Shown here: positions 1 to 64,000 of the stretch, piece after piece
Position numbering within the stretch: the stretch's first letter is position 1
Layout of the letters: each line of letters begins with the position of its first letter
Assembly (NCBI GenBank): GCA_964641245.1
Contig: CAZXML010000003.1
Location: 17,395-81,394 of the forward strand
DNA length: 64,000 bases
From: an uncultured Gammaproteobacteria bacterium
Lineage (GTDB): Bacteria > Patescibacteriota > Patescibacteriia > Magasanikbacterales > GWA2-37-8
Reading direction: 5' to 3'
Notes under the pieces: model-generated
Databases searched by the model: none
What the model was told of the DNA's origin: nothing
What the model saw: the letters and a program-made list of their open reading frames with translations, nothing else
Position numbers and translations under genes: made by a program

Positions 1-653
1 TCGGCCAAAGGAATAAGACTGCCCAAGGCACCACGCTCGCCGGCCAAAAAACCGCTGTTGCCGGACAGATTTTTATCCCAAAAACCCTCTATGCCATAAC
101 GGCCGGATAAATCACCGTTTATATTTTGCCCGGTAAAGCCCAAAATATTTGAGGCCAGATTTCCCTCCGGATAATAACGAAACTCCTGTCCGGTTGTATT
201 TATCCCAGCAAGATTTGCCGATTCAATTTCATTTTTAATTTCTTCGGAAACTTTTTTCGCTATCGGTTCATAAGGGTCGCCGTTCTTGGATAATTTGGCC
301 AGCAAATTAGTTTTTTCTTCCGGAGTGAAATTTAAAATACCTGCTAAAAAATCGGTGGTGGTATTTATTTTGTCGGCGGGGATGTCTCGAGGCACAGCAT
401 ACAACAAATAATATTGCCGGTTTACGGCCGCCGGATATTCTTTGGTTTTATCGCGGGTGTCCTGAAAAAAAACGCTGCCCCGGCGCGGATAAAGTTGTTT
501 GTATATTTCGTGATTATTTAACGCCAACGCCGAATAATATTTCCGGTCCACACCCTGCAAAACAAAAAGTCTGGCAATGATGATGAATGCCGCCAGCAAT
601 GTTAACACAGAAATAACACGGAGTGAATTGTCTGTTTCTTTTTTATCACGCAT
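1..653 (-). CDS. Penicillin-binding protein 2 / FtsI-like transpeptidase, N-terminal part (partial; runs off the window start)
   Basis: Reverse translation from ATG at 651-653 gives MRDKKETDNSLRVISVLTLLAAFIIIARLFVLQGVDRKYY...RYYPEGNLASNILGF...GRYGIEGFWDKNLSG. This matches the TM anchor plus dimerisation-domain motifs of PBP2/FtsI (YPxG..ASHxLGY; GxxGIEK). It is absent from the ORF track only because it lacks a stop inside the window. Confidence 0.6.
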   Translation of the reverse strand, partial: MRDKKETDNSLRVISVLTLLAAFIIIARLFVLQGVDRKYYSALALNNHEIYKQLYPRRGSVFFQDTRDKTKEYPAAVNRQYYLLYAVPRDIPADKINTTTDFLAGILNFTPEEKTNLLAKLSKNGDPYEPIAKKVSEEIKNEIESANLAGINTTGQEFRYYPEGNLASNILGFTGQNINGDLSGRYGIEGFWDKNLSGNSGFLAGERGALGSLIPLA

Positions 654-659
654 TGTGTC

Positions 660-1718
660 CTAACTTAAATTTTTTAAAAATTTTTCTATTCCTATTTGAG
701 GAGATACACTGCCACAGATTATTCTATAGATAGTGTCGGCAAGCGGAGTTTTTAGTTTATATTTTTTGGATAATTTAATTAAAACTCTTGCGGCCGCAAC
801 TCCCTCTACCACCTGGCCGACTTTGGCCATAGCCTCTTCAAAACTTAGTCCGCCGGCCAAAAATTCTCCCAGCCTTCTGTTTCGGCTGGCGGAAGCTAGA
901 CCGGTGCCAATTAAATCTCCTAATCCGGCCAACCCGTAAACCGTTTCCGGACGGCCGCCCATTTTTTTAACCAGCAAACTAATCTCCTGAAGCGCTGATA
1001 CAAATAAAACCGCTTTGGTATTTGTCGGTATTTTTAAACCGTCGCACATGCCCATAGCAATGGCGTAAACATTTTTAAACGAACCGGCCACTTCTACCCC
1101 CACAACGTCGCCGGTAGCAATTAATTTTAAATTTTTATTTTCCATTACTTTTTTTACCAGCCGGATTGCGCGTTCGTCATTTGACGCCACATTCATAGCC
1201 GTAAAATTTCCCTTTACCATTTGTCCGGCAATGGCTGGGCCGGAAATGGCGACAATTTTATTTTTTTGTCCCGATTCCGCCTTTGCCGGCGAAATCGCGG
1301 ATCCTCGATTTTCCGCGGGTGAAAATCGGGACAGACTTTGTTTAATAATATCGGTAATTAAACAAAGAGATTTTTCATCTAAACCTTTGGAAGCATCCAC
1401 ACAAACTGCCGACTTATTTATATACATGGCCGCCTGTTTTAAAATAGGCGCAATGTGGCCGCTGGGAACAGTAATAAAAATAACATCTGCTTTTGCTACG
1501 GTTTTAGCGATGTCCTGTTCCGGAAATATATTTCCGGATAATTTTATACCCGGTAAATATTTTGTATTTTCCCCTTTTTCCTTAATCTGTTTTAACGGCT
1601 CCAAATCACCGCTGTAATTCCACAAATTTACCTTAAACCCATTTAAGGCCACCACTTGCGCAATAGCCGTACCCATATTCCCCGCTCCTAAAACAGCTAC
1701 TAGTTCTTTTTTTTGCAT
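660..1718 (-). CDS. gpsA: Glycerol-3-phosphate dehydrogenase [NAD(P)+]
   Basis: 352 aa. N-terminal GAGNMGTA Rossmann motif and GpsA-like C-terminal domain. Confidence 0.9.
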   Translation of the reverse strand: MQKKELVAVLGAGNMGTAIAQVVALNGFKVNLWNYSGDLEPLKQIKEKGENTKYLPGIKLSGNIFPEQDIAKTVAKADVIFITVPSGHIAPILKQAAMYINKSAVCVDASKGLDEKSLCLITDIIKQSLSRFSPAENRGSAISPAKAESGQKNKIVAISGPAIAGQMVKGNFTAMNVASNDERAIRLVKKVMENKNLKLIATGDVVGVEVAGSFKNVYAIAMGMCDGLKIPTNTKAVLFVSALQEISLLVKKMGGRPETVYGLAGLGDLIGTGLASASRNRRLGEFLAGGLSFEEAMAKVGQVVEGVAAARVLIKLSKKYKLKTPLADTIYRIICGSVSPQIGIEKFLKNLS

Positions 1719-1735
1719 ATTTTAAATATTATTTT

Positions 1736-1840
1736 TGTCATCCTGACTCGCAAATTGTCATTCTGAGTGAAACGAAGAATCTCTGTCTGGTCTGTTTGAA
1801 AACTACAAGATAGAGATCCTTCATTGCATTCAGGATGACA
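1736..1840. repeat. Family B palindromic MITE-like element (inverted orientation) with an extra partial arm
   Basis: tgtcattctgagtgaaacgaagaatctctgtc ... gatagagatccttcattgcattcaggatgaca. Same arms as copies at 3512, 15455 and 32171. Confidence 0.8.
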
Positions 1841-1884
1841 AGAGGTTAAGTTAATTGTACACTATTAAACTCCGATTTTCAAAC

Positions 1885-1925
1885 AAAAAACAGTCGCTAT
1901 TCGAGACTGTTTTTGTTTATTTTTT
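1885..1925. terminator. Bidirectional rho-independent terminator
   Basis: Hairpin acagtcgctattcgagactgt flanked by an A-run on the 5' side and a T-run on the 3' side. Lies between gpsA and ndk. Confidence 0.7.
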
Positions 1926-2527
1926 TACTCTAAAATTCCGTCTAAATTTACATCGTAAAGTATTTCCTCATTCAATTGGCGGTAATTTACCAGTTCTTCC
2001 GGTTTGAACCAAATTTTCATTTCTCTTTCGGCTTCTTCAGGCTTATCGGAAGCATGAATAAGATTACGAACCGCGCGTTCGTCTAAACTGGAAAGAGCGT
2101 AGGAATCTAAAGTATAATCTCCGCGAATTGTGCCGACGTCCGATGTTAACGGCTCGGTGCCGCCAACCAGTTTAGCCACAATTCCCACCGCCTGATTACC
2201 GGACAAAACCATAGCTACTACCGGCCCGGAGGTCATAAACTTCACCAATGCGCGCACGATATCTTTGCCGTATTCTACAGCCTCTTTATCTACCGACAAA
2301 CCGGCGGCCTGGCGGTCGGCCATAGTTCGTTCGCCTTTTTTGGCAAACCACGCTTCATCTTTATTATAATGAGTCCAGCACTGTTCTTCGGTAGGAACAA
2401 CCATTTTTAAAGCCACAATCTTCAAACCAACGCGTTCAACCCGTTTCAAAATTTCTCCGACTAAACCACGCTGTACGCCGTCCGGTTTTATCATGACAAA
2501 ACTTCTTTCTTTAGAAGGATGGGACAT
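1925..2527 (-). CDS. ndk: Nucleoside diphosphate kinase (long form)
   Basis: 200 aa. Canonical NDK N-terminal signature MIKPDGVQRGLVGEI. Confidence 0.9.
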   Translation of the reverse strand: MSHPSKERSFVMIKPDGVQRGLVGEILKRVERVGLKIVALKMVVPTEEQCWTHYNKDEAWFAKKGERTMADRQAAGLSVDKEAVEYGKDIVRALVKFMTSGPVVAMVLSGNQAVGIVAKLVGGTEPLTSDVGTIRGDYTLDSYALSSLDERAVRNLIHASDKPEEAEREMKIWFKPEELVNYRQLNEEILYDVNLDGILE

Positions 2528-2609
2528 ATTAGCTTTTTAGCTTGTAGCTTCTTAGGCCGATCGGCCCCATAGCTTTTTAGTTAATTTATAATCGAAATGA
2601 GTGAGTTAA

Positions 2610-2700
2610 ATAATTTATGAGAAAATAATGAGCTTGCTTGATTATTTTTGAATTAAATTATTTATGAGCGAATGAGATTATATGGACTTTAGCCCATATT
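2610..2700. repeat. Conserved promoter/leader element L (degenerate copy) upstream of ndk
   Basis: Shares ...gagcgaatgagattatatggactttagcccatattgtg and aaataat...ctcactcatttcg blocks with the copies at 6541-6633 and 55767-55853. Confidence 0.6.
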
Positions 2701-2731
2701 GTGTTCATGATAATACAAAACACATCAAAAG

Positions 2732-3088
2732 TCAACACATCACACAAAAACGGAAGCTAACTTTACCCTCGCTTCTTTTTAGCTCCACAATCAATCCGGC
2801 GGTAATTAAGGACTTGTCTATAATTTTCCGGCTGTAACAATAGGCGCGGATTGCTTTGGCCAGTTTTCTTTTTTGAAAATATGAAATGGCGTCGTCGTGG
2901 GCGAACTCGCTGCCGGTTCTGGTTTTTACTTCTATAAAATAATAATCATCGCCTTTGGCGGCGATGACGTCTATTTCTCCCAGAGTGGTGTGATAATTGC
3001 GTTCAATAATCTTAAAACCGTGCCGTTCCAGAAACTTGCAGGCCTGCTCTTCGCCCCAATCACCCAGGTCTTTGTTTCTTCGCGACAT
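2732..3088 (-). CDS. YraN-family endonuclease (UPF0102)
   Basis: 118 aa. Pattern GEEQACKFLERHGFKIIERNY...GEIDVIA...EVKTR is typical of UPF0102/YraN. Confidence 0.75.
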   Translation of the reverse strand: MSRRNKDLGDWGEEQACKFLERHGFKIIERNYHTTLGEIDVIAAKGDDYYFIEVKTRTGSEFAHDDAISYFQKRKLAKAIRAYCYSRKIIDKSLITAGLIVELKRSEGKVSFRFCVMC

Positions 3089-3090
3089 AA

Positions 3091-3498
3091 CTATTTACTT
3101 GAGTGCGGTAAATATTTTTCCACGTTGGCGCGTCTGGCTTCTTCAGATTTAATTTCGGGAATTCTTTTTATTGCGTAGCGGGCCAAACGGTAGGCCCAGA
3201 ATACTACCACTGCCAACCATAACAACAACCAAAAACGCCAAGCTAAAAAAGCGACTCTTTCCTGACGAAAAAACATCCAAAGCAACCCCAAAAAGCCCAT
3301 CGTAATTCCCAAACTGCCGGCTCTTTTTAAAATTAATCTTTTTGATTTTTCGTTTTGATATTGGGATAAAATTTTAGAAACCAAACCGGCCACAATAAAA
3401 AATAAAAAACCACCGATCAGCATCCACAAAGCGGATCCGCGGGCGGTGAAAGGTTGATTAAACCAGTAATCCAGGTAAAACAAGTTTTGTATATTCAT
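3091..3498 (-). CDS. Hypothetical membrane protein
   Basis: 135 aa with 3-4 hydrophobic helices. No recognisable family. Confidence 0.5.
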   Translation of the reverse strand: MNIQNLFYLDYWFNQPFTARGSALWMLIGGFLFFIVAGLVSKILSQYQNEKSKRLILKRAGSLGITMGFLGLLWMFFRQERVAFLAWRFWLLLWLAVVVFWAYRLARYAIKRIPEIKSEEARRANVEKYLPHSSK

Positions 3499-3511
3499 AG
3501 TGTTCGTTAAT

Positions 3512-3589
3512 TGTCATCCTGAATGCAATGAAGGATCTCTGTCTCAATCGCCGAACGGACAGAGATTCTTCGCTTCACTCAGAATGACA
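3512..3589. repeat. Family B palindromic MITE-like element (compact copy)
   Basis: tgtcatcctgaatgcaatgaaggatctctgtc + 14 nt + gacagagattcttcgcttcactcagaatgaca. Confidence 0.85.
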
Positions 3590-3598
3590 GGCGGTGAT

Positions 3599-4147
3599 TT
3601 AAACTTTCTCAAAGATTAATGAATAATGATATTCTCCGGCGTCAACTTTATCTATAAACTTTAAATTTGCCTGCGCGGCCAAGCGCATCGCTTCATCCGG
3701 ATTCAACATGGCTTCATCAGCCGGGCCCAATGTTCCCAGTTTTTTTGCCCAATCCACTACCACCAAATAACCACCGGGTTTTAGCATGCGCGCGGCTTCC
3801 TTGATGGCGCCGGCTTTGTTCTTCAGTTGAAATAGTACATTAACATAAAAGCATGCGTCAAGGGAGTTGTCTGGAATGGGAGTTTTGCCCGGCATTTCTA
3901 TGTCGGACCAAACCGTCTGCACGTTGTCGTAACCCTCGCTCCGGGCCATGCTTTTTATGCTGTCCAAAATATTTTTTACCACATCTACGGCGTAAACAAT
4001 GCCTTTTTCACCCACTATTTTAACCGCTGGAAAAACAAAATGGCCGGTGCGTCCGCAACCCAAATCCGCCACCCTTTTTCCTTCGGATAGCGATATCTTT
4101 TCAAAAATTTTATACGGGTCAACTAGGGCGGTGCCGGAGTGAGACAT
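3599..4147 (-). CDS. Class I SAM-dependent methyltransferase
   Basis: 182 aa. Motif I VADLGCGRTGH and motif post-I YAVDV. Confidence 0.7.
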   Translation of the reverse strand: MSHSGTALVDPYKIFEKISLSEGKRVADLGCGRTGHFVFPAVKIVGEKGIVYAVDVVKNILDSIKSMARSEGYDNVQTVWSDIEMPGKTPIPDNSLDACFYVNVLFQLKNKAGAIKEAARMLKPGGYLVVVDWAKKLGTLGPADEAMLNPDEAMRLAAQANLKFIDKVDAGEYHYSLIFEKV

Positions 4148-4227
4148 AAATGATTAAGTGATATGGAAATTAGGAAATAGAGAAATTGATTTCTAAGTTT
4201 CTTAATTTCATTAATTTCTATTATTAT

Positions 4228-4470
4228 TTATCGTACGAATATCTTCCCAACCGTGCCGACTAAAAATCCGTTTATCATGTTGGTAATGGCCAGGAATCCA
4301 AAAAAAATAAAAAGAATGCCGATTAATTTATACATTAAACGGGTACCGCCATTATAACCTAAATGTTCTTCGGCCCAAGCGTTGGTGCCAAAATTCTGAA
4401 TAAACCATTCGGTTTTAAGAACCAGAAATACACCTACGATTACCATTACAATGCCGATAAAATAGCGCAT
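4228..4470 (-). CDS. Small hypothetical membrane protein
   Basis: 80 aa with two predicted TM helices. Confidence 0.4.
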   Translation of the reverse strand: MRYFIGIVMVIVGVFLVLKTEWFIQNFGTNAWAEEHLGYNGGTRLMYKLIGILFIFFGFLAITNMINGFLVGTVGKIFVR

Positions 4471-4630
4471 AACATTAAACTTAACACTAAACTTTCTACT
4501 TAAAATTTTACCATTTTACAGAAAAAAAAGAAAGCCCCCAGGCTATATAACAGATGTCGCCTCAAGTTTAATTTAAAATGGCTAAAAGGCCAATCTGCCT
4601 GCCGGCAGGCAGGTGTTTTATTTAATTAAA

Positions 4631-4666
4631 TTGACAGGGTATAAACGGGTTTGATATATTTAATGT
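4631..4666 (+). promoter_or_regulatory. Sigma70-like promoter (TTGACA-17-ATATAT) for the 4696 ORF
   Basis: ttgacagggtataaacgggtttgatatattt, followed by RBS aaaggagc 6 nt before ATG 4696. Confidence 0.55.
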
Positions 4667-4695
4667 GTTCACAACCCCACAAAAAGGAGCGGCAG

Positions 4696-5034
4696 ATGAG
4701 CGACGACAAGAAAACCGAAAAACCGTTGGAAAACCCGCAGATTTATGTAGAAGTTGTCCCAAGAAATAAGACTAATCCGGCGCATCAGGAGGCTGCAAAA
4801 AACCTTGAGGAAAAACTTGAGGAAAATGTAAAAAAGGCCCTTGAGGAAAATAAGGACGGTGGCAAGGACAAGCAGTTCAGAGCGGCGGAGCAGGAAACGA
4901 AAAAGGCCGGTGAGGCAACCAGCAGCGAGAAAATAAAAAAAATTAAAGTTGGTGTGGGCGGCCATGACGAAGCCGGAGACCATGAAGAACGCGATTGGTC
5001 GGTGAACCCCAAAGAAGGCAAGCCGGCGCCATAG
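4696..5034 (+). CDS. Hypothetical small highly charged (K/E-rich) protein
   Basis: Start MSDDKKTEKP is preceded by AAAGGAG. The antisense ORF 4669..5043 was rejected. Confidence 0.45.
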   Translation: MSDDKKTEKPLENPQIYVEVVPRNKTNPAHQEAAKNLEEKLEENVKKALEENKDGGKDKQFRAAEQETKKAGEATSSEKIKKIKVGVGGHDEAGDHEERDWSVNPKEGKPAP

Positions 5035-5176
5035 CTCTTTCAAGAATTTATTGTTATTTCAGTACAATCCCTCAACCGGGGTTGTTTTTTTAAAAGGCCG
5101 CCACACTCAAACCGCCACAAATCCGAACCACCGTTTCGCTCATCGTCCCCTCCGTCGTGAATGTTGTTTTTCCTTC

Positions 5177-5260
5177 TGGTGCCCGGAAGAGGATTCGAAC
5201 CTCCACACCTTACGGCATATGCACCTCAAGCATACGTGTATACCATTTCACCACCCGGGC
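5177..5260 (-). tRNA. tRNA-Leu (anticodon GAG)
   Basis: Reverse complement is gcccgggtggtgaaatggtat...cttgaggtgcata...long variable arm...ggttcgaatcctcttccgggcacca. It has a 7 bp acceptor, a TTCGAAT T-loop, a long variable arm and anticodon loop ttGAGgt. Confidence 0.8.
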
Positions 5261-6024
5261 TAAAACTTCCGATCTCTGCCCACAATCATTTCCACCTTGC
5301 TATGAGCTAATTTTATTTTTACTTTTATTTCTTTGGACATCTTGCCGTCCGCCTCTACGGCAAACGGTTCCTTGCCGGAAATTATCATTTCTTCAAATGG
5401 AAAGATGCTGGGCTCCTCGTATTTATATCCCCACCAGCCACTCTTTGTCAATGGGCGGATAAAGGCTTCCAGCTTTCCGTCTTGCGGATGCACAACACTT
5501 TGTTCCTTGTCTTTTTTATCTCTTTTCCAAAAAAACGGTTGGAGATTACAAACTATCACTTCCATTTTATCTACGGCGGTTACTTTAAACCGTTCATCAT
5601 AGACAACTTCCAATTTAGCCGGCATGACCTTTAATTGAGAAACAAAATAACGATTGTTCATCCAGCCCACATCCAAAAATTCTTTGCGGCGGCGGGATAA
5701 AACCGTGCACGCTTCTATGCCTACCGGAATACCCAAAACTTCGGCAATAGTATTATTCGGACCAACCGGTAAAAAACCAAATGTGCAGTCGCAAGTGGCG
5801 CTGCGCGAAAGTATCTGCCCAAAAGTGGCGTCGTTGCCGACGATAACAATAGTTTTGGCGCCGCGTTTTATTTCGTCTTCAATAACGGCTTTGGAATCGG
5901 TGTAATTCTGCAAACGCAAAATTTTACCGGCTATGCCGTAATCGGTGAGGATGACTTCCATTGCGTGAATGGTGGAGAGAAAGTTTTTTTTGCGTAAAAA
6001 ATTGTCGTAGATATAAACATACAT
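5260..6024 (-). CDS. Diacylglycerol-kinase catalytic domain family lipid kinase (YegS/BmrU-like)
   Basis: 254 aa. IVIVGNDATFGQIL resembles the GGDGT loop of DAGK_cat. Confidence 0.5.
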   Translation of the reverse strand: MYVYIYDNFLRKKNFLSTIHAMEVILTDYGIAGKILRLQNYTDSKAVIEDEIKRGAKTIVIVGNDATFGQILSRSATCDCTFGFLPVGPNNTIAEVLGIPVGIEACTVLSRRRKEFLDVGWMNNRYFVSQLKVMPAKLEVVYDERFKVTAVDKMEVIVCNLQPFFWKRDKKDKEQSVVHPQDGKLEAFIRPLTKSGWWGYKYEEPSIFPFEEMIISGKEPFAVEADGKMSKEIKVKIKLAHSKVEMIVGRDRKF

Positions 6025-6063
6025 AATTTAAAATAACACCGAAATTACGAAATATTTCGAAAA

Positions 6064-6540
6064 CTACGAACCGAATTGCGGCGTGGCATCATCGGTCTTG
6101 CGGAAGGTTTTTGTTTTTACGGATTTCTCGCCAACCTCAATGCCCGGCATGGAAATTTTACCAAATACCAGCGCGCCTGATTCAACTTTTAAATTCTTAA
6201 CATCTATATCACCAACAACTCTGGAAGTGGAAACCAATTCCAGCGTTTCTTTTATTTTCATGTTTCCTTTTACTTCTCCGGCAATGGTGGCGCTACCCGC
6301 CCGGACGTTGGCAATAATTTTTGCGCCCATTTCTACCGTTAAGTGTTTGCTGGTGAATACGCTTCCCGAGACCGTTCCTTTTACCACAATATTTCCTTCC
6401 GAAGCAAAATCACCCTCTACGTTTACCGAAGGACCGACTACGGTTTCCACCTCATCCTGAACATGCTGGTGAGCGTGTTCATTCACTTCCGGTTCATTGC
6501 TTTCTTCTGTGGTTTTTTGAGCAGGCCTTTGGAATATCAT
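6064..6540 (-). CDS. Bactofilin-family cytoskeletal protein
   Basis: 158 aa. Repetitive V.G.V.G beta-helix pattern (GNIVVKGTVSGSV..GAKIIANVRAGSATIAGEVKGNM) with an acidic N-terminus. Confidence 0.6.
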   Translation of the reverse strand: MIFQRPAQKTTEESNEPEVNEHAHQHVQDEVETVVGPSVNVEGDFASEGNIVVKGTVSGSVFTSKHLTVEMGAKIIANVRAGSATIAGEVKGNMKIKETLELVSTSRVVGDIDVKNLKVESGALVFGKISMPGIEVGEKSVKTKTFRKTDDATPQFGS

Positions 6541-6633
6541 ATTCGCGATAAATGAGAGAAATAAGCAAATGTTTTTGATTATTTCCGAGTGAATGAGAAT
6601 ATATGGACAAAGCCCCTATATTTATATATATAA
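6541..6633. repeat. Conserved promoter/leader element L, copy upstream of the bactofilin gene
   Basis: About 85% identical to the reverse complement of 55767-55853. Contains inverted repeat aaataagcaaa-tgtt-tttgattattt (6559-6584) and the TGGACAaagcccctatattt motif. Confidence 0.8.
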
Positions 6634-6642
6634 TGAATAATA

Positions 6643-6708
6643 TGTCATCCTGAACTTGTTTCAGGATCTAATCGAGATACCAGATGCTGAACTAAATTCA
6701 GCATGACA
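6643..6708. repeat. Family A palindromic double-hairpin element
   Basis: gtcatcctgaacttgtttcaggatc ... gatgctgaactaaattcagcatgaca. Confidence 0.85.
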
Positions 6709-6746
6709 ATAACGTTATTATACACCTTTATTTTAAAAAAACCAAT

Positions 6747-8363
6747 TTACCTCGGTTGGACTACCTGCTTAAACGGAATCCAAAAACCAAACTCGCTTCC
6801 CTTGCCCAAACCGTCGCTAAGCGCCCAAACACGCCCGTCGTGAGCTTCAATAAATTTACGGCAAACATACAAGCCCAGCCCGGTGCCGATGACGTTCTTT
6901 GCCTTTACATTATCTCCGCGATAAAATTTCTGATAAAAATTAACTCCGTCTTTCTTTTCAAATCCGATGCCCTGATCGGTAACACGCACCGCCACGCCGC
7001 CCTCTTCTTCGGCAAACATTACTTTTATAATTCCTTTATCGCTATACTTAACGGCATTATCTATAAAATTAAATATTACATGGTGAATTTTTTCTTTATC
7101 GCAGTAAATATTTTTTATTTCTTTTGGACACGCCCACTTAATTTTCATTTTCTTCTGCTCGGCTTTGATTTTAAGATCGTTCATCGCGCTGTCTATTAAG
7201 CCGCAAATATTCACCGTATTAAATTCATATTTAGTACGATCTTGTTCTATGCGGGAAATATCCAAAAATTCGTCCACTAACTTTACCAGATGCTCATTGT
7301 TAGTATCCATGCGGGCCAGCGCTTTCACGGTCAGCGGATCCACATTGCCGTAGGCGCCGTCTTTAATAAGTTCTATATAGCCCTTTAAAATGGAAAGCGG
7401 CGTGCGTAATTGATGCGAAGCAATTGATAGAAATTCGGTTTTTTGCTTGTCCAGTTCCTGCAGGCGGATATTGGCGCTTTCTAAAGATTCCGCCAGCTTG
7501 GTAACTTCTTGGCGGCGAATGACCTCTCTTTTTACAGACTCGACAAACAGGAAGCCGACCAGCGCGATAACAGCGGCAAACAAAATGCTTTCCAAAATTT
7601 GAACCTGCGACTGGGAAAAAAAGATTTGCATGACTACAAAAAAATCAAGAACTCCAACCAAAACTTCGGTGGCTATTACTTTGGTGCCCAGCAATCCATG
7701 CTTGGTAACCGCGTAAAACAGCATGACCGGAAAAATTAAACCGGTAATATACGCAAAAGGAAATTTAGTATCTATGCCGTACGCGTAAAGATAAGCGGTC
7801 CCGCCGATAAGCATTACCTGCGCAAAAGCAATTAATACATAAATGGTCTGCACTCTAAAAATACGATCCTTTGATTTGCGGTAGCCGCGGAAAAGATTCG
7901 TGAAAAATATTCCCACGCTCAAAAAGAAATATCCTAAAAAAATATTGTGCAATATGCGGGCTTGAGAATGCGCGCCCCAGGAATAAACATTTAAGCCGTC
8001 GACAAAATAAGGCGTCCGGCTGGCAAAAAGGAAAAATATGCCTATAAGATAATTTACAAACAATAAAATTCTTTGTTTTGTCCGGGCGCTTTTGGTAAAA
8101 ACCAAACTAAAATGATGCATTAGCGACGGCATCATGATGACGCCCAAATAAACAAACCTGTCCCAGAAAATTGCCCTGGCAATATTATCACGCGTATCAA
8201 ACATCATAAACGTGCCGAACAGCCAAAAAAACATGCAGATATTAAAAGCAAACAATAATTGGTTCATGCGCGAGCGCGGATCTTTAAAAAAGATAAACAC
8301 ACCCAACATGGCCACGAATATAGCGCAGATTAAAGGGAGAACTGTGAAGATGTCTAAAAACAT
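6747..8363 (-). CDS. Sensor histidine kinase with multi-TM N-terminal domain (orphan; no adjacent response regulator)
   Basis: 538 aa. About 7 TM helices, H-box ASHQLRTPLSIL, and HATPase_c G-boxes GTGLGLYVCRKFIEAHDGRVW. Confidence 0.85.
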   Translation of the reverse strand: MFLDIFTVLPLICAIFVAMLGVFIFFKDPRSRMNQLLFAFNICMFFWLFGTFMMFDTRDNIARAIFWDRFVYLGVIMMPSLMHHFSLVFTKSARTKQRILLFVNYLIGIFFLFASRTPYFVDGLNVYSWGAHSQARILHNIFLGYFFLSVGIFFTNLFRGYRKSKDRIFRVQTIYVLIAFAQVMLIGGTAYLYAYGIDTKFPFAYITGLIFPVMLFYAVTKHGLLGTKVIATEVLVGVLDFFVVMQIFFSQSQVQILESILFAAVIALVGFLFVESVKREVIRRQEVTKLAESLESANIRLQELDKQKTEFLSIASHQLRTPLSILKGYIELIKDGAYGNVDPLTVKALARMDTNNEHLVKLVDEFLDISRIEQDRTKYEFNTVNICGLIDSAMNDLKIKAEQKKMKIKWACPKEIKNIYCDKEKIHHVIFNFIDNAVKYSDKGIIKVMFAEEEGGVAVRVTDQGIGFEKKDGVNFYQKFYRGDNVKAKNVIGTGLGLYVCRKFIEAHDGRVWALSDGLGKGSEFGFWIPFKQVVQPR

Positions 8364-8380
8364 AACATATATTATATCAC

Positions 8381-8431
8381 AAAAAAAAGAGAGGAGCGAA
8401 CGGTCGTTTTTTTGACGACCACTCGCTCCTC
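8381..8431 (-). terminator. Rho-independent terminator for the 8444-9634 gene
   Basis: Long hairpin gaggagcgaacggtcg/cgaccactcgctcctc. On the minus strand it is followed by a T8 run. Confidence 0.7.
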
Positions 8432-8443
8432 GTTTAGATATGT

Positions 8444-9634
8444 TTACTTCTTAGCGCAAAAATCCTTTACGCCCTGCCAGCTAAGCGCTTTGCCGAATGA
8501 TGTTGGCGGCTGGGCCACAAAACCAATTTCTCGGAACCGATCACGGGACCAGATGAGCTCTTCGGTGGGAATATTAGTCCCAACCAAGTTCCCCTTCCAG
8601 CGAAACATGGCGCGCGCGATTGTTTCTCCGGCGCATCCCCAAAGCACATGCTCACGGCCGGCGCCGCAATCCACAATGTTATTTCCGAAGGCTTCGGGAA
8701 TAACGCTAAGGCGGGAAAATTCTCCACAGCCGGCATTTAATACCAGCCGGCCTTCCCAATCGGCGTGAGGCGAACAAGCCGGCGGCGTGGCCACATCCAA
8801 CACCAAGGCGCCCTCCGGAACTTCGTGCGGTTTTAGTTTCATGTTGCCGCCGGTCGCTACAATCACAACATTGATATTATGTTCCAGACAAGCTCGGGCT
8901 TTGTTCTGATGGGTGAACACCGGATATTTGGAACCGGCGCACTCCTCTACCACCCGCCTCTGCTGCTGAAGCTTATCAAACTTGTCGGTTTTTCCCTCTT
9001 CGTCTTTTTGACCGACGAGAAGGATTAATTCCGGGTTTAAAATTGACGCCGCCCGCGAAACAACACCGCCGATAGCGCCGTAAGCGCCGATGACGGCCAA
9101 TCGCGGATGTTCTATTCCGGACAGGCGCACCGCTTCCAAAGTAAGAGCGGCCGAACCGGCATCACCATGAGTCGTACTGACTCCGGGGCTGTCGGCCAGT
9201 TCTGGCCGTCTGTTTCTAAACAGATAACCATGATCCGTGGCTACTTTTGTATAGGCTCCCCAACCAATTACCAAATCTACATTATCCGGCTTGGCATCAT
9301 GCAGAATGGCGTATTCGGCGGCAGCTTCCACCCAGCTATACGCCTCATTACTGCGGATGGCCCCCAAAAATCGATCGGCAAAAACCGGAATAACATAAAA
9401 ATCCACCCAGACAGGACGACCGCCGCTTTCGGGAGGCGGCACCGCCGGAAAGCTAAGCCAGCGGATAAAACCTGGCGGTTCATGCTTGTCCGGCCAATCC
9501 CTGCCGATTTTATGCAAAGAGTCTTCGATTTGTTTTGATGACAAAAAACCCGGTACGAGCGCATGACCAAAAAAAGCCACCCGCGCCCAATTTTTTTCGG
9601 GCCAGTCTTTTCGGCGCTTCAGATGAGAATACAT
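8444..9634 (-). CDS. GC-rich hypothetical NAD(P)-binding Rossmann-fold protein (shikimate-DH-like fold suspected)
   Basis: Likely start MYSHLKRRKDW, with perfect AAGGAG 7 nt upstream; the longer track ORF is an upstream extension. Motifs AVIGAYGAIGGVVS and NVVIVATGG. GC content is clearly higher than in the flanking aaRS genes. Confidence 0.4.
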   Translation of the reverse strand: MYSHLKRRKDWPEKNWARVAFFGHALVPGFLSSKQIEDSLHKIGRDWPDKHEPPGFIRWLSFPAVPPPESGGRPVWVDFYVIPVFADRFLGAIRSNEAYSWVEAAAEYAILHDAKPDNVDLVIGWGAYTKVATDHGYLFRNRRPELADSPGVSTTHGDAGSAALTLEAVRLSGIEHPRLAVIGAYGAIGGVVSRAASILNPELILLVGQKDEEGKTDKFDKLQQQRRVVEECAGSKYPVFTHQNKARACLEHNINVVIVATGGNMKLKPHEVPEGALVLDVATPPACSPHADWEGRLVLNAGCGEFSRLSVIPEAFGNNIVDCGAGREHVLWGCAGETIARAMFRWKGNLVGTNIPTEELIWSRDRFREIGFVAQPPTSFGKALSWQGVKDFCAKK

Positions 9635-9697
9635 TGGCAGTCTCCTTGTGCAGTTGGGGGTTTTGAATTGAAATGAACGAACCAACGCTTAAATATA

Positions 9698-11422
9698 TTA
9701 CATTTCTTCAACTGTGTCAATAGTAAGAAGACTTAAAGCATTCTCTAAAACATTTTTTACGGCTCCGGATAAATGCAACCTGGCAGAAATTAAATCTTTA
9801 CTTTCCGCGCTTAAAATACTATGCTTATTGTAAAAATTATTGAACTGCTGAGCCAGATCAAAACAATAGCGGGTAATCGCGGACGGATTATATTCGCGCA
9901 AAGCTTCGGATACCACTTCTTCATACCGCGCTAAAAATAATAACAATTGTTTTTCTTCCGGTTTATCCAGCAATTCATATTTACTATTTGCTATCTGCTT
10001 CTTGCTATTTGCTTTTTTCAATATACTGTTAATCCTCGCCACCACATACAAAATATACGGACCGGTGAATCCGTCAAAAGAAGTGGCTTCTTTAATATCA
10101 AAAGTTATATTTTTAGCCGCTTCGTGTTTTTGCATATCAAACTTTAAAGCGGCCATAGTAAGAATACGCGAGGTTTGTATTATTTTTTTCTCGCTCCATT
10201 CCGGATGTCTTTGCGCCGATTCCAATTTTAGTTTTTCATAAATTTCATCGCGCAAATCTTCATATAAAATTACGTTGCCCAAACGGGAAGACATTTTTCC
10301 TTCCTTAAGATTTACCAAACCGTAACCAATGTGCGTAAGCTTATTTTTAAAACCGATTATTTCCAAAATTTTGTACAGTTGTTTAAAATAATGATTCTGC
10401 TCCGTGGCGGTTACCACAATACTTTCGTCAACATTAAATTTTTTAAATTTGGCCACCGCTAACGGCAGGTCGCTGGTTAAATACAAACCCGCGCCGTTTG
10501 ATTTGCGCAGCATAGCCACATCCAGATCGAATTTATTCAAATCAATTATAATCGCCCCGCCTTCGCCAACTTCGGCTACTCCCCGCAATAATAGGTCGTC
10601 TGTCATCTTTTGCCCTTTTTCTTTTAAATCTTTTTCATAAAATATTGCCGCGTGTTTTACGCCCAGTTGTTTAAATATTTCCGCAAATTTTTCTATGCTC
10701 CACTCTCTGGTTTCCATAAACAAAGGCCACAAATCCGGGTCATGCTCTTCCATTTTTTTCTGAATCTCGGCTACTTCTTTGCCGAAATCAGGATTGTCTT
10801 TTACCTGCCCGCTGGCCTCGGCATAAATATCGCCCAGCCATTTTTGTTTATTGGCCGGCGGTTTTTCATTTTTATGAAATTTGAGCAACCCCCACAAACA
10901 TTTAGCCACATGATTGCCAAAGTCATTTAAATAATTTACCGGATAAACTTTGTATCCGCTTTTTTGATAAAGCTGAACCAATGTATTGCCGATGCAAACA
11001 TTGCGCAAATGTCCGATGTGAAATTCCTTGTGAGTGTTGTTGGACGGATACTCAATTAAAACCCTCTTGCCTTTACCGGATTTATTGTTACCGTATTTTT
11101 CTTTTTGTTTTTGTATTTCACTAATTATTGTTTTTGCTAATTCCCCACTATTTAATGTTATATTAACATATGGACCAACGCTATGAACTTTTTCTATAAA
11201 AGGTAGGCCCATTTTGTTATTTCCTAATAACCTAACCATATTTTCAGCCACCAGCACATTCCCATCAGCGAGCGCAGTTTTTAATTTTAGTTTAAAACAC
11301 GGTATTGCAATGTCGTAGCCATAAACATCCAGAATTTTTTTGTCTGGCTCTTTAAAAGTCACTTCACCCTCAACGCCGGCGGCAACCAAAAATTCCACAA
11401 TTTTCTTTTTTATTTCCCGCAT
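9698..11422 (-). CDS. argS: Arginyl-tRNA synthetase
   Basis: 574 aa. HIGH-like motif HIGHLRN, MSSRLGN (KMSKS-like) and C-terminal DALR anticodon-binding region. Confidence 0.9.
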   Translation of the reverse strand: MREIKKKIVEFLVAAGVEGEVTFKEPDKKILDVYGYDIAIPCFKLKLKTALADGNVLVAENMVRLLGNNKMGLPFIEKVHSVGPYVNITLNSGELAKTIISEIQKQKEKYGNNKSGKGKRVLIEYPSNNTHKEFHIGHLRNVCIGNTLVQLYQKSGYKVYPVNYLNDFGNHVAKCLWGLLKFHKNEKPPANKQKWLGDIYAEASGQVKDNPDFGKEVAEIQKKMEEHDPDLWPLFMETREWSIEKFAEIFKQLGVKHAAIFYEKDLKEKGQKMTDDLLLRGVAEVGEGGAIIIDLNKFDLDVAMLRKSNGAGLYLTSDLPLAVAKFKKFNVDESIVVTATEQNHYFKQLYKILEIIGFKNKLTHIGYGLVNLKEGKMSSRLGNVILYEDLRDEIYEKLKLESAQRHPEWSEKKIIQTSRILTMAALKFDMQKHEAAKNITFDIKEATSFDGFTGPYILYVVARINSILKKANSKKQIANSKYELLDKPEEKQLLLFLARYEEVVSEALREYNPSAITRYCFDLAQQFNNFYNKHSILSAESKDLISARLHLSGAVKNVLENALSLLTIDTVEEM

Positions 11423-11424
11423 AA

Positions 11425-12813
11425 TTATTTTATTTTCACAAAAAAACGACTTCCTTTTTGTATCACATCTCCACTCTTAACTTTTTCATCAATTGTTTCT
11501 GCTTTTTTATCGTTAATTTTTACTCCGCCTTGGGCGATTACCTGCCGCGCCTCGGATTTACTTTTACAAATTTTTGCTTCTACCAGAACCGTGATTAAAT
11601 CCATGGTGCTTGGCTTGAGTTCGATAATATCGTGTGGTTTTTCTTTCTGTTGAAATACAGTGTGAAAATGGTCAGCACCTTTACTCGCCCCGTTTTTGCC
11701 GTGATATATTGAAGTAATTGCAAACGCTAGATCCATTTTTATATCGCGTGGATTCTTCCCTTTATTTAATTCGGCTTCATATTTTTTTATTTCTTCTAAC
11801 GGTACATCTGTTGTTAGCTCAAAATATTTAGTAATCAAACTATCAGGTAGACTCATTATCTTGCCATACATATCCACAGGAGAATCAGTTATCGCTATAT
11901 AATTATCAAGGCTCTTGCTCATTTTTTCTTTACCATCCAAACCTTCAAGCAGTTTGAATGATAAAACCGCCTGACGTTCTTCTTCACCACAGATTTTCAT
12001 AACGTCTCTTCCAATAAGCATATTAAAAGTTTGGTCTGTTCCCCCCACCTCTAAATCACAACTCCCGTATATCCTCGCTAATACATGAGAGTCAATTCCT
12101 TGAAGAACAGGATACATCATTTCGTGCATATATAATTGATCCCCATTCTTAATTCGCTCTTGAAACATGTCACGTTCAAGTAAACGTGCGTGGGTAATTT
12201 GCCTCAGCACTGCCAAAAAAGTCCGTAATGATACCCCGTAAATTCTTCCTGATTCTATTTTTCCCATCATTCTTGTTTCCTCCCATTTAACTGTCTTTGC
12301 CATATAAGTATCTGGGGGTAGCGATATATGTTGATTACCATTAGTATATGGCACAGGAGCGCCACCTTGTACCAATATATCCCCCATGGAAATAAACCAA
12401 TCGGAATTACTAATCCAAGAAAAAACGTTCGAATTTTCTTTTCCTGTTAATAAAATTTTATCAATTTGATCTAAATAGGATTGCATGTTCTTTTCAACTT
12501 CTGCTTGTGCAATCTCGGGTCTCACCTTGCTCTTACCTGTAGGATCGCCTATTTGTGCTGTAAAATCACCGATCAAAAAAACTACCTTGCACCCCAACTC
12601 TTGCAATTGTCTAAGTTTACGGAATACGACCGCATGCCCTAAATGAATATCCGGACGTGTTGGGTCAACTCCAAATTTAATAATAATATCCTTATCGTAT
12701 TTTCCTTCTTGTTTTTTAACAAGTTTAGCTTTAAAACTACCTTCTGGGTCAATAAATTCACCCACTCCTCTTGTCAATATTTCTTCTATTTTTTTTAGAT
12801 CTACTTTAGGCAT
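11425..12813 (-). CDS. tyrS: Tyrosyl-tRNA synthetase
   Basis: 462 aa. FGVDPTRPDIHLGH, KMSKSLDN and a C-terminal S4 domain. Confidence 0.8.
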   Translation of the reverse strand: MPKVDLKKIEEILTRGVGEFIDPEGSFKAKLVKKQEGKYDKDIIIKFGVDPTRPDIHLGHAVVFRKLRQLQELGCKVVFLIGDFTAQIGDPTGKSKVRPEIAQAEVEKNMQSYLDQIDKILLTGKENSNVFSWISNSDWFISMGDILVQGGAPVPYTNGNQHISLPPDTYMAKTVKWEETRMMGKIESGRIYGVSLRTFLAVLRQITHARLLERDMFQERIKNGDQLYMHEMMYPVLQGIDSHVLARIYGSCDLEVGGTDQTFNMLIGRDVMKICGEEERQAVLSFKLLEGLDGKEKMSKSLDNYIAITDSPVDMYGKIMSLPDSLITKYFELTTDVPLEEIKKYEAELNKGKNPRDIKMDLAFAITSIYHGKNGASKGADHFHTVFQQKEKPHDIIELKPSTMDLITVLVEAKICKSKSEARQVIAQGGVKINDKKAETIDEKVKSGDVIQKGSRFFVKIK

Positions 12814-12818
12814 ATTTA

Positions 12819-15440
12819 TTATAATTTATTAAGTTGCTCTTCTAATTTTGCTCGTTTTAATTTAGCTTCGCTTAATTTGTCCTTTTCTTTATCAATAATT
12901 TCATTGGGCGCATTTTTGACAAATTCTGTGTTGGCCAGTTTATTTTCCAAACTGAAAATATATTTTTTTAATTCCTGAATTTCTTTTTCCAGTCTAGATT
13001 TTTCTTTAACCGCATCTACCGCACCATCCATGTATAAGGAAATCTCAGCGCCGGATTTTACAAATTCTAATTTTTCTAATCTGGCCAAAGATTTAATAAT
13101 TTCTTCATTTTCTTTCAACAATTTTTCTTTACTACCAGCATTGATATACGCACCAATTTTTTTTGCGGGTTCAATTTTAAACTCAGCCCGCAGGGAACGA
13201 ATGCCTGCTATCACATTTCTTACATTATCAAACGCTGTCTTTCCTGTCGCGGATGTTGTTTTGATACCACCAAACTCCTCATGCTTAATTCCAGGCCAGT
13301 CTTGCACCATTAACATATGTTTCACCCCATACACTTCTTGCCATATTGTTTCTGTAACAAACGGCATAAACGGATGCCAAAGTTTTAAAATTGTGTTTAG
13401 TGTATAATTTAGGATCTCAGACTTTTCGCCCTCAACTTTAGCGGCCTCTAAATACCAGTCCGCCAAATCTCCCCATGTAAAATCGCGCAGCTGCTCACCG
13501 GCCATAGAAAAATTAAATGTTTCAACTTGTTCTCTAACCTTATTTTTGACAGCGCGCAAACGATTGAGTATCCACTCATCCGCCAAGGTTTTTGCTCTTG
13601 GTTCGGCAACATCCATTTTCGGATTTTCAATATTGAGCAACATAAACCGGGAAATATTCCAAAGTTTATTGGTAAAATTTCTAAAGCCGGCGATTTTTTC
13701 TTCAGATAATTTCATATCATTTCCGGGAGTGTTCCCCAGCAACAAAGACAAACGCGTGGCATCGGTACCGTATTTGGCAATCATATCCAGCGGATCTATT
13801 ACATTACCGAGTGACTTACTCATTTTTCTGCCCTGCTCATCCCGCACCAGGCCGTGCAAATATACTGTCTTAAACGGAATATCGCCCAAAACATAAGTGG
13901 TCATGAGTATCATTCTGGCCACCCAGAAAAATAAAATATCATAGCCAGTTTCCATTACCGAAGTAGGGTGATAATTTTTTAAATCATCAGCTTTCAAATC
14001 CGGATATCCCAATGTGGAAAATGTCCACAGTCCGGAAGAAAACCAGGTATCCAAAGTATCTTGGTCTTGTTGCCAGCCTTCTTCTTTTGGCGGATTAACA
14101 TCAACAAAAATTTCATCGCCTTTGTACCAAACCGGGATCTGATGCCCATACCAAATCTGACGACTAATGCACCAGTCGCGCAAATTATCTATCCAGTGAA
14201 AATAGGTTTTTTCAAAATGATCGGGAATAATTTTAATCTGACCGTCTTTATTTCCAACAGACTTCTGCATCAATTGTTTTAATGATTTTTTACCACGGCT
14301 TTTAATGGGCTTGTTTACATCTATGAACCATTGTTTGGATGGCAATGGTTCAATCGGCGTATCACAACGATAACAAACGGACAAATTGTTCTGTACTTCC
14401 TCTTCCTTCTCCATTAAATTATTCGCCTTTAAATATTCAACTACTTTCCGGCGCGCCTCCTTAACACTTAACCCAACGAAATTCTTACCTGCCTCCGCCG
14501 TAATTTTTCCGTCTTCACCAATAACTTTTATTACTGGAAGTTTATTTTTCTGCGCCATTTCGTAGTCCACCAAACTGTGCGCCGGAGTAACACCGAGCGC
14601 GCCAGTACCAAAATTCATATCCACTTCCGCGCTGGCGATAATTTTAATTTTTAAATCCGGTCCATTGGCAAAACTTTTAACTGTGATTGTTTTACCAATA
14701 AATTTTTTATACCGTTTATCTTTCGGGTTAACCGCCACGGCCGTATCGCCCAGCTTTGTTTCCGGACGGGTGGTGGAAATAGCGACGGGAAAATCTTTGT
14801 CGTATTTAAAAGTGTAAAGTTTTGCCATCTGTTCTTTATAAACAACCTCATCGTCGGCCAGAGTGGAAAGACAATGCGGACACCAGTTCACAATCCGGGA
14901 GCCGCGATAAATTAATCCGTCATCATACATTTTTTTAAATACCGTACGCACGGCCAGATTTCTTGGTTCGTCCAAAGTAAACGCTTCGCGCGACCAATCC
15001 AAAGACGCGCCCATTTTGCGGGATTGATTAACTATGATGTCATGAGATTCTTGCGCGAACTTTTTCACTTCGTCTAAAAATTTTTCCTTACCCAATTCCT
15101 GACGGGGATTTTTGGCGCCTTTACCTATCAACAACTTCTCTACTTTTGCCTGCGTGGCAATGGCGGCGTGATCTGTGCCCGGAACCCACAACGTTCGGTC
15201 GCCTTTCATGCGGTGATAGCGTACCATTACATCCTGAATAGCCAACATAGCCGCGTGCCCCATATGCAAGGTACCGGTAACATTTGGTGGTGGCAAAACG
15301 ATGGAAAAATGCTCTGCTTTTGCCTTGGTGACGCCTTTGGAAACACAAACATCAGGATTAAATAATCCTGATTCTTCCCATTTTTTATAAATTGCGTCTT
15401 CGTAATTTTTCGGCTCGTAAGCCTTGGACAGTTCTTTCAT
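12819..15440 (-). CDS. valS: Valyl-tRNA synthetase
   Basis: 873 aa. PPPNVTGTLHMGHA, KMSKSLGN and a C-terminal coiled-coil. Confidence 0.95.
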   Translation of the reverse strand: MKELSKAYEPKNYEDAIYKKWEESGLFNPDVCVSKGVTKAKAEHFSIVLPPPNVTGTLHMGHAAMLAIQDVMVRYHRMKGDRTLWVPGTDHAAIATQAKVEKLLIGKGAKNPRQELGKEKFLDEVKKFAQESHDIIVNQSRKMGASLDWSREAFTLDEPRNLAVRTVFKKMYDDGLIYRGSRIVNWCPHCLSTLADDEVVYKEQMAKLYTFKYDKDFPVAISTTRPETKLGDTAVAVNPKDKRYKKFIGKTITVKSFANGPDLKIKIIASAEVDMNFGTGALGVTPAHSLVDYEMAQKNKLPVIKVIGEDGKITAEAGKNFVGLSVKEARRKVVEYLKANNLMEKEEEVQNNLSVCYRCDTPIEPLPSKQWFIDVNKPIKSRGKKSLKQLMQKSVGNKDGQIKIIPDHFEKTYFHWIDNLRDWCISRQIWYGHQIPVWYKGDEIFVDVNPPKEEGWQQDQDTLDTWFSSGLWTFSTLGYPDLKADDLKNYHPTSVMETGYDILFFWVARMILMTTYVLGDIPFKTVYLHGLVRDEQGRKMSKSLGNVIDPLDMIAKYGTDATRLSLLLGNTPGNDMKLSEEKIAGFRNFTNKLWNISRFMLLNIENPKMDVAEPRAKTLADEWILNRLRAVKNKVREQVETFNFSMAGEQLRDFTWGDLADWYLEAAKVEGEKSEILNYTLNTILKLWHPFMPFVTETIWQEVYGVKHMLMVQDWPGIKHEEFGGIKTTSATGKTAFDNVRNVIAGIRSLRAEFKIEPAKKIGAYINAGSKEKLLKENEEIIKSLARLEKLEFVKSGAEISLYMDGAVDAVKEKSRLEKEIQELKKYIFSLENKLANTEFVKNAPNEIIDKEKDKLSEAKLKRAKLEEQLNKL

Positions 15441-15454
15441 GCTACACTTTAAGT

Positions 15455-15538
15455 TGTCATCCTGAACGCAGTGAAAGATCCCTGTCAGTCATTGTTTGGT
15501 CAATCGGGGAGAGATTCTTCGCTATGCTCAGAATGACA
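15455..15538. repeat. Family B palindromic MITE-like element
   Basis: tgtcatcctgaacgcagtgaaagatccctgtc ... gagagattcttcgctatgctcagaatgaca. Confidence 0.8.
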
Positions 15539-15625
15539 ATTACGAGAACTTAACACTACCTCGTATGGCTTATATTGTACTGAAATAAGGCAAAAAAATC
15601 AAACGTATTCCTTGTTTATCAACAG

Positions 15626-15654
15626 TTGACAATATACGACAGGGCTGATATGAT
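15626..15654 (+). promoter_or_regulatory. Sigma70-like promoter TTGACA-17-TATGAT
   Basis: ttgacaatatacgacagggctgatatgat. Confidence 0.5.
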
Positions 15655-16834
15655 GAACTGTTCTACGAATTTATCGGAACACAGCCAAATTATGTCCCTT
15701 AACGAAACTCAACAACTTAACCAGCTTTTGGAGAAAAGCCGCCATATTCTATTGGTTCTAAACTCCACCCAGAATGCTGACTCTATTTGCGGAGCCGTGG
15801 CCTGGAAAAAATGGTTGGAAAAACAAAATAAACAGGTTGACATTATTGCCGATAATTTTGTCCTACCCAAAAATTTACGGTTTATTAACGGTGTGGAGGA
15901 AATTCAACCGCAGATTTCTCATCTGCAAAAATTTATCGTACGGGTGGATGTTACCAATATAAAAATTGATACTTTAAGTTATGACATCAAAAACAATTGG
16001 CTGTCCATTTATTTAACTCCCAAACAGGGAATTATTACCAAAAATGAACTTCGTACCGCCCAATCAACCTTAAAATACGATTTGATTATTACCATAAACG
16101 CTCAAGACCTGGAATCGTTGGGAAAGATTTTTTTCAATAATACGGATTTATTTTATAAAGTTCCCGTCATTAATTTTGACAATCACCCGGGCAACGAACA
16201 TTTTGGCCAGGTAAATTTTGTGGAACTGAACGCGACTTCGGTTTCGGAAATTATTTTTAAAACTCTAACCCAGCTGGCCGCGCCTCATATTGACGCCGAT
16301 ATTGCCACCGCCTTGCTGGCCGGAATGATAAGCCAAACCCAAAGTTTTAAAACTACCAATGTCACTCCCCACACGCTCAACACCGCCAGCCAACTGATGA
16401 ACCTGGGCGCGGACAGGGAAAAAATTGTTAAACATCTCTTTAGAACAAAATCAATTTCATCTTTAAAAATTTGGGGCGAAGCTTTAACCCACATGGAAAG
16501 CGATCCAAACCTGGGGCTGGTGTGGACCACCATTACCCGCGAAGATTTTGCCCGCGCCGGAGCCACCGAAGACGAACTTAAAGAATTGATAGACGAACTG
16601 GTAAATAATTCACCGGAAGCAAAGCTGATTCTGTTGTTGTACGAAAACACTAAAGGAGAAAATAAAGTGCACGGCTTTCTTTCCGTAGATAAACAGCGCG
16701 ACGCCAAAATGCTTCTGCAATCATTCCAACCCGAGGGAAACAAAAAAACCGCCTCGTTTACGATGGTTAATAAAACAATCAAAGAAGTTGAACTGGAAGT
16801 AGTGGAAAAAATTAAAAAGATGCTGGGCGCCTAA
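15626..16834 (+). CDS. DHH-family phosphoesterase (NrnA-like oligoribonuclease/pAp phosphatase)
   Basis: DHH and DHHA1 regions (NADSICGAVA; GGGH-like). The track start is the TTG of the -35 box. The true start is probably ATG 15650 or 15692 (MSLNETQQ). Confidence 0.7.
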   Translation: MTIYDRADMMNCSTNLSEHSQIMSLNETQQLNQLLEKSRHILLVLNSTQNADSICGAVAWKKWLEKQNKQVDIIADNFVLPKNLRFINGVEEIQPQISHLQKFIVRVDVTNIKIDTLSYDIKNNWLSIYLTPKQGIITKNELRTAQSTLKYDLIITINAQDLESLGKIFFNNTDLFYKVPVINFDNHPGNEHFGQVNFVELNATSVSEIIFKTLTQLAAPHIDADIATALLAGMISQTQSFKTTNVTPHTLNTASQLMNLGADREKIVKHLFRTKSISSLKIWGEALTHMESDPNLGLVWTTITREDFARAGATEDELKELIDELVNNSPEAKLILLLYENTKGENKVHGFLSVDKQRDAKMLLQSFQPEGNKKTASFTMVNKTIKEVELEVVEKIKKMLGA

Positions 16835-16871
16835 AAACAAAACGCCCGCCCCACACAAGTGTGGGGCGGGA
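16833..16871 (-). terminator. GC-rich hairpin terminator (gcccgccccacac/gtgtggggcgggc) followed on the minus strand by a T-rich tract
   Basis: Perfect 13 bp stem followed by cgttttgttttt on the minus strand. It sits 58 nt downstream of the 16929 ORF stop. Confidence 0.7.
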
Positions 16872-16928
16872 CGACCGAAGGGACCGAGTGACCGCGGAAA
16901 AGTTCCGAGGTACCAAGGATCCCATGGC

Positions 16929-17342
16929 TTACTTGATACGAGCGAAATAGGCACGGCTGTTGAAGCCGTTGACAAGCCAGTAGAAACGCGGGATCAAGCG
17001 ATTGCCGAGCCAGGAGAGGCCCGGGACGCGGAGGCCACCGCTAGGGACGGACAGAATAGTACGGGGTAGGAGAATGTACTTCTTGCCCCGCAACTTGGCG
17101 GGGATCTCTTCCTGATGCTCCAGCAAGTATTTGCTGTCGCGGAGGCCGAAGTTGGCCTTGAGCTTGACAGCTCGCCGGCACATGCTCTCGCCATCGATGG
17201 GCTCCTCACCCTCCTCTAGGACGGAGATGAACTCCAAGTCCTTGATCTGGAACTTCGTGGGCTCGACATCCGACAGCACACCACCGCTTCGTATCACCTG
17301 CTCGTGGAACTCGGTCAACTGCTCAAACATCGGTGTCGCCAT
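16929..17342 (-). CDS. GC-rich hypothetical protein (about 138 aa), unknown family
   Basis: Start MATPMFEQLTEFHEQ, 8 nt after AAGGAG. GC content and codon usage are unlike the neighbours (CTG/GCC/CGC-rich). No domain recognised. Confidence 0.5.
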   Translation of the reverse strand: MATPMFEQLTEFHEQVIRSGGVLSDVEPTKFQIKDLEFISVLEEGEEPIDGESMCRRAVKLKANFGLRDSKYLLEHQEEIPAKLRGKKYILLPRTILSVPSGGLRVPGLSWLGNRLIPRFYWLVNGFNSRAYFARIK

Positions 17343-17498
17343 TGTCATTGCTCCTTGGCAGCCATTGGAATCCTTACAAATATATCCGACATAATTGCCG
17401 AACATACCGAAGGTTGTCCAAATAGACACCGTCTTAGCTAGGAACCATTCCCAGCCTTCTTTGGGATTTATCTATATACTTATTGAAAAGAACACCAA

Positions 17499-17527
17499 AG
17501 TATACCACAAAATAGGGGCTTTGTCAA
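17499..17527 (-). promoter_or_regulatory. Consensus sigma70 promoter TTGACA-17-TATACT (extended -10 TGGTATACT) driving the GC-rich ORF
   Basis: Minus strand reads tttgacaaagcccctattttgtggtatact. It shares the TGGACA/TTGACA-aagcccctat motif with element L. Confidence 0.7.
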
Positions 17528-17562
17528 ATATCGATACTAAAAAGATTAAAATTGATTTTAGG

Positions 17563-19197
17563 CTAAATCAATGCCTGTCCCGTCATATCTTCCGGTTGCG
17601 GAACACCCAGTAATTTTAAAACAGTTGGCGCCACGTCTGCCAATACCCCTACCGGATGCATTAAACTCAAATCCCCTTCCGGCGCGTCTCCAGCCGGGCC
17701 GGCTTGTCCCATAAACTCTTTGCCGATAACAATAAGAGGCACCGGATTGGTGGAATGTTCTTTGTCTATGGCGCCAGTCTGCAAATTAGTCATTTCTTCC
17801 GCGTTGCCATGATCGGCGGTAATCACCACCACTCCGTTTTGCGCCAAAGTATGATCCACAATTTCTCCCAAACATTTGTCGGTGACTTCACAGGCTTTAA
17901 TACCCGCTTGCAAATCCCCGGTATGAGCGACCATATCCGCGTTGGCCAGATTTAAAACCACAAAATCATATTTGGCGCTGTCAATCATTTTGCTTACTTC
18001 TTTGGTAATTTCTATCGCGGACATTTCCGGTTTTTGATCGTAACTGGAAACTTTTGCCGAAGGAATCATTAATCTGTCTTCTCCGGCAAACGGATTCTCT
18101 ACCGTGCCGTTTAAAAAGAAAGTAACGTGGGCGTATTTTTCCGTTTCGGCCACATGCATTTGCTTTAAACCGGCTTTACTGATTACTTCCGCCAAACTGT
18201 TGTGTACCACTATCGGCGCGTAAGCCACCACCGCCGGCAGTTCTTTTTCGTACTCGGTCATGGTGACGAAAAATAAATCTTTTTGATATTCTTTGGTGAA
18301 TTTATTAAAGGAAGGAACCACAAATGCCTGGGTTAATTCCCGCGCGCGGTCCGGTCTGAAGTTAAAAAATATCACCGCGTCATTATTATCTATGGTGGCC
18401 ACCGGTTTATCCTTGGAAGTTATAACCGTGGGAATAAATTCTTCATCGTAATTTTTTTGCGCGTAAGCTTCATCTATTACTTTAATGGGGTCTTCGGCAT
18501 ACCGATCGGCTTTGCCTTCAGCCATAGCGCGGTAGGCTTTTTCGCATCTGTCCCAACGGTTGTCGCGGTCCATGGCATAATAGCGCCCGGATAGAGTGGC
18601 GATTTTTCCCACTTTTAATTCGGACATTTTACCCTGCAGTTCCTGAACAAATTCTTTTCCGGAATTATACAGAGCGTCGCGGCCGTCTAAAATAGCATGG
18701 ATAAATACATTCTTTGTTAATTTTTCTTTTTTACAAAGTTCCAGTAAAGCGTAAAGATGCGCATTGCTGGCATGCACATTTCCGGAACTGACCAAACCAA
18801 CCAAATGCAATTTTGGTTTAGCGAAACCATGCCGCGTACCGTCATTTGAAACGCGGCTTTCTTCTTTTACTTTGGCAATGGCCGATAAAAGCGCGGGGTT
18901 GGAAAAAAACGCCCCGCTTTCTATTTCCTGATTTATTCTTGGACAACTTTGATAATAAACCCGGCCGGCGCCGATGTTTAAATGACCCACTTCCGAGTTT
19001 CCCATCTCGCCAAACATTAACCCCACTTCACTGCCCGAAGCGTGGATAGTCATGGTGGGATAATTTTTTAGAAATTTTACAAAATTAGGCGTTTGCGCCT
19101 TGGTGATGGCGTTGCCGTCCGCGCCCGGAGCAACACCCCAGCCATCCATGATGATCAAAATAACTGGTTTATAATTCATACAATTTATAATTGTCAT
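17563..19197 (-). CDS. gpmI: 2,3-bisphosphoglycerate-independent phosphoglycerate mutase
   Basis: 544 aa. IIMDGWG N-terminus and metal-binding Ser/His/Asp pattern of iPGM. Confidence 0.9.
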   Translation of the reverse strand: MTIINCMNYKPVILIIMDGWGVAPGADGNAITKAQTPNFVKFLKNYPTMTIHASGSEVGLMFGEMGNSEVGHLNIGAGRVYYQSCPRINQEIESGAFFSNPALLSAIAKVKEESRVSNDGTRHGFAKPKLHLVGLVSSGNVHASNAHLYALLELCKKEKLTKNVFIHAILDGRDALYNSGKEFVQELQGKMSELKVGKIATLSGRYYAMDRDNRWDRCEKAYRAMAEGKADRYAEDPIKVIDEAYAQKNYDEEFIPTVITSKDKPVATIDNNDAVIFFNFRPDRARELTQAFVVPSFNKFTKEYQKDLFFVTMTEYEKELPAVVAYAPIVVHNSLAEVISKAGLKQMHVAETEKYAHVTFFLNGTVENPFAGEDRLMIPSAKVSSYDQKPEMSAIEITKEVSKMIDSAKYDFVVLNLANADMVAHTGDLQAGIKACEVTDKCLGEIVDHTLAQNGVVVITADHGNAEEMTNLQTGAIDKEHSTNPVPLIVIGKEFMGQAGPAGDAPEGDLSLMHPVGVLADVAPTVLKLLGVPQPEDMTGQALI

Positions 19198-19249
19198 GCT
19201 GAACTTGTTTCAGCATCTCTTGATAGATCCTGAAATGAATTCAGGATGA
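19192..19249. repeat. Family A palindromic element (its ATGACA terminus supplies the gpmI start codon)
   Basis: tgtcatgctgaacttgtttcagcatc ... gatcctgaaatgaattcaggatga. Confidence 0.8.
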
Positions 19250-19256
19250 TGTTGAT

Positions 19257-20807
19257 TTAAATCAAACTTTTCGCTGTCATTTCCGGTGGCTGTTTTATGC
19301 CCATCATTTTTAAAATAGTGGGAGCAACATTGGCCAGCTTGCCGTCCGGCAATTTAAGAGGCGCCGGCACGCGGCTGTTTATTAGAATAAACGGCACCGG
19401 ATTAAGTGAGTGTTCGGTATCAGGTTCGCCACTTTGCTCCTTTATCATTTCTTCTACATTTCCATGATCCGCAGTGACAACTGCCTGTCCGCCGTGTTTT
19501 GTTAAAACTTTAATTACGCGCGCCATTTCGGCATCGACAATACTTACTCCTTTTTGCGCGGAGGCAAAATTTCCCGTATGCGCCACCATATCCATATTGG
19601 CAAAATTCATGGCAATAAACTCGTATTCACCCGATTCAATGGCGCCAATTGCGTAATCGGCCAGCAGTTTGGCGCTCATCTCCGTATTGTTCTCATAATT
19701 TTTTACTCCCAATGAGGCGATTTTTACCCACTTTTCATTGCAAAAATGCTGCGCGTAACCGCCATTAAAAAAATAAGTAATATGCGCAAATTTTTCCGAT
19801 TCCGCTATGTACATTTGTTTTCTGGGACATAATACTTGCACCAAGCTATTGGTAACATCTCGGCTGGGAAAAGCGGTAAGTACCCCCGGTAAATCCGGGC
19901 CAAAATCACTAAGAGCTACAAAGCGGATATTTTTTGGATACTTTTCTCTTGTAAACGCTCCGGGATTAAGCTCTTTAAAATTTGGCTGCACAAAAACTTT
20001 GGTAATTTGCCGCGCCCGGTCGCTGCGTAAATTAAAAAAGAAAATAGCATCATTGTCTTTTATGGTGGCTACGGGATGATTATTTTCCATAATTACCGTG
20101 GGAGAAACAAATTCGTCCGTGTCTTCGTGATTATAGGCGTTTCTAAGACCGTCTTCAATGCTTGTGGCGCTAAATCCCTTGCCCAAAACCATAGCTTCAT
20201 AAGCTTGCTTGACGCGGTTCCAATCTTTATTTCTGTCCATAGCATAAAAACGGCCCATTACGGTGGCCACTTTTTCATTGCCATGAAAAAATTTTTCCAG
20301 AAGCCGCAAATGCTTGTGCGCTTCGTATTGGCCGGAATCCCGACCGTCCGTAAAAAGATGCAGATAAACCTTTTTTATTTTTTCGAGATGAAATAACTCC
20401 AACAAAGCCTGGAGATGCTCCGGGCAAGAATGCGCGCTGCTATGATTAGATAATAATCCCATTACGTGAACTGCGGTTTTATATTTTTTTACATGATGAA
20501 TCGCTTCGTGGAAGGCGTTATTTTTAAAAAACGTGCCGTCTTCAATTGAGTCGGATATATAAAGCGCGTCTTGTTTTACCACTCTGCCCGCGCCTAAATT
20601 TAAATGACCGGCTTCACTGTTGCCTGCCTGCCCCTTAAACAGCCCGACACTCTCACCGCTGGCCTCCAATTTGCAATTAGGATATTTTTTAAGCGCCCTA
20701 AAATAATTTGGCGCTGTTTTGGGAGTGATTGGATTGCCCGGTTCATGAGGGTTTCCAATTCCCCAACCATCTACAATCATTAAAAGTGTTGTTTTAAATT
20801 TTTTCAT
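19257..20807 (-). CDS. gpmI: iPGM paralog (second 2,3-BPG-independent phosphoglycerate mutase)
   Basis: 516 aa. LLMIVDGWGIG and homology throughout to the upstream copy. Confidence 0.85.
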   Translation of the reverse strand: MKKFKTTLLMIVDGWGIGNPHEPGNPITPKTAPNYFRALKKYPNCKLEASGESVGLFKGQAGNSEAGHLNLGAGRVVKQDALYISDSIEDGTFFKNNAFHEAIHHVKKYKTAVHVMGLLSNHSSAHSCPEHLQALLELFHLEKIKKVYLHLFTDGRDSGQYEAHKHLRLLEKFFHGNEKVATVMGRFYAMDRNKDWNRVKQAYEAMVLGKGFSATSIEDGLRNAYNHEDTDEFVSPTVIMENNHPVATIKDNDAIFFFNLRSDRARQITKVFVQPNFKELNPGAFTREKYPKNIRFVALSDFGPDLPGVLTAFPSRDVTNSLVQVLCPRKQMYIAESEKFAHITYFFNGGYAQHFCNEKWVKIASLGVKNYENNTEMSAKLLADYAIGAIESGEYEFIAMNFANMDMVAHTGNFASAQKGVSIVDAEMARVIKVLTKHGGQAVVTADHGNVEEMIKEQSGEPDTEHSLNPVPFILINSRVPAPLKLPDGKLANVAPTILKMMGIKQPPEMTAKSLI

Positions 20808-20815
20808 AGATTTTA

Positions 20816-22063
20816 TTACATTCCCAGTTCCAGCTCAATTTCCATTAAACGATTATACTTCTCTACTCTTTCGGAACGGGACATGGAGCCCGTTTTGATA
20901 AATTCGGAATTAACGGCTACCGCCAAATCGGCAATAAAAGTATCCGCAGTTTCTCCACTGCGGTGCGAAATAAAAATTTGATAATTGTTCTTGCGGGCTA
21001 AGCTGATGGCGTTTATGGTTTCGGTAAGAGAGCCAATCTGATTAACTTTTATAAGCACGGTATTCGCGACATGCTCGTTTATTCCCCGCTGAATCCGCTC
21101 TACGTTAGTAACAAACAAATCATCGCCGACTAAATTTATTTTTTTGCCCAATTCTTTTGTGAGTAACTGCCAATTCTCCCAATCGTCTTCCGCCAAACCG
21201 TCTTCAATGGAAACAATGGGATATTTTTTTACCCATTGTTTTAGCACCTCTATCATTTTTGCCGGACGCCAGCCTTGTTTTTTACCGAGGAAATAATAAT
21301 TGCCGTGGCGGTAGAATTCCGAAGCAGCCACATCCAGCGCCAAAAAAACATGTTTGCCCGGTTCCCAGCCAGCCAGTTTTATGGCTTCAAGAATTAATTG
21401 GACGCCGCGTTCGTTATTTAACAACTCCGGCGCAAACCCGCCTTCATCGCCAACACCGGTTGAATACCCTTTTTGGCTAAGTAGATTGGCCAGTGAATGA
21501 AAAATTTGCGAACCCATACGAACACGTTCGCGCAATAATTTATGCCTGGGCATTATCATAAACTCCTGAATGGAAAGACCGTTGTCGGCATGGCGTCCGC
21601 CATTTATTATATTCATGCCCAAAACCGGCAAGCGATAATCTTTTTCCGGAATTTTATAAACATGCCGGATGTATTTATAAAGTGGCATATTCATCGCCAT
21701 TGCTCCGGTGCGCGCAACCGCCAAAGATACGGCTAAAATCGCATTGGCGCCCAGTCTGGATTTGGTTTTGGTTCCATCCAGCGCAATCATTGCGTTGTCT
21801 ATTTCCTGGATTTTAGCAACTTCCATTCCGCAAATTGCTTTGGCGATTTCGGTGTTAACATTTTTTACAGCCCGAAGAACACCTTTGCCGCCATAGCGCT
21901 TACCGCCATCCCGCAATTCCAAAGCTTCGTGCGTGCCGGTAGAAGCCCCGGAAGGAACTTTGGCCGCCGCGCTGATGCCATTTTCCAGAACAACTTTCGC
22001 TTCCACTGTCGGATTACCGCGCGAGTCCAGTATTTCACGGGCAACAATTTGTTTAATCTGCAT
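20816..22063 (-). CDS. eno: Enolase
   Basis: 415 aa. [22 protein letters not shown]. Confidence 0.95.
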
Positions 22064-22088
22064 AACTTTTAAAAAGTGAATTAAAGTA

Positions 22089-22157
22089 TGTCATGCTGAA
22101 CTCGTTTCAGCATCTACTGTACACTTGATTAGATCCTGAAACAAGTTCAGGATGACA
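22089..22157. repeat. Family A palindromic element
   Basis: tgtcatgctgaactcgtttcagcatc ... gatcctgaaacaagttcaggatgaca. Confidence 0.85.
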
Positions 22158-22242
22158 TGCGAAGTGTAAAACCTTCAGCCATTATATCACACCACCTTTA
22201 AACAAAAAAGAGCCTTTTTGGGCCCTCTTTTGTATAAAATTT

Positions 22243-23118
22243 TTACTGTATAATTTCGAAAGTAATGCTTACATTCATGGACACATCCTTACTGCCGCCG
22301 GATATTGCGGCCGGGGCAGATACGCCGCCTCCGCCCATTCCTTCCGCGTACATCATTTTAGGCTGATACAAATCATTACCGCCTTCATATTCATTGTAAC
22401 TGACGACTCCGCCCAATCGGACTCCGATAGAATTGGCTAAATGCGCCGCTCTAACCTTTACATCCGCCAACGCTTTATCGCGCGCCTGCGATTTTAAATT
22501 TTCCGGTTCGTCTATTGTAAAACTTAAACCGCTAACTTCGGTGGCTCCGTATTTTCCGGCCAAAGATAGTACCGAGCTAATTTTACCTAAATCTCTAATT
22601 TTTATAGTCAAACTATTGCTGACGCGATAACCCTTCAGCTCTTGCCCTTTATCTTGGGTGTAATTATAATCCGGATAAATAGAGTAATTGCTTTGCATGT
22701 CTTTGTCGGCAATGCCCATCTTTTTTAATTCCGCAAAAATTTGGTCCATTACTTTTTTGTTATCGGCCTGCGCTTGGGCCACATCTTTGCTGGTATTAGA
22801 ATAACCCATAGTGGTGACGGCGATGTCGTTGTTGCCGTTTACTTTGCCAAAACCATTTACCGTAATGGTTCTTTCCATTCGGTCGGCTTTGCCGATAAAA
22901 TTATACTTCTGAACATTGTTGCGAATAAGTGTACCCACATAAAACACCAAATAAACCAACAAGATACCGACAATAGTCATGATTATTTTTTTGGCGAAAT
23001 GATTATGAAAACCATGCCCACCCTTGCCGCAACATGATTTTTCCGTCATTGGTTCCTGTTTAATTCCTCCTGTTGGTAATGCCATATGTTTAAAATTAAG
23101 AATTATGAATTTAGGCAA
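22243..23118 (-). CDS. SIMPL-domain (DUF541) membrane-anchored protein
   Basis: 291 aa. N-terminal TM helix and SIMPL-like body. C-terminal low-complexity G-rich tail. Confidence 0.6.
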   Translation of the reverse strand: MPKFIILNFKHMALPTGGIKQEPMTEKSCCGKGGHGFHNHFAKKIIMTIVGILLVYLVFYVGTLIRNNVQKYNFIGKADRMERTITVNGFGKVNGNNDIAVTTMGYSNTSKDVAQAQADNKKVMDQIFAELKKMGIADKDMQSNYSIYPDYNYTQDKGQELKGYRVSNSLTIKIRDLGKISSVLSLAGKYGATEVSGLSFTIDEPENLKSQARDKALADVKVRAAHLANSIGVRLGGVVSYNEYEGGNDLYQPKMMYAEGMGGGGVSAPAAISGGSKDVSMNVSITFEIIQ

Positions 23119-23123
23119 TTGGT

Positions 23124-23211
23124 TGTCATTGCGAGGAGCCGTAGCGACGTGGCAATCCCATTGTCGGTACTACCAGTACTTTGGGATTGCTTCGCTAAGC
23201 TCGCAATGACA
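23124..23211. repeat. Family C palindromic element (gtcattgcgag...gcaatccc / gggattgc...ctcgcaatgac)
   Basis: Near-reverse-complement twin at 63668-63756. Confidence 0.85.
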
Positions 23212-24376
23212 GCGCTTCTATTCCCGGTAATTTCTTCCCACTTAGGTATTCTATCATAGATCCGCCTCCGGTTGAAGCCAGGTCAATATCTCCGATAAGT
23301 CGCAGTTTTTTTAATATTTCTATGGTTTCTCCGCCGCCCGTAACACCAAAGGCTTTTCCTTTTGCCCTGGCGGCAATTAAATGAGCAACGGAATAAGTGC
23401 CATATTCATACGGATGCTGTTCAAAATAACCCACGGCTCCGTTCCAAACCAAGGTTTGCGCTTTTTTTATGTATTTAGAAAATAATTTTATAGTTTTTGG
23501 CCCGATATCAAATATGGATTGGCTTTTATTTCTTAGATTTAAATTTTTAACATCTACCGCGTGCGCCAACTTTCCATCTTTTGTGCCTACTATTACATCT
23601 ACCGGTAAAATCACGCCTCTTTTGGAACAATACTTTAAAATTTCTTTTTTTAAATTTTTATCTACAAATGAACCGCCGACGTTATAACCTTTTGCCCACA
23701 GATAAGTATTTAAAATTCCGCCGCCCACCAAAATATGATTCGCTTTTTTTAACAAACTTTTTAAAACCGGAATTTTGGTTTCTGTTTTTATGCCAGCCAA
23801 AACGACTACAAATGGTTTTCTGGGGCTTTTTAGAACACAACTTAAACCCTCGATTTCTTCTTCCAGCAATAATCCTGCGTAAGACGGCAAATATTTGGTA
23901 ACGCCTGTTACTGAAGCCGCCCAGCGATGAGCAACGGCAAACCCGTCTAACACAAACACATCGGCCAAGCGGGCCAGTTCTTTGGAAAATTGCTCGGAAC
24001 ATTCTTCTTCCCCTTTTACAAAACGGATGTTTTCCAGCATTACTACCGCGCTGGGGAATAATTTCTCTATTTGAATTTTAGCTTTTTTTAAATCTTTAAC
24101 GTCCAGCAATTTAACGTTTTTCTGCAAAAACTTTCCTAACTCGCCCGCTACCGGTTTTAAACTTAATTTTTTATCTACTCCATTTGGCCTGCCCAAATGG
24201 CTGACTAAAATAATCTTAGCGCGTTTTTCCATTAAAAATTTAATGGTCGCCAAGCTTTTTTTTATTTTATAATTATCCAAAACCTTTCCGCCTTTTATTG
24301 GCACATTAAAATCCACGCGCACCAGCACATTTTTATTGGCTAAATTCTTTAGATGTTGAATAGATTTTATTTTCAC
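23195..24376 (-). CDS. pgk: Phosphoglycerate kinase (GTG start)
   Basis: 393 aa. VRVDFNVP N-terminal signature. Confidence 0.95.
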   Translation of the reverse strand: MKIKSIQHLKNLANKNVLVRVDFNVPIKGGKVLDNYKIKKSLATIKFLMEKRAKIILVSHLGRPNGVDKKLSLKPVAGELGKFLQKNVKLLDVKDLKKAKIQIEKLFPSAVVMLENIRFVKGEEECSEQFSKELARLADVFVLDGFAVAHRWAASVTGVTKYLPSYAGLLLEEEIEGLSCVLKSPRKPFVVVLAGIKTETKIPVLKSLLKKANHILVGGGILNTYLWAKGYNVGGSFVDKNLKKEILKYCSKRGVILPVDVIVGTKDGKLAHAVDVKNLNLRNKSQSIFDIGPKTIKLFSKYIKKAQTLVWNGAVGYFEQHPYEYGTYSVAHLIAARAKGKAFGVTGGGETIEILKKLRLIGDIDLASTGGGSMIEYLSGKKLPGIEALSLRA

Positions 24377-24451
24377 ACAAAGTGAGAGAAATTAAAATTT
24401 ATTTTTATTTCCGAACGTGTATAGAATATACCTTAGTATACCATGAAAAGA

Positions 24452-25504
24452 TTACTCCGTTAAATTTTCATACCCAACCTCATCCGGCCACAAATAATGG
24501 TCAAAAGTCCATTCCGCCAAATCACGCGCTTCGCTGAATCTGGCTTCATTGGTGGCGGCGCCGAATATTACCACCGTGATGCCGTGTTTTTTTTCATTGC
24601 TTAAACTGACAACAAAATTATAGCCGGAGTCGTCTATGTAGCCGGTTTTGCCGGCGATGTTTTCCACTTTAAAATTATTGGGAATCCAGTTTGTTAACAG
24701 CCAGTTGGTTGTCCAAACTCTTCTGAGTTTATTGCCGTTTAGCGGTTGGACGTAATACTCTCCGGTCTGCACAGTGGTAAAAATTTTATCAAATTTTAAA
24801 GCGTCTATGAGCAGTTTGGCCGTATCCAGCGCATTGGCCATATTTTTACCGGATAACCCGGTTGGCTCGCTAAAACGGGCCGACGCCAGACGCAAATCTT
24901 TTGCTTTGGCGTTCATCAAACCGACAAACGCCTCTTTGGAAATTCCGGAATTTCTTACTAGCGCGTTAATAGATGCGTTGGAAGAACCAATTAATGCTAC
25001 ATGCCACAAATCTTCCAAGGTGAATTTTTCGCCCACATTAACATGATGATCCCCGGCCACATCGTCGTCCATAATTACGGTTGTTGACGCCCAATCAACC
25101 GGCAAATCCATTAATACCATGGCGGTCATTAATTTAGTAATGCTGGCCAGTGAACGAACTTCGCCGGTATTTTTACTGAATAAAACAGTTTTTGTTTTGG
25201 TGTCTACCACGATCGCCTCGGCGGCCGTGCTGGAACCGGAAAAAACAACCTTATCTTTTGCCAGAGGAACAGCTGGTTTGCTGGCCGGTAAATTTTCCAG
25301 ATAAACATCCCCGCCGGCCATTACTCTTTTACCGCCTGCCTGGCCGGCAGGCAGGCTGGCGGGAAATTTAAGAAAACTAAGATTATTTCCGGGAGCAAAA
25401 AAAACCGAAGAAAAAAATAACAATAAAACGCCGGCCAGCATTATGCCGAAGGATGATAAAAAATCTGTGACTTTGTTGGACATACTTTTCGCGCGGTTTG
25501 TCAT
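24452..25504 (-). CDS. D-alanyl-D-alanine carboxypeptidase (peptidase S11, PBP5/6-like)
   Basis: 350 aa. SxxK (SITK), SxN (SSN) and KTG motifs. N-terminal TM anchor. Confidence 0.8.
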   Translation of the reverse strand: MTNRAKSMSNKVTDFLSSFGIMLAGVLLLFFSSVFFAPGNNLSFLKFPASLPAGQAGGKRVMAGGDVYLENLPASKPAVPLAKDKVVFSGSSTAAEAIVVDTKTKTVLFSKNTGEVRSLASITKLMTAMVLMDLPVDWASTTVIMDDDVAGDHHVNVGEKFTLEDLWHVALIGSSNASINALVRNSGISKEAFVGLMNAKAKDLRLASARFSEPTGLSGKNMANALDTAKLLIDALKFDKIFTTVQTGEYYVQPLNGNKLRRVWTTNWLLTNWIPNNFKVENIAGKTGYIDDSGYNFVVSLSNEKKHGITVVIFGAATNEARFSEARDLAEWTFDHYLWPDEVGYENLTE

Positions 25505-25559
25505 GCTGAACTTGTTTCAGCATCTTTCGTGTAGATCCTGAAACAAGTTCAGGATGACA
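25499..25559. repeat. Family A palindromic element (ATGACA terminus is the dacA-like start codon)
   Basis: tgtcatgctgaacttgtttcagcatc ... gatcctgaaacaagttcaggatgaca. Confidence 0.85.
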
Positions 25560-25562
25560 GTA

Positions 25563-26132
25563 TTATTCTAAATCTAAATTTGTGATATACGGGTGTTTGT
25601 GCAATTCCGGGTAATTCGGCAATTCTTCCAAACTATTTAAACCCAGATGCCTTAGATAATCCATGGTAACTTCGTACGCCGGCAAGAGGTTGGCGCTGTC
25701 TTCGTTTTCTTTTACCAAACCACGCAACATTAAATTGCGTAAAATAAGACTGCAATTTACCCCGCGGATTTGTTCCAGTTCCGGCTTGGTGATTGGCCCG
25801 CAATAGGAAACTACCGTTAAAGTTTCCAGCTGCGGCCTGGTTAACTCTCCCGAAACTTCTGCTTTCAAAAAATTCTCGGATACTTCTTTATTGTCCGCGC
25901 TGGCCACCATTTGCCACTCGTCTCCGTTTTGTAAAACAGTTACACCGGAATCTTCGTTATTATATTTTAATTGTATCTCTTTTAATAATTCCAACACTTC
26001 TTCTTCGCGGTTTTTGCCGCCCCGAGGCGGCACCCCGCCCGCCGGCGGTGGCAAAACAACCACTATTTTTTTTACGGATAAAGGTTTGGAAGCGACAAAT
26101 AATATGGATTCAATTTTTGATTTATTGGACAT
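25563..26132 (-). CDS. scpB: Segregation and condensation protein B
   Basis: 189 aa. IESILFVASKPLS. Contains an in-frame GC-rich hairpin insertion encoding PPPAGGVPPRGGKN (about 25995-26045). Confidence 0.8.
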   Translation of the reverse strand: MSNKSKIESILFVASKPLSVKKIVVVLPPPAGGVPPRGGKNREEEVLELLKEIQLKYNNEDSGVTVLQNGDEWQMVASADNKEVSENFLKAEVSGELTRPQLETLTVVSYCGPITKPELEQIRGVNCSLILRNLMLRGLVKENEDSANLLPAYEVTMDYLRHLGLNSLEELPNYPELHKHPYITNLDLE

Positions 26133-26133
26133 G

Positions 26134-26844
26134 CTAGTTTTTAGTAACTAATAAATCTTCAAACGCGTTTACCTGCCGGAAACGAACCGATTGCTGTTTG
26201 ACTAATTCCAGAATGGCTAAAAAACTGACTATGACTTCGGTTTTATTTTGCGCCGAGGACAGCAAATTTTTAAAGCTGAATTCTTTTCCGCTTTTTAATA
26301 ACTCACGGATGGAGTCTATTTTTTGCTTGATGGAAATAGAATGATCGATGCTTACCTTTGGCAACGGCTCCAGCGGTTTTAAGCGGTTAAGCAGAAAAAC
26401 CATGGAGTTGTACAAATTATTCGTAGTGGCATTGACCGGTAAAACAAATTCTTTAGACTTTATCGGCGGCTCAATTCTGCCGTAAGCAATTTTATTGGCC
26501 TCCCACAAACTATTTACGGTCTTACTGGCCTCTACATACTGTTTGTATAATTTTAACTGATCCGCCAGCCCCGGACCAGTATCCTCTTCTTCGGGAAACG
26601 CGTACTGCAACAAGCTATGCGATTTTAAATAAATAAGCCGGGCGGCAACAACCAAAAAATCTGCCAGTTCTTCGGGACGATTTTTTTCCAGCTTGTCTAA
26701 ATAGGAAAAAAACTGCTCGGTAACTTTGGCTAAGGCAATTTCGGTGATGCTTAACTTTTCCTGATCAACCAGTTGCAACAATAAATCCAAAGGCCCTTCA
26801 AATTTTTCCAGTTTTAGTTCTTGCATATAACTTACTTTTGTCAT
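26134..26844 (-). CDS. scpA: Segregation and condensation protein A
   Basis: 236 aa. LELLLQLVDQEKLSITEIALAKVTEQF. Confidence 0.8.
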   Translation of the reverse strand: MTKVSYMQELKLEKFEGPLDLLLQLVDQEKLSITEIALAKVTEQFFSYLDKLEKNRPEELADFLVVAARLIYLKSHSLLQYAFPEEEDTGPGLADQLKLYKQYVEASKTVNSLWEANKIAYGRIEPPIKSKEFVLPVNATTNNLYNSMVFLLNRLKPLEPLPKVSIDHSISIKQKIDSIRELLKSGKEFSFKNLLSSAQNKTEVIVSFLAILELVKQQSVRFRQVNAFEDLLVTKN

Positions 26845-26910
26845 CCTGAACTTGTTTCAGGATCTTTCGAATCTGACGGCGATAGATGCTGAAACAAGTT
26901 CAGCATGACA
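26839..26910. repeat. Family A palindromic element (ATGACA terminus is the scpA start codon)
   Basis: tgtcatcctgaacttgtttcaggatc ... gatgctgaaacaagttcagcatgaca. Confidence 0.85.
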
Positions 26911-26921
26911 ACTACCTTGCC

Positions 26922-28307
26922 TTATTCTGCTAATCGTATATGCACATCTTTTAGCGCCTGCGCCGGCAACTCCGACGGCGCGCTCATCATTAAATCTCTG
27001 GCATCACCTGTTTTTGGGAAGGCCATTACCTCGCGGATATTTTCTTCACCCTGCAAAATCGCAATTATTCTGTCTAAGCCCAAAGCAATGCCTCCGTGCG
27101 GTGGCGGACCAAAAGTAAATGCTTCAAGAATATGCCCAAAACGTGATTGTATTTCCGCTTCCGATAAACCCAGCAATTCAAAAACTTTTTTCTGCAATTC
27201 TCTTTCAAAAATTCTTAAACTACCGCCGCCGATTTCAAAACCGTTCAGCACAATATCGTAGGCCGCGGCTCTGGCTTGCGTGGGTTCGCTGTCCAACAAA
27301 CTTAAATCGTCATTGTTTGGCCTGGTAAACGGATGATGCACGGCGCCCAAATTTCCGTCTTTGTCTTTTTCAAACATGGGGAAATCTACCACCCAGCCGA
27401 AGGCCAGATTGTTGGCATCATTGTTTTTTCTTAAATCCGGTTTGTCGTTGCCGTATTTTTCCATAGCTTCCTTATAGGTAAGCCGGGGAAACGGACGCTC
27501 CTGAATTTGCAGATGAGGAAATTGTTCTTCCACCAGGGCTATCATGGCTTTTTCGATTAACTGCATGATGTCTTCCTGGGAAATAAAAGACATTTCCACA
27601 TCAAATTGAGTGAATTCCGGCTGACGGTCGCCACGCTGGTCTTCGTCGCGGAAACAGCGGGCCACCTGAAAATATTTTTCCATTCCCGCCACCATTAACA
27701 ATTGTTTAAATTGCTGGGGAGATTGCGGCAAGACATAAAAATTATACTTGTGCAAACGGGACGGCACAATAAATTCGCGCGCGCCTTCGGGAGTGCCTTT
27801 GGTAAGGCTGGGAGTTTCTATTTCCAAAAAATCCTTCTTGGAAAAATAATTTCGTAAAAATAAAATCAAATCATGGCGGACTTTGATATTTTTTTGCAAA
27901 CGCTGGGAACGCAAATCCAAATAGCGGTATTTTAACCGCATTTCTTCGTTTATAACTTTGGTATCTGTACTGACATCAAACGGCATGGCCTCGGACTCGG
28001 TTAAAACTTTCATGGCCTTGGCCAAAATTTCCACATTGCCGGTGGCCATTTCCGGATTTTTTTGCTTGGCCCCGCGTTCTTGCACTATTCCTTTTATTTC
28101 CACGCAATATTCCAAGCGGGTTTTTTTAACATCCTCATTGGAAGTTTCATCCATTTCATTTGGCACGCAAACCACCTGCACAATCCCCGACCGGTCGCGC
28201 AAATCAAAAAAAGTAATCTTGCTCATATTCCGCCGGGCATTTACCCAGCCTTTAAGCAAAACTTCCTCGCCTATTTTATTTACCGTTTCGGTTGCGTTTG
28301 TTTTCAT
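26922..28307 (-). CDS. aspS: Aspartyl-tRNA synthetase (short form without the bacterial GAD insertion domain)
   Basis: 461 aa. FRDEDQRGDRQPEFTQ (motif 2) and GGGSLR...GLDR (motif 3). Confidence 0.85.
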   Translation of the reverse strand: MKTNATETVNKIGEEVLLKGWVNARRNMSKITFFDLRDRSGIVQVVCVPNEMDETSNEDVKKTRLEYCVEIKGIVQERGAKQKNPEMATGNVEILAKAMKVLTESEAMPFDVSTDTKVINEEMRLKYRYLDLRSQRLQKNIKVRHDLILFLRNYFSKKDFLEIETPSLTKGTPEGAREFIVPSRLHKYNFYVLPQSPQQFKQLLMVAGMEKYFQVARCFRDEDQRGDRQPEFTQFDVEMSFISQEDIMQLIEKAMIALVEEQFPHLQIQERPFPRLTYKEAMEKYGNDKPDLRKNNDANNLAFGWVVDFPMFEKDKDGNLGAVHHPFTRPNNDDLSLLDSEPTQARAAAYDIVLNGFEIGGGSLRIFERELQKKVFELLGLSEAEIQSRFGHILEAFTFGPPPHGGIALGLDRIIAILQGEENIREVMAFPKTGDARDLMMSAPSELPAQALKDVHIRLAE

Positions 28308-28390
28308 ACTTATACACTTGACAAATGTTTAATTATACTGTATTCTATATTCAGAATTCATATTTAAAAGCACCTCTTAATGGTTCGTCC

Positions 28391-28885
28391 TTAAGCGGTG
28401 TTTTTTCTTTTATACTCCAATTTTCGCCTTAAATTATCCATAAATACAATCTTTTCACAGGCAGATTTCTTCAGCAGTGTTGAACAAGTTTCCTTATATG
28501 GACTCATCACCGCGCCAAGCCTGCCTTTTTGATATAAGAAATTAACTAAACTGTAAAAATCGCCGTCACTTGTTATAATTACTGCCTTATCAAAATGATT
28601 TTCATAATAATCAATCATGCTTTGCAAAACTAAATCTGCATCTATATTCCCTTTATGAGAGCCGTCTTTATGGGGCAGTACCGGTTTAAATTTTAAAACA
28701 TAACCCGCCTTTTGTAAACTATCATATAGATCCTGATTTTGGGGTATGTAGCCAATGAATAGATAAGCAATTTCGACTTTATACTTATCCTTTAAGTATA
28801 CTCTAAATCTTTTAAAATCAAGATTCCAACCCAAACTTTGAACACCAAGATTTAAATTTTGGCTATCAATAAACGCGTAATTCAT
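28391..28885 (-). CDS. NYN-domain (LabA/DUF88-like, PIN-fold) putative RNase
   Basis: 164 aa. AFIDSQNL...IITSDGDF pattern. Confidence 0.65.
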   Translation of the reverse strand: MNYAFIDSQNLNLGVQSLGWNLDFKRFRVYLKDKYKVEIAYLFIGYIPQNQDLYDSLQKAGYVLKFKPVLPHKDGSHKGNIDADLVLQSMIDYYENHFDKAVIITSDGDFYSLVNFLYQKGRLGAVMSPYKETCSTLLKKSACEKIVFMDNLRRKLEYKRKNTA

Positions 28886-29057
28886 ACTGCTATAAATAGA
28901 TTATTACTGCCTCAAGCCACCACCACAAAGCGCAAATAGACAGCTCTGCCCGCATAATTTTATCTGGCAACTAATACTATAATACCTCAACTTGGTTTAC
29001 TTTTGAAATTGCTAAAGTGTCCGAGAATCAAAGTATCAAGAATCAAAGCACAAAGTA

Positions 29058-30314
29058 TCAATGACTGCGGGAAAAGGAAACGCCGATGTCATCATTGGAG
29101 ACGTCCGGATTCCAGGAGCTGACGATCGCGCCGCCAACATCGAACCCACCAACGCAGACGAGCTTACCATACGAAGAAAGGCGCCCTGTCCATGTTTGCG
29201 TTTTTTCTAATAAACGATCCTTATTGGGACCGGATTGAAAAAGAACGAGTAAATCATAGATTACCTCTGTTGGCGATTGTCGCGTAAGCCGGGTTAATTT
29301 AAGTTCAGAAAGTTGTTTTGCCGCTTTTTGCCAATTTGAACCGATCAATTGCTCCAGCGCGACTTTCTTCTTTTCAAACTCACCAATTGCCTCTTGATAT
29401 TGTTTTGGCAAAGGCCCGCCTTTGAATACTTTATCTTTCAAGTAACCGGCTAAAATGGCGGTTTGATTGATAAAATTTTTATTAGTTGAATCTGGAATAA
29501 CGTTCTTGGCCACCAATGCCCAACCAAGTTTCGGCGTGTCTTTTTTAAAAAAATCTTGATTTTTATACCAATCGGTGGAATAGAGAATTTTGCCGGACTT
29601 TTCCTTGTCCAGCTTTGGCTGGAGCGTTTCTTGCATTTTCTCCACAGTCAAAGGCTGGCCACCGGCTGTTTTGTCCACGCGCAATATCAAAAACTGACCA
29701 AGCTCTTTCGCTCGCTCTAAATCTTCTTTGGAAAATGGGATTTCCGGAATGTTCTCCGCTTCTAGCCGGATGCCAAAAGTTTTTTCCACTTCTTCGGGGC
29801 CAAAGACATTTTGCTTGCCGATGGTTTCAATGGCTGTTGTGATTTGTTCCGTACTGGCGGATTCCGAATTTATTTTGGAAGTGAGTGTTTCCAACTCACT
29901 TCTTATACCTCTTACCTCGTTAAGCCTGCCAGCCATCTCGGCCGCGTATTCCGGACCAAGTTTAGAAGCGAGCTCGGCTTGCTCCCGGCGTAATTCTTTA
30001 ATTTGTTCCGCTATCAATTGGCGTCCTTCTTTAATATCATCAAAATTTATTTGCGGCGGAATTTTTTCTTCTTTTTTTTCTTTGTGAAAAAATTTCTTTT
30101 TTTGTTTTGGCCGCGCCGATTCTTCGGTTTTCAAGACATCATTCATGATAGCCAGCTCTTCTGCCAAATCAAAAATTTGCTTGTCAATTTTAAACAATTC
30201 TTTTTCAATGACCTTTTTTTCTTCATCCGTCAAACTAGGCCTGCTCTCCGGAAATTTTATGATCTCCCCGGCAAATTCGGGGCGAAGATTTATAAATTTT
30301 GAATTTTCTGACAT
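29058..30314 (-). CDS. Hypothetical 418-aa protein with a long N-terminal coiled-coil and a C-terminal globular domain
   Basis: No family recognised. Contains A8/A7 homopolymer tracts encoding KQKKKFFHKEKKEEK. Translationally coupled to the upstream MazG-like ORF (4 nt gap). Confidence 0.5.
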   Translation of the reverse strand: MSENSKFINLRPEFAGEIIKFPESRPSLTDEEKKVIEKELFKIDKQIFDLAEELAIMNDVLKTEESARPKQKKKFFHKEKKEEKIPPQINFDDIKEGRQLIAEQIKELRREQAELASKLGPEYAAEMAGRLNEVRGIRSELETLTSKINSESASTEQITTAIETIGKQNVFGPEEVEKTFGIRLEAENIPEIPFSKEDLERAKELGQFLILRVDKTAGGQPLTVEKMQETLQPKLDKEKSGKILYSTDWYKNQDFFKKDTPKLGWALVAKNVIPDSTNKNFINQTAILAGYLKDKVFKGGPLPKQYQEAIGEFEKKKVALEQLIGSNWQKAAKQLSELKLTRLTRQSPTEVIYDLLVLFQSGPNKDRLLEKTQTWTGRLSSYGKLVCVGGFDVGGAIVSSWNPDVSNDDIGVSFSRSH

Positions 30315-30318
30315 AAAA

Positions 30319-30663
30319 TTAATTATATTTTCCTATTCTAGCCGCCACCGCGTACTGATAAAAATATTTTTCTAACGCTTCCGGTGAATCTTTATATTGA
30401 TTATCACCATAAAAAACATCCGCCAAAACTTCACGCGACCGGCACAGTTCTTTTACACGCGCGCCACTCCAACGAGCGTCGGCAATCGTAAAATCCAATA
30501 ACTCCAGTCCTCTTTCTAGCGCTTTTTTGGTCTGTTCTAAATTACCTTTTTTGCGCCAATTAGCTGCGCGCCCCACTTCACTCCCAACATTTCCAAGTTG
30601 TTCGCTCAAAGACATTTCTAACCATCTGCCTTCGGATAAATTTTTATGAATGTAGTCAGGCAT
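30319..30663 (-). CDS. MazG-like all-alpha nucleotide pyrophosphohydrolase domain protein (putative)
   Basis: 114 aa. LSEQLGNVGSEV...LERGLELLDFTIADARW resembles the two EExGE / EEIGD helices of small MazG/YpjD proteins. Catalytic Glu residues are partly substituted. Confidence 0.4.
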   Translation of the reverse strand: MPDYIHKNLSEGRWLEMSLSEQLGNVGSEVGRAANWRKKGNLEQTKKALERGLELLDFTIADARWSGARVKELCRSREVLADVFYGDNQYKDSPEALEKYFYQYAVAARIGKYN

Positions 30664-30686
30664 ATTTTAATTGTTTACGCAACATA

Positions 30687-30770
30687 CCCCTCTCTCTGTC
30701 TCTCCCCTAAAAGGGGAGAGGACGATTGAGTGAATTGACATTGCCTGTCGTGGTCGTTCCTCCCCGCTTT
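30687..30770. repeat. Family E palindromic element (cccctctctctgtctctcccctaaaaggggagagg) plus a related tcgttcctcccc half
   Basis: Other copies at 43515-43625 and 45792-45886. Confidence 0.8.
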
Positions 30771-30795
30771 TAAAAAAAACAAAATAAAAATATTT

Positions 30796-31143
30796 TCAAC
30801 CAACTAACTTATTAACAACTTCCAAAATTTTATGTCGTATTGCTTCGTTTTCTACACCACGCGACCGATTATTTTGTCTCGGCCGGATGTTAATCATTGA
30901 ATCAAACTCCACCAAATCTTCGCCTGTATTATCAGGATACAGGTTAATTCCCCACAAATCAGCCTGCTTTGAGCCACTCTCAAGCAACACCGCTTCCTCA
31001 TCGGCATGCATTTCGCCGCCAATAGCCATCATACCATTCGCTAAATCAACAACACACTTTACCATATCACCAAAACGTTCCTCGGCCTTTTTTTTAAGCT
31101 CGGAATGGCTAATTTTTTCGGTGATAATTTTTATCTCAGACAT
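30796..31143 (-). CDS. Conserved hypothetical small protein (DUF5674-like)
   Basis: 115 aa. MSEIKIITEKISHSELKKKAEERFGDMVKCVVDL...AIGGEMHADEEAVLLESGSKQADLWGINLYP. Confidence 0.4.
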   Translation of the reverse strand: MSEIKIITEKISHSELKKKAEERFGDMVKCVVDLANGMMAIGGEMHADEEAVLLESGSKQADLWGINLYPDNTGEDLVEFDSMINIRPRQNNRSRGVENEAIRHKILEVVNKLVG

Positions 31144-31149
31144 AAAATA

Positions 31150-32145
31150 TTAAGAATACAACTCCGCCAACTCCACCAACCGGTGCGCGTAGCCGACTTC
31201 GTTGTCGTACCAGGCAACTACTTTTACCAGATTTCCACCCACCACGTTGGTTAAAGACAAATCAACCGTGGCGGAATAAGCGCTGCCTCTGAAATCAGAG
31301 GAAACCAACGGTTCGCTTGTGGTGGTTAGTACGCCGGCAAAACGATCGGTTTTGGCCGCTTTCATAAAAGCCTCATTTACTTCTTCTTTGGTGACATTTT
31401 TTTTAAGCAAAACTGTAATATCGGAAAGAGAACTGACAAGCACCGGTACGCGCAATGCCAAACCGTCAAAAGCTCCGGACAAATCCGGAATTACTTCGGC
31501 GGTAGCAGTGGCCGCGCCTGTGCTGGTGGGCACAATATTTTCCGCCGCGGCTCTGGCCCGGCGTAAATCTTTATGCGGGCCGTCCTGCAAATTTTGATCC
31601 GCGGTATAGCCATGCACCGTGCTCATCATGGCTTTTTCAATTCCAAAATTTTCATGCAAAACCGCCATTACCGGAGCGATACAATTGGTGGTGCAAGAAG
31701 CGTTATTTATTACCGAAGATTTTTCTTCCCCTACTTTACCGCAATTTACCGCGCGCACATAAGTTGGCACATCGCCACCCTTTGCCGGAGCGCTAATAAT
31801 TACTTTTCTTGCCCCCGCCTTAATATGCATTTCTGCGCCTTCCTTATTTGTAAACCGGCCGGTACATTCCAAAACAACATCCACCTTCAACTTTCCCCAA
31901 GGCAATATAGTTGGGTCTTTTTCCGCAAAGACCGGAATTTTTTTACCGTTTACAATTAAATTTTTCTCATCAAATTCTACCGGCAGATTATAATGACCGT
32001 AGGCAGTATCATATTTTAATAAATGCGCCAATGTTTTGGTGTCGGTTAAATCGTTGATGGCGACAACTTTTATATCTTTTTTAGTGATGGCAACTTTGAA
32101 AGCCTGTCTTCCTATCCTTCCAAACCCGTTTATTGCAATATTCAT
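31150..32145 (-). CDS. gap: Glyceraldehyde-3-phosphate dehydrogenase, type I
   Basis: 331 aa. NGFGRIGR and active site ASCTTNCIAPV. Confidence 0.95.
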   Translation of the reverse strand: MNIAINGFGRIGRQAFKVAITKKDIKVVAINDLTDTKTLAHLLKYDTAYGHYNLPVEFDEKNLIVNGKKIPVFAEKDPTILPWGKLKVDVVLECTGRFTNKEGAEMHIKAGARKVIISAPAKGGDVPTYVRAVNCGKVGEEKSSVINNASCTTNCIAPVMAVLHENFGIEKAMMSTVHGYTADQNLQDGPHKDLRRARAAAENIVPTSTGAATATAEVIPDLSGAFDGLALRVPVLVSSLSDITVLLKKNVTKEEVNEAFMKAAKTDRFAGVLTTTSEPLVSSDFRGSAYSATVDLSLTNVVGGNLVKVVAWYDNEVGYAHRLVELAELYS

Positions 32146-32170
32146 AATATTTTTAATAAATTATTTTAAT

Positions 32171-32534
32171 TGTCATCCTGAATGAAATGAAGGATCTCTG
32201 TCTTGTCCAATTAACTGATTATACAAGTCCTGCCATCTAAAATTTTGTTTTGTTATGATTTCCACTTTTCTATTACGCTTCCAGCCTTTCAATTCTTTTT
32301 CTCTTTTAATAGCATCATTTATATTAAAAAAGTGTTCATAATATACCAATTTTTTACACTTATATTTTTTCGTAAAGCCATCGATTATTCCGGCTCTGTG
32401 TTCTTCTACTCGTCTAATAAGGTCATTTGTCACTCCTATATAATACACAACTTACACTAGCCATTATGTATACATAATAATTGTGATTGGCCATAAGAAA
32501 CAGACAGAGATTCTTCGCTTTGCTCAGAATGACA
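32171..32534. mobile_element. Family B element, full-length form: its terminal inverted repeats enclose a GIY-YIG ORF
   Basis: Left arm tgtcatcctgaatgaaatgaaggatctctgtc (32171-32202) and right arm gacagagattcttcgctttgctcagaatgaca (32503-32534). These are the same arms that bound the about 80 bp MITE copies. The ORF stop TGA lies inside the left arm. The right arm is followed by a 3x atgggaca tandem. Confidence 0.6.
32173..32448 (-). CDS. GIY-YIG nuclease family protein (UPF0213/YhbQ-like), N-terminally truncated
   Basis: YYIGVTNDLIRRVEEHRAG = YxG...TxDLxRRxxEH core. GTG start with in-frame TAA two codons upstream. The first beta-strand (GIY) is missing. Confidence 0.65.
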   Translation of the reverse strand: MYYIGVTNDLIRRVEEHRAGIIDGFTKKYKCKKLVYYEHFFNINDAIKREKELKGWKRNRKVEIITKQNFRWQDLYNQLIGQDRDPSFHSG

Positions 32535-32560
32535 ATGGGACAATGGGACAATGGGACAAT
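32535..32560. repeat. Tandem repeat (atgggaca)x3 abutting the family B right terminus
   Basis: Seen directly. The unit resembles the element terminus (attgtca / attgtccc on the minus strand). Confidence 0.7.
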
Positions 32561-32578
32561 ACCGAAATTATACCGCAA

Positions 32579-33934
32579 CTAAACGACTTTCGCAAATATA
32601 CATTTCAAATACTCCCCTTCGGTAAAAGCCACCAATTCCGGATGGTCTATGCCGTGGGTATAGGTTTCCAAAACCTGCAAAGTCTGGCGCGCCCGGCCGG
32701 CTGATTCGGATAACATATATCTAAAATCAGATAAAGTAACGTGGGCCGAACAAGAGGCTGTAATCAGTACGCCACCTGGTGATAATAATCGTAAAGACGC
32801 TTCGTTTATTTTTTTATAACCAATTAATCCTTCCTGAACTTTGCGCCTGTCTTTTACAAAGGCCGGCGGATCCAGGATGATGATGTCAAATTGACTTGAA
32901 CCTGACCTCACCCTGCCCTCTCCTCGCAGGAGAGGATTTATCGACTCCTTCTCCTTTGAGGAGAAGGTTGGGATGAGGTCTGGATTATTCAAATACTGCT
33001 TCACATCCCCGCAAATAAATTCGCATTTTTTTAAATCTAATTTATTAAGTTTTACGTTTTCTTGGGCCAATTCCAAGGCGCTCTGAGAAGAATCCACGCT
33101 AATCACATGCTTGGCTCCCCCGCCCAAAGCATAGACGCTAAACCCGCCGGAATAAGAAAAACAGTTCAAAACATTTTTATCTTCCGCGTATTTCATCAAC
33201 GCCTGTCTTTTATCGCGCTGGTCCAGAAAAAAACCGGTTTTTTGCCCGCCAATCACATCCACCCAGAACTTAAATCCGTTTTCAATAATTTTTATTCTCT
33301 CAGGCACTTTGCCATACAATAGGCCTGCGAGCGCTGTTTTATTTGTCATTCCGACGTCGAAGGAGGAATCTCTGTCTGGTTGTTTCGCGGAAGGGTGAGA
33401 CAGAGATCCCTCGTCGGCTACGGCCTCGCTCGGGATGACAATGTGCCGCTTAAGCCTCTGCGCCACATCCGATCTTTCATAAATACCGGTTGGTTTTAAG
33501 ATTTTTTTTAAGGCGTCAACGATTTTATCTTTCCACACTTCCATGCCCTGCGTATGAAACTGCAACACCAAATAATCCGCGTATTTGTCTACAATCAACC
33601 CGGGCAACAAATCGTTTTCACTGTGAACCATGCGGTAAGAATCCGTATTTTTACTAGCCACAAAATTCTTTCTGATGGCATAGGCCTGATTAATTCTTTT
33701 TTCAAAAAATTTGTCATCCACCGTTTCCTGTTCGTCCCAACTCCAAAGCCGCACCGCTATTTGCGAATAAGAATTAAAATATCCCTGCGCCAGAAATTGA
33801 CCTTCTTCGTTTACCAAAATCACCGCTTCGCCGCTTTTTAGGCCTTCGGGAATCTGTTTGAGCGCGCCAGAAAATACCCACGGGTGACGGCCAAGGATAG
33901 GACCAATTCTTTGTTTTTGAACAACCAACTTCAT
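32579..33934 (-). CDS. rlmI: 23S rRNA m5C methyltransferase RlmI-like (PUA + class I MTase) with two in-frame palindromic-repeat insertions
   Basis: Start MKLVVQKQRIGPILGRHPWVF. FDIIILDPPAF and SAM-binding GGFS motifs. Insertions at 32903-32979 and 33344-33440. Confidence 0.75.
   Translation of the reverse strand: MKLVVQKQRIGPILGRHPWVFSGALKQIPEGLKSGEAVILVNEEGQFLAQGYFNSYSQIAVRLWSWDEQETVDDKFFEKRINQAYAIRKNFVASKNTDSYRMVHSENDLLPGLIVDKYADYLVLQFHTQGMEVWKDKIVDALKKILKPTGIYERSDVAQRLKRHIVIPSEAVADEGSLSHPSAKQPDRDSSFDVGMTNKTALAGLLYGKVPERIKIIENGFKFWVDVIGGQKTGFFLDQRDKRQALMKYAEDKNVLNCFSYSGGFSVYALGGGAKHVISVDSSQSALELAQENVKLNKLDLKKCEFICGDVKQYLNNPDLIPTFSSKEKESINPLLRGEGRVRSGSSQFDIIILDPPAFVKDRRKVQEGLIGYKKINEASLRLLSPGGVLITASCSAHVTLSDFRYMLSESAGRARQTLQVLETYTHGIDHPELVAFTEGEYLKCIFAKVV
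32903..32979. repeat. Family F palindromic element inside rlmI (in-frame)
   Basis: gacctcaccctgccctctcctcgcaggagagg ... ctccttctcctttgaggagaaggttgggatgaggtc. Encodes PTFSSKEKESINPLLRGEGRVRSGSS. Confidence 0.75.
33344..33440. repeat. Family B2 palindromic element inside rlmI (in-frame)
   Basis: tgtcattccgacgtcgaaggaggaatctctgtc ... gagacagagatccctcgtcggc...cgggatgaca. Related copy at 35529-35624. Confidence 0.8.
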
Positions 33935-34019
33935 CATGATAAATGGATTATTAATAATTGAGAGTATACCAAACAAAAACACCCAGCGCAATGGCCGGGT
34001 GTTTTCTTAATATAAATTT

Positions 34020-35384
34020 TTAGAGACTGTTAAGCGCGGCACGGGTGGCTGGACCAACCCAACCTGGGTATGGTTTGAGGCTCTGCGCTTTCTGAAAGGC
34101 TACCACCGCGGCTCTAGTAACTCCGCCAAAGAATCCGGTATCGGTAGGATAGGTGAAATAACCCAACTCTCTAAGTTTGGCTTGTAACGCCTTTACCTCG
34201 TTGCTTCTGGAACCTACTCTAAGCTGCGTACGGAACACGGCAACCGAAGAAGCGGTTGATGGAAGTGAAACTGAAGCTGGGGTTGCAGGTGTGGCTGGTG
34301 TGGCAGGAACAGCAGGAGAAACACCGGGAACTGCCGGAGTAGCCGGTGTGGCCGGAGTAGCGGGTACCCCAACGTTTCCACCGCCAACCATTGGTGCTCC
34401 ACAACCTTCGGTGGTCGCGCTGACAGTTGAAGACCAAGCTGTTTCTACAAGATCCCCATTCCGTCCCTTAACGCGGAATGAATGAGAAGTATTGCATGGA
34501 ATTTGAAGCACACTTAAACTGGTGGCTGTAGTCCATCCGGTATTAGTACCGGCGGTGATGTCTTCAGCATAGTAAGCGGTAGATTCTCCGGTCCATGAAA
34601 AAGCAAAATTATTTGACCCGGCAGTAACCGCTGCAGAAGAAGGGGTGTTGGCAAGAGTATACGCGCTAACACCAGTGCTGTAACTCGTTGTCTGGGTACT
34701 ATTACCATTAACGGCAGCCACCTGAATGGTATGCAAGGTATTCGCGGTTAATCCAAGAGTGGTAGTCCCACTGTTAGACCCAAGGTCCACAAATTCTATA
34801 GTGGCGGTAGCCGCTCCCCAAGTACTGTTGGATTGTAAGTACAAACCCTGAGCAGAATCAAAAACTATATAACTTGTCCCTACCGGATTGGTTGACGAGT
34901 TAACAGTTAATGTAAAGGTAGTGGGAGCGGTGGAAGTTGCGGTGGAAACTGTGCCCGGTGTAGCGGCATAAGTCCAAGCAGTGGTGCTGGCAAAAGGAGC
35001 TGATGAAGAAGCGACCGCGTCGCCACCACCTGCTCTAAAGTAGTAAAGTGTGTCTGTTGCCAAACCCACGAACATAAAAGCTCCCCAATAACCTTCAGTT
35101 ACTGTGGTGGTCGCTTGCGTGGTTGTTGGACCCCAGGTAGTGCCATTAGTAGAACTGCTGAAACCGAAAATCTGACTGGAGTCGTTGGAACTGGTGGAAA
35201 ACCGAAACAGAATCGCGTTCGTGGTGGTTACGGTAGCTGTTCCGGTAGTGGAATTTATCGCCGTTGCGGCGTTGGCGCTACTAATTTTCCAAACCAAAAA
35301 AGTTAGACTTAAAAGCCCAACCAAAAAGGCGAACACTAACATTTTAGATGTGTTTATTTTTTCCCGCAGAGAAGACAATGTCAT
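34020..35384 (-). CDS. Secreted/anchored Thr/Ser-rich surface protein with Fn3-like region, PAT-repeat linker and C-terminal peptidoglycan-binding domain (PG_binding_1)
   Basis: N-terminal TM/signal. (PATPAT)n linker. C-terminus VKALQAKLRELGYF...GFFGGVTRAAVVAFQKA. Confidence 0.55.
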   Translation of the reverse strand: MTLSSLREKINTSKMLVFAFLVGLLSLTFLVWKISSANAATAINSTTGTATVTTTNAILFRFSTSSNDSSQIFGFSSSTNGTTWGPTTTQATTTVTEGYWGAFMFVGLATDTLYYFRAGGGDAVASSSAPFASTTAWTYAATPGTVSTATSTAPTTFTLTVNSSTNPVGTSYIVFDSAQGLYLQSNSTWGAATATIEFVDLGSNSGTTTLGLTANTLHTIQVAAVNGNSTQTTSYSTGVSAYTLANTPSSAAVTAGSNNFAFSWTGESTAYYAEDITAGTNTGWTTATSLSVLQIPCNTSHSFRVKGRNGDLVETAWSSTVSATTEGCGAPMVGGGNVGVPATPATPATPAVPGVSPAVPATPATPATPASVSLPSTASSVAVFRTQLRVGSRSNEVKALQAKLRELGYFTYPTDTGFFGGVTRAAVVAFQKAQSLKPYPGWVGPATRAALNSL

Positions 35385-35528
35385 AGATTAAAAGTTTAAT
35401 CCCAAATTAAGTTTGGGAATGAGATTTTTAAAGTTGATAATATTATAACACATAATTAAAAGCGCTACCAAATACAACCTGTGGATAACTAACAAAAAAG
35501 ACCCGCCGAGCGGCGGGTCTTTTTTGTT

Positions 35529-35624
35529 TGTTATTCCGACAACGAAGGAGGAATCTCTGTCCTCTTCGCTTCGAAACCACCAGACAGAGATCCCTCGTCG
35601 GCGCGAGCCTCGCTCGGGATGACA
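35529..35624. repeat. Family B2 palindromic element
   Basis: ttattccgacaacgaaggaggaatctctgtc ... cagacagagatccctcgtcggcgcgagcctcgctcgggatgaca. Confidence 0.75.
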
Positions 35625-35627
35625 AAA

Positions 35628-36485
35628 CTATTTCAACTGCGCCTCTACTTCCGAAGCAAAGTCACAGCCGACTTTGGTTAGGCCTTCGCCTAACTCAAAT
35701 CGTTCCATTCTGGCAATGGTAACATCGGCTCCGAGTAATTTCTGAATTGTTTTTTCTTCATCTTTGATAAACGGCTGTTCCAACAAACAAACTTCGCTGT
35801 AAAACTTGTCTAGCTTGCCTATTAGGATTTTTTCGATGGCGGCTTCCGGTTTGCCTTGTTGTTTTAGCTGTTCGGTGTAAATTTCTTTTTCTTTTTCTAC
35901 AACTTCTACCGGGACTTCGTCGCGACTGATATATTTTGGATTGGCCGCGGCGGCGTGCATGGCAATATCATTGGCCAAAGCAGAATCGGTAGTATTTTTT
36001 AATAGTATCAAAACCGAAATCTTTCCGCCCAAATGAGAATAGGCGCCAAAAACATCGGCGTCGGTTTTTTCCACCACAGCGAAACGGCGCAGAACAATTT
36101 TCTCTCCGATTTTTGCGGTGAGATTATTTATTTTTTCGGTAACAACCGGAGACATTGCCTCTTCCGTTGAAGCCGGCTTGTTCTCCAGTAAATTATCGGT
36201 TAATTCATTTACCAATTTTTTGAAGTCTTCGTTTTGCGCCACAAAATCGGTTTCGGAATTCACCTCTAAAACCACAGCGGTGTTGCCGCTTACTTTTACT
36301 TGCGTAGCGCCTTCGGCCGCAATTTTGTCTGTGCGTTTGGCCGCTTTCACAATCCCTTTTTTGCGGAGCAATTCCCCGGCCTTTTCCATATCCCCTTCGG
36401 CTTCATCCATCGCTTTCTTGCAATCCATCATACCGGCGCCGGTAAGGGAACGAAGTTTTGCTACGTCTGATGCGCTTATTGACAT
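35628..36485 (-). CDS. tsf: Elongation factor Ts
   Basis: 285 aa. LRSLTGAGMMDCKKAMDEAEGDMEKA. Confidence 0.9.
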   Translation of the reverse strand: MSISASDVAKLRSLTGAGMMDCKKAMDEAEGDMEKAGELLRKKGIVKAAKRTDKIAAEGATQVKVSGNTAVVLEVNSETDFVAQNEDFKKLVNELTDNLLENKPASTEEAMSPVVTEKINNLTAKIGEKIVLRRFAVVEKTDADVFGAYSHLGGKISVLILLKNTTDSALANDIAMHAAAANPKYISRDEVPVEVVEKEKEIYTEQLKQQGKPEAAIEKILIGKLDKFYSEVCLLEQPFIKDEEKTIQKLLGADVTIARMERFELGEGLTKVGCDFASEVEAQLK

Positions 36486-36596
36486 ATTAAAATAAAATTA
36501 TGATTATGAAATTAAGAAATTTACTCACCAACGCTCGCTGAAATTATTTCCTAATTTCTTAATTTCGCGAGGCTAGCCGAGCATATTTCCGGTTAT

Positions 36597-37379
36597 TTAC
36601 ACCGACTCATCTTTCTTCAGCGCCCGTCTCTCAATCTTTACCGCGTCGTGCTTTACCGGTTCTTCCTTGGCGCGTTCCAACTTTTTCTTTTCAAATTCTT
36701 TACGGCCTTCGTTTACGGCTTCGGCTACCATTTCCACAATTAATTTTATGGAGTTGACGGCATCGTCGTTGGCCGGGATGGCGTAGTTTACCTGTTCCGG
36801 ATTAACGTTGGTGTCGCAGACGGCCACGGTTGGCACTTCGGTTCTGGTAGCTTCGGCTAAAGCGGTTTTTTCGGTGCGCATATCGGCAATGTAAAGCGCG
36901 TCCGGCATTTTATCCAAAGAAGTTAAACCGATTAAATATTTATCCAATTTTTCCAATGTTTTTTTCATGGTGACCTGTTCTTTTTTGGTATATTTTTCGA
37001 TTTCTCCGGTGGCAAACATTTCTTTTAAGTTGTGATATTTTTTCAAACGGCGTTTCACTTCATCAAAATTTGTTAACAATCCGCCGATCCAGCGTTCTAC
37101 CAAATAAGGCATTTCACAACTGATGGCGGCCGCTTTGGTGATTTCTCTGGCCTGACGTTTGGTGCCGACAAATAAAATAACTTGACCTTTTGCGGCCAAA
37201 TTTTTGACGTAATTCAGAGCCTTCTCAAGCTGTTCTTGAGTTTTTTCCAAATCGATAATATGCACGCCGTTGCGTACGCCAAAGATGTATTGTTCCATCT
37301 TGGGGTGCCAGCGTGATTTTTGATGGCCAAAGTGTACTCCGGCCTTCAACATTTCCAACAATGTTGGCATTTTACTCAT
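36597..37379 (-). CDS. rpsB: 30S ribosomal protein S2
   Basis: 260 aa. LLEMLKAGVHFGHQKSRWHPKM. Confidence 0.95.
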   Translation of the reverse strand: MSKMPTLLEMLKAGVHFGHQKSRWHPKMEQYIFGVRNGVHIIDLEKTQEQLEKALNYVKNLAAKGQVILFVGTKRQAREITKAAAISCEMPYLVERWIGGLLTNFDEVKRRLKKYHNLKEMFATGEIEKYTKKEQVTMKKTLEKLDKYLIGLTSLDKMPDALYIADMRTEKTALAEATRTEVPTVAVCDTNVNPEQVNYAIPANDDAVNSIKLIVEMVAEAVNEGRKEFEKKKLERAKEEPVKHDAVKIERRALKKDESV

Positions 37380-37516
37380 ATTTTCCTTATAATTGCCTCC
37401 TAGCCTTGCCCCGGAATGGTCCGTAGGGAGGAAAAAAGTGGCTAGCGAGAGATTAAATTAAGATACGGACAGTATATATGAAGGAAAGAAATGAGTCAAG
37501 AGGTGTGTAAGCTGGT

Positions 37517-37544
37517 TTGACAAACCGCTAAAAAGTGATAGACT
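37517..37544 (+). promoter_or_regulatory. Sigma70-like promoter TTGACA-16-TAGACT for the TPR protein gene
   Basis: ttgacaaaccgctaaaaagtgatagact. RBS AAAGGAGGG 7 nt before ATG 37605. Confidence 0.55.
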
Positions 37545-37604
37545 ATGCAGTTGTCCGGGAAGGCGTTTTCCGGACAAAAAGTTTACCCAAAGGAGGGTCG
37601 AAAA

Positions 37605-39671
37605 ATGAGCAAGTTCATGCTGGTTTGTGTGGTCGTGGCAGTGGCGTCTTTTTCTTCAGCGAAGGATGCGGCCGCGCAGGACACGGCCCCAACCAAGCTG
37701 ATGGTGGCTCCGTTCCAAAATACGGGGTATGTGCGCGGGCAGGACTACATGCAGTTGCAGTTTGCGGCCACGGTGGCCGAACGTTTGGAAGACGTTTCCG
37801 GCTACGAGGTGGCCGACGGACCGCTAGTTCTGACTGCGGATTTGGCCGAACTGGCCACCATTCGCAACAACAAGGGCAAGATGTCGGATTTCAACTTGGC
37901 CGAAGCCAATCGGCTGGCCATGTCACTCGGCGCTTCTGTTTTCATCACCGGCCGTTACAACGGAACGGAGGAAAAGTGGTCGCTCACCGCCGAAGTCTAC
38001 TCGGCCCAAACAAACGGCCCGCGCCTAATTGGTAGCGCCACGGTGCATGGCAGTCTCATGACCAAAATCATGGTTCGCAAGCGAGCCAGATACATCGTGG
38101 ACATTCGCGCCATTCACAACCTGCTTTCGCAAGCGGTGGCCGGTGCCATGCGCGATGCCGGGTTGCCGAATTGTGACCTGGTTCAAACGACTCTGGAAAC
38201 TCCGTCCACCAACGATTCATGGGCGTTCATCCAACTGGGTCTGGCCTACATCCGCTACTTTAACCCGCCGGACGTAAAGCATCATCGCAGTACTTTTGAA
38301 CTCGCAAAGTATGCGGTACTGGTGGATCCAAAGTATGCGGAAGCGCAACGGTTCTACTCGGTCATGCTGGAAAAGCGCGCCGAAGAAAAACCGGCGGACC
38401 GTGGAAAAATTCTGGGACTCGTCCGTCTGCATTACGAAATGTCGCTGGCCCTCCGGCCAAACGACACGCGTACTCTGATTCCGCTGGCGAAAGTGGAATT
38501 GCAGTCAAAAAACGAAGTCATCGCCAAGGAGTACCTGGTACGCGCGGTGACAATTCATCCCAAGGACCCGGAACCGCACTTCTGGCTGGCCAAGGTTTAC
38601 CTGAAGCTGGAAAACTCGGATGCGGCCATTGCCGAATTTGAGATTGTGCGCACTCTGTCCCCCGCCCGTCTGGACGCGCGGAGAGAATTGGTCCGGCTTT
38701 ACAATGTACGGCTTCGGTACCTGGACTCGGCCACGGAGCTTCGTGTTATCGTTGCCGCCGAACCAAGCGATTTGCAGGCGGCCTTTGCTCTGCCGGCAGT
38801 TCTGCGCGCAGCCGATGAAATTCATTTGGCCGTGCAAGCCTACACAGACGCGGAACAACGGTTCCCCAAAGAAAAACGGTTCGCCAAATTCCGCGCCGAT
38901 GTGGAGCGGAGAGAAGGCGGATTGTTCGTCTGGGTAGATGCAATTAACGAAGGCAAATATACCGTTGAGAACATCAACGATATCCGCGATATTTTTCAAC
39001 TGGCCGCCAACGATGCCGCTATGGACTTTAGCCTGAACGGCAAAGAAGCCTGCGTCAACGGCCGCGGCGCGTCATCTATGTTGCTGGCGCAAGAAAATGA
39101 ACGGGTTCACTTGGAGGAACTGCAAGCCTTGCGCGCGTACGCGAATACTATCAGAACGGTCATTAAGCAAGGCAACGACACCGCGTTCACCACCAACGAA
39201 CGCGACGATGCCGTAACTTTGCTGACCGCTCTGAAAACATCCGAACGCGACAGCCGCGAAATGCAAATGCAGACCGCCAAGACCATTCAATCGCTGATGC
39301 GGAAAAAGAGCTGCAAAGAAATTGGCCCGGACGTTCGCATGGCGACGGTTAACGAACTGGAAAAACGGAACCTAAATTGGCAAGTGGTATTGCCGCCCGT
39401 AAAGTCAAAATCGTACGTACTGGAGATTCCCACATCTTCGGTCCGGCCGATTCACTTATTCGTGAACAATAAGACCGGACATTCCAAATGTTATTTGTTC
39501 CTGGACGGCAAACAGTTAGGCGTTATTGCCGCCGGCCAAACGAATAAGGACTTTACCGTCAGTATCGGCAATCACACCTACTGCCTGGAAGAAAAAGCGG
39601 AAGACTGTGACAAGCCAGGAACTATCCGCCAGATGTTCTTTTCCGAAGGAATTATTTTGGAGAGAAAGTAG
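37605..39671 (+). CDS. GC-rich secreted TPR-repeat protein
   Basis: Start MSKFMLVCVVVAVASFSSA (signal peptide). Central TPR-like helical repeats (KVYLKLENSDAAIAEFEIV...). GC about 57%. Confidence 0.55.
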   Translation: MSKFMLVCVVVAVASFSSAKDAAAQDTAPTKLMVAPFQNTGYVRGQDYMQLQFAATVAERLEDVSGYEVADGPLVLTADLAELATIRNNKGKMSDFNLAEANRLAMSLGASVFITGRYNGTEEKWSLTAEVYSAQTNGPRLIGSATVHGSLMTKIMVRKRARYIVDIRAIHNLLSQAVAGAMRDAGLPNCDLVQTTLETPSTNDSWAFIQLGLAYIRYFNPPDVKHHRSTFELAKYAVLVDPKYAEAQRFYSVMLEKRAEEKPADRGKILGLVRLHYEMSLALRPNDTRTLIPLAKVELQSKNEVIAKEYLVRAVTIHPKDPEPHFWLAKVYLKLENSDAAIAEFEIVRTLSPARLDARRELVRLYNVRLRYLDSATELRVIVAAEPSDLQAAFALPAVLRAADEIHLAVQAYTDAEQRFPKEKRFAKFRADVERREGGLFVWVDAINEGKYTVENINDIRDIFQLAANDAAMDFSLNGKEACVNGRGASSMLLAQENERVHLEELQALRAYANTIRTVIKQGNDTAFTTNERDDAVTLLTALKTSERDSREMQMQTAKTIQSLMRKKSCKEIGPDVRMATVNELEKRNLNWQVVLPPVKSKSYVLEIPTSSVRPIHLFVNNKTGHSKCYLFLDGKQLGVIAAGQTNKDFTVSIGNHTYCLEEKAEDCDKPGTIRQMFFSEGIILERK

Positions 39672-39725
39672 ATATTATAAATTAGACTACTCCCTTCCGA
39701 CGCATTTTGTCGGGGGGGAATTTTT

Positions 39726-40679
39726 TTATTTAGATATTTTTCGCTGTCTCGTTCTATTTTTTAGGTACCGCTCAACGGCTTCTTTTGAAGTTAACCAATC
39801 TCTGCCTTCTTTGTACGCTTCCAACTTTCCTTGCCTGGCAAGCAAGTTTAGATATTTTGCAGAAAATGGAGTTATTTTCGATATTTCAACCAGCGATACA
39901 AATTTTTCTTGTTTTGTAGTTGCCGGAGTTAAAGTTTTTAGATAAATATCAAGCGATCGCTCTATGGATTGAGCGATAAATTTTACTAGCGGTTCATATT
40001 TGCCTTTGTCCGCCTTATCCAGCACATCATAATATTTTTTTCGGTCGGTTTTCATAATGACCACTAATGGGTACCCGGCTTGCATCAAAAACAGATTCAT
40101 CGTCAAGCGCGCGGTTCGGCCATTGCCGTCAAAAAAAGGATGGATATGGACTAGTCTATGATGTAACAAAGCAGAAAGTTCAATAATATTCAACTTGTTT
40201 TTTTGTGAATTCAGCCAAATAATTAAATCCCTCATCAGATTAGGTATTTGTAATGCGTCCGAAGGAGTATGATCAGCGCCGCCAATAATTACATTGGCAT
40301 TTCTGTATCGGCCGGCCCACTCTTTGTCGGTCTCCTGCAAAATAATTTGGTGTAGATTTTTTATAAGCATTTCAGAAACAGTGTGCTTTTTGTCTTTATC
40401 TATCAAGTCATATAGATATTCCAGCGCGGCGTGGTGGTCTTTTGCCTCCAGATGATCTTTTAGGGGTTTTCCTTTCACCGTCAGACCCTCGTTTATGACC
40501 AAAAAAGTCTCCTTTAAAGTTAAAGAGTTGCCTTCAATAGCATTGGAGTTATATGTCATTTCGATTTGAAATTTTTCTCGAAGTTTTTGTACCGCAGATT
40601 TCGGTAACGGACGAAGTTTGTTAAGTTTGGCGAGTTTTTCTTCTAATCGAGCTTTTATGATTGGTGATAGGTAAGTCAT
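39726..40679 (-). CDS. Fic-family protein (AMPylase-type Fic/DOC domain with C-terminal wHTH)
   Basis: HPFFDGNGRTARL core motif. N-terminal SNAIEGN matches the (S/T)xxxE(G/N) intrinsic inhibitory motif. Confidence 0.85.
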   Translation of the reverse strand: MTYLSPIIKARLEEKLAKLNKLRPLPKSAVQKLREKFQIEMTYNSNAIEGNSLTLKETFLVINEGLTVKGKPLKDHLEAKDHHAALEYLYDLIDKDKKHTVSEMLIKNLHQIILQETDKEWAGRYRNANVIIGGADHTPSDALQIPNLMRDLIIWLNSQKNKLNIIELSALLHHRLVHIHPFFDGNGRTARLTMNLFLMQAGYPLVVIMKTDRKKYYDVLDKADKGKYEPLVKFIAQSIERSLDIYLKTLTPATTKQEKFVSLVEISKITPFSAKYLNLLARQGKLEAYKEGRDWLTSKEAVERYLKNRTRQRKISK

Positions 40680-40714
40680 ATAAAATGCTTAATATGGTTT
40701 AGTTAGATATTCAC

Positions 40715-40743
40715 AGTATACCATATTAAGGAATTGCGGTCAA
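40715..40743 (-). promoter_or_regulatory. Sigma70 promoter TTGACC-17-TATACT (extended TGG) for fic
   Basis: Minus strand reads ttgaccgcaattccttaatatggtatact. Confidence 0.6.
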
Positions 40744-40881
40744 GTTTTATATTGATGCCTATCATAACACAAAAGACTGACGTTAAGCAAACCAGTCTCC
40801 ATTGACTTTTTTCCCTTTTTGGAGTAAAACTAGACTAGCTAATACTCTTTGACAATTGAACGAAAAAAAGGAGAAACGTCA

Positions 40882-43473
40882 ATGTGGAACAAGGTTCGGG
40901 CAGTAGTTTGGTTTTTTGTTATTGTAGCAATTACCTGCTGGATTTGGGACTGTTTTCAAACCACAATTTCACCTGGATTGGTGTGGATTACCCTGCCGAC
41001 GATAGAATTCGCCCGGTGGTCTTTCACCCTAAAGATCCCACCCCTGCCCTTCTACCCAGCCGCCATTTTCTTTTTGTCGGCAATCAGAGCCCGCCCGCCC
41101 TACTTCCGGGAAAACCCGAACATGATTCGGTTCTACCGGTTGCGAAATCTGTCATACGCGATATCAGTCGTGGTTACAACTCTCTTTGTGGTATCTCTCC
41201 AAAATAACATAATCGCCGACTACCATCAGGAACTCGCGGATGTGTTGGCGTTCAAACCGCCAATTTCCACCCGGGTCTATGACAGTACCGGATGGGAAGA
41301 AATCTGCCGGTTCAGTATGGAAGACCGCGACTACATTTCCATTGACGAAATTCCCCAAATTGTACGCTATGCGGTGGTGGCGGCCGAAGATCAGCGCTTT
41401 TACGAACACGACGGCGTTGATCCAATTGCCGTCATCCGGGCGGCGCGCAAAAATTACGAAAATGACCAAATCAAGCAGGGTGGTTCTACTATCACCCAGC
41501 AGGTCATCAAACTAAAGGTAATTAAGTCTAATGAGCAAACCAAGGCGCGCAAGATTCGGGAAGTGTTTCTGGCTACCAAGCTGGAACAAATGGCTTCCAA
41601 GGACAAAATCCTGGAAATCTACCTGAATCACGTTTATCTGGGACGCGCCTACGGCATCAAAGCCGCGGCCATGGCCTATTACGGCAAGAACGTAAAAGAC
41701 ATGACCATCGGCGAAGCCGCCTTTTTGGCCGGCATGCCCAAAGCGCCATCCAACTTTTCTCCTTCTATGAACTTTGCCCGCGGCAAAGAACGGCAAGCCT
41801 ATGTGCTGGGCCGGATGCGCGAGCAGGGTTTCATTACTGAAGAAGAGATGCGGACGGCGCTCCATGAAGCGACAGTTGTAATTAACAATCAGCGTCCGCT
41901 GAACCGAACCTCCGCCCCCTACTTCTGCGAGCACCTGCGTCAACAATTAGAGCGGGAATATGGTCAGGACCTGATATACAAAAAGGGACTGGTTGTTTTC
42001 ACCACTCTAAATATGAAGATGCAACGCGCCGCCGAAGCCGCGGTCCAAAACGGACTAGTGGATTTGGAACGCCGGCTTGGCTTCAACGGTCCGGAAGGAC
42101 ACGATGAAGCTTTTACCGGTGTCTGTGATTCTATTGGCGAAGATGTTGCTGACGGCAGTTTTGAGAACGCGCAAGTGGTCTCAAACACCGGCGACAAAAT
42201 CATGGTCTGCGCGCGCGGAAACGTTTTCCCGATGTATCAGGAAGATGTAAAGCATATTCAGACATGGGAAAAAAATACCGACAGCCAATTGGTTGCCGGC
42301 GACAACATGACGGTACGAATTATTACTGTTGCAGAGAAAGTGCTGAAGAAGAAAAAGGAAACTCACGAAGTCCGCTACGCCATTTCGGCGCGCCGGACCG
42401 GCGGGGCCAATAACGCGGAAGCTCTGCAGGCGGCCATGGTGGTGGTTGATCCAAAAAACGGCGCCCTACTGGCGCTGATTGGCGGATACGACTACAACGA
42501 AAACCAATTCAACATGGCCATTCAGGCAAAACGCCAGCCCGGATCGTCGGTCAAGATATATTTCTACCTGGCCGCGCTGATGCACGGTAAAACGGTAACC
42601 GATATCGTAAACGATCACGCTGTTTGTTACCCGTCCGCATCCGGAATTTGGTGTCCGACAAACTACGTCGGCCCAAACACTAAGAATCAATATATGGGAG
42701 CGGTCGACCTTCGCACCGCCCTGGCCAAATCGCTCAACTCCATCTCGGTGCAATTGCTTCACGAGGTTGGAGTGGATGAAGGCATCCGGACAATGCGCAA
42801 GCTGGGAATTACCTCGCCCATTGAACGGGTTCTGCCCATTGCGGTTGGCGCTATCGACATTACACCATGGGAGCACACTTACGGATACGCAACGGTAGCG
42901 GCACAAGGCCGTAAAATGCCACACCAGTGTTATCATCCGGGCCAAAAAGTCTGCGATGCCAATTCCGGTGTGTTTATTCTGAAAGTATTGAACGCGGCTA
43001 ACGGAGAAGTAATTTACGAATACGTTCCGCCAAAACCGGAACAAGCCGTCCCCGCCGCCGACGCCTACACCATGACTTATCTGATGGAAGGCGTGGTGCA
43101 ATTCGGCACCGGACGCAAGGCGCAGGAACTGCAAAGACCGGTGGCCGGAAAAACCGGCACCACCAATGAATTCAAGGACACTTGGTTCATGGGTTTCACC
43201 ACCGACGTGGTGGTGGGAGTCTGGGTTGGACGACAGCGTCCGATTACGATTGCCAAAGAGGCAACCGGCGGTACCGTGGCTCTGCCCATCTGGCTGGCCT
43301 TCATGAAAGAGGCTCATCCGGACACGCCGGCCCGCGAGTTCCCGGTTCCCAACGACATCATATTTGTAGCCGACCCGGACGGCAAGCTCATTCCCTACCG
43401 GCGCGGAACAGTTCCCGCCAAAAACCTAAGCAGTACAACTACTCCGATAGTTATTGAATCAAACGAATTCTAA
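40882..43473 (+). CDS. Class A penicillin-binding protein (PBP1A-type: GT51 transglycosylase + transpeptidase), GC-rich
   Basis: Start MWNKVRAVVW, 8 nt after AGGAG. EDQRFYEHDGVD (GT51). SSVK, SLN and KTGTT transpeptidase motifs. Confidence 0.85.
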   Translation: MWNKVRAVVWFFVIVAITCWIWDCFQTTISPGLVWITLPTIEFARWSFTLKIPPLPFYPAAIFFLSAIRARPPYFRENPNMIRFYRLRNLSYAISVVVTTLFVVSLQNNIIADYHQELADVLAFKPPISTRVYDSTGWEEICRFSMEDRDYISIDEIPQIVRYAVVAAEDQRFYEHDGVDPIAVIRAARKNYENDQIKQGGSTITQQVIKLKVIKSNEQTKARKIREVFLATKLEQMASKDKILEIYLNHVYLGRAYGIKAAAMAYYGKNVKDMTIGEAAFLAGMPKAPSNFSPSMNFARGKERQAYVLGRMREQGFITEEEMRTALHEATVVINNQRPLNRTSAPYFCEHLRQQLEREYGQDLIYKKGLVVFTTLNMKMQRAAEAAVQNGLVDLERRLGFNGPEGHDEAFTGVCDSIGEDVADGSFENAQVVSNTGDKIMVCARGNVFPMYQEDVKHIQTWEKNTDSQLVAGDNMTVRIITVAEKVLKKKKETHEVRYAISARRTGGANNAEALQAAMVVVDPKNGALLALIGGYDYNENQFNMAIQAKRQPGSSVKIYFYLAALMHGKTVTDIVNDHAVCYPSASGIWCPTNYVGPNTKNQYMGAVDLRTALAKSLNSISVQLLHEVGVDEGIRTMRKLGITSPIERVLPIAVGAIDITPWEHTYGYATVAAQGRKMPHQCYHPGQKVCDANSGVFILKVLNAANGEVIYEYVPPKPEQAVPAADAYTMTYLMEGVVQFGTGRKAQELQRPVAGKTGTTNEFKDTWFMGFTTDVVVGVWVGRQRPITIAKEATGGTVALPIWLAFMKEAHPDTPAREFPVPNDIIFVADPDGKLIPYRRGTVPAKNLSSTTTPIVIESNEF

Positions 43474-43476
43474 CCT

Positions 43477-43517
43477 TCCCCTCCGTTAGCGCAGTGCTGG
43501 CGGAGGGGTTTTTTTTA
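43477..43517 (+). terminator. Rho-independent terminator
   Basis: cccctccg...cggagggg stem followed by T8. Confidence 0.75.
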
Positions 43518-43625
43518 TACTTCGTCGTTCCTCCCCCTTTTAGGGGGAGGGCAGGGTGGGGGTATTTGTTCGTGGTACAACCGCCGATATACCCCTCTCT
43601 CTATCTCTCCCCTAAAAGGGGAGAG
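43515..43625. repeat. Two family E palindromic elements (ccccctttta ggggg / cccctctctctatctctcccctaaaaggggagag)
   Basis: Seen directly. Same family as 30687 and 45792. Confidence 0.8.
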
Positions 43626-43652
43626 AACCCCACCGAGTCCAGTCGGCTCTTA

Positions 43653-43681
43653 TTGACAACCAAAACAAATAATGCTACACT
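43653..43681 (+). promoter_or_regulatory. Sigma70 promoter TTGACA-17-TACACT for rpmE
   Basis: ttgacaaccaaaacaaataatgctacact. Confidence 0.55.
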
Positions 43682-43794
43682 TTAGGCACTAATTACGCTT
43701 TACCTCATTCTTTTATAATTGTAACGAAGAGAGAGAAAAGGTCGCTCGTGACCTTTTCCGAACGAGTTGCAATTATATGAAATCTTAATTTCAT

Positions 43795-44100
43795 ATGCAG
43801 AAAAAAATACATCCGGAATACAACAATGACACAGAGGTTTCATGCGCTTGCGGCAATAAATTTATTACCGGCAGTACCATGAAGACCATCCGCGTGGAAC
43901 TTTGCAACAAGTGCCATCCTTTTTATACCGGCAAACAAAAATTTGTAGACACTGCCCGCCGTGTAGAAAAATTCCAAGAACGCACCGACAAGAAAACTGC
44001 CGCTTCCGCTGTCCGCAAAGGCAAGAAAGTAAAGAAAGCAGCCACAGCTGTAAAGAAGACCGCCAAGAAAGCGGAGAAAAAAGAAAAATCCAAAGCTTAG
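43795..44100 (+). CDS. rpmE: 50S ribosomal protein L31 with K-rich C-terminal extension
   Basis: [19 protein letters not shown]...[12 protein letters not shown]. Confidence 0.9.
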
Positions 44101-44116
44101 CTTTATCAAATTTAAA

Positions 44117-44156
44117 AAACAGACTACAATATCTTCGGGTTGAGTCTGTTTTTTAG
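44117..44156 (+). terminator. Rho-independent terminator
   Basis: aacagactacaatatcttcgggttgagtctgtt + T6. Confidence 0.75.
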
Positions 44157-44228
44157 TAAATAGCAATAAACAATGAACAAAAAGCAACCGACCGTTTAAT
44201 TTGTTAATTGTTAATTGCTAATTGTTAG

Positions 44229-45323
44229 TTGCTAATTAATCCTATGAACAACAAATATAAAGATCTACAATCCAAATTCGCCAAGCTGGAAGCCGATTTG
44301 CAAAATCCGGTTGTGCTTGGTGATTCCAGAAAAGTAAAAGAAGTTGCCCAGGAATATAATGAATTAAAACCGGCCATGGAAAAAATAAAAGAACTGGCCG
44401 GAGTGGAAAACAGCATCGCGGAAACGGAACTGATTATAAAAGGCAATGATGAAGAAATGAAAGAAATGGCCACTGCAGAAATTGATGATTTAGAAATTAA
44501 GAAATTAAATTTAGAAAAAGAGCTGGACGAAATGACCCGTCCGCAGGATCCGTTTGATAAAAAAAATGTGATTGTGGAAATACGCGCCGGCGTGGGTGGA
44601 GATGAGTCCGCTCTTTTTGCCGCGGATTTGTACCGCATGTACAGCCGTTATGCCGAAAATAAAGGCTGGAAAGTAAACACGCTGGATTCAAACAAAATCG
44701 GCATCGGCGGTTTCAAAGAAATTATATTTTCCATAAAAGGCAAGAACGTCTACAAAGATTTAAAATATGAAATGGGCGTGCACCGCGTGCAAAGAGTTCC
44801 GGACACGGAAAAAGCCGGACGCATTCATACCTCCACCGCCACGGTAGCTGTGATGCCGGAAATAGAAGAAACCGAATTTAAAATTGATCCAAAAGATTTG
44901 CGCATAGACACTATGACAGCCGGCGGACACGGCGGTCAAAGCGTGAACACCACTTACTCTGCCGTGCGCCTTGTGTATATTCCAACCGGCATGATCGTGC
45001 AGTGCCAAGACGAACGTTCACAAACCGCCAACCGCGAAAAAGCCATGGCCGTAATGCGCTCCCGCTTGTTTGCCATAGAACAGGAAAGAAAAATGAAAGA
45101 ACTGACCGAAAAAAGGCGCGCCCAAATTGGCAGCGGCGACAGAAGCGAAAAAATCCGCACCTACAATTTCCCTCAAGATCGCATTACCGACCACCGCATT
45201 CACCAAAGCTGGAACAGCATCCCCCGAATTTTAGACGGCGAACTAGAACCGATTATTTTGGCCGTGCGCGCGGCGGATTACGCGGGGTTGGATTATTCCG
45301 GCACGGATGAAGACGAAGAATAA
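44229..45323 (+). CDS. prfA: Peptide chain release factor 1
   Basis: GGQ motif ([18 protein letters not shown]). Followed by prmC. The true start may be MNNKYKDLQ at 44247. Confidence 0.85.
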
Positions 45324-46182
45324 TATGTTGGATTTTGATTTGCTAAAGGCGCATGCCATAAAAAAACCAAAAGAATTTTTATACTCTCATCCCGAATATC
45401 GTTTATCAGTTTGGCAAAAACTGCGTTTAAAATATTTTCTCTCCCTGCGCAAAAAGGGCTATTCCGTAGCCGTCATTACCAAGCATAAAGAATTTTACGG
45501 CTTGGATTTTTTTGTGAATAAACACGTTTTAATCCCCCGCCCCGACACCGAGTTGATGGTGGCAGAAGCGATCGAAGAAATTAAAAAAAATGATAAGATA
45601 ATTTTAGTTGATGTTGGTACCGGAAGCGGGTGCATACCAATTTCTATTTTAAAAAATATACCAAACCAAATACAAACATTTGCGACCGATATTTCGAACG
45701 CGGCTTTGCGAGTAGCGAAAAAAAATGCCCGAATACATAATGTGAACATTAAATTTTTCCACGGTAACTTGCTTGAACCAATTTTCAAAAACCCCTCTCT
45801 CTGTCTCTCCCCTTATAGGGGAGAGAGGAACGAACTCCTCTCTGTAGTTCCCTCCCCTATAAGGGGAGGGGCGAAGGGTGGGGTTTTCATCACCGCCAAC
45901 CTCCCCTACCTTACCAAACAACAATTTCAATCCGAACCGAGCATTCAAAAAGAACCAAAAATCGCACTCACGGCAAAAAATAACGGCTTGGCTTTATACG
46001 AAGAATTATTTAATCAAATAAAAAATGCCGGTCTGACAGCAACTATACTTACAGAAATCGACCCTTCTCAAACCGATGCAATCTCCCAACTTATAAACCA
46101 ATATCTTCCCGGCTCAAAAATTGAAATAAAAAAAGACCTCGCCGGGCGAGATCGTTTAGTAAAAATTGTCATGTCATCCTGA
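45307..46182 (+). CDS. prmC: Release factor glutamine methyltransferase PrmC/HemK with in-frame repeat insertion
   Basis: VLIPRPDTE and VGTGSGCI motifs. The NPPY box reads NLPY. A 30-aa insertion ([30 protein letters not shown]) is encoded by a family E palindrome. The stop codon is supplied by a family A repeat. Confidence 0.8.
45792..45886. repeat. Family E palindromic element pair inside prmC (in-frame)
   Basis: cccctctctctgtctctccccttataggggagagg ... ttccctcccctataaggggaggggcgaagggtgggg. Confidence 0.8.
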
Positions 46183-46237
46183 ACTTGTTTCAGGATCTGT
46201 CACCAACCAAAGATGCTGAAATAAATTCAGCATGACA
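46173..46237. repeat. Family A palindromic element
   Basis: tgtcatcctgaacttgtttcaggatc ... gatgctgaaataaattcagcatgaca. Confidence 0.85.
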
Positions 46238-46243
46238 ATTGAT

Positions 46244-47323
46244 TTAATTCGTCACCAAAACATTAACATTGGCCGGCACCACTTCCACCCACGTATTGCC
46301 GGGAATTAAAACTACTTCTCTCCCTATGGGAGATCCCCCGGAGGGGGATTTTTCATAAGTGTAAAATCTGGTGCGGGCGGTAAGTGAACTTTTCTTCCAG
46401 GTTCCATAAATAACCGCGCCTTTCTTTAAAATTATCGCCTCACCGCTACCAACAGTGGTAACATCCACTCGCCCCTTATCGTCGCCATTTATTTCTCTTA
46501 CGCCGGTAATTTGCACTAAAATATTCCGCGCCCGAACCTCGGACCCGTCTTTGTCTGTTTCTTTAATACCATTTCTGGCGCGGCTGTAATTTAAATTTTT
46601 GGCGTCATACGTCCAAACGACTTCGTAACTTTCGCTAAAAGGAATTTTTAACCCGCCTTTTTTACCAATTGTCTGCCCCACCAAACGGGAATACTTCCAG
46701 GCTTTGTCCGCGGTAAACAAAGAACTTTTGTTGCCGTATTTATTAATAATTTCTAACCAATTACCATTTCCGGTATAAAGATTGTGCGGCGCCGGCCGTT
46801 CTTGGCTTCTATTGTAATACTGTCCCCAAAAAAATTCGTTGGCATCAAAAATATTTCTTACTTTAATTAAATTTAAAGCTTCCGGCGAACCGCCCGAGTG
46901 CATATATAATCCCCGGCCGTATTCCTGCATCCAGTCCAAAAAGTAAGCACGGGCGCTGCGCACCGGGCCGACTTCCGCCACCGCTTGCTTACTGTCAAAA
47001 ATAGCCAGGTAGCGGGTAAGGCCGCCTTCTACCGGCGCTTCGTAAACTATTTTGGCTTTGGAAACTCCGGATTCCAGACGAGCGTCTGGATGATTGTCTA
47101 CCATTACTCCCACCACCTGCAAAACTGAATCTACTTTTTTATTCACCGCTTTTCCGTCTAACGGATTTACATATTTAACGGCGGTGATTGTAAAATCGTT
47201 ATTGCTTATAGCCTGCAATGATTCTTTGGAAGGATATAAATAAAAAAACACCACCCCAATTCCGATTACGGAAATTAGAATTAAAACAATGATTGGCGGA
47301 ATTGGCCAGGGCTTACGCTTCAT
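46244..47323 (-). CDS. DUF3048-like (YerB-type) lipoprotein/secreted protein
   Basis: 359 aa. N-terminal TM. APVEGGLTRYLAIF motif. Confidence 0.45.
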   Translation of the reverse strand: MKRKPWPIPPIIVLILISVIGIGVVFFYLYPSKESLQAISNNDFTITAVKYVNPLDGKAVNKKVDSVLQVVGVMVDNHPDARLESGVSKAKIVYEAPVEGGLTRYLAIFDSKQAVAEVGPVRSARAYFLDWMQEYGRGLYMHSGGSPEALNLIKVRNIFDANEFFWGQYYNRSQERPAPHNLYTGNGNWLEIINKYGNKSSLFTADKAWKYSRLVGQTIGKKGGLKIPFSESYEVVWTYDAKNLNYSRARNGIKETDKDGSEVRARNILVQITGVREINGDDKGRVDVTTVGSGEAIILKKGAVIYGTWKKSSLTARTRFYTYEKSPSGGSPIGREVVLIPGNTWVEVVPANVNVLVTN

Positions 47324-47334
47324 AATTATAAAGC

Positions 47335-47419
47335 TGTCATCCTGAACTTGTTTCAGGATCTTCGTTATTGTTCCGTAGATGCTGAAACAAGTAGATCCTG
47401 AAACAAGTTCAGGATGACA
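47335..47419. repeat. Family A palindromic element (three-hairpin variant)
   Basis: tgtcatcctgaacttgtttcaggatc..gatgctgaaacaagtagatcctgaaacaagttcaggatgaca. Confidence 0.85.
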
Positions 47420-47423
47420 TTAA

Positions 47424-47466
47424 GAAAACAGACTATACAATTTATAGTATAGCCTGTTTTTAAAAT
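47424..47466. terminator. Bidirectional terminator after rplY
   Basis: aacagactatacaatttatagtatagcctgtt with T-runs on both strands. Confidence 0.6.
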
Positions 47467-47477
47467 TTATTAAAGGT

Positions 47478-48197
47478 TTATTTCTTTTCCTCTTTCTTTT
47501 CTTCCTTCTTAGCTCCGGCTTCCGGTTTAGCGGCGCCTTCAGCGGCAGCTCCTTCTGCGCCCTCTTCTTCTTTCTTCTTGCCGGCAGATTCAATCTTGCT
47601 TAAGTCAACCGGTTTGGAAGCTGTTTCCATGGCCTTAATTTCATCTTCGGTTAAGGCGGCGGTGGCTTTGGCGATTAAATCTTCAGCATGAGGACTGGTG
47701 ATGGTGATTCCGGCCGGTACAACCAAATCTTTAATTTTGATAACATCGTCGAATGTTTTTAAAGCGGTCAAATCAACATCGATGTGGGAAACCAAATCTT
47801 TCGGCAAACATTTTACTTCCACATTTTCCACACTGCGCATTAAAGTTCCGCCTTGAGCTTTAATAACCGATGATTCGCCCACAAAGCGTAACTCTACCGT
47901 AGCAGTCATAACTTTGTTCATGTCGATACGGCGCAAGTCAACGTGCACAATGCGGTCGGAAACCGGATCGTACTGAATATCCTGAATCAAAACTTTTCCG
48001 TCGGCTTTGTCGCCCAAAAGCAAATCAATCAAACTGGCCTCGCCGGCTTCGGCGTAAAGTTTTACAAACTCATCATGATTTAAAGCAACGGAAGTGGCCG
48101 GCGCGCCCATACCGTAAACTACGGCCGGGATAAGGGTCTTGGTGCGCATTTTTTGTCCTTGTTCTGTTCTGGCGGTGGCGGATATTTTGAGGGACAT
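47478..48197 (-). CDS. rplY: 50S ribosomal protein L25 / general stress protein Ctc with acidic/K-rich C-terminal tail
   Basis: MSLKISATARTEQGQKMRTKTLIPAVVYG. Confidence 0.85.
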   Translation of the reverse strand: MSLKISATARTEQGQKMRTKTLIPAVVYGMGAPATSVALNHDEFVKLYAEAGEASLIDLLLGDKADGKVLIQDIQYDPVSDRIVHVDLRRIDMNKVMTATVELRFVGESSVIKAQGGTLMRSVENVEVKCLPKDLVSHIDVDLTALKTFDDVIKIKDLVVPAGITITSPHAEDLIAKATAALTEDEIKAMETASKPVDLSKIESAGKKKEEEGAEGAAAEGAAKPEAGAKKEEKKEEKK

Positions 48198-48222
48198 ATG
48201 ATAATATTATTTTGTCATGCTG

Positions 48223-48270
48223 AATTTATTTCAGCATCTACGTAGATCCTGAAACTAGTTCAGGATGACA
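48223..48270. repeat. Family A palindromic element
   Basis: tgtcatgctgaatttatttcagcatc..gatcctgaaactagttcaggatgaca. Confidence 0.85.
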
Positions 48271-48593
48271 GTTAAAAAATTTGGACTGTTGATAAATTTA
48301 TGCCCTTCAATTGTTTCATCAATCGTAAGGGGCGGCAGTTTGTATAATTTTTGGACGTCTTTTAAACTTAGGTCAGTAATCATTCCTACCGTGCTCATGC
48401 CTTTGGGCATCATCATTACCATGGCCATAAAGTGGCTTTGGCAATGCGCGCAGGTAAAATGGACAAATCTGGCGTCGCTTTCATTTATAAACAACTTGCC
48501 GGCAGATTTGTAGTCATGACCGCAAATCGGACAATGGCTAATCAGTTTTAAAGTTTTTCGCCAAGAATCGGCTTTGCTATTGTTTGGCAACAT
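48255..48593 (-). CDS. Hypothetical zinc-ribbon protein
   Basis: 112 aa. CPICGH...CAHCQSH Cys4-type motif. Confidence 0.4.
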   Translation of the reverse strand: MLPNNSKADSWRKTLKLISHCPICGHDYKSAGKLFINESDARFVHFTCAHCQSHFMAMVMMMPKGMSTVGMITDLSLKDVQKLYKLPPLTIDETIEGHKFINSPNFLTVILN

Positions 48594-48850
48594 AATATAT
48601 TATGTACGAAATACGAAAATTGCGAAAATACGAAATTTTACATACCGATCAGTTTGCGTTTTCGTAGCTTTCGTATTTCGTACATCCGCCTTAATATTAA
48701 AGGATTTTGCGGATTTTGTCAATAGTTTAAATACTAAGGTATTTTTCACACACGCTCGGAAAAGAAAAAGCGTTTTCTTTTCTCTCACTTTGTGTAAAAA
48801 ATAAAGAAGCCCCGGGCAACCAATAATGGCGCAGGGGGCCGATGGAAAAA

Positions 48851-49129
48851 CTACTTTTTACCTAGTTGGATAGTTTCGTTGAGAATCTTGATGTTCTCCT
48901 TTTGCACAACGAGCTTGAGTTGGAGCTTGTCGCCCTCTACCTGACAGCGTTTGTCGATTAGAGGGTGAAGGGTGGGCGATTTTTGATACGGCGGTTCACC
49001 CTCAATAACGATTTCTTTCCTCTGTCCCGGCCCGGTCTCAATAAAGTAATGAAATCGTTTTTGTTTCCTTCCATCTGCTCCGTCTACCTCTAAAACCTGC
49101 CCCACAATTTTTCCGACGAGCTTTTCCAT
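48851..49129 (-). CDS. Hypothetical small protein
   Basis: Start MEKLVGKIVGQ, 7 nt after perfect AGGAGG. Promoter TTGACC-15-TATAAA at 49151-49177 (minus). Confidence 0.45.
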   Translation of the reverse strand: MEKLVGKIVGQVLEVDGADGRKQKRFHYFIETGPGQRKEIVIEGEPPYQKSPTLHPLIDKRCQVEGDKLQLKLVVQKENIKILNETIQLGKK

Positions 49130-49218
49130 GATTTTCCTCCTGATTATCAGTTTATAGCAAAGTGGCTGGTTGGTCAATTGTCTTCCACCTTTTATTTGCA
49201 CAAAAGGTGAAAATAACT

Positions 49219-50313
49219 TTAGTATCTCTTCACCAACATACTCTCCAAAATCCCGACCAATAGAAGATTTATCACCAAAGAAGACCCGCCGTAACTTACA
49301 AAAGGCAACGTTACGCCGGTAATTGGTAGAAGACCCAAATTTGCTCCCAAATTGGTAATTAATTGCGCGAAAAATAAAATTAAAATTCCGGTGGCGGTGG
49401 CGGCTACAAAATCATCGTCGGATTTTTTGATTATGAGCAGTAGGCGCCAAAATAAAAGTGAAAATAAAATTAGCAAGGCCACTACTCCGGCTAGCCCCAG
49501 CTCTTCACCGATAACCGAAAACACAAAGTCTGTCTGTGCTTCCGGCAAAAAACGCAACTGGCTTTGCGAGCCAAATCCCAAACCGCGCCCAAATATTTTT
49601 CCGGCGCCAACGGCAATAATAGACTGGGTGACATTGTAGCCGCTGCCCAGCGGATCGCGTCCGGGATCAATAAAATTCGCCAAGCGGTCTTTTTGATAAT
49701 CTTTTAAAAAGAAAAACCAACCGGAAACCGCCAGGAGTATTATGGCGACGGTAAGCAAAAATAAATACAAACGACGCGCGCCCACCGCCCACACCATGCC
49801 AAACCAGATAGCGCCTAGTAGCACCGCCGAACCCAAATCCGGTTGCATCATGGTTAAACCCAAAAGCAAAAACGCCACAATGCCCGTGCCAAAGAAAAAT
49901 AAAGGCCGGTCAAATCTTCTGCCAAAGCGGGAAATTATATAAGCAATCATTAAAATCAATCCGATTTTGGCCATTTCTACTGGTTGAAAAGAAAATCCAA
50001 CCAAATTAAACCATCCTTTGGTGCCGCGGACAGTATGCCCAAAAATTAAAACCGAAGCCATTAATAATAAAGAAAACAGATACCACCATTTGGCCACATA
50101 ACGCCAAAGAGTATGCTGGCTGGTGGCGGCCACAAATAATAAAACCAAGCCAATGCTTAACGCCAATAATTGTTTTTTGAAAAAAAATAAATTTGAACTG
50201 CGCGATAAATCCACGCTGTAAACTGCGGCCATACCCATCAGCACCAACAAAATAACCGCCGTAAAAAGCGGCCAGTCAAAACTGCGCGAGGATAATTTTT
50301 GGAAGTTTAACAT
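49219..50313 (-). CDS. SEDS-family peptidoglycan glycosyltransferase (FtsW/RodA)
   Basis: 364 aa. 10 TM helices. Conserved FtsW/RodA loop motifs. Confidence 0.85.
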   Translation of the reverse strand: MLNFQKLSSRSFDWPLFTAVILLVLMGMAAVYSVDLSRSSNLFFFKKQLLALSIGLVLLFVAATSQHTLWRYVAKWWYLFSLLLMASVLIFGHTVRGTKGWFNLVGFSFQPVEMAKIGLILMIAYIISRFGRRFDRPLFFFGTGIVAFLLLGLTMMQPDLGSAVLLGAIWFGMVWAVGARRLYLFLLTVAIILLAVSGWFFFLKDYQKDRLANFIDPGRDPLGSGYNVTQSIIAVGAGKIFGRGLGFGSQSQLRFLPEAQTDFVFSVIGEELGLAGVVALLILFSLLFWRLLLIIKKSDDDFVAATATGILILFFAQLITNLGANLGLLPITGVTLPFVSYGGSSLVINLLLVGILESMLVKRY

Positions 50314-50386
50314 AGGCCGAGTAGCAAGTATTAAGTATTATGTATTAAGCAGTGTCCGCTCGATACTTAATACTTGATACATAATA

Positions 50387-51358
50387 CTAAATACCTGGCG
50401 TTGCGTACACCCCCTCATCATAAAGATTTATGATGGGATAGAGCGCGATTTCGGTGGCGCTTAATCCGGAGGAAAAATTGCGGAGGTCAATGTCTTTTGT
50501 TTCCATAGAATTTATGGAATCCAAATGCAGGGGAAGAATACCAACCATCTGTCCGTTTTGCAACAGCCCCACATAAAAATCCGCATTTACATAACTGTAC
50601 GGGCTGGCGTTGGTAAGTTTAAACTGAAGCGCGTCCGTGTTGGTTCCTTCCTGCGCCAATGATTTAAGAAAAACAAAATCGCTGACCGAAAAATTTAACC
50701 GGTAATCCTGCCAGCTTTTGGTGTCGGGAATTGTGTGCGCGGAAATTCGTTCGTATTTTATATTTTCCAAAACAATCACGGGTTTAACCCACGCCTCTCC
50801 ACCAACTGGCAGATCAAATCCCAAATACGCCACCAACCGGCTTTCCCCGGGCATTAAAAAACTTTTTTGCGTTGGAGTTTTTTCCCCGCTGATTACAAAA
50901 TAATAATCAAAGGTGGCCAGAAACCGGCTATTTGGATTTATTAAATCCGCCACCGCATCAAATTTATTTTCCCGGCTGGAAAAAATTTGCGAACTTATAG
51001 CCTGAACCGGCTGGGCGCTAAAGTGCGGATGAATGCCGGTGTAGTTTACCGAAGCGGACAAGCTGGCTTGCACCCGTTGCGCGTCCGGAATGCCCAACAA
51101 ATAAATCCCCCACTGCCACAAACCAAAAATTATAAAAACAGAATTTACAGCAATTAAACCAATTAACAATACTCTATATAGAAGCGCCTTATGTTTTACA
51201 TACCAAAAACCCCATTTTAATTCTTGGGAGGTAAATTCTTGGGTAGGGTCTTCGTACTTTGTAGCCCCTTTCTTTACGACAGGCGGGATTGAAGAGCCGT
51301 CGGCTAGCGGAGCGGTTTTGTCGCCGTCGTGATTGTTGGGATTATAAATGTTTAACAT
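50387..51358 (-). CDS. Hypothetical membrane-anchored protein
   Basis: 323 aa. One TM helix after residue 60. No family recognised. Confidence 0.5.
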   Translation of the reverse strand: MLNIYNPNNHDGDKTAPLADGSSIPPVVKKGATKYEDPTQEFTSQELKWGFWYVKHKALLYRVLLIGLIAVNSVFIIFGLWQWGIYLLGIPDAQRVQASLSASVNYTGIHPHFSAQPVQAISSQIFSSRENKFDAVADLINPNSRFLATFDYYFVISGEKTPTQKSFLMPGESRLVAYLGFDLPVGGEAWVKPVIVLENIKYERISAHTIPDTKSWQDYRLNFSVSDFVFLKSLAQEGTNTDALQFKLTNASPYSYVNADFYVGLLQNGQMVGILPLHLDSINSMETKDIDLRNFSSGLSATEIALYPIINLYDEGVYATPGI

Positions 51359-51922
51359 AACTTATTTATTATATCACAAAAATAACGTTCCGAAAAATTG
51401 TTACTCCACCTTTTGTGCAAACAAAAGGTGGAGCCCAAAATTGCCGAGCTGATGAACTTTGCCTCGAACTGCCATCAACTCACCTTTGTTCGTGTTCAGA
51501 AGAGCAAGCAATCGCACTTCACACGTCTCCCTACGGGAGACCACAAAGCCTCATCGTGGCCAGTTCGGGCGAAAGTTCAAATGCTCGGACGGTGTCTGTT
51601 GGTGATTGTCTGTTGTCCACCGGTGTCCGGGCGAGCATTGGACAAGGTGAAGTTAAATTTAGAGATGAGTTGGGAACGGTCTTCCCGAAGGGAGACTGGT
51701 TGTGCTGTTTGAGACTACCTGTTAGAAACAGGTAGTTGAGTTCACAACCAGAGTGACAACGAGTCCTAAATTTTCTGAAGCTTTCCACCGCGAGCGCTTC
51801 TTGGTTACTTCTTCTGAAGAAGTGACGAAAGACCAGTTTGCTTGTCCGGAAAAGGCAACAAAGTGTTTTGCTTACGCAAATATAAATTAAAAAACCCGCC
51901 TTCCGAAGAAGAACGGGCCGTG

Positions 51923-52504
51923 TTAATTGTTCGGAATTTTCCGTCGTACCATCCGGCATTCATGATGCAAGCGACACATCATTTTAACGTCCAGAGGTAA
52001 AACAAATGTCGGGTGCTCATATGACATCACCGAATCGGTTCCGGCTGGAACATCGTTGTCGTCCCTATCAAGAGTGTGGCCAAACTCGTGCGCCACAATG
52101 CGCGGGATAATCTGGTTTGAACTTTCAAACACAATCTTGGGATAAGAAAATGGCTCCCAATTGTAGCATGCGGCAAAACCTTTTCCGCCGCAAGCTCCTT
52201 TCTGAATCTGCAAATGAATGACATCGTTAAACATATACAGTGGAAGTTCATCCACCGTATGAACAATTACCACTCTTGGACGATTGGTGGCGTCAAAATA
52301 ATGAAACCACTGATGAACCCCGGCATAAATCTGGCGTTCGCGGGATTCACGACAGGCTTCATAGCCAAACGCGTAATCTTCGCAACCGGACCAAAAACTG
52401 TCATCAGTCACCATGTAGACTGGGTGACGCAAATCCATGTAGGGAGCCCGACTGGCGCAACTACAAGTAATACAAAGAACAATTGCCATGAAAAGAGCGC
52501 GCAT
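51923..52504 (-). CDS. GC-rich secreted zinc metalloprotease (HExxH + Met-turn, metzincin/snapalysin-like)
   Basis: N-terminal signal/lipobox (LCITCSC). HEFGHTLDRDD followed by SVMSY. Confidence 0.55.
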   Translation of the reverse strand: MRALFMAIVLCITCSCASRAPYMDLRHPVYMVTDDSFWSGCEDYAFGYEACRESRERQIYAGVHQWFHYFDATNRPRVVIVHTVDELPLYMFNDVIHLQIQKGACGGKGFAACYNWEPFSYPKIVFESSNQIIPRIVAHEFGHTLDRDDNDVPAGTDSVMSYEHPTFVLPLDVKMMCRLHHECRMVRRKIPNN

Positions 52505-52608
52505 GTTTCTACTCCTTATATACTAAGGTAGCACTATGTGAAAAATATAGCAAAAAAACGGCCCGCCTTCCGAAGAAAGCGAACCTAATTGGCATTCGGG
52601 TTGACATG

Positions 52609-53151
52609 TTAGTCATTGTCCAGTACATCAACCGCCGACTTCAGTACAACGAGCAATCTGCCTAAATCATCCAGTGGCAAGTTGTGCAAACAAGTACTAT
52701 GTTTAGCGCACAAAACCTTAACTATATAACGAATCAACTCCGGCTGGCCCTTTAATATTTCGCCCCAAAGATACTGGTCGGCAAATTTGGGATGCGCAGA
52801 CGCAACTTTCTTTATTAACTCATGATTAGCCAGAAACGCCGCAATGAGCTCGGCGGAATCTATACGACGAACTGTCCAACCGGCCAAACGAAATGTATCA
52901 AAAATCACTTCGCTAAGAAAAAGACCAACCGGCTGACTCTCGTCGCTAAGCACCATTGTAAAAACCAGAAAGAACTGCAACAGTCCAGGCTGATCGCGCT
53001 CAAGGACTTTGAACGCCTGCTTTCCGGCCTCTTCCAGCACAGTTGCGTTGGCGTCCGCCGGAAGCAGTTTAGACGAATACAAATCATTCCGATTATGAAG
53101 ACTTGTCGCCACCCGTTCCACAAGTGATTTACTAATTACCAGCTTGCCCAT
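52609..53151 (-). CDS. GC-rich hypothetical all-alpha protein adjacent to the metalloprotease
   Basis: Start MGKLVISKSL. No family recognised. Same 3' motif ccgccttccgaagaa as the protease gene. Confidence 0.45.
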   Translation of the reverse strand: MGKLVISKSLVERVATSLHNRNDLYSSKLLPADANATVLEEAGKQAFKVLERDQPGLLQFFLVFTMVLSDESQPVGLFLSEVIFDTFRLAGWTVRRIDSAELIAAFLANHELIKKVASAHPKFADQYLWGEILKGQPELIRYIVKVLCAKHSTCLHNLPLDDLGRLLVVLKSAVDVLDND

Positions 53152-53267
53152 TTTTTCACCTCCAACGTGATGTTGTTGCGTGTAACGTAACATCTATAAT
53201 ATTGTTGGTCAATAATTATGGCACGGACTACCCTTGCTCTCTTTATCTTTATATGATAAAATAATGA

Positions 53268-55586
<2,319 letters not shown>

Positions 55587-55737
55587 TTTTTAGTCATAAA
55601 TTTTATGGGAAATCCAGAGGGTGGACACGGTGAGAGAAGAGATGCGGAATACTTTAATCGAGAAATTCTAATCTATAGATGTGCACACCCCCTCTTGACT
55701 TATTCCCCGTAATAGGGTAATATTAACTCATCAAATA

Positions 55738-55765
55738 AAGACAGCCGCAAGGCTGTTTTAAAAAA
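55738..55765 (+). terminator. Terminator after gyrB
   Basis: acagccgcaaggctgt + tttta. Confidence 0.6.
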
Positions 55766-55766
55766 C

Positions 55767-55853
55767 CTAAAATATAGGGGCTTCGCCACATATATACTCA
55801 TTCGCTCGAAAATAATCAAAAACATTTGATTATTTCTCTCACTCATTTCGTAT
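55767..55853. repeat. Conserved promoter/leader element L, copy abutting the secE start codon
   Basis: Inverted repeat aaataatcaaa-aaca-tttgattattt at 55810-55835. ctcactcatttcgtatATG. Confidence 0.8.
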
Positions 55854-56042
55854 ATGATCAACGCAATCAAAAACTACTTTGTCGGGGCTTTTCAGGAAAT
55901 GAGAAAAGTTACCTGGCCTTCCAAAAGCCAGACTATAAATTACAGTGTATTGGTAATCGCTTTAAGCGTCGGCATGGCTCTATTTTTCGGCTTATTGGAT
56001 TACATATTTAGTTGGGGCGTTACAAATTTATTTTTAAAGTAA
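55854..56042 (+). CDS. secE: Preprotein translocase subunit SecE
   Basis: 62 aa. Single TM. Sits upstream of nusG. Confidence 0.8.
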   Translation: MINAIKNYFVGAFQEMRKVTWPSKSQTINYSVLVIALSVGMALFFGLLDYIFSWGVTNLFLK

Positions 56043-56048
56043 TTTAAC

Positions 56049-56189
56049 TGTCATCCTGAACTTGTTTCAGGATCTCTGTCCGTGAGTTGTCATTCCCGCC
56101 CGAGAGCGGGAATCCAGTCGACGATTGTCTGGATTCCCAATCAAGTTGGGAATGACATGCGCAGATGCTGAAATAAATTCAGCATGACA
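56049..56189. repeat. Family A element with a nested family D element (56088-56157)
   Basis: tgtcatcctgaacttgtttcaggatctctgtccgtgagt[tgtcattcccgcccgagagcgggaatccag...ggattcccaatcaagttgggaatgaca]tgcgcagatgctgaaataaattcagcatgaca. Confidence 0.8.
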
Positions 56190-56202
56190 AAAAACACATT
56201 AT

Positions 56203-56748
56203 ATGGCCAAACAAACACTCAACCTTGGCAAGCGCTGGTACGTGCTACACACTTACAGCGGTTACGAGGAAAACGTAAAAACAAATTTGGAACAACGCCG
56301 TGAATCTTTTGCCATGCAAGACAAAATTTTTAATATTTTGGTTCCTAAGGAAAAGAAAATAAAAATTAAAAACAGCAAACGGTTGGTTGTAGAAGAAAAA
56401 ATGTTCCCGGGTTATGTACTCGTAGAAATGATTGTGACCGATGATTCCTGGTACGTAGTCCGCAACACCCCAAACGTCACCGGCTTCGTTGGCTCCGGCA
56501 CCACCCCTACTCCAATAGACCAGGCAGAAGTAGACGGCTTGGTAAAAAGAATGTCCGCTTCCGAACCACAACATCAAATTAATTTTGAAATTAACGAATT
56601 GGTGCGGATTACCGATGGACCGTTCAAAAACTTTGAGGGTAAGGTCAGTAACGTTGATCAGGAGAGAGGCAAGGTTAAAGTTCTTATCACCATGTTCGGA
56701 CGCGAAACACCGGTAGAATTGGATGCGATGCAGGTAAAAAAAGCGTAA
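56203..56748 (+). CDS. nusG: Transcription termination/antitermination factor NusG
   Basis: 181 aa. WYVLHTYSGYE and KOW motif. Confidence 0.9.
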   Translation: MAKQTLNLGKRWYVLHTYSGYEENVKTNLEQRRESFAMQDKIFNILVPKEKKIKIKNSKRLVVEEKMFPGYVLVEMIVTDDSWYVVRNTPNVTGFVGSGTTPTPIDQAEVDGLVKRMSASEPQHQINFEINELVRITDGPFKNFEGKVSNVDQERGKVKVLITMFGRETPVELDAMQVKKA

Positions 56749-56773
56749 TTAAATAAAGAAAGTGATCGCGGAC

Positions 56774-56912
56774 TGTCATTCTGAGCACAGCGAAGAATCC
56801 CTCTCTGTCATTCTCGCCAAAGCGGGAATCCAGTGTCCGATTGTCTGGATTCCCATTGTTATGGGAATGACAATTAAACGGACAGAGATCCTTCACTACG
56901 TTCAGGATGACA
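56774..56912. repeat. Family B element (inverted) with a nested family D element (56816-56872)
   Basis: tgtcattctgagcacagcgaagaatccctctc[tgtcattctcgccaaagcgggaatccag...ggattcccattgttatgggaatgaca]attaaacggacagagatccttcactacgttcaggatgaca. Confidence 0.8.
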
Positions 56913-56963
56913 AGTACCGGCTTCTCGGTCATAATTCTTAATTCATAATTCTTACTTAAATCT

Positions 56964-57389
56964 ATGGCAAAAAAATTAATGGCGCAAATCAAATTGCAGA
57001 TTGTCGGCGGAGCCGCTAACCCGGCCCCACCAGTCGGCCCGGCTTTGGGCCAGCACGGCGTAAATATCCAGGGCTTCTGTAAGGAATTCAACGAAAAGAC
57101 CCAGGATAAAAAAGGCGAAGTAGTGCCGGTAATCATTTCCGTTTACGAAGACCGCAGTTTCAGTTTCATAATGAAAACTCCTCCGGTTCCGGAATTGATT
57201 AAAAAAGCGGCGGGTATAGAAAAAGGTTCTGCCAAACCTTTGCAAGACAAAGTTGGCAAAATCACCAAAGCCCAAGTTCGCCAAATCGCCGAAAAGAAAA
57301 TGCCGGACTTAAACTGCCACACCGTAGAAGCCGCCATGAGTATGGTGGAAGGTACGGCCAGAAATATGGGTGTTACCATTGAGGGATAA
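56964..57389 (+). CDS. rplK: 50S ribosomal protein L11
   Basis: [32 protein letters not shown]. Confidence 0.95.
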
Positions 57390-57429
57390 CACGAATGCGC
57401 TTGAGCGCCACAAATAACACAAATAAAAA

Positions 57430-57462
57430 ATGAAGACGTCCCGGTTGGGGCGTCTTTTAGTT
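57430..57462. terminator. Rho-independent terminator
   Basis: agacgtcccggttggggcgtct + tttagtt. Confidence 0.7.
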
Positions 57463-57484
57463 GTGCTGTTTTAACGGAAATGTG

Positions 57485-58042
57485 TTACGGACAAACGCCG
57501 AGCGTGTCGCCGTGCGCCAGATGGGCGGGAACGGCTGGTGTGCCGACACAGATGTTGTGAAGATTGGCCGGATTGCCGGGTGGGTAATGGCAAAGAAGGG
57601 CCTTACCGGACGCGCAGGATTCATCATCCCCGTCGTCGCCGTCTCCGTCGCAGACGCACTGGCCGTCCACGCAGATTTGACCTTCGGGGCAGTCGTCGTC
57701 GGAGTAGCACCCCGGAACGCCGGCATCGGAAACGCCGACAACACCACCATCATGAACTTCGCCAACTCCTCCGTCAGAAGTGCCGATGACGACATTCGCA
57801 TCAGCAGTGTCAACAGTATTGCTGTCGGGCAGGCTGGCATCAGCGTTCATTTCACCTCCGTCAACCTGGGTCATGCTAGCATCGTCCTGGCTCTGCGTCG
57901 CATCCATACTATCTGCCGGCACCATGCCGTCAGCCAGCAATACCCCGCCATCCAGGTCATAGCCACCAGGAGGACTTTGGCCACAGCCAGCCATGAGCAC
58001 AAAAGCAAAGAGCGTTGTCATTCGGTTCATCATCGTTCGCAT
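57485..58042 (-). CDS. GC-rich acidic Cys-rich lipoprotein (Asp/Gly-rich, about 62% GC)
   Basis: Signal + lipobox LMAGC. AGGAG 6 nt before ATG. CPEGQICVDGQCVCDGDGDDG. Confidence 0.5.
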   Translation of the reverse strand: MRTMMNRMTTLFAFVLMAGCGQSPPGGYDLDGGVLLADGMVPADSMDATQSQDDASMTQVDGGEMNADASLPDSNTVDTADANVVIGTSDGGVGEVHDGGVVGVSDAGVPGCYSDDDCPEGQICVDGQCVCDGDGDDGDDESCASGKALLCHYPPGNPANLHNICVGTPAVPAHLAHGDTLGVCP

Positions 58043-58147
58043 CGGATTCTCCTTTTTGGTTCTGTGTTCGGAACAGGTTTGGGTTTATTCTATATAGCTC
58101 CACATATAACCTCACTCGCTCGGAAGTAGCCAAGCATGCTTGGCACT

Positions 58148-59311
58148 TCACTCACTCATGTCGGTTATCAGCATCGCATCGCCAAAACTAAAAAAACGAT
58201 ACTTTTCGGCAACTGCTTTATCGTAACATCTTAGCACAAACTCTCTATCATTTGCAAGCGCGCAAACCAACATCAGCAAAGTGGACTTTGGCAGATGGAA
58301 ATTGGTAATTAGCGCGTCTACAATTTTAAATTTAAAACCGGGATAAATAAAAATATTGATATCGCCGGAATACGGACGCAAAATTGGAAATTGGAAATTA
58401 GAAATTAGAAATTTTTGGGCAACGCCTTCCAATACTCGAACCGTAGTCGTCCCCACCGCCACCACTCGCCTACCTTCGGCTTTGGCCTGATTTATTAAAT
58501 CGGCATTTTTTGATGTCAGTTCTACCCACTCGCTATGCATACGATGTTCCTCCAAACTTTCGGTTTTCACCGGCAAAAACGTTCCCAATCCCACATGCAA
58601 AGTTACTTCCGCAAATTCCACCCCTTTATCCTTCAATTTTTCTATCAGCTCCGGAGTAAAATGAAACCCGGCCGTTGGCGCCGCCACCGACCCTTCTTCT
58701 TTGGCGTACACCGTTTGGTATCGGTTTGTTAATTGTTCATTGTTAATTGTTAACTGGTCAATATACGGTGGTGTCGGCACTTCCCCATATTTATTCGCTT
58801 TCGCCCGCACCAACATATCGTCCTCTTCAAACTGAATTAAAAAAGTGCCGTCATTTTCTCTTAACATTACTTCAGCGCTAAAGTCCGGAGCAAAAACAAT
58901 TTTCATTCCCAAGCGCAACTTTCTGCCCGGCTTAGCCAGCGCTTTCCACACTTTATTATTTTCCATTGGCTTGACCAAAAAAATTTCTACCGGCGTGGCG
59001 TTTAAAATTTTACCGGTAGTGACTACTTTTCCCACCAAACCATCCGTTTCTTCATCCAACATTATTTGACCGCGCAAACGGGCCTTAAAAACTTTGGTAT
59101 TATTCCAAACCAACAAATCCCCTTTTTTTAAACAATCAACAATATCAAAAAAATGTTTGTCTTCAACTTTTTTTGCTTTTCTATCTAAAACCATCAAACG
59201 CGAACTATCGCGCGGTTCCAACGGAATTTGCGCGATGAGCTGTTTGGGTAAATTATAATCAAAATCAGAGGCTAACATACTAGAGCTTTCTTTTATTCGC
59301 ATTATGCTCAT
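58148..59311 (-). CDS. queA: S-adenosylmethionine:tRNA ribosyltransferase-isomerase
   Basis: 387 aa. IFIYPGFKFKIVDALITNFHLPKSTLLMLV. Contains a (gaaattN)x5 tandem at 58379-58413. Confidence 0.9.
   Translation of the reverse strand: MSIMRIKESSSMLASDFDYNLPKQLIAQIPLEPRDSSRLMVLDRKAKKVEDKHFFDIVDCLKKGDLLVWNNTKVFKARLRGQIMLDEETDGLVGKVVTTGKILNATPVEIFLVKPMENNKVWKALAKPGRKLRLGMKIVFAPDFSAEVMLRENDGTFLIQFEEDDMLVRAKANKYGEVPTPPYIDQLTINNEQLTNRYQTVYAKEEGSVAAPTAGFHFTPELIEKLKDKGVEFAEVTLHVGLGTFLPVKTESLEEHRMHSEWVELTSKNADLINQAKAEGRRVVAVGTTTVRVLEGVAQKFLISNFQFPILRPYSGDINIFIYPGFKFKIVDALITNFHLPKSTLLMLVCALANDREFVLRCYDKAVAEKYRFFSFGDAMLITDMSE
58379..58413. repeat. Heptamer tandem repeat gaaattg/gaaatta x5 inside queA
   Basis: Seen directly. 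Encodes ISNFQFPI, extra relative to typical QueA. Confidence 0.7.
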
Positions 59312-60122
59312 CCAAGGTTTTGCCGTAATAAACCGTTCCGTCTTTGGCTGTTAAAAAATACCAATACGAATTTATTTCCGGATGAAGCGCGGCCTTGATG
59401 GAATCTAAGCCCGGATTGGCTATCGGCCCAAGCGGTAAACCGGGATATTTATATGTATTCCACAGAGAATCAAAGCTTCGTTCTTTGTTGGTGGTAAAAA
59501 CATCACCGGTTTTATTTACAACATAGTGCACGCTGGAATCCAACTGCAACGCCCAATTTTTTTGGTAACGGCGCCACAAAATATCCGCCACTCTGGCTTT
59601 ATCGGCCGGACTTTGCACTTCTTCTTCCAGCAAGCTGGCCATAGTCAAAATTTCAAAATAACTATGACCGGAATTTTTTACATCTTCCCACATCGCCGCG
59701 TCCATTTCCTTATCGCGCTGATTTATTAATTTTTTAAGCACATCCAAAAGAACGGCGTCTTTAAAAACCCGGTAAGTTTCCGGAGCCAAAAACCCTTCGT
59801 AAGAAACATAACCCGGTTTGTAAGACACAACTGAAGATTCATTAATTACCGGCAAACTAATTCCTTTGGTTCGGTAATCCACCGCCGACTTGCCGGTTAT
59901 TTTATAAACATCATCGGTGCTGGAGGCAATACCCAGTTTTACCAGATATTCCGCCACCTGGCGCAAGTTCCACCCGGGAATAATAGTAACGGTTAATTCC
60001 GGTTTGGGAGGAATGGGAGCGTAGTAGCGGACATGGGTTTTTTTGTAATATAAAATACCAGCCAAGGGAATAATTAGGATAAGAACTGCGGAAAATATTA
60101 AGATTTTTTTGTTTAAAGACAT
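59280..60122 (-). CDS. mltG: Endolytic murein transglycosylase MltG (YceG-like)
   Basis: Start MSLNKKILIF. TM anchor. YKYPGLPLGPIANPG signature. Overlaps the queA 5' end by 32 nt. Confidence 0.8.
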   Translation of the reverse strand: MSLNKKILIFSAVLILIIPLAGILYYKKTHVRYYAPIPPKPELTVTIIPGWNLRQVAEYLVKLGIASSTDDVYKITGKSAVDYRTKGISLPVINESSVVSYKPGYVSYEGFLAPETYRVFKDAVLLDVLKKLINQRDKEMDAAMWEDVKNSGHSYFEILTMASLLEEEVQSPADKARVADILWRRYQKNWALQLDSSVHYVVNKTGDVFTTNKERSFDSLWNTYKYPGLPLGPIANPGLDSIKAALHPEINSYWYFLTAKDGTVYYGKTLDEHNANKRKL

Positions 60123-60218
60123 ATTTTTTGGGATTTCACGAATGGGCTTGTGCCCCACGAATTATTCGAATACGATTAGCATTATTCGTGGCGCTCAAGC
60201 GCATTCGCATTATCCAAA

Positions 60219-60905
60219 TTACTCATTCCAGTTCTCTCTCGCCCACTGCAACCTTTCCGGCACGCCAATGTCTATCCACGGCTTGTCAGATTCATAAACA
60301 TACAAATCTTTCATTTTTGGAAAAACATCGTATTCAACACTAAAAGATTTTTCGGCCGGAAAATATTTTTTTGCTTTGGCATTAAACAAATAAATTCCGC
60401 CATTTTGATAGCCGGGCTGATGCAAACCTTCTTTTTCTTTAAACTTTTTTAAATGAAAATTTTTATCATACTCCAACGTGCCGTAGGTGGCGACGTCCTC
60501 CACTTTGGCTCCCAAAATAATTCCATCGCTTTCCGGAGGCAAACATTTTATCATATCTGCCAAATCAACGGCGCTCAAAACATCTCCGTTTAAAATTATG
60601 GTTAGTTCGTCCGGTTTAGAAACATATTCCCACGCATGCTTTATGGCGCCACCGGTTCCCAGTCTTTCTTGCTCAATCGCGTAAATCAAATCAACTCCGT
60701 CTTTGTGCAAGCCGATTTTTTGATGCAAAACTTCCGCCAAATGACCGGCGGCCAGCACAACTTCGGTAATACCCACACTTTTTAATTTTTCCAATTGCCA
60801 ATCCAAAACCGTTTTGCCTTTTATTTCCAGCAAAATTTTAGGAATAGTTTTTGTAATATCTCCCAACCTTGTTGATAATCCTCCGCAAAGAATAATGGCG
60901 TTCAT
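60219..60905 (-). CDS. NDP-sugar pyrophosphorylase (nucleotidyltransferase family)
   Basis: ILCGGLSTRLG + ERLGTGGAI motifs. Confidence 0.7.
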   Translation of the reverse strand: MNAIILCGGLSTRLGDITKTIPKILLEIKGKTVLDWQLEKLKSVGITEVVLAAGHLAEVLHQKIGLHKDGVDLIYAIEQERLGTGGAIKHAWEYVSKPDELTIILNGDVLSAVDLADMIKCLPPESDGIILGAKVEDVATYGTLEYDKNFHLKKFKEKEGLHQPGYQNGGIYLFNAKAKKYFPAEKSFSVEYDVFPKMKDLYVYESDKPWIDIGVPERLQWARENWNE

Positions 60906-60909
60906 ATGT

Positions 60910-61452
60910 CTATTTCTTTTTTAAATTATCCAGATAAGCTAACGCGCGATAAGCACAGATTTCCGCGAAAGCGTCAGGTAATTTGTGTTGTGATAATAAT
61001 TTCTTAAATTCAGGCATAGAAACGGTTAAAATTTCAATATCTTCCGCGTCTTCAAAATTCGGCTCCTGAATTTTGCTCGCGTCCAAGGCCAAAAAATGAT
61101 ACACATCGCCTGTGGTATATTTTCCTTTAATGCTTTTTCCTAAGGCAATAAACTTTTTAGCTGCATAGCCTGTTTCTTCCAGAAGCTCGCGCTTAGCTGT
61201 GGCTTTGGCCTGTTCGTTATCATCAATAATTCCCGCTACCAAAGAAATTAATTTTTTCTGCTGGCCAATGTAGTATTGTTTTAAAATAATCACCCTGCCT
61301 TTGGCGTCAATCGCCAAGACATCCACAAAACTATACCCGGCGGTAATAAAAAAATCCCGGGTCTTCCCATTCGGCAAACGCATTCGCCATGATTGTACTG
61401 AACTTTTATAAGTATTGAGTACAGTTTTCTTCCCAAATAATTTCCAACTCAT
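60910..61452 (-). CDS. NUDIX hydrolase
   Basis: Nudix box GIIDDNEQAKATAKRELLEETGY. Confidence 0.8.
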   Translation of the reverse strand: MSWKLFGKKTVLNTYKSSVQSWRMRLPNGKTRDFFITAGYSFVDVLAIDAKGRVIILKQYYIGQQKKLISLVAGIIDDNEQAKATAKRELLEETGYAAKKFIALGKSIKGKYTTGDVYHFLALDASKIQEPNFEDAEDIEILTVSMPEFKKLLSQHKLPDAFAEICAYRALAYLDNLKKK

Positions 61453-61979
61453 ATATTTAACAAGTTAGTTGTGTAATAGGCTAAAGCCGCTGTAAATGCC
61501 GCCACTCCCATTCCTCCTAAAATATCCAAAGGATAATGCAAACCCGCGTACACCCTGCCCCACATTACCCAGGCGGCCATTGGAATCATGGCCCAAGCGC
61601 CGGGCAAATGAAAAATATAAGCCATAAAAACCAAAAGCCAAGCGGACATGCTGTGATCGGATGGGAATGTTTTCCAACTCATTAAAGGTTGGAATAATAA
61701 TCTGGTTTGAGGGTTGGTAACGTATGGCCGCGGCTCATGCATGGTCATGCTGATTAACAGACTGATCAGCCAACCGACTGCCCAAGCGGCCGCAAAAAAA
61801 ATCAAAGGTAAAAAAACCAGGCGTTTATTCGGCATTCTATCTATTAAAACGCCGGCAATATACCACGCGCCCATAGCAATAACCACCCACTCCGCTCCCG
61901 CGCGCCCAAAACTATCCAGTAGCTTAGATTTGCCTACCAAACCGTTGATTTTGAGAAATATTTTAGTGTTTATGTCCAT
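61449..61979 (-). CDS. PAP2-family phosphatase (undecaprenyl-diphosphatase-like)
   Basis: KTFPSDHS, SAW and RVYAGLHYPLD motifs. 4-5 TM helices. Confidence 0.7.
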   Translation of the reverse strand: MDINTKIFLKINGLVGKSKLLDSFGRAGAEWVVIAMGAWYIAGVLIDRMPNKRLVFLPLIFFAAAWAVGWLISLLISMTMHEPRPYVTNPQTRLLFQPLMSWKTFPSDHSMSAWLLVFMAYIFHLPGAWAMIPMAAWVMWGRVYAGLHYPLDILGGMGVAAFTAALAYYTTNLLNI

Positions 61980-62064
61980 ATAGTTTGATGTATTCTAACA
62001 ACTAACATTCGCTTTGGCAACCCTTGAAATATTTATAAATAATGGTATACTTCTAACGATAAAT

Positions 62065-62138
62065 GCGCCCGTAGCTCAGTGGTTAGAGCACTGCCCTTAT
62101 AAGGCAGGGGTCCTCGGTTCAAGTCCAAGCGGGCGCAC
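62065..62138 (+). tRNA. tRNA-Ile with anticodon TAT (UAU)
   Basis: gcgcccg ta gctcagtggttagagc a ctgcc cTTATAa ggcag gggtc ctcgg ttcaagt ccaag cgggcgc a. Isoleucine-type D-arm. Perfect acceptor and anticodon stems. One C-A mismatch in the T-stem. No encoded CCA. Confidence 0.7.
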
Positions 62139-62152
62139 AAACAGAAGTCCAG

Positions 62153-62182
62153 AAAAAGCCTAAAAATGGGCTTTTTTTGTTT
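62153..62182 (+). terminator. Terminator after tRNA
   Basis: aaaagcctaaaaatgggcttttttt. Confidence 0.6.
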
Positions 62183-62699
62183 AGACTGTATCAATCGGAG
62201 CGACCTCTTTTCTTTTTCAAGGAAAAATGGTACACTTTTTCTATCTTTAGGCAAAAAGGATCCACGCCAAATAACCTGGGATAAGCATATTTTTATGAGC
62301 ATAACACCGGTTCCAAAAAATAGATTCACTGGGAATCAGAGCCTAGGCAGTCAGTTCCGTAAAGGTTCGCTCCACAATAACCCCAAAGCTATGGATGAAC
62401 AAAGCGGCCTTTTAAAATCACAAAGAAATTCCGTTACCAATAAACCCGGACAATTCATATACAAAGGAAATAGAAACTTAAATCCCGCCATAAGAAATCA
62501 CAACGAACATGCCATAACAAGTATTTCTGCAAAGTTCAACACAGCTACTGTTCACGCGATGGGAGACAAAACAACGCTCGCGAGAAAAGGTGAAGAACGC
62601 GCGCATATTTCCGGTAGTGTAAGCGGGCTAATCAAAAAAAGAGCATCGCTAAGCGCCACCACCCCGGTCAAGCCAAGCGCGCCTAAATTACAATTTTAA
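62166..62699 (+). CDS. Doubtful hypothetical ORF (N/S/K-rich, low complexity)
   Basis: Only ORF filling the 520 bp tRNA-rluD gap. No RBS, no domain. It overlaps the tRNA terminator. The region may be noncoding. Confidence 0.2.
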   Translation: MGFFCLDCINRSDLFSFSRKNGTLFLSLGKKDPRQITWDKHIFMSITPVPKNRFTGNQSLGSQFRKGSLHNNPKAMDEQSGLLKSQRNSVTNKPGQFIYKGNRNLNPAIRNHNEHAITSISAKFNTATVHAMGDKTTLARKGEERAHISGSVSGLIKKRASLSATTPVKPSAPKLQF

Positions 62700-62712
62700 A
62701 TTTAAAAATTAA

Positions 62713-63660
62713 ATGCCCTCTCCAGCCAAATTTCAAATACTCAAAAAAGATGATGGCAAAAGGCTGGATGTTTTTTTGGCTAAAAAATTAAAGATAAGCC
62801 GGTCGCAGGCGCAAAAAATGATTGGGATGGAGCAGGTTTATGTGAATAAAAAATTGCCCAAAAAACCGGGCGACAATTTAACCGAGGGCGGTACTATAGA
62901 AATAAAAAAACCTAAATTAACCGTGGCGGCTTCGGAAAAAAAGGCGGCCGGGCAGGTTAAATATGATGTTGAGATAATCTCCGTAACGCCGGACTATGTG
63001 GTGGTAGACAAACCCACCGGCATGCTTTCCCACGCCACCATGGCCGGAGAAAAAAATACTTTGGCGAATTTCATTACCAAAAAATACCCGGGCGTAAAAA
63101 AGGTCGGCGACGACCCCATGCGCCCGGGCATAGTGCACCGGTTAGATAAAGAAGCTTCCGGTTTAATGGTAATCGCGCGAACACAAAAAATGTTCAACCA
63201 TTTAAAGGAACAATTTAAAAACAGAACAATAGAAAAGGAATACCTGGCCTTAGCGCACGAACCAATGGCCCGAAATTGGGATGAAATTAATTTTCCTATT
63301 TCCCGCTCGGAAACATCGGACCGCATGGCCGCTATTCCCGCTGGTGAAGCCAGCCGGGGCAAAGAAGCAAAAACGGAATTTTCGGTAGAGAAAAACTTTA
63401 TTAATTTTTCCCTCATACGCGTAAAAATCCACACCGGCCGTATGCACCAAATTCGCGTACACCTGTTGGCCTACAACCATCCGATAGTTGGCGATCCGCT
63501 TTACTTCCAAAAAAAACAAAAACGCAACTGGGATGAAAGACTGGGTCGGCTTTTTTTACATTCCACAAAATTAGGCTTCACGGATTTGGATGGAAACCGT
63601 CAGACTTTCGAGTTACCACTACCAAAGGAATTAGACGAATTTCTGACACTACTTAAGTAA
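62713..63660 (+). CDS. rluD: RluA-family 23S rRNA pseudouridine synthase (RluD-like) with N-terminal S4 domain
   Basis: HRLDKEASGLMVIAR catalytic motif. Confidence 0.85.
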   Translation: MPSPAKFQILKKDDGKRLDVFLAKKLKISRSQAQKMIGMEQVYVNKKLPKKPGDNLTEGGTIEIKKPKLTVAASEKKAAGQVKYDVEIISVTPDYVVVDKPTGMLSHATMAGEKNTLANFITKKYPGVKKVGDDPMRPGIVHRLDKEASGLMVIARTQKMFNHLKEQFKNRTIEKEYLALAHEPMARNWDEINFPISRSETSDRMAAIPAGEASRGKEAKTEFSVEKNFINFSLIRVKIHTGRMHQIRVHLLAYNHPIVGDPLYFQKKQKRNWDERLGRLFLHSTKLGFTDLDGNRQTFELPLPKELDEFLTLLK

Positions 63661-63667
63661 TTTAAAT

Positions 63668-63756
63668 TGTCATTGCGAGCAAAGCGAAGCAATCCCAAAG
63701 TACTGGTAGTGCCGGACAGTGGGATTGCCGCGTCGCTACGGCTCCTCGCAATGACA
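63668..63756. repeat. Family C palindromic element (twin of 23124-23211)
   Basis: tgtcattgcgagcaaagcgaagcaatccc...gggattgccgcgtcgctacggctcctcgcaatgaca. Confidence 0.85.
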
Positions 63757-63766
63757 ACTAAATTGT

Positions 63767-64000
63767 ATGCAAAATAACCCCGGATTATTAATAATCATCT
63801 CCTCCCCCACTGGCGGCGGCAAAGACGCGGTAATCGCCCGTCTTTTAAAAATGTTCCCTAATGCCATCCGTTTAGTCACCACCACCTCGCGCCCTCCCCG
63901 CCCTACAGACAAGGAAGGCGTGACATATAATTTTTTATCACAGGAGGAATTTGAAAATAAAATAAAACAGGGATACTTTTTGGAATACAACAACTGCGTC
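63767..64000 (+). CDS. gmk: Guanylate kinase (partial; runs off the window end)
   Basis: MQNNPGLLIIISSPTGGGKDAVIARLL...VTTTSRPPRPTDKEGVTYNFLSQEEFENKIKQGYFLEYN matches the P-loop GxxGxGK region and the TTRxPRxGE region of Gmk. Confidence 0.6.
   Translation, partial: MQNNPGLLIIISSPTGGGKDAVIARLLKMFPNAIRLVTTTSRPPRPTDKEGVTYNFLSQEEFENKIKQGYFLEYNNCV

Follow-up and report, generated by a model that had tools for sequence, protein, structure and literature searches.

A 100-nt palindromic dimer of the REP type lies in frame within the prmC gene of a Magasanikbacteria genome. It belongs to a small family of repeats dispersed in Magasanikbacteria, termed here family E, and it probably forms a tolerated passenger loop in a PrmC protein that is itself likely to work. 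The element consists of two hairpin units of ~40 nt each that face in opposite directions, the whole dimer being 100 nt long, and within prmC it is placed where the short post-beta3 helix of the class I methyltransferase fold leads into beta4. This connection would be at the sheet's edge, remote from both the SAM pocket and the NLPY loop into which the glutamine of RF1 fits. The element is probably tolerated because it entered in its sole stop-free frame of three and at this helix-to-beta4 connection, and it would be translated as a Pro/Ser/Gly/Arg-rich, disordered passenger loop of 30 residues. Features of the locus are given below with coordinates of the window, i.e. the whole stretch of 64,000 nt of DNA that was analysed.

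44229–45323, + strand: prfA (RF1), directly 5′ of prmC (PCRF 5.7e-70, RF-1 1.1e-40)
44931–44939, + strand: GGQ motif of RF1, with the substrate glutamine of PrmC (translation)
45325–46182, + strand: prmC, 285 aa from the ATG at 45325
45788–45887: family E REP-like dimer (the inserted element), a 100-nt composite palindrome AAAACCCC...GGGGTTTT
45793–45882, + strand: the 30 inserted codons, P157–G186 (translation), a predicted disordered loop
45804–45826: hairpin of unit 1, TCTCTCCCC-TTATA-GGGGAGAGA
45850–45870: hairpin of unit 2, CCCTCCCC-TATAA-GGGGAGGG, with GTAGTTCC just before it
45883–45897, + strand: strand beta4 (VFITA), DSSP strand 187–191 in the AF2 model, between the insert and NLPY
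45898–45909, + strand: motif IV, NLPY, a clade-wide variant of NPPY

The palindromic dimer and other repeats

The inverted arms of the prmC element (45788–45826 and 45849–45887) are 82% complementary, and its termini carry inverted repeats (AAAACCCC/GGGGTTTT), as those of a MITE would. The folded RNA has a free energy of -68 kcal/mol (z = -7.8 vs shuffles), and UUUU follows directly after the hairpin. An earlier, sequence-only reading of this DNA had proposed a palindromic repeat pair in frame within prmC. The composite palindrome and the dispersed family E copies bear this out, and positions 45793–45882 encode exactly the 30 amino acids given by that reading, between ...NLLEPIFKN and VFITANLPY. 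In each orientation the prmC element has just one of three frames open, and all genic copies of the family occupy the single stop-free frame. At 100 nt the element cannot be divided into whole codons, and the linker that once stood here has been lost; the insertion event was therefore not clean. The sequence TTTTCA is found on both sides of the prmC element in the window and is absent around the copies in three other genomes (L004, L005 and L007). Among the compared copies no consistent target-site duplication, the other hallmark of a MITE, came to light, nor did a conserved target motif.

An Rfam search of the prmC element returned only sub-threshold miRNA-like and whalefall-1 matches, which denote a generic hairpin. 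An intron, intein or bypass element was also considered and rejected, on the basis of these sub-threshold matches, of Pfam, which gave no Hint domain, and of the frame dependence of the genic copies.

Two further copies of family E are intergenic in the window:

30684–30770: intergenic family E dimer with a degenerate right unit; repeat family D6
43520–43640: intergenic family E dimer with its units in reverse order; hairpins at 43530–43550 and 43604–43626

A 34-nt unit pattern occurs at three sites in the window (30687, 43592 and 45792) vs 0.00 expected by chance. The unit heads face the centre in the prmC and 30684 copies and have the opposite order in the 43520 copy. As judged by eye, an end tag CGTC abuts the stem in the 30684 copy, as it does for the left of the two units at 43520; the prmC units have TTCGTTCC and GTAGTTCC in place of CGTC, and one family E unit is untagged. 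Spurious open reading frames arise from the repeats at 43494–43685, and in the L001 orthologue repeats lengthen the N-terminus of the gene call.

Beyond the window, exact matches to the family E unit are found both in Magasanikiibacteriota MAGs and in groundwater metagenomes, and an intergenic copy in MAG L007 matches unit 1 of the prmC element without a difference along 37 nt. Family E is also found in frame in other genes: twice in a GT2 gene (L009), in uvrB (L016 and L021), and in genes for an RT-like protein and a membrane protein. In the uvrB pair the units are conserved and the spacer is entirely different. When repeats of all kinds are considered, in-frame copies are present in prmC, RlmI and DUF3048 genes of the window and in GT2, uvrB and uvrC genes of related genomes. 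The RlmI homologue of the window has a repeat pair (32917–32967) in frame directly before FDIIILDPPAF, a position equivalent to that of the prmC insert. The dimer pattern GGGGAGAGNGGAACN{8,30}GTTCCCTCCCC gave 0 matches in a metagenome contig collection that itself lacks L001, the unit pattern gave 0 matches in viral contigs, and a protein search with the repeat-encoded peptide in both orientations gave no word-sharing candidate.

A second repeat family, family A, provides the end of the prmC open reading frame and its stop codon:

46172–46198: family A REP, TGTC-ATCCTGAA-CTTGT-TTCAGGAT-CT; repeat family D1
46211–46237: inverted partner of the family A REP; families D2/D3; abuts the stop of the DUF3048 gene
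46244–47323, − strand: DUF3048 gene, convergent to prmC

The family A structure consists of a TGTC tag, an 8-bp stem beginning with AT, and a 5-nt loop. Its core, TGTCATCCTGAAC, contributes two bases of a Met codon, two Ser codons and the TGA stop at 46180–46182. The sequence-only reading had assigned both the stop and the last five codons to a family A repeat starting at 46173. The stop is indeed repeat-derived, but about three codons are (four if the duplicated GTCA is counted), and the core in fact starts at 46172. Orthologues terminate in ...RLVKIF or ...RLVIIKLLTL, and in L003, L004, L005, L033 and L035 prmC either runs into the DUF3048 gene or directly adjoins it, and no repeat intervenes.

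Integrity of the PrmC enzyme

The gene is linked to prfA, which ends at 45323, two positions before the prmC start, and the adjacent RF1 retains the GGQ whose context the sequence-only reading had singled out. The gene order rpmE-prfA-prmC-DUF3048-L25 is also found in L003, L004, L033, L035 and L036. Start calls differ, JGI giving 291 aa from 45307 and NCBI 280 aa; the NCBI entry of the product carries no name. The PrmC equivalog model TIGR03534 scores the product at 205 bits, with a curated cut-off of 199.1. The alignment is split into two stretches, and the listed stretch stops at residue 153, before the insert.

Motif IV had been read as a degenerate NPPY with the insert three residues upstream, the two together making a functional oddity. 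The letters NLPY are correct, but the motif is not degenerate: it is found in 119 of the 119 closest orthologues and in 144 of 145 further cluster representatives from an exhaustive HMMER search reaching down to 42% identity, where the exception is a 197-aa fragment. Thus NLPY is the form of the clade and not a product of decay, and this PrmC departs from canonical motif IV, which is NPPY or (D/N/S)PP(Y/F/W). The same letters are on record as a natural form of motif IV among Pyrococcus Trm14 homologues (PMC3177210). The distance between insert and motif is five residues (VFITA, which form strand beta4) and not three. The query retains every one of the 28 columns that are invariant in the family alignment, among them D96, G98, G100, D122, N192, L193, P194 and Y195. 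The proposed functional oddity is not supported: the motif is lineage-typical and most orthologues lack the insertion, an outcome that the sequence-only reading had itself named as contrary to its view.

Structural modelling, also suggested in that reading, gives a confident HemK fold (AlphaFold2, pLDDT 90.4, pTM 0.87), which combines, like known HemK structures, a helical domain at the N-terminus with a class I methyltransferase fold. The best PDB matches of the model in Foldseek are HemK/PrmC structures 1nv8, 1sg9, 2b3t and 1t43 (TM 0.79–0.85). The insert has a pLDDT of about 50 and no secondary structure at residues about 161–186, and is modelled as disordered at the non-catalytic end of beta4. 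In the numbering of the model beta4 spans residues 187–191 and NLPY 192–195, so that the insert is predicted to enter the N-terminal end of beta4 and NLPY to be at the opposite, C-terminal end. A position away from the active site is likewise predicted from class I methyltransferase topology and the secondary structure of the model. Most likely this PrmC, whose NLPY is normal for the lineage, has kept its methyltransferase activity on the glutamine of the RF1 GGQ.

Conservation and possible turnover of the insert

The insert is absent from L003, L033, L034 and L035, where linkers are 8–14 aa. Most orthologues have a linker of 8–16 aa at this site, and the modal loop length among 120 orthologues is 13 aa. 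About 20 of the 120 have loops of 17–41 aa made up of several unrelated repeat-like peptide types. Two of these loop inserts were checked at the DNA level: one is a TGTC-tagged REP dimer in L038 (TGTC-ATTCCCGC-AAAA-GCGGGAAT-CCA) and the other a -83 kcal/mol palindrome in L037. An in-frame insert at the same site is found in at least four lineages (window, L001, L004 and L005); that of L004 is at the same nucleotide position and its second hairpin is degraded. Other recurrent insert sites in PrmC are near residues 84–87, 109–115 and 233, which are helix-to-strand connections before beta1, beta2 and beta5. The loop probably recurs as an insertion site because purifying selection clears insertions elsewhere in the enzyme, and not because of a function of the insert.

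The degree of conservation between the window and L001 is a puzzle. The inserts are identical at 89 of 90 nt vs 72% (337/465) and 71% (207/291) for the two flanks. Synonymous differences number 0/29 in the insert and 74/179 (41%) in the flanks (P about 2e-7), and at either end the limit of the low-divergence block falls no more than about 10 nt from that of the element. With the loop left out, the window gene is nearer to the insert-free L003, L033 and L035 (76–78% nt) than to L001 (71.5%), and L001 is nearest to the insert-free L034. Conservation of the insert is far above that expected of neutral DNA, and would not be predicted for a neutral passenger inherited from an ancient insertion. A recent homologous-recombination patch around the insert was considered, with the left flank differing at 1 of 30 amino acids, and is unsupported because synonymous divergence in that flank is ordinary (9/29).

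This raises the question of whether the element repeatedly spreads to, or is overwritten at, the exact prmC site, either through site-specific insertion or through gene conversion by copies elsewhere in the genome. Such turnover is a possibility that we hold only tentatively. As a corollary, the gene would be far older than the repeat copy it carries, and that copy would move between lineages; this refines the passenger explanation without excluding it. The near-identity and lack of synonymous change that end so abruptly at the element are what it would produce, as is the greater closeness of the window gene to insert-free relatives. The L004 insert looks clearly diverged (roughly 65–70% as estimated by eye), and therefore there is no general constraint on the insert sequence. 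The uvrB pair with its unlike spacers and the 37-nt identity to the L007 copy are also consistent with turnover.

Phylogenetic evidence for turnover is qualified. A neighbour-joining tree places the window gene apart from P0002, but quartet counts show that the discordance comes almost wholly from residues 1–125 (53:5 informative sites) and that the insert-bearing C-terminal half gives no resolution; a mosaic gene could therefore mimic phylogenetic discordance. Strict non-sisterhood is accordingly not claimed for the insert-bearing half. In addition, there is one such orthologue pair only, the identical dimer had 0 matches at other loci in the collection that also missed L001, and neither a target-site duplication nor a conserved target motif was seen. 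Perhaps, then, the REP dimers of these CPR bacteria are not static, and the prmC copy was placed or overwritten at the same nucleotide in separate lineages, a proposal to which we give rather less than even weight. It could have got there by site-directed insertion, or a conserved master copy that several species share could have been the donor in gene conversion.

The element might instead be retained for an RNA or DNA role in the prfA-prmC transcript, such as mRNA processing or stability, pausing or attenuation, or as a protein-binding site. The stability of the 40-bp hairpin and the UUUU that follows suggest such a role, as does the conservation between window and L001, which covers loops and spacer too, and the uvrB pair keeps its REP units while the spacer varies. 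REPs have often been proposed as RNA elements (PMC3733652). But a terminator scan of the window left the prmC element unflagged (it flagged a mini-hairpin at 46334–46347 and the family A hairpins), the Rfam matches were sub-threshold and miRNA-like only, and the hairpin would be unwound by translating ribosomes. Most orthologues do without the insert, unrelated repeats fill the same loop, and degradation of the second hairpin in L004 also argues against the proposal, which we consider improbable.

Exaptation of the inserted peptide, by which PrmC would gain a surface for new interactions or a loop for its regulation, is less probable still. It would account for in-frame persistence at one site in at least four lineages and for the near-identity of the peptide between the window and L001, but the peptide is predicted to be disordered and the conservation is at the nucleotide level, with zero synonymous changes, and is not protein-specific. 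The distribution is patchy, unrelated repeat-derived peptides are swapped in, and family E decorates unrelated proteins.

An artefact (mis-assembly over the repeat, a frame-restoring sequencing error, which the sequence-only reading had raised, or a prmC pseudogene) can be dismissed: repeats are a classic source of MAG mis-assembly and the TIGR03534 score is just over the cut-off, but a JGI contig from a separate metagenome (L036) has 99.83% identity over 13.3 kb and zero differences within prmC, a diverged orthologue present in two assemblies (L001/L002) has the same insert in frame, and the open reading frame is intact, with all invariant residues and a confident fold prediction. The passenger explanation remains the one we favour, and under it the insert would be translated and neutral.

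Relation to known repeats and significance

Family E most closely resembles the GTAG/CGTC REPs (Di Nocera et al. 2013, PMC3733652), whose units have a conserved GTAG or CGTC (or TGTC/CCTC) tetranucleotide at one end. Both are short, G/C-rich hairpins with stems of 8–10 bp and loops of 3–5 nt, mostly intergenic between convergent or co-directional genes, with a minority within open reading frames. REPs are defined as short imperfect palindromes (stem 5–13 bp, short loop) at dispersed loci; family E, with stems of 9–10 bp and loops of 3–5 nt, agrees with this, and its inverted dimers fold into one long hairpin, as REPs are described to do. REP dimers within open reading frames that encode 20–30 aa, REP ends that serve as stop codons, and REPs in uvrB are all described there, and family A of the window and the L038 insert fit the CGTC type. 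RPE-4 and RPE-6 are classed as CGTC REPs. A RAYT/IS200-like transposase accompanies the GTAG type, and the CGTC type is reportedly without one. Family E differs in its CPR/Patescibacteria host, in a long C/T-rich tail, and in a head that resembles CGTC only loosely: some copies do have CGTC, and the prmC copy has TCGT or GTAG. Repeated use of one structural loop over many orthologues, as seen here, has no counterpart in the part of PMC3733652 used for comparison.

Rickettsia palindromic elements (RPEs) are similar in mode of action: they are selfish palindromes found in frame in conserved protein-coding genes of a small-genome bacterium, with tolerated peptides and patchy presence in orthologues. 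The host phylum differs, and the present element is a 100-nt dimer that works alike but is not of an RPE family. REPINs (PMC3116915), which are mobilised by RAYT transposases, share two inverted REP units with a short spacer, the doublet as a unit, and units conserved between loci and genomes. Unlike family E, with three loci per 64 kb, they are essentially extragenic and of high copy number. Enterobacterial RU-1, RU-2 and RU-3 (PMC2759123) are also small, MITE-like intergenic repeats that occasionally lie in open reading frames and give a peptide, but they are 103–168 bp in length and unrelated, and are not known to target a recurrent structural loop. Full-text searches of one literature library found no paper on palindromic repeats in proteins of CPR or Magasanikbacteria.

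For its lineage this PrmC is normal, and annotation should benefit from recognising NLPY as a clade-wide variant of motif IV. An insert-bearing PrmC matches its model in two pieces with a score barely over the cut-off, which bears on how such genes are annotated. Surviving inserts map where a Rossmann-type methyltransferase can bear 20–40 extra residues, the helix-to-strand connections at the non-catalytic edge. If turnover does occur, permissive protein loops would be a habitat where selfish palindromes turn over and move horizontally, and if the near-identity of the inserts reflects recent transfer, these loci would be tractable for studies of REP mobility. Palindromic repeats that colonise proteins in frame have been described in Rickettsia and several other bacteria; they are common also in the CPR group Magasanikbacteria, where the genes touched at these loci are prmC, RlmI, DUF3048, uvrB, uvrC and GT2.

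In-frame palindromic element of prmC

The prmC gene carries two 9-10 bp hairpins arranged as a head-to-head dimer, which codes for 30 amino acids. The dimer belongs to family E, the REP-like palindromic repeats of the window; family A is a second, TGTC-tagged repeat family. Features are as follows.

30684-30770, intergenic family E dimer, right unit degenerate
32579-33991, - strand, RlmI homologue (RlmI-like rRNA methyltransferase)
43520-43640, intergenic family E dimer, unit order opposite
44229-45323, + strand, prfA (RF1)
45325-46182, + strand, prmC, directly 3′ of prfA
45788-45887, composite palindrome (family E dimer), 100 nt, AAAACCCC...GGGGTTTT
45793-45882, + strand, inserted codons 157-186 (30 aa), with VFITANLPY directly downstream in translation
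45804-45826 and 45850-45870, perfect hairpins, one in each half of the element
46211-46237, inverted family A partner, abutting the stop of the convergent DUF3048 gene
46244-47323, - strand, DUF3048 gene, convergent to prmC

The product matches the PrmC equivalog TIGR03534 in two separate stretches (205 bits, cut-off 199.1), and the listed stretch stops at residue 153, ahead of the insert. The sequence-only reading had proposed a palindromic repeat pair in frame within prmC, and this is borne out by an open reading frame that is intact across the inserted codons and by a 100-nt palindrome with arms of 39 nt each, 82% complementary. The RNA fold of the whole element is -68 kcal/mol (z = -7.8 vs shuffles). 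There is exactly one stop-free frame per orientation, and prmC reads through that one. An artefact is ruled out: the JGI contig L036, which comes from another metagenome, is 99.83% identical to 35306-48572 with none of the 23 differences in prmC or adjacent repeats, and the same in-frame insert recurs in a diverged orthologue, which two assemblies (L001/L002) contain.

The 34-nt unit pattern is present at three sites in the window (30687, 43592, 45792) versus 0.00 expected by chance. Exact unit matches in GTDB species-representative genomes are limited to four stretches, three of them in Magasanikiibacteriota MAGs and the fourth in GCA_964570525.1 (CAZMYO01; L006, L037), an assembly titled 'uncultured Gammaproteobacteria bacterium'. 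Metagenome contigs with the unit number 23, most of them from groundwater. Besides its family E arrays, GCA_964570525.1 holds a Magasanikbacteria-type rpmE-prfA-prmC(NLPY)-DUF3048-L25 locus (L037), and its label is therefore doubtful and looks wrong. The window ORF at 43494-43685 is spurious and built from family E repeats. Where dimer ends were compared (window 45788/45887 and 43560-43595, L016, L009), the outermost 2-4 bases vary among copies yet stay mutually complementary (AAAA/TTTT, TAAA/TTTA, ATA/TAT); either the units are homogenized against each other or the dimers are born by inverted duplication.

Di Nocera et al. (PMC3733652) describe intragenic REPs from several species. Dimers coding for 20-30 amino acids make up over half of these inserts, REP termini provide stop codons, and uvrA, uvrB and other repair genes are struck. 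The prmC insert, a dimer coding for 30 amino acids, is of the kind described there. Its head motif resembles CGTC or GTAG only loosely, and it may or may not belong to the REP superfamilies that bear these tags. It acts like a Rickettsia RPE, yet is not one. The prmC insertion is real and of a known kind, an in-frame REP/RPE-like insertion.

Motif IV and the place of the insert in the fold

The NLPY motif had been regarded as degenerate, a view that the relatives contradict. Among the 120 closest homologues, NLPY is found in 119/119 of the other proteins, with or without an insert. That search depends on shared words and was therefore repeated exhaustively with HMMER against 1.84 billion cluster representatives; NLPY is present in 144/145 additional representatives, down to 42% identity, the exception being a 197-aa fragment. 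Motif IV thus reads NLPY rather than NPPY in 263/264 PrmC homologues (P0002-P0265) across the whole Magasanikbacteria-like clade. The family alignment has N192, L193, P194 and Y195 as invariant columns, along with D122 and the glycines of motif I. NLPY is the clade's normal motif IV, a lineage-wide variant of the catalytic motif. Pyrococcus Trm14 homologues, too, are reported to have NLPY as their natural motif IV (PMC3177210). The GGQ of the adjacent RF1, which had been flagged for checking, is retained (44931-44939).

An AlphaFold2 model of PrmC (120 aligned sequences; pLDDT 90.4, pTM 0.87) has the HemK/PrmC structures 1nv8, 1sg9, 2b3t and 1t43 as its best PDB matches (TM 0.79-0.85). Residues ~161-186 have a pLDDT of ~50 and no secondary structure, and Thermotoga maritima HemK has 9 residues at the insert site, versus 35 in the window's protein. 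Since beta4 comprises residues 187-191 (VFITA) and NLPY residues 192-195, the insert leads into the N-terminal end of beta4, five residues from NLPY and not three as first read. Class I methyltransferases bind SAM and substrate at the C-terminal strand ends, so by this topology the insert should extend from the opposite, non-catalytic edge of the sheet. The enzyme as predicted looks intact. A functional anomaly arising from the motif and the adjoining insert is thus unsupported.

Repeat insertions in PrmC orthologues and other genes

The segment between LLEPIF and ITANLPY has 8-16 amino acids in 99/120 orthologues (mode 13) and 17-41 in about 20/120. The long loops comprise several unrelated, repeat-like peptide types: PSLC...PSPIRGG, SLRG...ARNDN, VIPAKAGIQ...WIPGQARNDN, SPALSS...PPQRRGQGE, PLPWGEGRGVRG and others. 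Six were checked at the DNA level: four are family E (window, L001, L004, L005) and two are of other types. One of the latter, in L038, is a textbook TGTC-tagged REP dimer (TGTC-ATTCCCGC-AAAA-GCGGGAAT-CCA...TGG-ATTCCGGG-TCAA-GCCCGGAAT-GACA), and the other, in L037, is a palindrome with a fold of -83 kcal/mol. The orthologue alignment (A2) reveals further recurrent insertion points near residues 84-87, 109-115 and 233 of the window's PrmC, with repeat-derived inserts such as CHAEFISASQKIP, CHCEERNDEAIP... and TCHPEQSEGSSS...; in the model each falls in a helix-to-strand connection, ahead of beta1, beta2 and beta5.

The RlmI homologue aligns to Escherichia coli RlmI (3c0k, E = 1.6e-89) in three blocks and has two extra in-frame segments. 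Residues 187-222 (~33326-33433, VIPSEAVADEGSL...DSSFDVGMTN) are a TGTC-type repeat. Residues 335-361 derive from a hairpin pair at 32917-32967 and abut FDIIILDPPAF on its N-terminal side, a position equivalent to that of the prmC insert. Together, the PrmC loops and RlmI display the pattern that a selection filter acting on random insertions would produce.

Outside the window many family E copies are intergenic; others are in frame in real genes. A GT2 glycosyltransferase gene of MAG nzgw347 (L009 1556-2401, + strand) has two separate in-frame inserts, a single unit (14 aa) and a dimer (NTPSTVLPLNGGGNERYRVVSSALSPVRGEIERGVSG). An RT-like protein (L018, L029) and a membrane protein (L020) likewise have in-frame copies. 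Of the nucleotide-excision-repair genes, uvrB has in-frame family E dimers in L016 and L021, and uvrC of L005 (13361-14737) has a related in-frame REP dimer. The DUF3048 product of the window has a 9-aa insert, SPSGGSPIG, coded by two small G/C hairpins (46317-46350) and absent from six orthologues (L001, L003, L004, L005, L033, L035). The JGI gene call for P0002, the PrmC homologue encoded by L001, starts within a TGTC-type repeat (TTGTCATCCTGAATGTAATGAAGGATCTCTGTC, L001 485-565), and its 27-aa N-terminal extension is probably spurious.

The prmC stop codon and last five codons had been ascribed to a family A repeat. The stop (TGA, 46180-46182) does come from the repeat core, TGTCATCCTGAAC, which starts at 46172; of the codons, only Ser284, Ser285 and two bases of Met283 do. 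The hairpin pair (46172-46237) fills the 61-nt gap between prmC and the DUF3048 gene and rewrites the PrmC C-terminus, which in orthologues ends ...RLVKIF* or ...RLVIIKLLTL*. In L003, L004, L005, L033 and L035 no repeat intervenes, and the genes overlap or abut. Family A, with its TGTC tag, 8-bp stem beginning AT and 5-nt loop, fits the CGTC-type REPs as described in PMC3733652, where these include Rickettsia RPE-4/RPE-6 and Neisseria dRS3.

Age of the insert

Window and L001 inserts are identical at 89/90 nt, versus 72% (337/465) and 71% (207/291) in the flanking gene. Among same-amino-acid codons, synonymous differences number 0/29 in the insert and 74/179 in the flanks (P ~2e-7), and on either side the stretch of low divergence stops ~10 nt or less from the element. 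With the loop set aside, nucleotide identity to the window is 76-78% for L003, L033 and L035, which lack the insert, and 71.5% for L001; the nearest to L001 is L034, likewise without an insert. In L004 the insert occupies the identical nucleotide position and looks clearly diverged from that of the window (~65-70%, an estimate by eye), so family E copies in prmC are under no general constraint. The uvrB pair L016/L021 has both hairpin units conserved and an entirely different spacer. These observations suggest that the insert shared by the window and L001 is much younger than the surrounding gene; it might have arisen by re-insertion at the same site or by conversion from a conserved master copy.

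Such youth is nevertheless a tentative reading, and on balance a doubtful one. The comparison is of one orthologue pair, and quartet site counts put the tree discordance in residues 1-125 (45325-45699), where the window is grouped strongly with L003, L033 and L035 (53:5). Codons 126-285 (45700-46179), the insert-bearing methyltransferase half, give no resolved relationship. The counts suggest that prmC is a mosaic of N-terminal domain and methyltransferase half. A dimer-pattern search of metagenome contigs, a collection without L001, found no identical dimer at a second locus.

The host group, the CPR bacteria, is one for which no report of such elements was found in the searchable literature. 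What makes the finding of interest is that insertions return to one structural loop, together with the tentative and so far unexplained youth of the insert.

Follow-up and report, generated by a model that had tools for sequence, protein, structure and literature searches.

A probable family of small TIR-less mobile elements that regenerate start codons in Magasanikbacteria-type Patescibacteria

Introduction

The genomes of CPR/Patescibacteria are tiny and tightly packed, and mobile DNA in them has hardly been described. In the 64-kb window analysed here (that is, the whole stretch of DNA at its full length), a repeat of about 90 nt adjoins the start codon of secE, and similar sequences stand next to other, unrelated genes. 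This raises the question of what the repeat is and how it came to lie there. An earlier note on this DNA had read it as a portable promoter/leader cassette, bearing a perfect 11 bp inverted repeat that would serve as a repressor operator or an RNA stem, and always oriented toward the downstream start codon. A literature search found no published account of Magasanikbacteria repeats or of CPR MITEs. Here we describe the copies in the window, their relatives in other genomes, their anatomy and their insertion sites, and weigh the explanations that have been considered for them.

Results

Seven family members in the window

The repeat itself is real, as the earlier note had held, and its extent is greater than described there: copies A and B are 86.5% identical across 89 nt (alignment of 55770-55858(+) with 6536-6623(-)), and the window contains four matches to a 23-nt core, CATATANNCTCAYTCRCTCGRAA, with at most three mismatches, where 0.01 would be expected. 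The covariance model R1 detected seven family members in the window, which are listed below in the order of their scores, copy A together with its parts (the segment names are those used in the section on anatomy).

55769..55856, plus strand: copy A, adjoining the secE ATG (55854-55856); R1 99.7 bits; empty sites in L107, L101, L111, L106 and others
55773-55774: left TA of copy A
55775-55852: element proper of copy A
55789-55797: S2 of copy A, CATATATAC
55798-55808: left CU-rich strand of copy A
55810-55820 and 55825-55835: P2 arms of copy A
55837-55849: right strand of copy A
55850-55852: S3 of copy A, G-TA
55853-55854: right TA of copy A
6538..6624, minus strand: copy B, adjoining the bactofilin ATG (6540-6538); left TA 6620-6619, right TA 6541-6540; R1 85.9 bits
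58087..58169, plus strand: copy F, complete; P2 GAAGTAGCCAAGC/GCTTGGCACTTC; S2/S3 pair AC/GT; R1 68 bits
2587..2688, minus strand: copy C, complete, with a long three-tier P2; terminates in ..CATTTCGAT-TA-TA; R1 39.2 bits
43714..43801, minus strand: copy G, third subfamily; S2/S3 TATAATTG/CAATTATA; P2 GAAAAGGTC/GACCTTTTC; R1 31.2 bits
48726..48803, plus strand: copy E, D subfamily (80% identical to D); P2 GGAAAAGAAAA/TTTTCTTTTC; R1 30 bits
24368..24444, minus strand: copy D, divergent subfamily; P0 TATAC-taag-GTATA; P2 GGAAATAAAA/TTTTAATTTC; R1 28.4 bits

The perfect inverted repeat AAATAATCAAA-N4-TTTGATTATTT, which had been assigned to every full copy, is found among the window copies in copy A only; the P2 inverted repeat of copy B (6559-6584) has one mismatch, and copy C carries a different, longer three-tier hairpin. 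Abutment on an ATG, also ascribed to all full copies, holds for A (secE) and B (bactofilin) but not for C, the 3' end of which lies about 60 nt 5' of the ndk ATG (2527). Copy D overlaps the GTG start of pgk (24376). The stretch 58088-58147, previously taken for a partial copy, belongs to the complete copy F, which is antisense to both flanking genes, being inserted 5 nt before the stop of queA (minus strand), in the last codons of that gene, and 45 nt upstream of a lipoprotein gene (57485-58042, minus strand). An ORF at 57461-58129(+), considered as rplA, was dropped; Pfam gave no hit for it, the translated product resembles non-coding sequence, and the real gene at this place is that of the lipoprotein. 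Copy E lies between two minus-strand ORFs in the antisense direction, with no gene following it, and copy G neither abuts a start codon nor has a gene downstream. A further supposed partial copy, at 17495-17535, shares about 14 nt (aagcccctat..) with the family and is not detected by R1.

Distribution of the family

An exact-pattern scan was run over 185,579 species-representative genomes. It returned 99 stretches, 98 of them in about 24 MAGs of Patescibacteria/Magasanikbacteria type (CPR), with at most 15 copies per assembly. The assemblies holding the 98 are labelled Candidatus Magasanikbacteria/Magasanikiibacteriota, 'Patescibacteria group', 'Parcubacteria group' or, in third-party submissions, 'uncultured Gammaproteobacteria' or 'Udaeobacter'; in the third-party MAGs with the last two labels, L11 is 80–87% identical to L11 of the window. 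The 99th stretch (L099, on a Halieaceae contig of 53% GC) was rejected as a member, being a chance match in which the right end is absent, and it was at the same time the sole candidate for an autonomous version, with a left end and no right end, which was dropped with it. The covariance model gave 130 matches in 719 kb of loci, and a metagenome scan guided by NusG yielded 65 loci with 98–51% identity to the NusG of the window, the closest contigs coming from Hainich aquifer metagenomes (NusG 98%), which places the window in a groundwater CPR bacterium. The element pattern does not occur in viral contigs, and a phage origin was discarded for that reason. Likewise, no known curated RNA family was matched in Rfam, where just two tRNAs of the window reached the gathering score and nothing meaningful appeared around copy A at E ≤ 10. 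As far as the scans show, the family is restricted to Magasanikbacteria-type Patescibacteria.

Anatomy of the element and covariation of its hairpins

The element reads, in order, TA, the P0 hairpin (TATATGGGC-loop-GCCCATATA), nnC, CTCATTCGCTCG, the P2 hairpin, TCTCACTCATTTCG, nn', TA and TG, and has a length of about 78 nt in the short form and about 112 nt in the long form. P0, at the 5' end, is made up of the left TA and TA(T/G)GGGC-loop-GCC(N)CA-TATA, with its 3' arm belonging to S2 (CATATAnnC), whereas P2 lies 20 nt from the 3' end; the right end consists of S3 (G-nn'), followed by TA and then by T(G/A). Two direct CU-rich tracts, CTCATTCGCTCG and CTCACTCATTTCG, separate and trail the hairpins, and the right strand, CTCACTCATTTC, is a direct, not inverted, repeat of the left strand, TCAYTCRCTCG. 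Terminal inverted repeats (TIRs) are absent, the 5' end being TA(T/G)GGGC.. and the 3' end ..CATTTCGnn; instead, the 3' end pairs with the internal S2, located 14–20 nt inside the 5' end. The 20 nt preceding the ATG have the consensus CTCACTCATTTCGnnT, with no GGAGG-like run, i.e. no Shine-Dalgarno (SD) sequence; a genuine SD (aaggag) is present elsewhere in the window. Read on its antisense strand, the element has stop codons in every frame.

In P2, the base GGAAA...TTTCY is conserved and the top varies freely, with a span of 25–32 nt in the short form and about 64 nt in the three-tier long form, and with stems of 9 to 25 bp. The 102 copies hold 89 distinct P2 sequences, nearly all of which form one hairpin (median folding z-score of –4.7 versus shuffles); about 15 copies have the same type of palindrome as the P2 of copy A. 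Covariation was tested on an alignment of 78 short copies. Standard pairs fill 93.3% of the cells of P1 (S2 paired with S3) and P2, as compared with 77% after column shuffling (0/500 shuffles reached the observed value) and 34–51% with slid partners, and changes on both sides were found at 8 of the 10 P2 pairs and at 2 of the 7 P1 pairs, namely, the two 'nn' pairs. Indeed, nn and nn' are fully complementary in 71 of 103 copies (TT/AA 34, TA/TA 23, AA/TT 6, AT/AT 6, AC/GT 1 and TG/CA 1). The outer pairs of P0 are conserved within the main subfamily and show no covariation there, and matched variants of P0 occur in divergent subfamilies (TATAC/GTATA in D, E and L122; inner stems aatt/aatt and gc/gc in L028 and L097). 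The large number of P2 sequences, combined with their compensatory changes, indicates a conserved hairpin and not a repressor operator. The P2 hairpin is thus supported, and RNA and single-stranded DNA would fit the pairing data alike.

Both junctions, the left one and the right one (GnnTA-TG), are complementary to the 9-mer S2, whose two variable bases co-vary. In copies arranged head to tail, the joined ends and S2 make up one long palindrome, GnnTA-TA(T/G)GGGC-loop-GCCCATATAnnC, with 12-bp arms, which would explain why the segments S1 and S3 are both complementary to S2.

Filled and empty insertion sites

Copy A is missing from every relative with a NusG 79–98% identical to that of the window, strains at 94–98% included. 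The secE site is empty in L107 (..aaaaaacctaaaattATG; also given as ...gacagccgcaaggctgttttaaaaaacctaaaattATGATA...) and filled in the window (..aaaaaacctaaaa-TA-TAGGGGC...CATTTCGTA-TA-TG; in a longer reading, ...gacagccgcaaggctgttttaaaaaacctaaaa-TA-TAGGGGCTTCGCC...CATTTCGTA-TA-TGATC...). Similarly, at the site of copy F there is no insert in L108 (..ggtttCATTTTATCagcatcgc) but one in the window (..gggtttATTC-TA-TATAGCTCC...GTCGGT-TA-TCagcatcgc), where the C-terminus of QueA reads ..LITDMSE* in place of the ..LIK* of L108. A third site, at rplK, is unoccupied in L110 (tctaacTATATGGCC) and occupied in L113 (tctaacTC-TA-TATGGGC...CATTTCGAA-TA-TGGCC). In these three close pairs of filled and empty alleles (secE, the 3' end of queA, and rplK), TA stands on both flanks of the insert; more distant empty sites were found at truB-like, thioredoxin, rplK and secE genes. 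The start residue of the protein is the same in the filled and empty alleles in all cases compared. The TA at either side restores the ATG, so that the protein retains its first residue.

The similarity between copies ends at the left TA, beyond which the upstream sequence is unconserved, and tandem copies have one TA in common (...CATTTCGnn-TA-TA(T/G)GGGC...). The TA on both sides may represent a duplication, a crossover core or a part of the element itself, an ambiguity that arises because the dinucleotide is always TA. A 4-bp TATA duplication was rejected, as the F site supports TA only. An earlier model, in which S1 was a relic of the old ATG and insertion took place after the start codon, was replaced by that of the flanking TA on account of the F site, with TATC at its right junction, and of the tandem junctions.

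The sites are variable in other respects also. At the same spot of the secE leader, L109 has an antisense copy and L101 a remnant of one; L104 has a G-type copy, antisense and upstream of secE; L108 has a 'tacgaaa' palindrome, and L113, L122 and L126 have REP-like hairpins. A copy in L027 (2187-2229) is without P2, which was lost by recombination between two direct CTCATT tracts. Near-identical P2 types precede genes that are unrelated and belong to different genomes, and differing versions of P2 and P0 occur at orthologues (SSB, adk, bactofilin and rplK); the orthologous bactofilin gene of L016, for example, has a copy with a P2 unlike that of copy B. No transposase or recombinase Pfam domain, including Y1_Tnp, was detected among about 60 ORFs of the window that were tested. 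As neither a cognate enzyme nor an autonomous parent was found, it is the insertion polymorphism that argues for mobility. Judged from these comparisons of alleles, the insertion observations are those expected of a mobile non-autonomous element and not of a leader evolving in place.

Target sites and orientation

Among the 103 pattern copies, 76 (74%) end in a TATG that opens an ORF of at least 60 aa, about 14 more point toward a gene within 100 nt, and about 9 lie antisense and/or extend into the 3' end of a gene on the opposite strand. About 90% of the copies are sense and upstream of a gene; the claim that the cassette is always oriented toward a start codon was therefore too strong, copies E and F of the window being antisense and G having no gene downstream. 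In 77 of 78 copies a T comes directly after the right TA; the position behind it holds G in 66 copies and A in 9, showing that the preferred site is TA|T(G/A). In AT-rich, tightly packed genomes such a preference hits the TATG of start codons most often. In the window, T stands at –1 in 41 of 63 genes, non-coding DNA amounts to 11%, and start codons account for 19% of the non-coding TATR sites and 45% of the non-coding TATG sites. The 74% of copies at start codons, compared with 19–45% of the available sites, is more than random insertion would give and points to target choice, selection or a benefit to the host. The preference for TATG would thus explain the association with start codons in part, not fully. 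The remaining excess at start codons and the sense bias need selection or directional target recognition, and a sense orientation of about 90% is not given by purely selfish, orientation-blind insertion without selection.

The genes downstream have no common function (secE, rplK, SSB, TrmD, GroES, LigA, RecA, Adk, pgk, L9, L17, thioredoxin, bactofilin and many membrane proteins), and copies were met repeatedly at rplK, SSB, adk and bactofilin, across several genomes. In 75 of 94 cases the gene upstream runs in the same direction as the element, at a median distance of 23 nt. Of the copies with such a neighbour, about half begin 0–25 nt past its end, inside operons.

Taken together, the family probably consists of small, non-autonomous, TIR-less mobile elements of Magasanikbacteria-type Patescibacteria, which are tolerated at start codons by regenerating the ATG. 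The insertion is flanked by TA and regenerates the ATG, and the element has two hairpins and an internal 9-mer complementary to both junctions.

Regulatory leader, promoter or operator

A cis-regulatory RNA leader, i.e. a translational switch, a thermometer or an enhancer of expression or stability that was spread by selection for its function, appears unlikely as an explanation of the family, though it may coexist with mobility. Alternative pairing of S1, S2 and S3 would then open or mask the AUG, P2 would stabilise the mRNA, and the leader would constitute a regulon-wide module. The three mutually complementary segments do give two exclusive folds, the minimum-free-energy structure containing P0 in 71 of 102 copies and the AUG-masking P1 in 24, copy A among them. 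Maintained complementarity in S2:S3 and P2 would also fit an RNA function, and both P1 and P2 covary, yet the mismatches in P2 (15 G.T versus 16 A.C) show no G.U versus A.C asymmetry favouring the sense RNA strand, in what is a weak and ascertainment-biased test; the excess of A.C in P1 is an artefact of the search pattern, which had fixed the 5' partner. While the sense, upstream position of most copies and their excess exactly at ATG over the available sites speak for a leader, some copies lie antisense, at 3' ends, in the last codons of queA or in tandem, and the genes served share no function. The recurrence at rplK, SSB, adk and bactofilin across several genomes speaks for such a leader as well, and the unrelated P0/P2 versions at orthologous sites speak against it. 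The patchy presence in near-identical strains and the absence of an Rfam match also weigh against such a leader.

A portable promoter, in which the CATATAAT-like box of S2 would be the –10 element firing the downstream gene, is improbable. The box reads TATAAT, TATATT, TATAAA or TATATA about 60–95 nt before the ATG, and in subfamily D the P0 arm makes TGGTATACT, an extended –10 look-alike; however, a conserved –35 region and the TG extension are both absent from the element. A promoter scan called no sense-strand sigma-70-like site inside copies A and B, and no consensus promoter on either strand of the copy at 58088 (F), so that a sigma-70 promoter within the element was rejected for the copies scanned. 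The earlier note had placed consensus promoters at the copies of 17499 and 58088; that at 17495-17535 (TTGACA-17-TATACT, 11/12, with TG) is strong and stands in its own right, while that at 58088 does not exist. A few copies do lie less than 30 nt from a divergent ORF, in favour of a promoter; against it, the sequence 5' of the left TA is unconserved, and roughly half of the copies that have a co-directional gene upstream follow the end of that gene within 25 nt. Moreover, a promoter leaves unexplained why the last two bases of the would-be –10 element co-vary with the 3' end. Finally, secE has a promoter of its own, followed by a native hairpin.

55695..55723, plus strand: native secE promoter, TTGACT-17-TAATAT; upstream of and outside copy A; kept in relatives without the element
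55741..55762, plus strand: secE leader hairpin, ACAGCCgcaaGGCTGT and a T-tract, between the promoter and the insertion site; native leader, not part of the element; conserved in relatives

From this arrangement we infer that the element is transcribed within the gene's own leader, from the gene's promoter. What survives of the promoter/leader cassette is a portable leader, copied to unrelated genes in many genomes, that supplies the last ~80 nt of the leader and the context of the start codon.

An operator, in which the 11 bp inverted repeat would be a dimeric-repressor site co-regulating the downstream genes, is hardly credible, because the palindrome, perfect in copy A and of the same type in about 15 copies, belongs to a set of 89 distinct stems of 9 to 25 bp with compensatory changes at 8 of 10 pairs and conservation at the basal GGAAA/TTTCY only, so that, of operator and stem, it is the stem that holds.

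Discussion

Proposed course of insertion

A mobile element thus remains the preferred explanation. Presumably, an enzyme acting in trans recognises the conserved hairpin bases or the junction pairing and carries out cleavage or crossover at TA; an HUH/IS200-like enzyme or a site-specific recombinase would be a candidate. The palindrome formed by head-to-tail ends suggests a hairpin or circle intermediate, or a guide-like pairing. At secE, the native promoter and the upstream leader are left in place after the insertion. The element would be co-transcribed from the gene's own promoter and become the 3' part of the 5' UTR, where it is presumably tolerated because the ATG is restored. In the sense orientation, it would present an SD-less, pyrimidine-rich and mostly unstructured stretch ahead of the AUG. 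Folding predicts that in mRNA P0 forms in most copies and that the CU-rich, SD-less stretch and the AUG are largely open, whereas pairing of S2 with S3 could mask the AUG, with P0 competing.

A more far-reaching proposal, which we regard as doubtful, is that S2 is a built-in guide that pairs with the joined ends and with the TATG target, insertion being directed by nucleic acid, and that the three-way complementarity of S1, S2 and S3 then acts as a translational switch on the gene. If this were true, about 5–10% of the genes in minimal CPR genomes would be under a common mobile leader, and S2-guided insertion would be a logic of transposition not described for such elements.

Relation to known repeats

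The Neisseria REP2 repeats and the Borrelia plasmid repeats IR-A/IR-B are TIR-less, about 100–150 bp long and furnished with two internal stem-loops (Delihas 2011, PMC3184786, sections 11-12). They stand directly upstream of ORFs, with an ATG of their own and a contribution to the 5' UTR, in tens of copies per genome, and their mode of proliferation is unexplained (PMC3184786). REP2 is also credited with a promoter and a ribosome-binding site (PMC3184786). Compared by described features, the present element appears functionally closest to Neisseria REP2, as a repeat of the leader-plus-ATG type: it shares with REP2 and IR-A/IR-B the lack of TIRs, the two stem-loops (P0 and P2) and the use of its own ATG as start (76/103 copies). 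Unlike REP2, it has no detectable promoter or Shine-Dalgarno sequence and belongs to a different phylum, and it goes beyond REP2 in its documented empty sites, flanking TA, tandem junctions, and antisense and 3'-end copies.

MITEs of the Correia/CREE and ERIC types are small, non-coding, multi-copy, TA-flanked, hairpin-forming, polymorphic and co-transcribed, and often lie 5' of genes (PMC3184786; PMC2229807). The present element resembles such classical MITEs in being small (78–112 nt), non-coding, dispersed, polymorphic between strains (secE, queA-3', rplK, truB-like and trx) and bordered by TA on both sides. It differs from them in the absence of TIRs, its 3' end pairing with an internal 9-mer and its 5' end being one half of a hairpin, as well as in an association with start codons that is exact to the nucleotide and in a central hairpin that is free in sequence and length.

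The PATEs derived from IS200/IS605, and the REP/REPIN sequences with their RAYT, are TIR-less and have hairpins near their ends, a guide that pairs with the cleavage site, and orientation-specific insertion. Elements of the IS200/IS605 type produce no repeat at their flanks, and their insertion point lies 3' of a fixed tetra- or pentanucleotide. The present element is like these in its hairpins near the ends, the lack of TIRs, orientation-specific insertion at a short target, TA|T(G/A), and a short stretch inside the element that is complementary to the junction or target; it is unlike them in being flanked by TA on both sides, in plain Watson–Crick pairing over 7–9 nt, and in the lack of a Y1 or RAYT gene in the window. 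A Borrelia example of an IS200/IS605-derived element is given in section 12 of PMC3184786.

Putative mobile promoters have been defined as upstream regions of 50–100 nt with at least 80% identity that are common to non-homologous genes within or between genomes (Matus-Garcia et al. 2012, PMC3488235). That class is set by similarity and position only, while for the present element the boundaries, target and structure are resolved and a promoter function is unsupported. A formal resemblance, and nothing beyond it, exists to the attC sites of integrons. These flank the 3' end of gene cassettes and need an integrase and attI, with the crossover at GTT. As in attC, structure is conserved in the element while sequence and length vary, and the full palindrome is present only with the ends joined and is split on integration; the element differs in standing at housekeeping genes and in its site, TA.

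Implications

This REP2-like TIR-less element has an unusually exact association with start codons, together with an internal segment complementary to the junctions. Annotation of these genomes calls for caution, as the copies alter gene ends (the C-terminus of QueA), create spurious ORFs, and may pass for promoters, operators or riboswitches. The empty sites, the flanking TA and the junction palindrome offer a sequence-level handle on the question posed by REP2, namely, how TIR-less 'leader plus ATG' repeats proliferate. As a probable mobile element, moreover, the family shows a parasite persisting in genomes with almost no free DNA: insertion at the TA of a TATG leaves a rebuilt start codon, and the sole cost to the gene is a new leader.

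Hairpin and palindromic repeats in the window

A REP-like hairpin family, with the motifs GTCATCCTGAACTTGTTTCAGGATC / GTCATGCTGAA..TTCAGCATGAC, is found in the window at the following sites.

6643-6710, 19190-19249, 22089-22157, 25498-25561 and 26839-26911, REP-like copies
46172-46238, 47335-47420, 48212-48270 and 56049-56190, further REP-like sites

Copies in the window are usually arranged as inverted pairs; they fill many short intergenic gaps, where they often adjoin start or stop codons, and their stem bases co-vary (CC/GG versus GC/GC). Additional hairpin-repeat families (GTCATTCTGAG..GAAGAATC, GTCATTCCCGC..GCGGGAATC and GTCATTGCGAG..GCAATC) share a GTCAT...ATC frame with the REP-like GTCATCCTGAACTTGTTTCAGGATC family, but their stems differ. 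Moreover, a 40-nt repeat, CCCCTCTCTCTGTCTCTCCCCTAAAAGGGGAGAG, carrying a CCCCT..AGGGG hairpin, is present in four copies, two of which are adjacent.

1753-1841, 3505-3589, 15449-15541, 32166-32206, 32499-32536 and 56774-56919, additional hairpin-repeat families
23119-23211 and 63668-63761, additional hairpin-repeat pair, 92.5% identical
30684-30723, 43589-43628 and 45789-45873, 40-nt repeat

Another palindromic insert type, made of tacgaaa/tttcgta repeats (48600-48690), lies in the leader of an ORF at 48255-48593 (- strand); in strain L108, an insert of this type sits in the leader upstream of secE.

Leaders of secE and ndk

Between the secE promoter and start codon (55741-55762), a hairpin followed by a T-tract, ACAGCCgcaaGGCTGT-TTTT, resembles an intrinsic terminator. 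Its position is kept among the relatives (L101-L164), down to about 40% SecE identity, with differing stem sequences (acggccgaaaggccttttt, agccccgcagggctttt and others), and the hairpin may serve as an attenuator of the secE-nusG operon. Upstream of ndk, the copy of the mobile leader element designated copy C is separated from the ATG by a 60-nt stretch (2528-2592) containing three aaaaagcta units and the palindrome ggccgatcggcc; the whole stretch may be another small insertion that pushed copy C off the ndk start codon.

Translation signals, tRNA and glycolytic cluster

A Shine-Dalgarno sequence is missing from most window genes, aaggag being found at the lipoprotein gene (58042). Several genes (8364-8390, 51359-51385 and others) carry TGTGATATAAT 7-9 nt upstream of the ATG, an arrangement that would be expected for leaderless mRNAs. 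A tRNA-Ile with the anticodon TAT (UAU) is encoded at 62065-62138; in most bacteria, AUA is decoded by a lysidine-modified CAU tRNA. Cofactor-independent phosphoglycerate mutase is encoded by two neighbouring paralogous genes within a glycolytic cluster.

17563-19197 and 19257-20807, phosphoglycerate mutase paralogues
20816-22063, eno
23195-24376, pgk
31150-32145, gap

Variants of the element and its effect at queA

One copy of the element (L027, 2187-2229) lacks the central hairpin P2, which was lost by recombination between the two direct CTCATT tracts of the copy. D-type (pgk-type) and A-type (secE-type) copies also occur as inverted head-to-head pairs (L021, 5138-5287; L053, 7617-7772). 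At the queA 3' end (58148-58165), copy F alters the C-terminus of QueA, which reads ..LITDMSE* in the window versus ..LIK* in L108, the relative with an empty site. Copy F is also responsible for a long but spurious + strand ORF (57461-58129), which could be mis-annotated.

Follow-up and report, generated by a model that had tools for sequence, protein, structure and literature searches.

The spacer between secE and nusG in this Patescibacterial genome contains two repeats, one inside the other. Direct reading of positions 56049-56189 (here, as elsewhere, numbered within the 64-kb stretch of DNA that was analysed, which we call the window) gives a 70-bp doublet of the D family lying within the spacer of a doublet of the A family. 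The locus raises the question of whether short hairpin repeats of this kind are mobile and, if they are, what moves them. We favor, with a probability of roughly 0.7, the explanation that the segment is a doublet within a doublet of Ssn-related hairpin motifs, formed when an A doublet already in place took up a D doublet in its spacer.

The outer A doublet has the form TGTCAT-hairpin ... hairpin-ATGACA. Its 5' unit (56049-56074, plus strand; TGTCATCCTGAACTTGTTTCAGGATC) is made up of a TGTC tag, an 8-bp stem (ATCCTGAA/TTCAGGAT) closing the loop CTTGT, and then a C. Its 3' unit (56164-56189, minus strand; GATGCTGAAATAAATTCAGCATGACA) reads TGTCATGCTGAATTTATTTCAGCATC in reverse complement, with the stem ATGCTGAA/TTCAGCAT. 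Between these two units, 13 nt of the A spacer remain on the left (56075-56087, TCTGTCCGTGAGT) and 6 nt on the right (56158-56163, TGCGCA), and the 70 nt from 56088 to 56157 are occupied by the whole inner D doublet (TGTCATTCCCGCCCGAGAGCGGGAATCCAG-TCGACGATTGT-CTGGATTCCCAATCAAGTTGGGAATGACA). The left unit of this D doublet (56088-56117, plus strand; TGTCATTCCCGC-CCGAGA-GCGGGAATCCAG) resembles the NTS/dRS3 repeat (ATTCCC..GGGAAT) and has a loop of 6 nt; it is followed by the D spacer (56118-56128, TCGACGATTGT), conserved in a second D copy as CCAGTnnnCGATTGTCTGG, and by the right unit (56129-56157, minus strand), the reverse complement of which is TGTCATTCCCAACTTGATTGGGAATCCAG. Folded as single-stranded DNA, 56049-56189 reaches -33.3 kcal/mol (z = -6.2 relative to shuffled sequences).

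An earlier note on this locus, made from the sequence alone, had claimed that a complete D element at 56088-56157 interrupts an A element between its two hairpins, and the sequence agrees with this to the base. The alignment with uninterrupted A copies that the note had proposed was carried out: when compared with the seven other A doublets in the same polarity, the nested copy is an A doublet whose sole difference is a 70-nt block in the spacer. Its residual spacer of 13 + 6 = 19 nt lies inside the span of 6-20 nt seen in the intact copies, and the predicted D-less junction of A at secE-nusG is CTGTCCGTGAGT(N0-3)TGCGCAGATGC. The nested structure is confirmed as real, and the interpretation first given to it holds. 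The target duplication that had been suggested at D (tgtc/ctctgtc) is absent: the CTGTC that precedes D is not matched by a partner on its right-hand side, and the sequences bordering D within A (GTGAGT and TGCGCA) show no repeat on either side of it.

Both doublets conform to rules shared by many others in the window. A scan for GTCAT plus a hairpin, followed by inspection, yielded 18 doublets, all of the form TGTCAT...ATGACA, which total approximately 1.8 kb, or 2.8% of the window, at a density of about one per 3.6 kb. Short intergenic spacers are filled by 17 of the 18, and the copy at 33344-33440 lies in frame inside a gene. In each of the 36 units in these doublets, a TGTC tag is followed by a palindrome that opens with AT, and the palindrome directly by a C (...GGATC, ...GCATC, ...GGAATCC). 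No doublet pairs two copies of one unit: all are heterodimers, whose two units are set in inverted orientation with their TGTCAT ends facing outward and a short spacer between them. The A and D units have 8-bp stems after the TGTC (ATCCTGAA, ATGCTGAA, ATTCCCGC, ATTCCCAA), loops of 4-6 nt and a tail, CCAG in D and CT in A. The B, C and E units have only five paired outer bases and GA-rich interiors, and the B doublet pairs ATTCTGAG... with ATCCTGAA.... Across the approximately 130 loci that we examined with a unit finder requiring the C 3' of the palindrome, the count was 106 for the arrangement '+-', 2 for '-+' and 3 for '++--', with two of the latter three in the window. Near-identical units recur in different phyla and also on contigs with a viral classification. 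The families named in the earlier note are all members of a single, already described superfamily. An Rfam scan of the whole window returned two tRNAs only, so the repeats are covered by no known RNA family. A hammerhead or k-turn reading of the B and C units (CTGAG...CGAAG) was dropped on inspection by eye because the conserved cores are absent.

Is the A copy at secE-nusG a single element, or could it be two half-elements with no shared ancestry, the case that the earlier note had named as fatal to its reading? Searched for with up to 3 mismatches, the 25-mer of the A unit is matched 13 times in the window, versus none in 100 shuffled sequences. All eight intact A doublets have one heterodimeric make-up, in which a CC-stem unit is joined, always in the same polarity, by a GC-stem unit; the two stems, ATCCTGAA and ATGCTGAA, differ by a compensatory C-G to G-C change. 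The uninterrupted reference copy is located at 26839-26910 (plus strand) and others at 6643-6708, 19192-19251, 22089-22157, 25499-25559, 46172-46237 and 48213-48270; a rearranged A doublet at 47335-47419 carries an extra half unit. The units are near-identical from copy to copy, and the spacers between them show no relation to each other. In another genome (locus L140), the same two ends enclose a gene, in the order CC-type unit, ssn, GC unit (TGTCATCCCGAACTTGTTTCGGGATCC - ssn gene - GATGCTGAAACAAGTTCAGCATGACA). There, all 26 nt of the 3' unit are identical to those of A-type 3' units of the window, such as that of the doublet at 26839, and the 5' unit differs from the CC unit of the window (56049-56074) by one compensatory pair. 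The protein encoded by this gene (homologue P0227) has the C-terminus VDAETSSA before its stop codon, which is the A-type GC unit in translation. Given that the gene-flanking units match the A halves, the A doublet represents the two ends of one gene-carrying element in fixed polarity. Two unrelated halves are thus contradicted both by the eight heterodimers of eight and by the matching ends at L140. Comparison by eye of the A-doublet spacers with the inner ends of the L140 element gave no convincing similarity.

The inner D is likewise a discrete unit, an NTS-like doublet. The only other D copy in the window (56806-56872) is itself nested, approximately 700 bp downstream between nusG and rplK, where it lies inside a B doublet (56774-56912, plus strand; B units at 56774-56799 and 56887-56912). 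The two copies are 82% identical over the core, spacer included, and the similarity stops exactly at TGTCAT and ATGACA, with 3/25 and 7/25 matches in the flanks. In this second case the TGTC of D coincides with the end of the B inner repeat CTCTGTC, and the partner GACAGAG is found 8 nt beyond D. Relative to the NTS consensus CGTCATTCCCGCGMAVGCGGGAATCYRG, the left D unit at 56088-56117 agrees in its stem (ATTCCCGC/GCGGGAAT) and in its tail CCAG; it has T rather than C at the start and a loop of 6 rather than 4 nt, the identity of the loop having been reported as not essential for NTS (PMC11893778).

Such doublets are widespread. A scan for GGGAATCCAG-N5-20-CTGGATTCCC in one genome per species gave at least 120 stretches, so defined D-type doublets being present at at least 120 loci in nearly all phyla, mostly solo and with unrelated flanks. 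The taxa among the matches listed include Proteobacteria, Nitrospirota, Planctomycetota, Acidobacteriota, Chloroflexota, Rickettsia and Patescibacteria, together with others, and the usual solo form among these matches is (C/T)GTCATTCCCGC..GCGGGAATCCAG - spacer - CTGGATTCCCGC..GCGGGAATGAC(A/G). The pair of unit types that makes up the window D also occurs as a solo doublet in two other genomes (L087 and L120). Outside the window, D copies of one genome often have a common spacer, with an exception at L016.

To get a comparative perspective on the two nested loci, we examined 13 loci from relatives, in which the NusG protein is 92-100% identical and the DNA about 82-94%. At nusG-rplK, L134 has no doublet (...gatcgcggat^aaaaatccggcttctcgatc), and a small CGGAT-AAAA-ATCCG hairpin is intact at this site. 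In L001, a B doublet is present alone at the loop edge of that hairpin (gcggat/TGTCAT..ATGACA/aaaatccggc), and in the window the orthologous B doublet contains D (56774-56912). Comparison of gcggat^aaaaatcc with the filled allele reveals no target duplication at the B insertion, and an ambiguity of 0-1 nt. The alleles with and without D do not form a clean indel, as 12 nt in L001 (ggggcgttaagg) cannot be aligned with D plus 14 nt (attaaacggacaga) in the window, so gain and loss of D are indistinguishable here.

At secE-nusG, two relatives (L008 and L009) carry a C-type doublet at the exact junctions of the window A doublet (ttaac/TGTCAT ... ATGACA/aa(a/t)aca), L134 carries an E-type doublet or unit at these same junctions, and other relatives have unrelated palindromes. 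No empty secE-nusG site was found among the relatives examined, and no A-only allele lacking D in the 13 related loci or in a metagenome scan anchored on the 5' end of nusG, the latter returning a known contig only. Two further B doublets of L001 are missing from the window, one between queA and yceG and one in frame inside queA. Doublets come and go among related strains, and their mobility is thus independently supported by strain comparison. The earlier note had called the nesting direct evidence of mobility: the mobility itself is supported by the empty, B-only and B-with-D states at nusG-rplK and by the other cases of presence and absence, but nesting taken alone is indirect evidence.

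A candidate agent for these movements is suggested by the genes found between such units. Judged by their sequence, the window units can be identified with the Ssn-related motifs (NTS/dRS3) of Chenal 2025 and with the CGTC/TGTC-tagged REPs of Di Nocera 2013. Chenal 2025 defined the NTS (CGTCATTCCCGCGMAVGCGGGAATCYRG) and a wider set of Ssn-related motifs, or SRM (PMC11893778). The corresponding enzyme SsnA, a single-domain GIY-YIG protein of 94 aa in a family of nucleases of roughly 95 aa, binds NTS exclusively as ssDNA, with its cut placed a few bases upstream; binding depends critically on the C following the palindrome, and cleavage on the three bases preceding the palindrome (GTC) (PMC11893778). 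SRMs are found near 71% of ssn homologues, and the arrangement NTS-ssnA-NTS has been likened to an insertion sequence, with mobility as a hypothesis. The demonstrated role is to restrict transformation, Ssn having been shown to be a nuclease that affects transformation, not a transposase (PMC11893778).

The window contains one gene of this kind, in a B-type element at 32171-32534 (minus strand), where a 338-nt insert between the two B units holds a frameshifted ssn-like gene for a small GIY-YIG protein (PF01541, E 1.5e-13) on the minus strand, with its stop codon in the terminal ATGACA. Patescibacteria, Chloroflexota, Bacteroidota and Proteobacteria all have numerous homologues. Many of these homologues, in several phyla, end in ...DRDPSLRSG before the stop, which is the 3' unit read through, and one starts with CHSEQSEES, as read from the 5' unit. 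The protein of the window shares 48% identity with one that has near-canonical NTS units on both sides, and repeat-flanked GIY-YIG proteins are 48-55% identical; their genes are flanked by units of B type in the window, of A type at L140 and of NTS type at L065 and L054. A profile built from 120 homologues, run against the six-frame ORFs of the window, detects the pseudogene only and no other GIY-YIG gene, and a regular expression for the GIY-YIG motif has no match in the window. The 64-kb window thus includes no ssn of A or D type, its sole ssn being the frameshifted one of B type. No transposase family, Y1_Tnp included, was found at E<=1e-6 in 40 window ORFs, or in the Pfam annotation of the overlapping contigs L130 and L136. 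A sequence search of the PDB returned no Ssn structure, the nearest solved proteins being the distant UPF0213 members 1zg2 and 1ywl.

Taken in this light, a doublet would correspond to the two ends of an ssn-carrying element minus its gene, and would be analogous to a MITE or a REPIN. The A doublet was probably resident first in secE-nusG, with the NTS-like D doublet arriving later in its spacer, and the simplest route, as opposed to recombination, would be insertion of the whole D doublet at once. As each strand of a doublet has one correctly oriented unit at its 5' side, the cognate Ssn could nick each strand just outside the doublet, presumably when the DNA is single-stranded or extruded. 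Strand transfer is not expected of a hydrolytic GIY-YIG nuclease, and the move would for this reason be completed by host replication or repair. Simple copy-and-paste of whole doublets leaves the unrelated spacers of the A copies unexplained.

The favored targets may be single-stranded hairpin tips, for example the spacers of existing doublets. Each of the two D copies in the window is found within the spacer of another doublet (rough chance 0.005), and the B doublet of L001 sits at the loop of a small native hairpin. Among the matches listed, complementary flanks of at least 7 nt accompany 19% of the pan-bacterial D doublets, versus 4% of controls (p = 5e-6), and hairpin-in-loop cases are present in other genomes. 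Against this, complementarity between flanks is not in excess for the 18 window doublets. With the pan-bacterial D sample speaking for such targeting and the 18 window doublets against it, we offer a preference for hairpin tips as a general rule only as a hypothesis. Only tentatively do we extend these ideas to the broader proposal that Ssn-related hairpin doublets are active non-autonomous transposable elements, with distinct 5' and 3' hairpins, moved via ssDNA by small GIY-YIG nucleases and entering preferentially into exposed hairpin tips, including doublet spacers. If this were true, they would constitute a class of transposons based on a GIY-YIG nuclease, parallel to RAYT/REPIN and IS200/IS605, which is abundant in candidate-phyla-radiation genomes and missed by the published search motif.

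The nesting might instead have arisen by errors of recombination or replication between palindromes (template switching, gene conversion, or illegitimate recombination at the TGTCAT ends and at inner motifs similar to CTCTGTC), with the units kept similar by conversion and by selection for recognition by the nuclease. The presence of three families at identical secE-nusG junctions in close relatives is more easily explained by replacement than by three independent hits. The near-identity of A units around unrelated spacers, the rearranged doublet at 47335 with its extra half unit, the TGTC common to the D junction and the B inner repeat, and the lack of a clean indel between the alleles with and without D all point in the same direction. 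Set against these observations, each of the two D copies has a spacer of its own and is sharply bounded at both sites, within-genome copies elsewhere often share a spacer (L016 excepted), and comparison of L134 with L001 reveals a B doublet inserted at a unique site that is otherwise empty. Moreover, the ends shared by the families amount to only six bases, too short for ordinary homologous recombination. We consider such an origin unlikely. An artefact of assembly among repeated 26-mers would be conceivable inasmuch as JGI contigs break at these repeats, L130 ending exactly at the doublet 26839-26910. An 18.7-kb JGI contig that is listed separately (L136; 99.95% identity over 4.2 kb) also contains the identical 141-bp structure, however, between unique flanks, which makes an artefact unlikely; in addition, the structure is symmetric, the second nested case has the same organization, the whole element is about as long as one read, and the spacers are unique sequence. 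An artefact is accordingly the most improbable explanation of all those considered here.

Alternatively, the doublets could be REPIN-like elements moved by an HUH/Y1 transposase of the RAYT or IS200-IS605 type, or by some other transposase encoded elsewhere, the association with GIY-YIG genes being incidental. Their build does resemble that of REPINs and BIMEs, in the inverted pairing of hairpins, the conservation of a 4-nt tag, the lack of a target duplication and entry into existing doublets. The tag is TGTC/CGTC and not GTAG, though, and Di Nocera et al. found no transposase dedicated to CGTC REPs (PMC3733652). The searches of the 40 window ORFs (E<=1e-6) and of the annotation of L130 and L136 described above gave no transposase family, and the gene found between matching units in the window, at L140 and at L065 encodes a GIY-YIG protein; we regard this explanation as decidedly improbable. 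A last possibility, which does not exclude mobility, is that the hairpins are selected by the host for structural or regulatory purposes, as transcript ends, mRNA stabilizers or controls of transformation as in Neisseria, and that the nesting reflects crowding in one spacer. It would account for the location of 17 of the 18 doublets in short intergenic spacers of a compact genome and for some palindrome being present, with no empty site, in secE-nusG of every relative, and in Neisseria the NTS together with SsnA does modulate transformation (PMC11893778). It leaves unexplained the strict ++-- nesting with matched outer units, the in-frame intragenic copies (33344-33440 and queA of L001), the empty nusG-rplK site of L134, and the near-identical units across phyla and on viral-classed contigs, and the repeats match no Rfam family. 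On its own we judge it very improbable, and insertion of a D doublet into a resident A doublet remains our preferred reading.

The kind of element is already known from the 2013 and 2025 papers, and nesting has a precedent among REPINs. What is new is the host lineage, the families missed by the published motif, and a small body of comparative evidence for doublets being gained, lost and nested. The locus and its relatives bear on whether Ssn elements are mobile, a matter left as a question by both papers (PMC3733652, PMC11893778). To this they add a doublet nested in a doublet, a series of empty, single and nested alleles at one site, and matched 5' and 3' end units in gene-carrying and gene-less forms, evidence of the kind by which REPINs were established as mobile. 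Given that the dense doublets found here belong to families undetected by the SRM motif, surveys may underestimate these elements in such genomes. The repeats also have practical effects: they give ORFs spurious starts and tails, add in-frame insertions to real proteins and break contigs.

Among known systems, the MITEs of DDE insertion sequences (for example Correia/NEMIS, RUP and Nezha) are similar in being short, intergenic, hairpin-folding, non-autonomous derivatives of the two ends of a gene-carrying element. Unlike these MITEs, the doublets described here have neither a target-site duplication nor a DDE transposase, and each of their ends is a small hairpin in its own right, not a simple inverted repeat.

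There are similarities to the SRM/NTS-Ssn system as well. As in that system, the window units are hairpin repeats with an orientation, in which GTC immediately precedes the palindrome and C immediately follows it; the stem of NTS, ATTCCCGC/GCGGGAAT, recurs in the D unit along with the tail CCAG; units are found on both sides of a small single-domain GIY-YIG gene (32171-32534, L140 and L065, the window gene being classed by PF01541); and the copies are dense in a host-associated lineage. Families A, B, C and E of the window differ in having other stems, only 5 bp long in B, C and E, and the host here is a Patescibacterium (Magasanikbacteria), placed near Candidatus Magasanikbacteria by its NusG homologues. 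The published SRM motif, HGTCWYN(0-2)YYVSBRHN(0-5)WNVSBRGN(0-2)RNCYNB, has no match in the window, L001, L008, L134 or L140; in the positive control, 97 of 120 NTS-type loci contained a total of 188 matches. The paper on that system describes no doublets as a unit, no nesting and no empty or filled alleles (PMC11893778).

The CGTC-tagged REPs of Di Nocera, De Gregorio & Rocco 2013 have a CGTC/TGTC tag, stems of 8-9 bp starting from AT, a loop of 4-5 nt and a CCA tail, and occur mostly as head-to-head dimers, often heterodimers; CGTC-1 is the Neisseria dRS3, the Rickettsia repeats RPE-4 and RPE-6 are also members, and the authors concluded that these REPs have no dedicated transposase or enzyme (PMC3733652). 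They share with the A and D units of the window the tag, the AT-starting 8-bp stems and the short tail, B, C and E having only 5 paired outer bases. They also share with the window the predominance of head-to-head ('+-') dimers, often heterodimers, the location of some copies in frame inside genes, and the presence of some dimers inside larger palindromes. Patescibacteria are not among the carrier phyla listed in that survey, and it reports no dimer-in-dimer nesting of two CGTC-type families (PMC3733652).

A parallel in overall organization is provided by the REPIN/RAYT system and the enterobacterial BIMEs. There, the tag is GTAG and the enzyme an HUH/Y1 transposase, whereas here the tag is TGTC, the gene encodes a GIY-YIG nuclease, and no Y1 gene is detected in the window. 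In both cases, an inverted hairpin doublet is the replicative unit or, here, its counterpart, distinct flavors each have their own enzyme gene flanked by repeats, and insertion of a doublet into or beside another doublet has been reported (Bertels & Rainey 2011, PMC3116915).

Comparison of the secE-nusG spacer among relatives shows that one position accommodates different doublets. In the window (56043-56202) it holds an A doublet with a D doublet in its own spacer, in L008 (2943-3032) a C-type doublet and in L134 (1-38) an E-type doublet. Across these close relatives, the left and right junctions are exactly identical for all three. Unrelated palindromes occupy the spacer in the remaining relatives, and none of the relatives compared has an empty one. 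At nusG-rplK, five related contigs carry a 118-amino-acid gene of family PF05635, the four-helix family of 23S rRNA intervening sequences and bAvd-like proteins (L002 3603-3959, L003 2462-2818, L004 2786-3142, L008 3671-4027 and L009 2340-2696), preceded by gacttcagacttcggac-type repeats; the window lacks this gene.

Several doublets depart from the regular form. In the rearranged A doublet at 47335-47419, a CC unit and a spacer are followed by a GC unit that is cut off after its first half (GATGCTGAAACAAGT); a full inverted CC unit comes next, and the arrangement looks like a switch inside the loop. The left end of the doublet at 46172-46237 repeats its tag over five bases (TGTCA/TGTCAT, 46166-46177). 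A third, the A doublet at 19192-19251, has a degenerate right end (ATGATG) and is all that separates a tandem pair of paralogous genes for cofactor-independent phosphoglycerate mutase (17563-19197 and 19257-20807).

Palindromes of other kinds are present as well. A separate hairpin family lacking the TGTC tag, CCCCTCTCTCT..TCTCCCCT-AAAA-GGGGAGAG, occurs at 30684-30723, 43589-43628, 45789-45828 and 45834-45873, and is also found inside proteins. Low-complexity palindromes lie at 9980-10018, 44200-44238 and 58725-58763. Their left arm iterates a short word and their right arm iterates the complement of that word, as in gatgaa.../...ttcatc or ttgctaattg...; in relatives (L001-L007, L131-L133 and L139) such palindromes occupy the same intergenic spacers, with sequences that vary by strain. 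Hairpins nested in hairpin loops also occur in other phyla (L044, L052, L081 and L124), as where a TGTCCCCGC..GCGGGGA unit sits within the loop of an ATTCCC..GGGAAT unit. The tRNA-Ile at 62065-62138 has the anticodon TAT instead of the usual CAT, which is modified to lysidine.

The ssn-like GIY-YIG gene of the window is split by a frameshift into two parts on the reverse strand (32423-32494 and 32173-32448), the break falling within a TATATA run (...VLY/IGVTNDL...). The overlapping JGI contig L130 has the identical frameshift, so either the gene is a pseudogene or the two contigs have an assembly error in common. An identical 26-mer of the A-type 3' unit is found both in the ssn-carrying element of L140 (2961-3321), whose genome (GCA_009926845.1) bears the label Alphaproteobacteria, and on IMG/VR contigs, where it occurs in 10 stretches (L142-L151). 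One of these stretches (L151 541-840) encodes an ssn homologue followed by several units. This identity hints at spread of the A-type unit across phyla, possibly on putatively phage-like DNA.

Repeats are also read in frame within proteins. QueA of the related strain L001 (1713-2966, reverse strand) is interrupted twice in frame, once by a B doublet (NCHSEQREESLLSNQEGSFTSVQDDR) and once by another insert (PSFPRRGRGGLPE...SLPLGKGE); in the same loop, its counterpart in the window (58148-59311, reverse strand) has KFLISNFQFP, and L005 a different peptide. The loop is thus a hot spot for repeat insertion within a conserved enzyme. The PUA/SAM-methyltransferase gene (32579-33991, reverse strand) encodes two repeat-derived peptides from different families, PLLRGEGRVRSG and, from an in-frame E-type doublet (33344-33440), ...SAKQPDRDSSFDVGMT...; in this in-frame placement the E-type doublet resembles the gene-inserting Rickettsia palindromic elements.

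Follow-up and report, generated by a model that had tools for sequence, protein, structure and literature searches.

The spacer between nusG and rplK in the stretch of DNA analysed here (the window, 64,000 nucleotides in all) holds one palindromic repeat inside another, which raises the question of how such a nest came about. The sequence-only reading of this locus had described a family D palindrome within a family B palindrome at 56774-56912 and had explained it by insertion of D at a target motif in a hotspot. The nest itself is confirmed, and a second D lies in a family A element at 56049-56189. The explanation requires revision.

Architecture of the nested element

The structure in the nusG-rplK spacer of the window consists of three concentric palindromes: D, the B element that encloses it, and an older small hairpin around both. 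They are composed of the following parts.

56764..56773, unstranded: left arm of the older small hairpin (…CGCGGAC), the right arm of which is at 56913-56925; B is inserted in its loop
56774-56805: left arm of host family B (TGTCATTCTGAGCACAGCGAAGAATC followed by CCTCTC), assigned from the sequence
56774..56799, plus strand: left SRM-type hairpin of host B, with a TGTC head, an ATTCT/AGAAT stem with tandem G.A, and a C tail
56800..56805, plus strand: remnant of the left inner arm of the host (CCTCTC), which together with the TGTC of D reads CTCTGTC
56806-56872, 67 nt: whole family D element (TGTCATTCTCGCCAAAGCGGGAATCCAG-TGTCCGATTGT-CTGGATTCCCATTGTTATGGGAATGACA), between two B arms
56806..56833, plus strand: left hairpin of D, NTS-like (TGTCATTCTCGCCAAAGCGGGAATCCAG), TGTCAT TCTCGC CAAA GCGGGA ATCCAG
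56834..56844, unstranded: central spacer of D (TGTCCGATTGT), the slot that is held by an ssn gene in full-length units (L086)
56845..56872, minus strand: right hairpin of D (CTGGATTCCCATTGTTATGGGAATGACA), a minus-strand SRM, TGTCAT TCCCAT AACA ATGGGA ATCCAG
56873..56886, unstranded: right inner arm of host B (ATTAAACGGACAGA), conserved both among B-type elements and within the B[D]B composites of other loci
56887..56912, minus strand: right SRM-type hairpin of host B, the 'cc-type' arm (GATCCTTCACTACGTTCAGGATGACA), assigned from the sequence and the alignment to L001

D had been placed at 56816-56872; the end of this interval is correct, but the element starts 10 nt earlier. Its left boundary is ambiguous by 4 nt, because TGTC, the first four bases of D, also ends the CTCTGTC arm of the host. 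The left hairpin of the host is the 'tt-type' arm; in full-length B units, this arm is located 5' of the ssn gene. The same arm flanks an intact ssn in L027, and it is orthologous to L001:1050-1075. The right hairpin of D is related to its copy at 56129-56157 by a compensatory change of an A-T pair to T-A.

That copy belongs to the second nest, in which D is enclosed by the arms of family A.

56049..56189, plus strand: first composite, A[D]A, with A arms at 56049-56074 (CCTGAA type) and 56164-56189 (GCTGAA type) and D at 56088-56157

Folded as single-stranded DNA, both composites beat their shuffled versions (z = -4.9 and -6.05). The D core, GGGAATCCAGN5GATTGTCTGGATTCCC, has exactly 2 matches in 64 kb and 0 in 100 shuffles. 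The two nests are close to each other, as had been noted, although the distance between the D copies is not 600 bp but 649 bp from end to start, or 718 bp from start to start. One nest is located within the secE|nusG spacer and the other within the nusG|rplK spacer. They thus flank nusG alone, and not the secE-nusG pair as had been proposed.

Repeat families of the window share one plan

Families A, B, and D, together with two further families of the window, are one kind of unit. Each unit has a (T/C)GTC head, a hairpin stem that opens with AT and closes with AT, and a C tail. The units form convergent pairs of two non-identical hairpins with their heads pointing outwards. The pair of family A combines ATCCTGAA with ATGCTGAA (CCTGAA with GCTGAA), that of family B ATTCTGAG...AGAAT with ATCCTGAA...GGAT (TTCTGAG with TCCTGAA), and that of family D ATTCCCGC with ATTCCCA (TCCCGC with TCCCA). 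B-type elements additionally contain complementary inner arms, ATCTCTGTCCGT...ACGGACAGAGAT. The catalogue of the window comprises about 18 doublets in 64 kb, each of which reads TGTCAT-hairpin-ATC, spacer, GAT-hairpin-ATGACA.

The published SRM string, HGTCWYN(0-2)YYVSBRHN(0-5)WNVSBRGN(0-2)RNCYNB, which was hand-built from 29 genomes of 4 phyla, has 0 matches in the window. Therefore, we used a structural scan for GTCAT followed by a perfect stem of at least 6 bp starting at AT and by C. The scan identified 21 such hairpins, all of them in convergent pairs, against 0.6 expected. A scan of the window with Rfam at gathering thresholds returned two tRNAs only, and the repeats match no known RNA family. 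The polarity of the doublets relative to gene direction has no convincing bias (4 of 5 B doublets and 5 of 7 A doublets are co-directional). The doublets of the window occupy operon-internal spacers at a distance of 4-15 nt from the adjacent ORFs and are probably co-transcribed.

Relationship to NTS and CGTC-tagged REPs

Judged by sequence, the families of the window belong to the superfamily of CGTC/TGTC-tagged REPs, which is that of the NTS and the Ssn-related motifs (SRM). Ssn proteins are small single-domain GIY-YIG nucleases that bind the hairpin repeat NTS, CGTCATTCCCGCGMAVGCGGGAATCYRG, as ssDNA only; binding of such motifs on ssDNA was demonstrated in Neisseria and Wolbachia (PMC11893778). 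Cleavage takes place on the 5' side of the hairpin, a few nucleotides away from it; the GTC that precedes the palindrome is needed for cutting and the 3' C for binding, and the loop is irrelevant (PMC11893778). The NTS contains the Neisseria repeat dRS3, and ssn genes are usually located between SRM (PMC11893778). The arrangement NTS-ssnA-NTS was likened to an insertion sequence by Chenal et al. 2025, Nat Commun 16:2388 (PMC11893778), and an NTS-gene-NTS layout in Neisseria limits the replacement of the flanked gene (PMC11893778).

Every family of the window has retained GTC directly 5' and C directly 3' of the palindrome, the orientation that characterizes SRM. The left hairpin of D shares with the published NTS the (C/T)GTCAT head, the ATTCCCGC/GCGGGAAT stem, and the ATCCAG tail (PMC11893778). 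A search for the NTS consensus with up to 1 mismatch misses the left hairpins of both D copies of the window. In D1, the loop is 2 nt longer than that of the NTS, and D2 differs by 2 substitutions and 1 insertion; stem and flanks are identical or nearly so. Among the half-sites of D relatives, 17 match the NTS exactly, 34 differ from it by at most one mismatch, and 51 of 284 fit the SRM string. The host of the repeats described here is an ultra-small groundwater Patescibacterium (Magasanikbacteria-like), from a group outside the study of Chenal et al. 2025 (PMC11893778). Furthermore, in comparison with the NTS/SRM-Ssn system, nearly all copies are gene-less convergent heterodimers, doublets of one type are nested within those of another, the composite is recurrent, and the nucleases are predicted from sequence.

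The superfamily of CGTC-tagged REPs was defined by Di Nocera, De Gregorio and Rocco 2013, BMC Genomics 14:522 (PMC3733652). Its members have a CGTC or TGTC head, an 8-9 bp stem beginning with AT (A-T and T-A pairs), a short loop, and a 3-nt tail. They occur mainly as dimers, often heterodimers, with structured spacers, and in H. neapolitanus the dimers lie within larger palindromes (PMC3733652). The superfamily includes dRS3 of Neisseria and RPE-4/RPE-6 of Rickettsia, which have in-frame intragenic copies (PMC3733652). The authors concluded that there is no dedicated transposase and left the mobilisation of CGTC REPs by RAYT open (PMC3733652).

The repeats of the window share with CGTC REPs the head, the start of the stem, the short tail, the formation of heterodimers, spacers with complementary ends, the embedding in palindromes, and in-frame intragenic copies. 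The hairpins of A and D have 8 bp stems starting with AT and loops of 4-7 nt, and the approximately 18 doublets are inverted heterodimers in multiple copies, each built of two different hairpins. The B-type stems are a variant of the pattern, with 5 bp, a tandem G.A interruption, and 2 bp, and their loops are longer. The survey of 2013 covered five phyla, none of them CPR, and contained neither nesting of dimers from different families nor an orthologous series of empty, filled, and nested sites (PMC3733652). The elements add new members, from a CPR bacterium, to a known superfamily; further additions are the three-state series and the recurrent composites that are described below.

GIY-YIG nuclease genes between matching arms

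The window contains one longer relative of the B doublets.

32171..32534, minus strand: full-length B-type unit, with B arms around a frameshifted small GIY-YIG (Ssn-like) gene

With the frameshift bridged, the gene matches PF01541 with E = 1.5e-13. Intact GIY-YIG ORFs of about 95 aa, each inside its own arm type, are present in L027, where the ORF lies in B arms and is 75% identical to the pseudogene of the window, in L086, where it lies in NTS-type arms and is directly followed by two D copies, and in L061, where it lies in TTGCGAG-type arms. As in the NTS/SRM-Ssn system, the genes are small, encode a single domain, and are enclosed by a pair of hairpins, and the nuclease clades differ by hairpin type. 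Four independent cases show this pairing of nuclease and arm, with a GIY-YIG gene between matching arms. Among the available comparisons, the GIY-YIG proteins gave no informative NCBIfam match and, in the PDB, one weak match to the UPF0213 protein 1zg2 (E = 0.008).

Because each intact GIY-YIG ORF sits in its own arm type, D is the gene-less form of an NTS-ssn-NTS' unit. Families B and D are gene-less, MITE/REPIN-like versions of two different SRM-ssn-SRM units, each with a nuclease clade of its own. In the nested composite, D holds the position of the ssn gene in a full-length unit. We found no intact ssn gene in the 64 kb window and no ssn gene near D at 53 metagenomic D loci. An ssn gene directly beside D copies was seen in L086 only, and the ssn genes of L027 and L061 are 2-4 kb away from D.

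The architecture of the doublets, two inverted hairpins with a short spacer, in high copy number and in intergenic positions, is also that of REPINs/BIMEs. In the systems with RAYT (Bertels and Rainey 2011; Nunvar 2010), an inverted pair of REP hairpins with a short spacer is reportedly the replicating unit; the single-copy enzyme gene is said to be itself flanked by the repeats, and action on ssDNA hairpins has reportedly been proposed. The doublets could accordingly be strict REPINs, moved, like GTAG-tagged REPs, by a RAYT of the HUH/Y1 type, with the GIY-YIG genes as bystanders; a possible role of RAYT for CGTC REPs was left open by Di Nocera 2013 (PMC3733652). We consider this very improbable. 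The tag is (T/C)GTC and not GTAG, with TGTC or CGTC heads throughout, the four GIY-YIG genes between matching arms each have their own arm type, and Ssn proteins were shown to bind exactly such a motif (PMC11893778). The enzyme at hand is a hydrolytic GIY-YIG nuclease, whereas RAYT is an HUH tyrosine transposase.

Empty, filled, and nested alleles at nusG-rplK

By its NusG homologues, the window is assigned to Patescibacteria, near Magasanikbacteria, and contigs of JGI sample 3300010391 match it at 99.3-100% identity. Relatives whose NusG protein is 92-100% identical were mostly recovered from groundwater metagenomes of Hainich; at the nucleotide level, they are 77-92% identical to the window. 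In L163, the nusG-rplK site is empty, CGATCGCGGAT-AAAA-ATCCGGCTTCTCGATCG, and folds as a small hairpin with -8.7 kcal/mol. In L001, a 69-nt B doublet is positioned exactly in the loop of that hairpin, CGCGGAT|TGTCAT...ATGACA|AAAATCCGG. Comparison of the junctions, CGCGGAT|AAAAATCCGG in L163 and CGCGGAT[B]AAAATCCGG in L001, reveals no duplication beyond a 1-nt ambiguity. B is also found at nusG-rplK in L164 and L166, the contigs of which end inside a B arm, and the window has B[D]B. One site thus has empty, B, and B[D]B alleles with clean junctions and no target duplication. Since L001 has the orthologous B without D and L163 lacks both, D is a unit separable from B, as its earlier description as a nested insertion implied. 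The order of the changes rests on parsimony over three or four lineages, and the difference could be a gain of D in the window or a loss in L001. The site probably started as an empty small hairpin, received B in its loop, and then became B[D]B, at each step without target duplication. In classical MITEs, target-site duplications accompany the inverted-repeat arms; here, the arms are present and the duplications absent.

Elements that target hairpins include IS1397 and ISKpn1 in BIME loops, IS110-family elements in REPs, and class C group II introns after terminators. These are kilobase-sized and encode their own recombinase or reverse transcriptase. The insertions described here are likewise apical, B in the AAAA loop and D in the apical spacer of B, whereas the elements are 60-140 nt long and gene-less. 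A general rule of hairpin-loop targeting was considered and rejected: it holds at one site, and at the second filled/empty pair, a B doublet at L001:2977-3057 that is absent at window ~59280, the empty site has no obvious hairpin.

Composites recur at unrelated loci

Repeats of these families break assemblies, as the L164/L166 contigs that end within a B arm illustrate, and the nest might be a chimeric join of repeats made during assembly. The probability of such an artefact is negligible. The same composites with the same junctions occur in independent contigs from other samples (L121, L124, and L015/L130), and outside the nested region the window segments 1091-5498, 24063-26914, and 45978-48572 have 99.3-100% identical counterparts in independent assemblies from JGI and Logan.

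The recurrence of the composites also bears on their origin. Both inner junctions of the B[D]B of the window, CTC|TGTCAT and ATGACA|ATTAAACRGACAGAGATCC, are common to the composites of L121, L124, and L037 at unrelated loci, and the CCTCTC remnant at 56800..56805 meets D in the same manner in these three. The composites elsewhere are 93-94% identical to that of the window; the flanking genes of L001 and the window are 77-92% identical. The A[D]A of the window has a matching composite with shared junctions at a different locus in L015/L130. Because B[D]B and A[D]A recur elsewhere with identical junctions, the composites are repeat families in their own right. The spacer of the L001 element, GGGGCGTTAAGG, was not found split around D.

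Most likely, the nesting event is older than the copies of the window, and D reached nusG-rplK inside B[D]B, either as a substitute for the inner part of the resident B or in a new landing at that site. It is less likely that D hopped anew into the B of the window. The part of the earlier interpretation that requires two independent local insertions is not upheld, because the junctions are shared with composites at other loci. The explanation that we prefer, and hold to be probable, is that the elements are SRM/CGTC-REP units and that B[D]B is a composite, as part of which D most likely arrived.

A related arrangement is known from NIMEs (Parkhill 2000), in which dRS3/NTS hairpins are said to bracket other short repeats in intergenic DNA near variable genes. 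NIMEs are linear RS mosaics between dRS3 copies, whereas complete doublets are here nested concentrically and copied as a unit.

Context of family D copies

A scan of one genome per species identified 89 D copies, most of them standalone. The hosts, represented by MAGs, are CPR lineages, Chloroflexi, Thermodesulfobacteriota, Verrucomicrobia, Nitrospirae, Melainabacteria, Gammaproteobacteria, and one nanoarchaeon. The stem sequence, and not merely the stem structure, is conserved across phyla. A metagenome scan for the CPR subfamily identified 53 D loci, of which about 40 are unique. Approximately 12 of these 40 copies lie between convergent A-, B-, or TCCGA-type arms, and 3-4 are bordered by a single host arm. 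It is thus not the case that D is never inside other repeats. The nested share, roughly 30%, compares with about 5% expected from the fraction of the non-coding DNA of the window that is taken up by SRM-doublet spacers (P = 3.6e-7). A strict automatic count over both scans classified 8 D copies as nested, 12 as half, and 79 as alone. These data show that, in Magasanikbacteria-like genomes, D is found between the arms of other SRM more often than expected. The preferred context of D is the space between two convergent SRM hairpins and not a sequence motif.

The nests could instead have been produced by two independent hops of D in situ beside nusG, with D as a small transposon that uses a CTCTGTC-like target within a D-specific hotspot. 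The B element of L001, which lacks D, agrees with D being separable. The CTCTGTC-like string does precede both D copies of the window, at a distance of 6 nt in the first and with an overlap in the second, and CTCTGTC(C) is found 0-6 nt upstream of D in five relatives as well (L015, L033, L051, L137, and L146). Additionally, the orientation of D relative to its host is nearly constant in the nested copies (about 13 to 1, counted by eye). However, CTCTGTC is the conserved inner arm of B-type hosts and is also present in hosts that are free of D, and therefore it is not a target motif. D is nested without CTCTGTC in the A-type hosts L131, L136, L148, and L153, and standalone D copies are without such a flank. 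The flanks of about 92 D copies, compared as the sequence-only reading had suggested, contain T at -1 and a weak Y at -2 and no further target consensus. The composites share both junctions with unrelated loci, the intact L001 spacer has no split counterpart, and spacers elsewhere differ between L001 and the window as well. Two local hops of D are, in our judgement, quite unlikely.

We also searched for a transposase in a multicopy deltaproteobacterial element that bears D. It contains no such ORF and looks like a TIR-type MITE of about 150 nt that carries D.

Turnover of intergenic spacers

Each of the two spacers adjacent to nusG has about seven states among a dozen relatives, and some of the states include a bAvd/IVP gene. 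After secE, the junction tttaac|TGTCAT is followed by three different occupants: A[D]A in the window, a single TTGCGAG-type hairpin in L107, and a TCCGA-type doublet in L162. The spacers beside nusG are therefore hypervariable, but they do not constitute the hotspot that had been postulated, because all other comparable spacers of L001 and the window differ too; the turnover is general and not specific to nusG. In L001, a B doublet that is absent from the window is located between queA and yceG, and another is inserted in frame inside queA. Look-ups of three other genes of the window returned only copies that are 99.3-100% identical and have no indels.

Alternatively, the elements may persist chiefly because they are useful and not as active mobile DNA, either as marks for Ssn cleavage of incoming ssDNA, by which replacement of the flanked gene would be limited, or as intercistronic hairpins that stabilise or attenuate mRNA, with nesting brought about by short-arm recombination. 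The two D doublets that bracket nusG resemble the NTS-gene-NTS layout (PMC11893778), and the proximity of the doublets to ORFs in probably co-transcribed operon spacers fits such a role. D has been kept at orthologous sites across species despite diverged flanks (L127/L133/L129 and L132/L142), and the conservation of stem sequence across phyla points in the same direction. On the other hand, presence and absence shift among close relatives at every spacer examined, which is more like turnover; copies are present in frame inside genes, and the window yielded no intact nuclease gene. Retention mainly for function is thus unlikely, and a function would be compatible with mobility.

Possible mode of movement

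How the elements move is what we infer from the published biochemistry. By analogy to the Neisseria system, an Ssn nuclease supplied in trans would nick the outer TGTC boundaries of extruded hairpins. In a doublet, the cleavable strand of each hairpin would place a cut at the outer boundary, one per strand. If the hairpins were nicked in the course of replication or repair, the element could be released or exchanged, and integration or exchange could take place in single-stranded loops or spacers that serve as landing sites. GIY-YIG enzymes act as DNA hydrolases, and strand joining is not known from them. The event would therefore have to be finished by the host, through repair or template switching. 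The TGTC microhomology at the B/D junction is in line with this but is no more than a hint.

A more far-reaching proposal, which we put forward tentatively, is that SRM doublets are active non-autonomous mobile elements driven by hydrolytic GIY-YIG ssDNA nucleases, and that copying or exchange of elements into single-stranded loops and into the spacers of other SRM doublets, with no target duplication, generates 'Russian-doll' composites that spread as units. If this is correct, the doublets would move by a route that resembles transposition yet needs no HUH or DDE enzyme. The empty, B, and B[D]B series would then be early natural evidence for the movement of Ssn-linked repeats, and SRM families would replace one another at a fixed junction, with tttaac|TGTCAT as the case in point.

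The description of the Ssn/NTS system in 2025 left open the mobility of the repeats and their role outside Neisseria. The locus described here extends the system to Patescibacteria (CPR), the tiny genomes of which are crowded with at least five hairpin families. The families are paired with their own nuclease clades, and the allele series, together with the fixed-junction composites, makes mobility and landing testable.

Repeats of this kind also matter for genome annotation, since they account for many of the short 'hypothetical proteins' and in-frame inserts of CPR genes, and they break metagenome assemblies. Copies within genes and in frame are present both in the window and in queA of L001.

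Nesting of the D doublet

In Deltaproteobacteria bacterium YD0425bin50, an exact D doublet (a convergent pair of hairpins) of the type of the Neisseria repeat NTS lies inside an element of approximately 150 nt, which is present in at least 16 copies and has ends resembling terminal inverted repeats (tatacttttgca…tgcaaaactata). In this genome, D looks like a passenger of a different MITE, and no transposase ORF was found adjoining the D-bearing elements. The hairpin loops of D are often occupied by additional short palindromes, such as GCCTGCCTGCCGGCAGGCAGG, or by a longer arm of the form …CCCG…CGGGATAAACTCCAGC, and the left loop of locus L050 holds a complete additional NTS hairpin, which constitutes a third nesting level.

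D-bearing elements of YD0425bin50: L010-L013, L030, L035, L040, L044, L063, L067, L075, L077, L079, L080, L088, L092
Loops with such additional sequence, right hairpin of D: L111, L114, L122, L146, L154
Loops with such additional sequence, left hairpin of D: L020, L041, L050, L084, L150

D copies beside ssn and at orthologous sites

At L086:6180-6830, two D copies in tandem come directly after an intact unit of the GIY-YIG nuclease gene ssn. An identical 18-nt stretch (gatttagtttttggaggt) is located after each D copy and also before the ssn unit; the array is a local tandem duplication of the element and its flank. In two sets of metagenome loci from different species (L127, L133, and L129; L132 and L142), D is kept at apparently orthologous sites. 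Judged by eye, D is almost invariant there and the flanks are far more diverged, which suggests constraint or homogenisation.

Repeats in frame within genes

The RlmI-like gene of the window carries two in-frame repeat inserts, an entire doublet of (T/C)GTC-headed hairpins (…IVIPSEAVADEGSLSHPSAKQPDRDSSFDVGMTNK…) and a member of the CCCCTC…GGGGAG hairpin family (…INPLLRGEGRVRSG…), and in this it resembles genes with Rickettsia palindromic elements.

32579-33991, minus strand: RlmI-like PUA and SAM methyltransferase gene
33344-33440: in-frame doublet
approximately 32780-32830: second in-frame insert

In the relative L001, queA contains an in-frame doublet of family B (L001:1940-2020) and encodes 417 aa, whereas the window queA encodes 387 aa and has another short repeat at this position. 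The queA-yceG spacer holds a B doublet in L001 (L001:2977-3057) and none in the window. An additional hairpin family, ACCCCTCTCTCTGTCTCTCCCCTAAAAGGGGAGAG, has four copies in the window and lacks the TGTC head.

30684-30723, 43589-43628, 45789-45873: copies of ACCCCTCTCTCTGTCTCTCCCCTAAAAGGGGAGAG

Variable genes around nusG, rplK, and queA

The rplK-queA interval of the window includes a high-GC segment, accompanied by 41-nt inverted repeats. The segment and its ORF are missing in L001; L101 and L102 have a different, 227-aa gene at the same place.

57457-58130: high-GC segment
57485-58042, minus strand: 185-aa Asp/Gly/Cys-rich lipoprotein-like ORF, within the segment
57384-57424 and 60175-60215: 41-nt inverted repeats

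In some relatives, nusG and rplK are separated by a bAvd / 23S-rRNA-intervening-sequence-protein gene (L098:2103-2459, L107:2181-2537), which has 'cttcagacttcggac' repeats on either side.

Cassette upstream of start codons

A cassette of approximately 70 nt (…ggggcttcgcc…atatatactcattcgctcgaaa…ctcactcatttcgtat-ATG) lies directly 5' of the start codons of various genes in various relatives, including rplK in L167-L169, and is positioned beside D in L114. One possible reading is a portable cassette that carries a promoter or a 5'-UTR.

55789-55858, 6536-6605 (inverted), 2657-2699: copies in the window

Taxonomic labels of public MAGs

The repeat families of the window are also present in MAGs labelled 'uncultured Gammaproteobacteria' (L015, L033, and L107; GCA_964363145.1). 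The NusG encoded on CAYIHE010000094 (GCA_964363145.1, CAYIHE01) is 93% identical to that of the Patescibacteria window. The label of such MAGs looks wrong, and L051, L083, and L027 are probably the same case.
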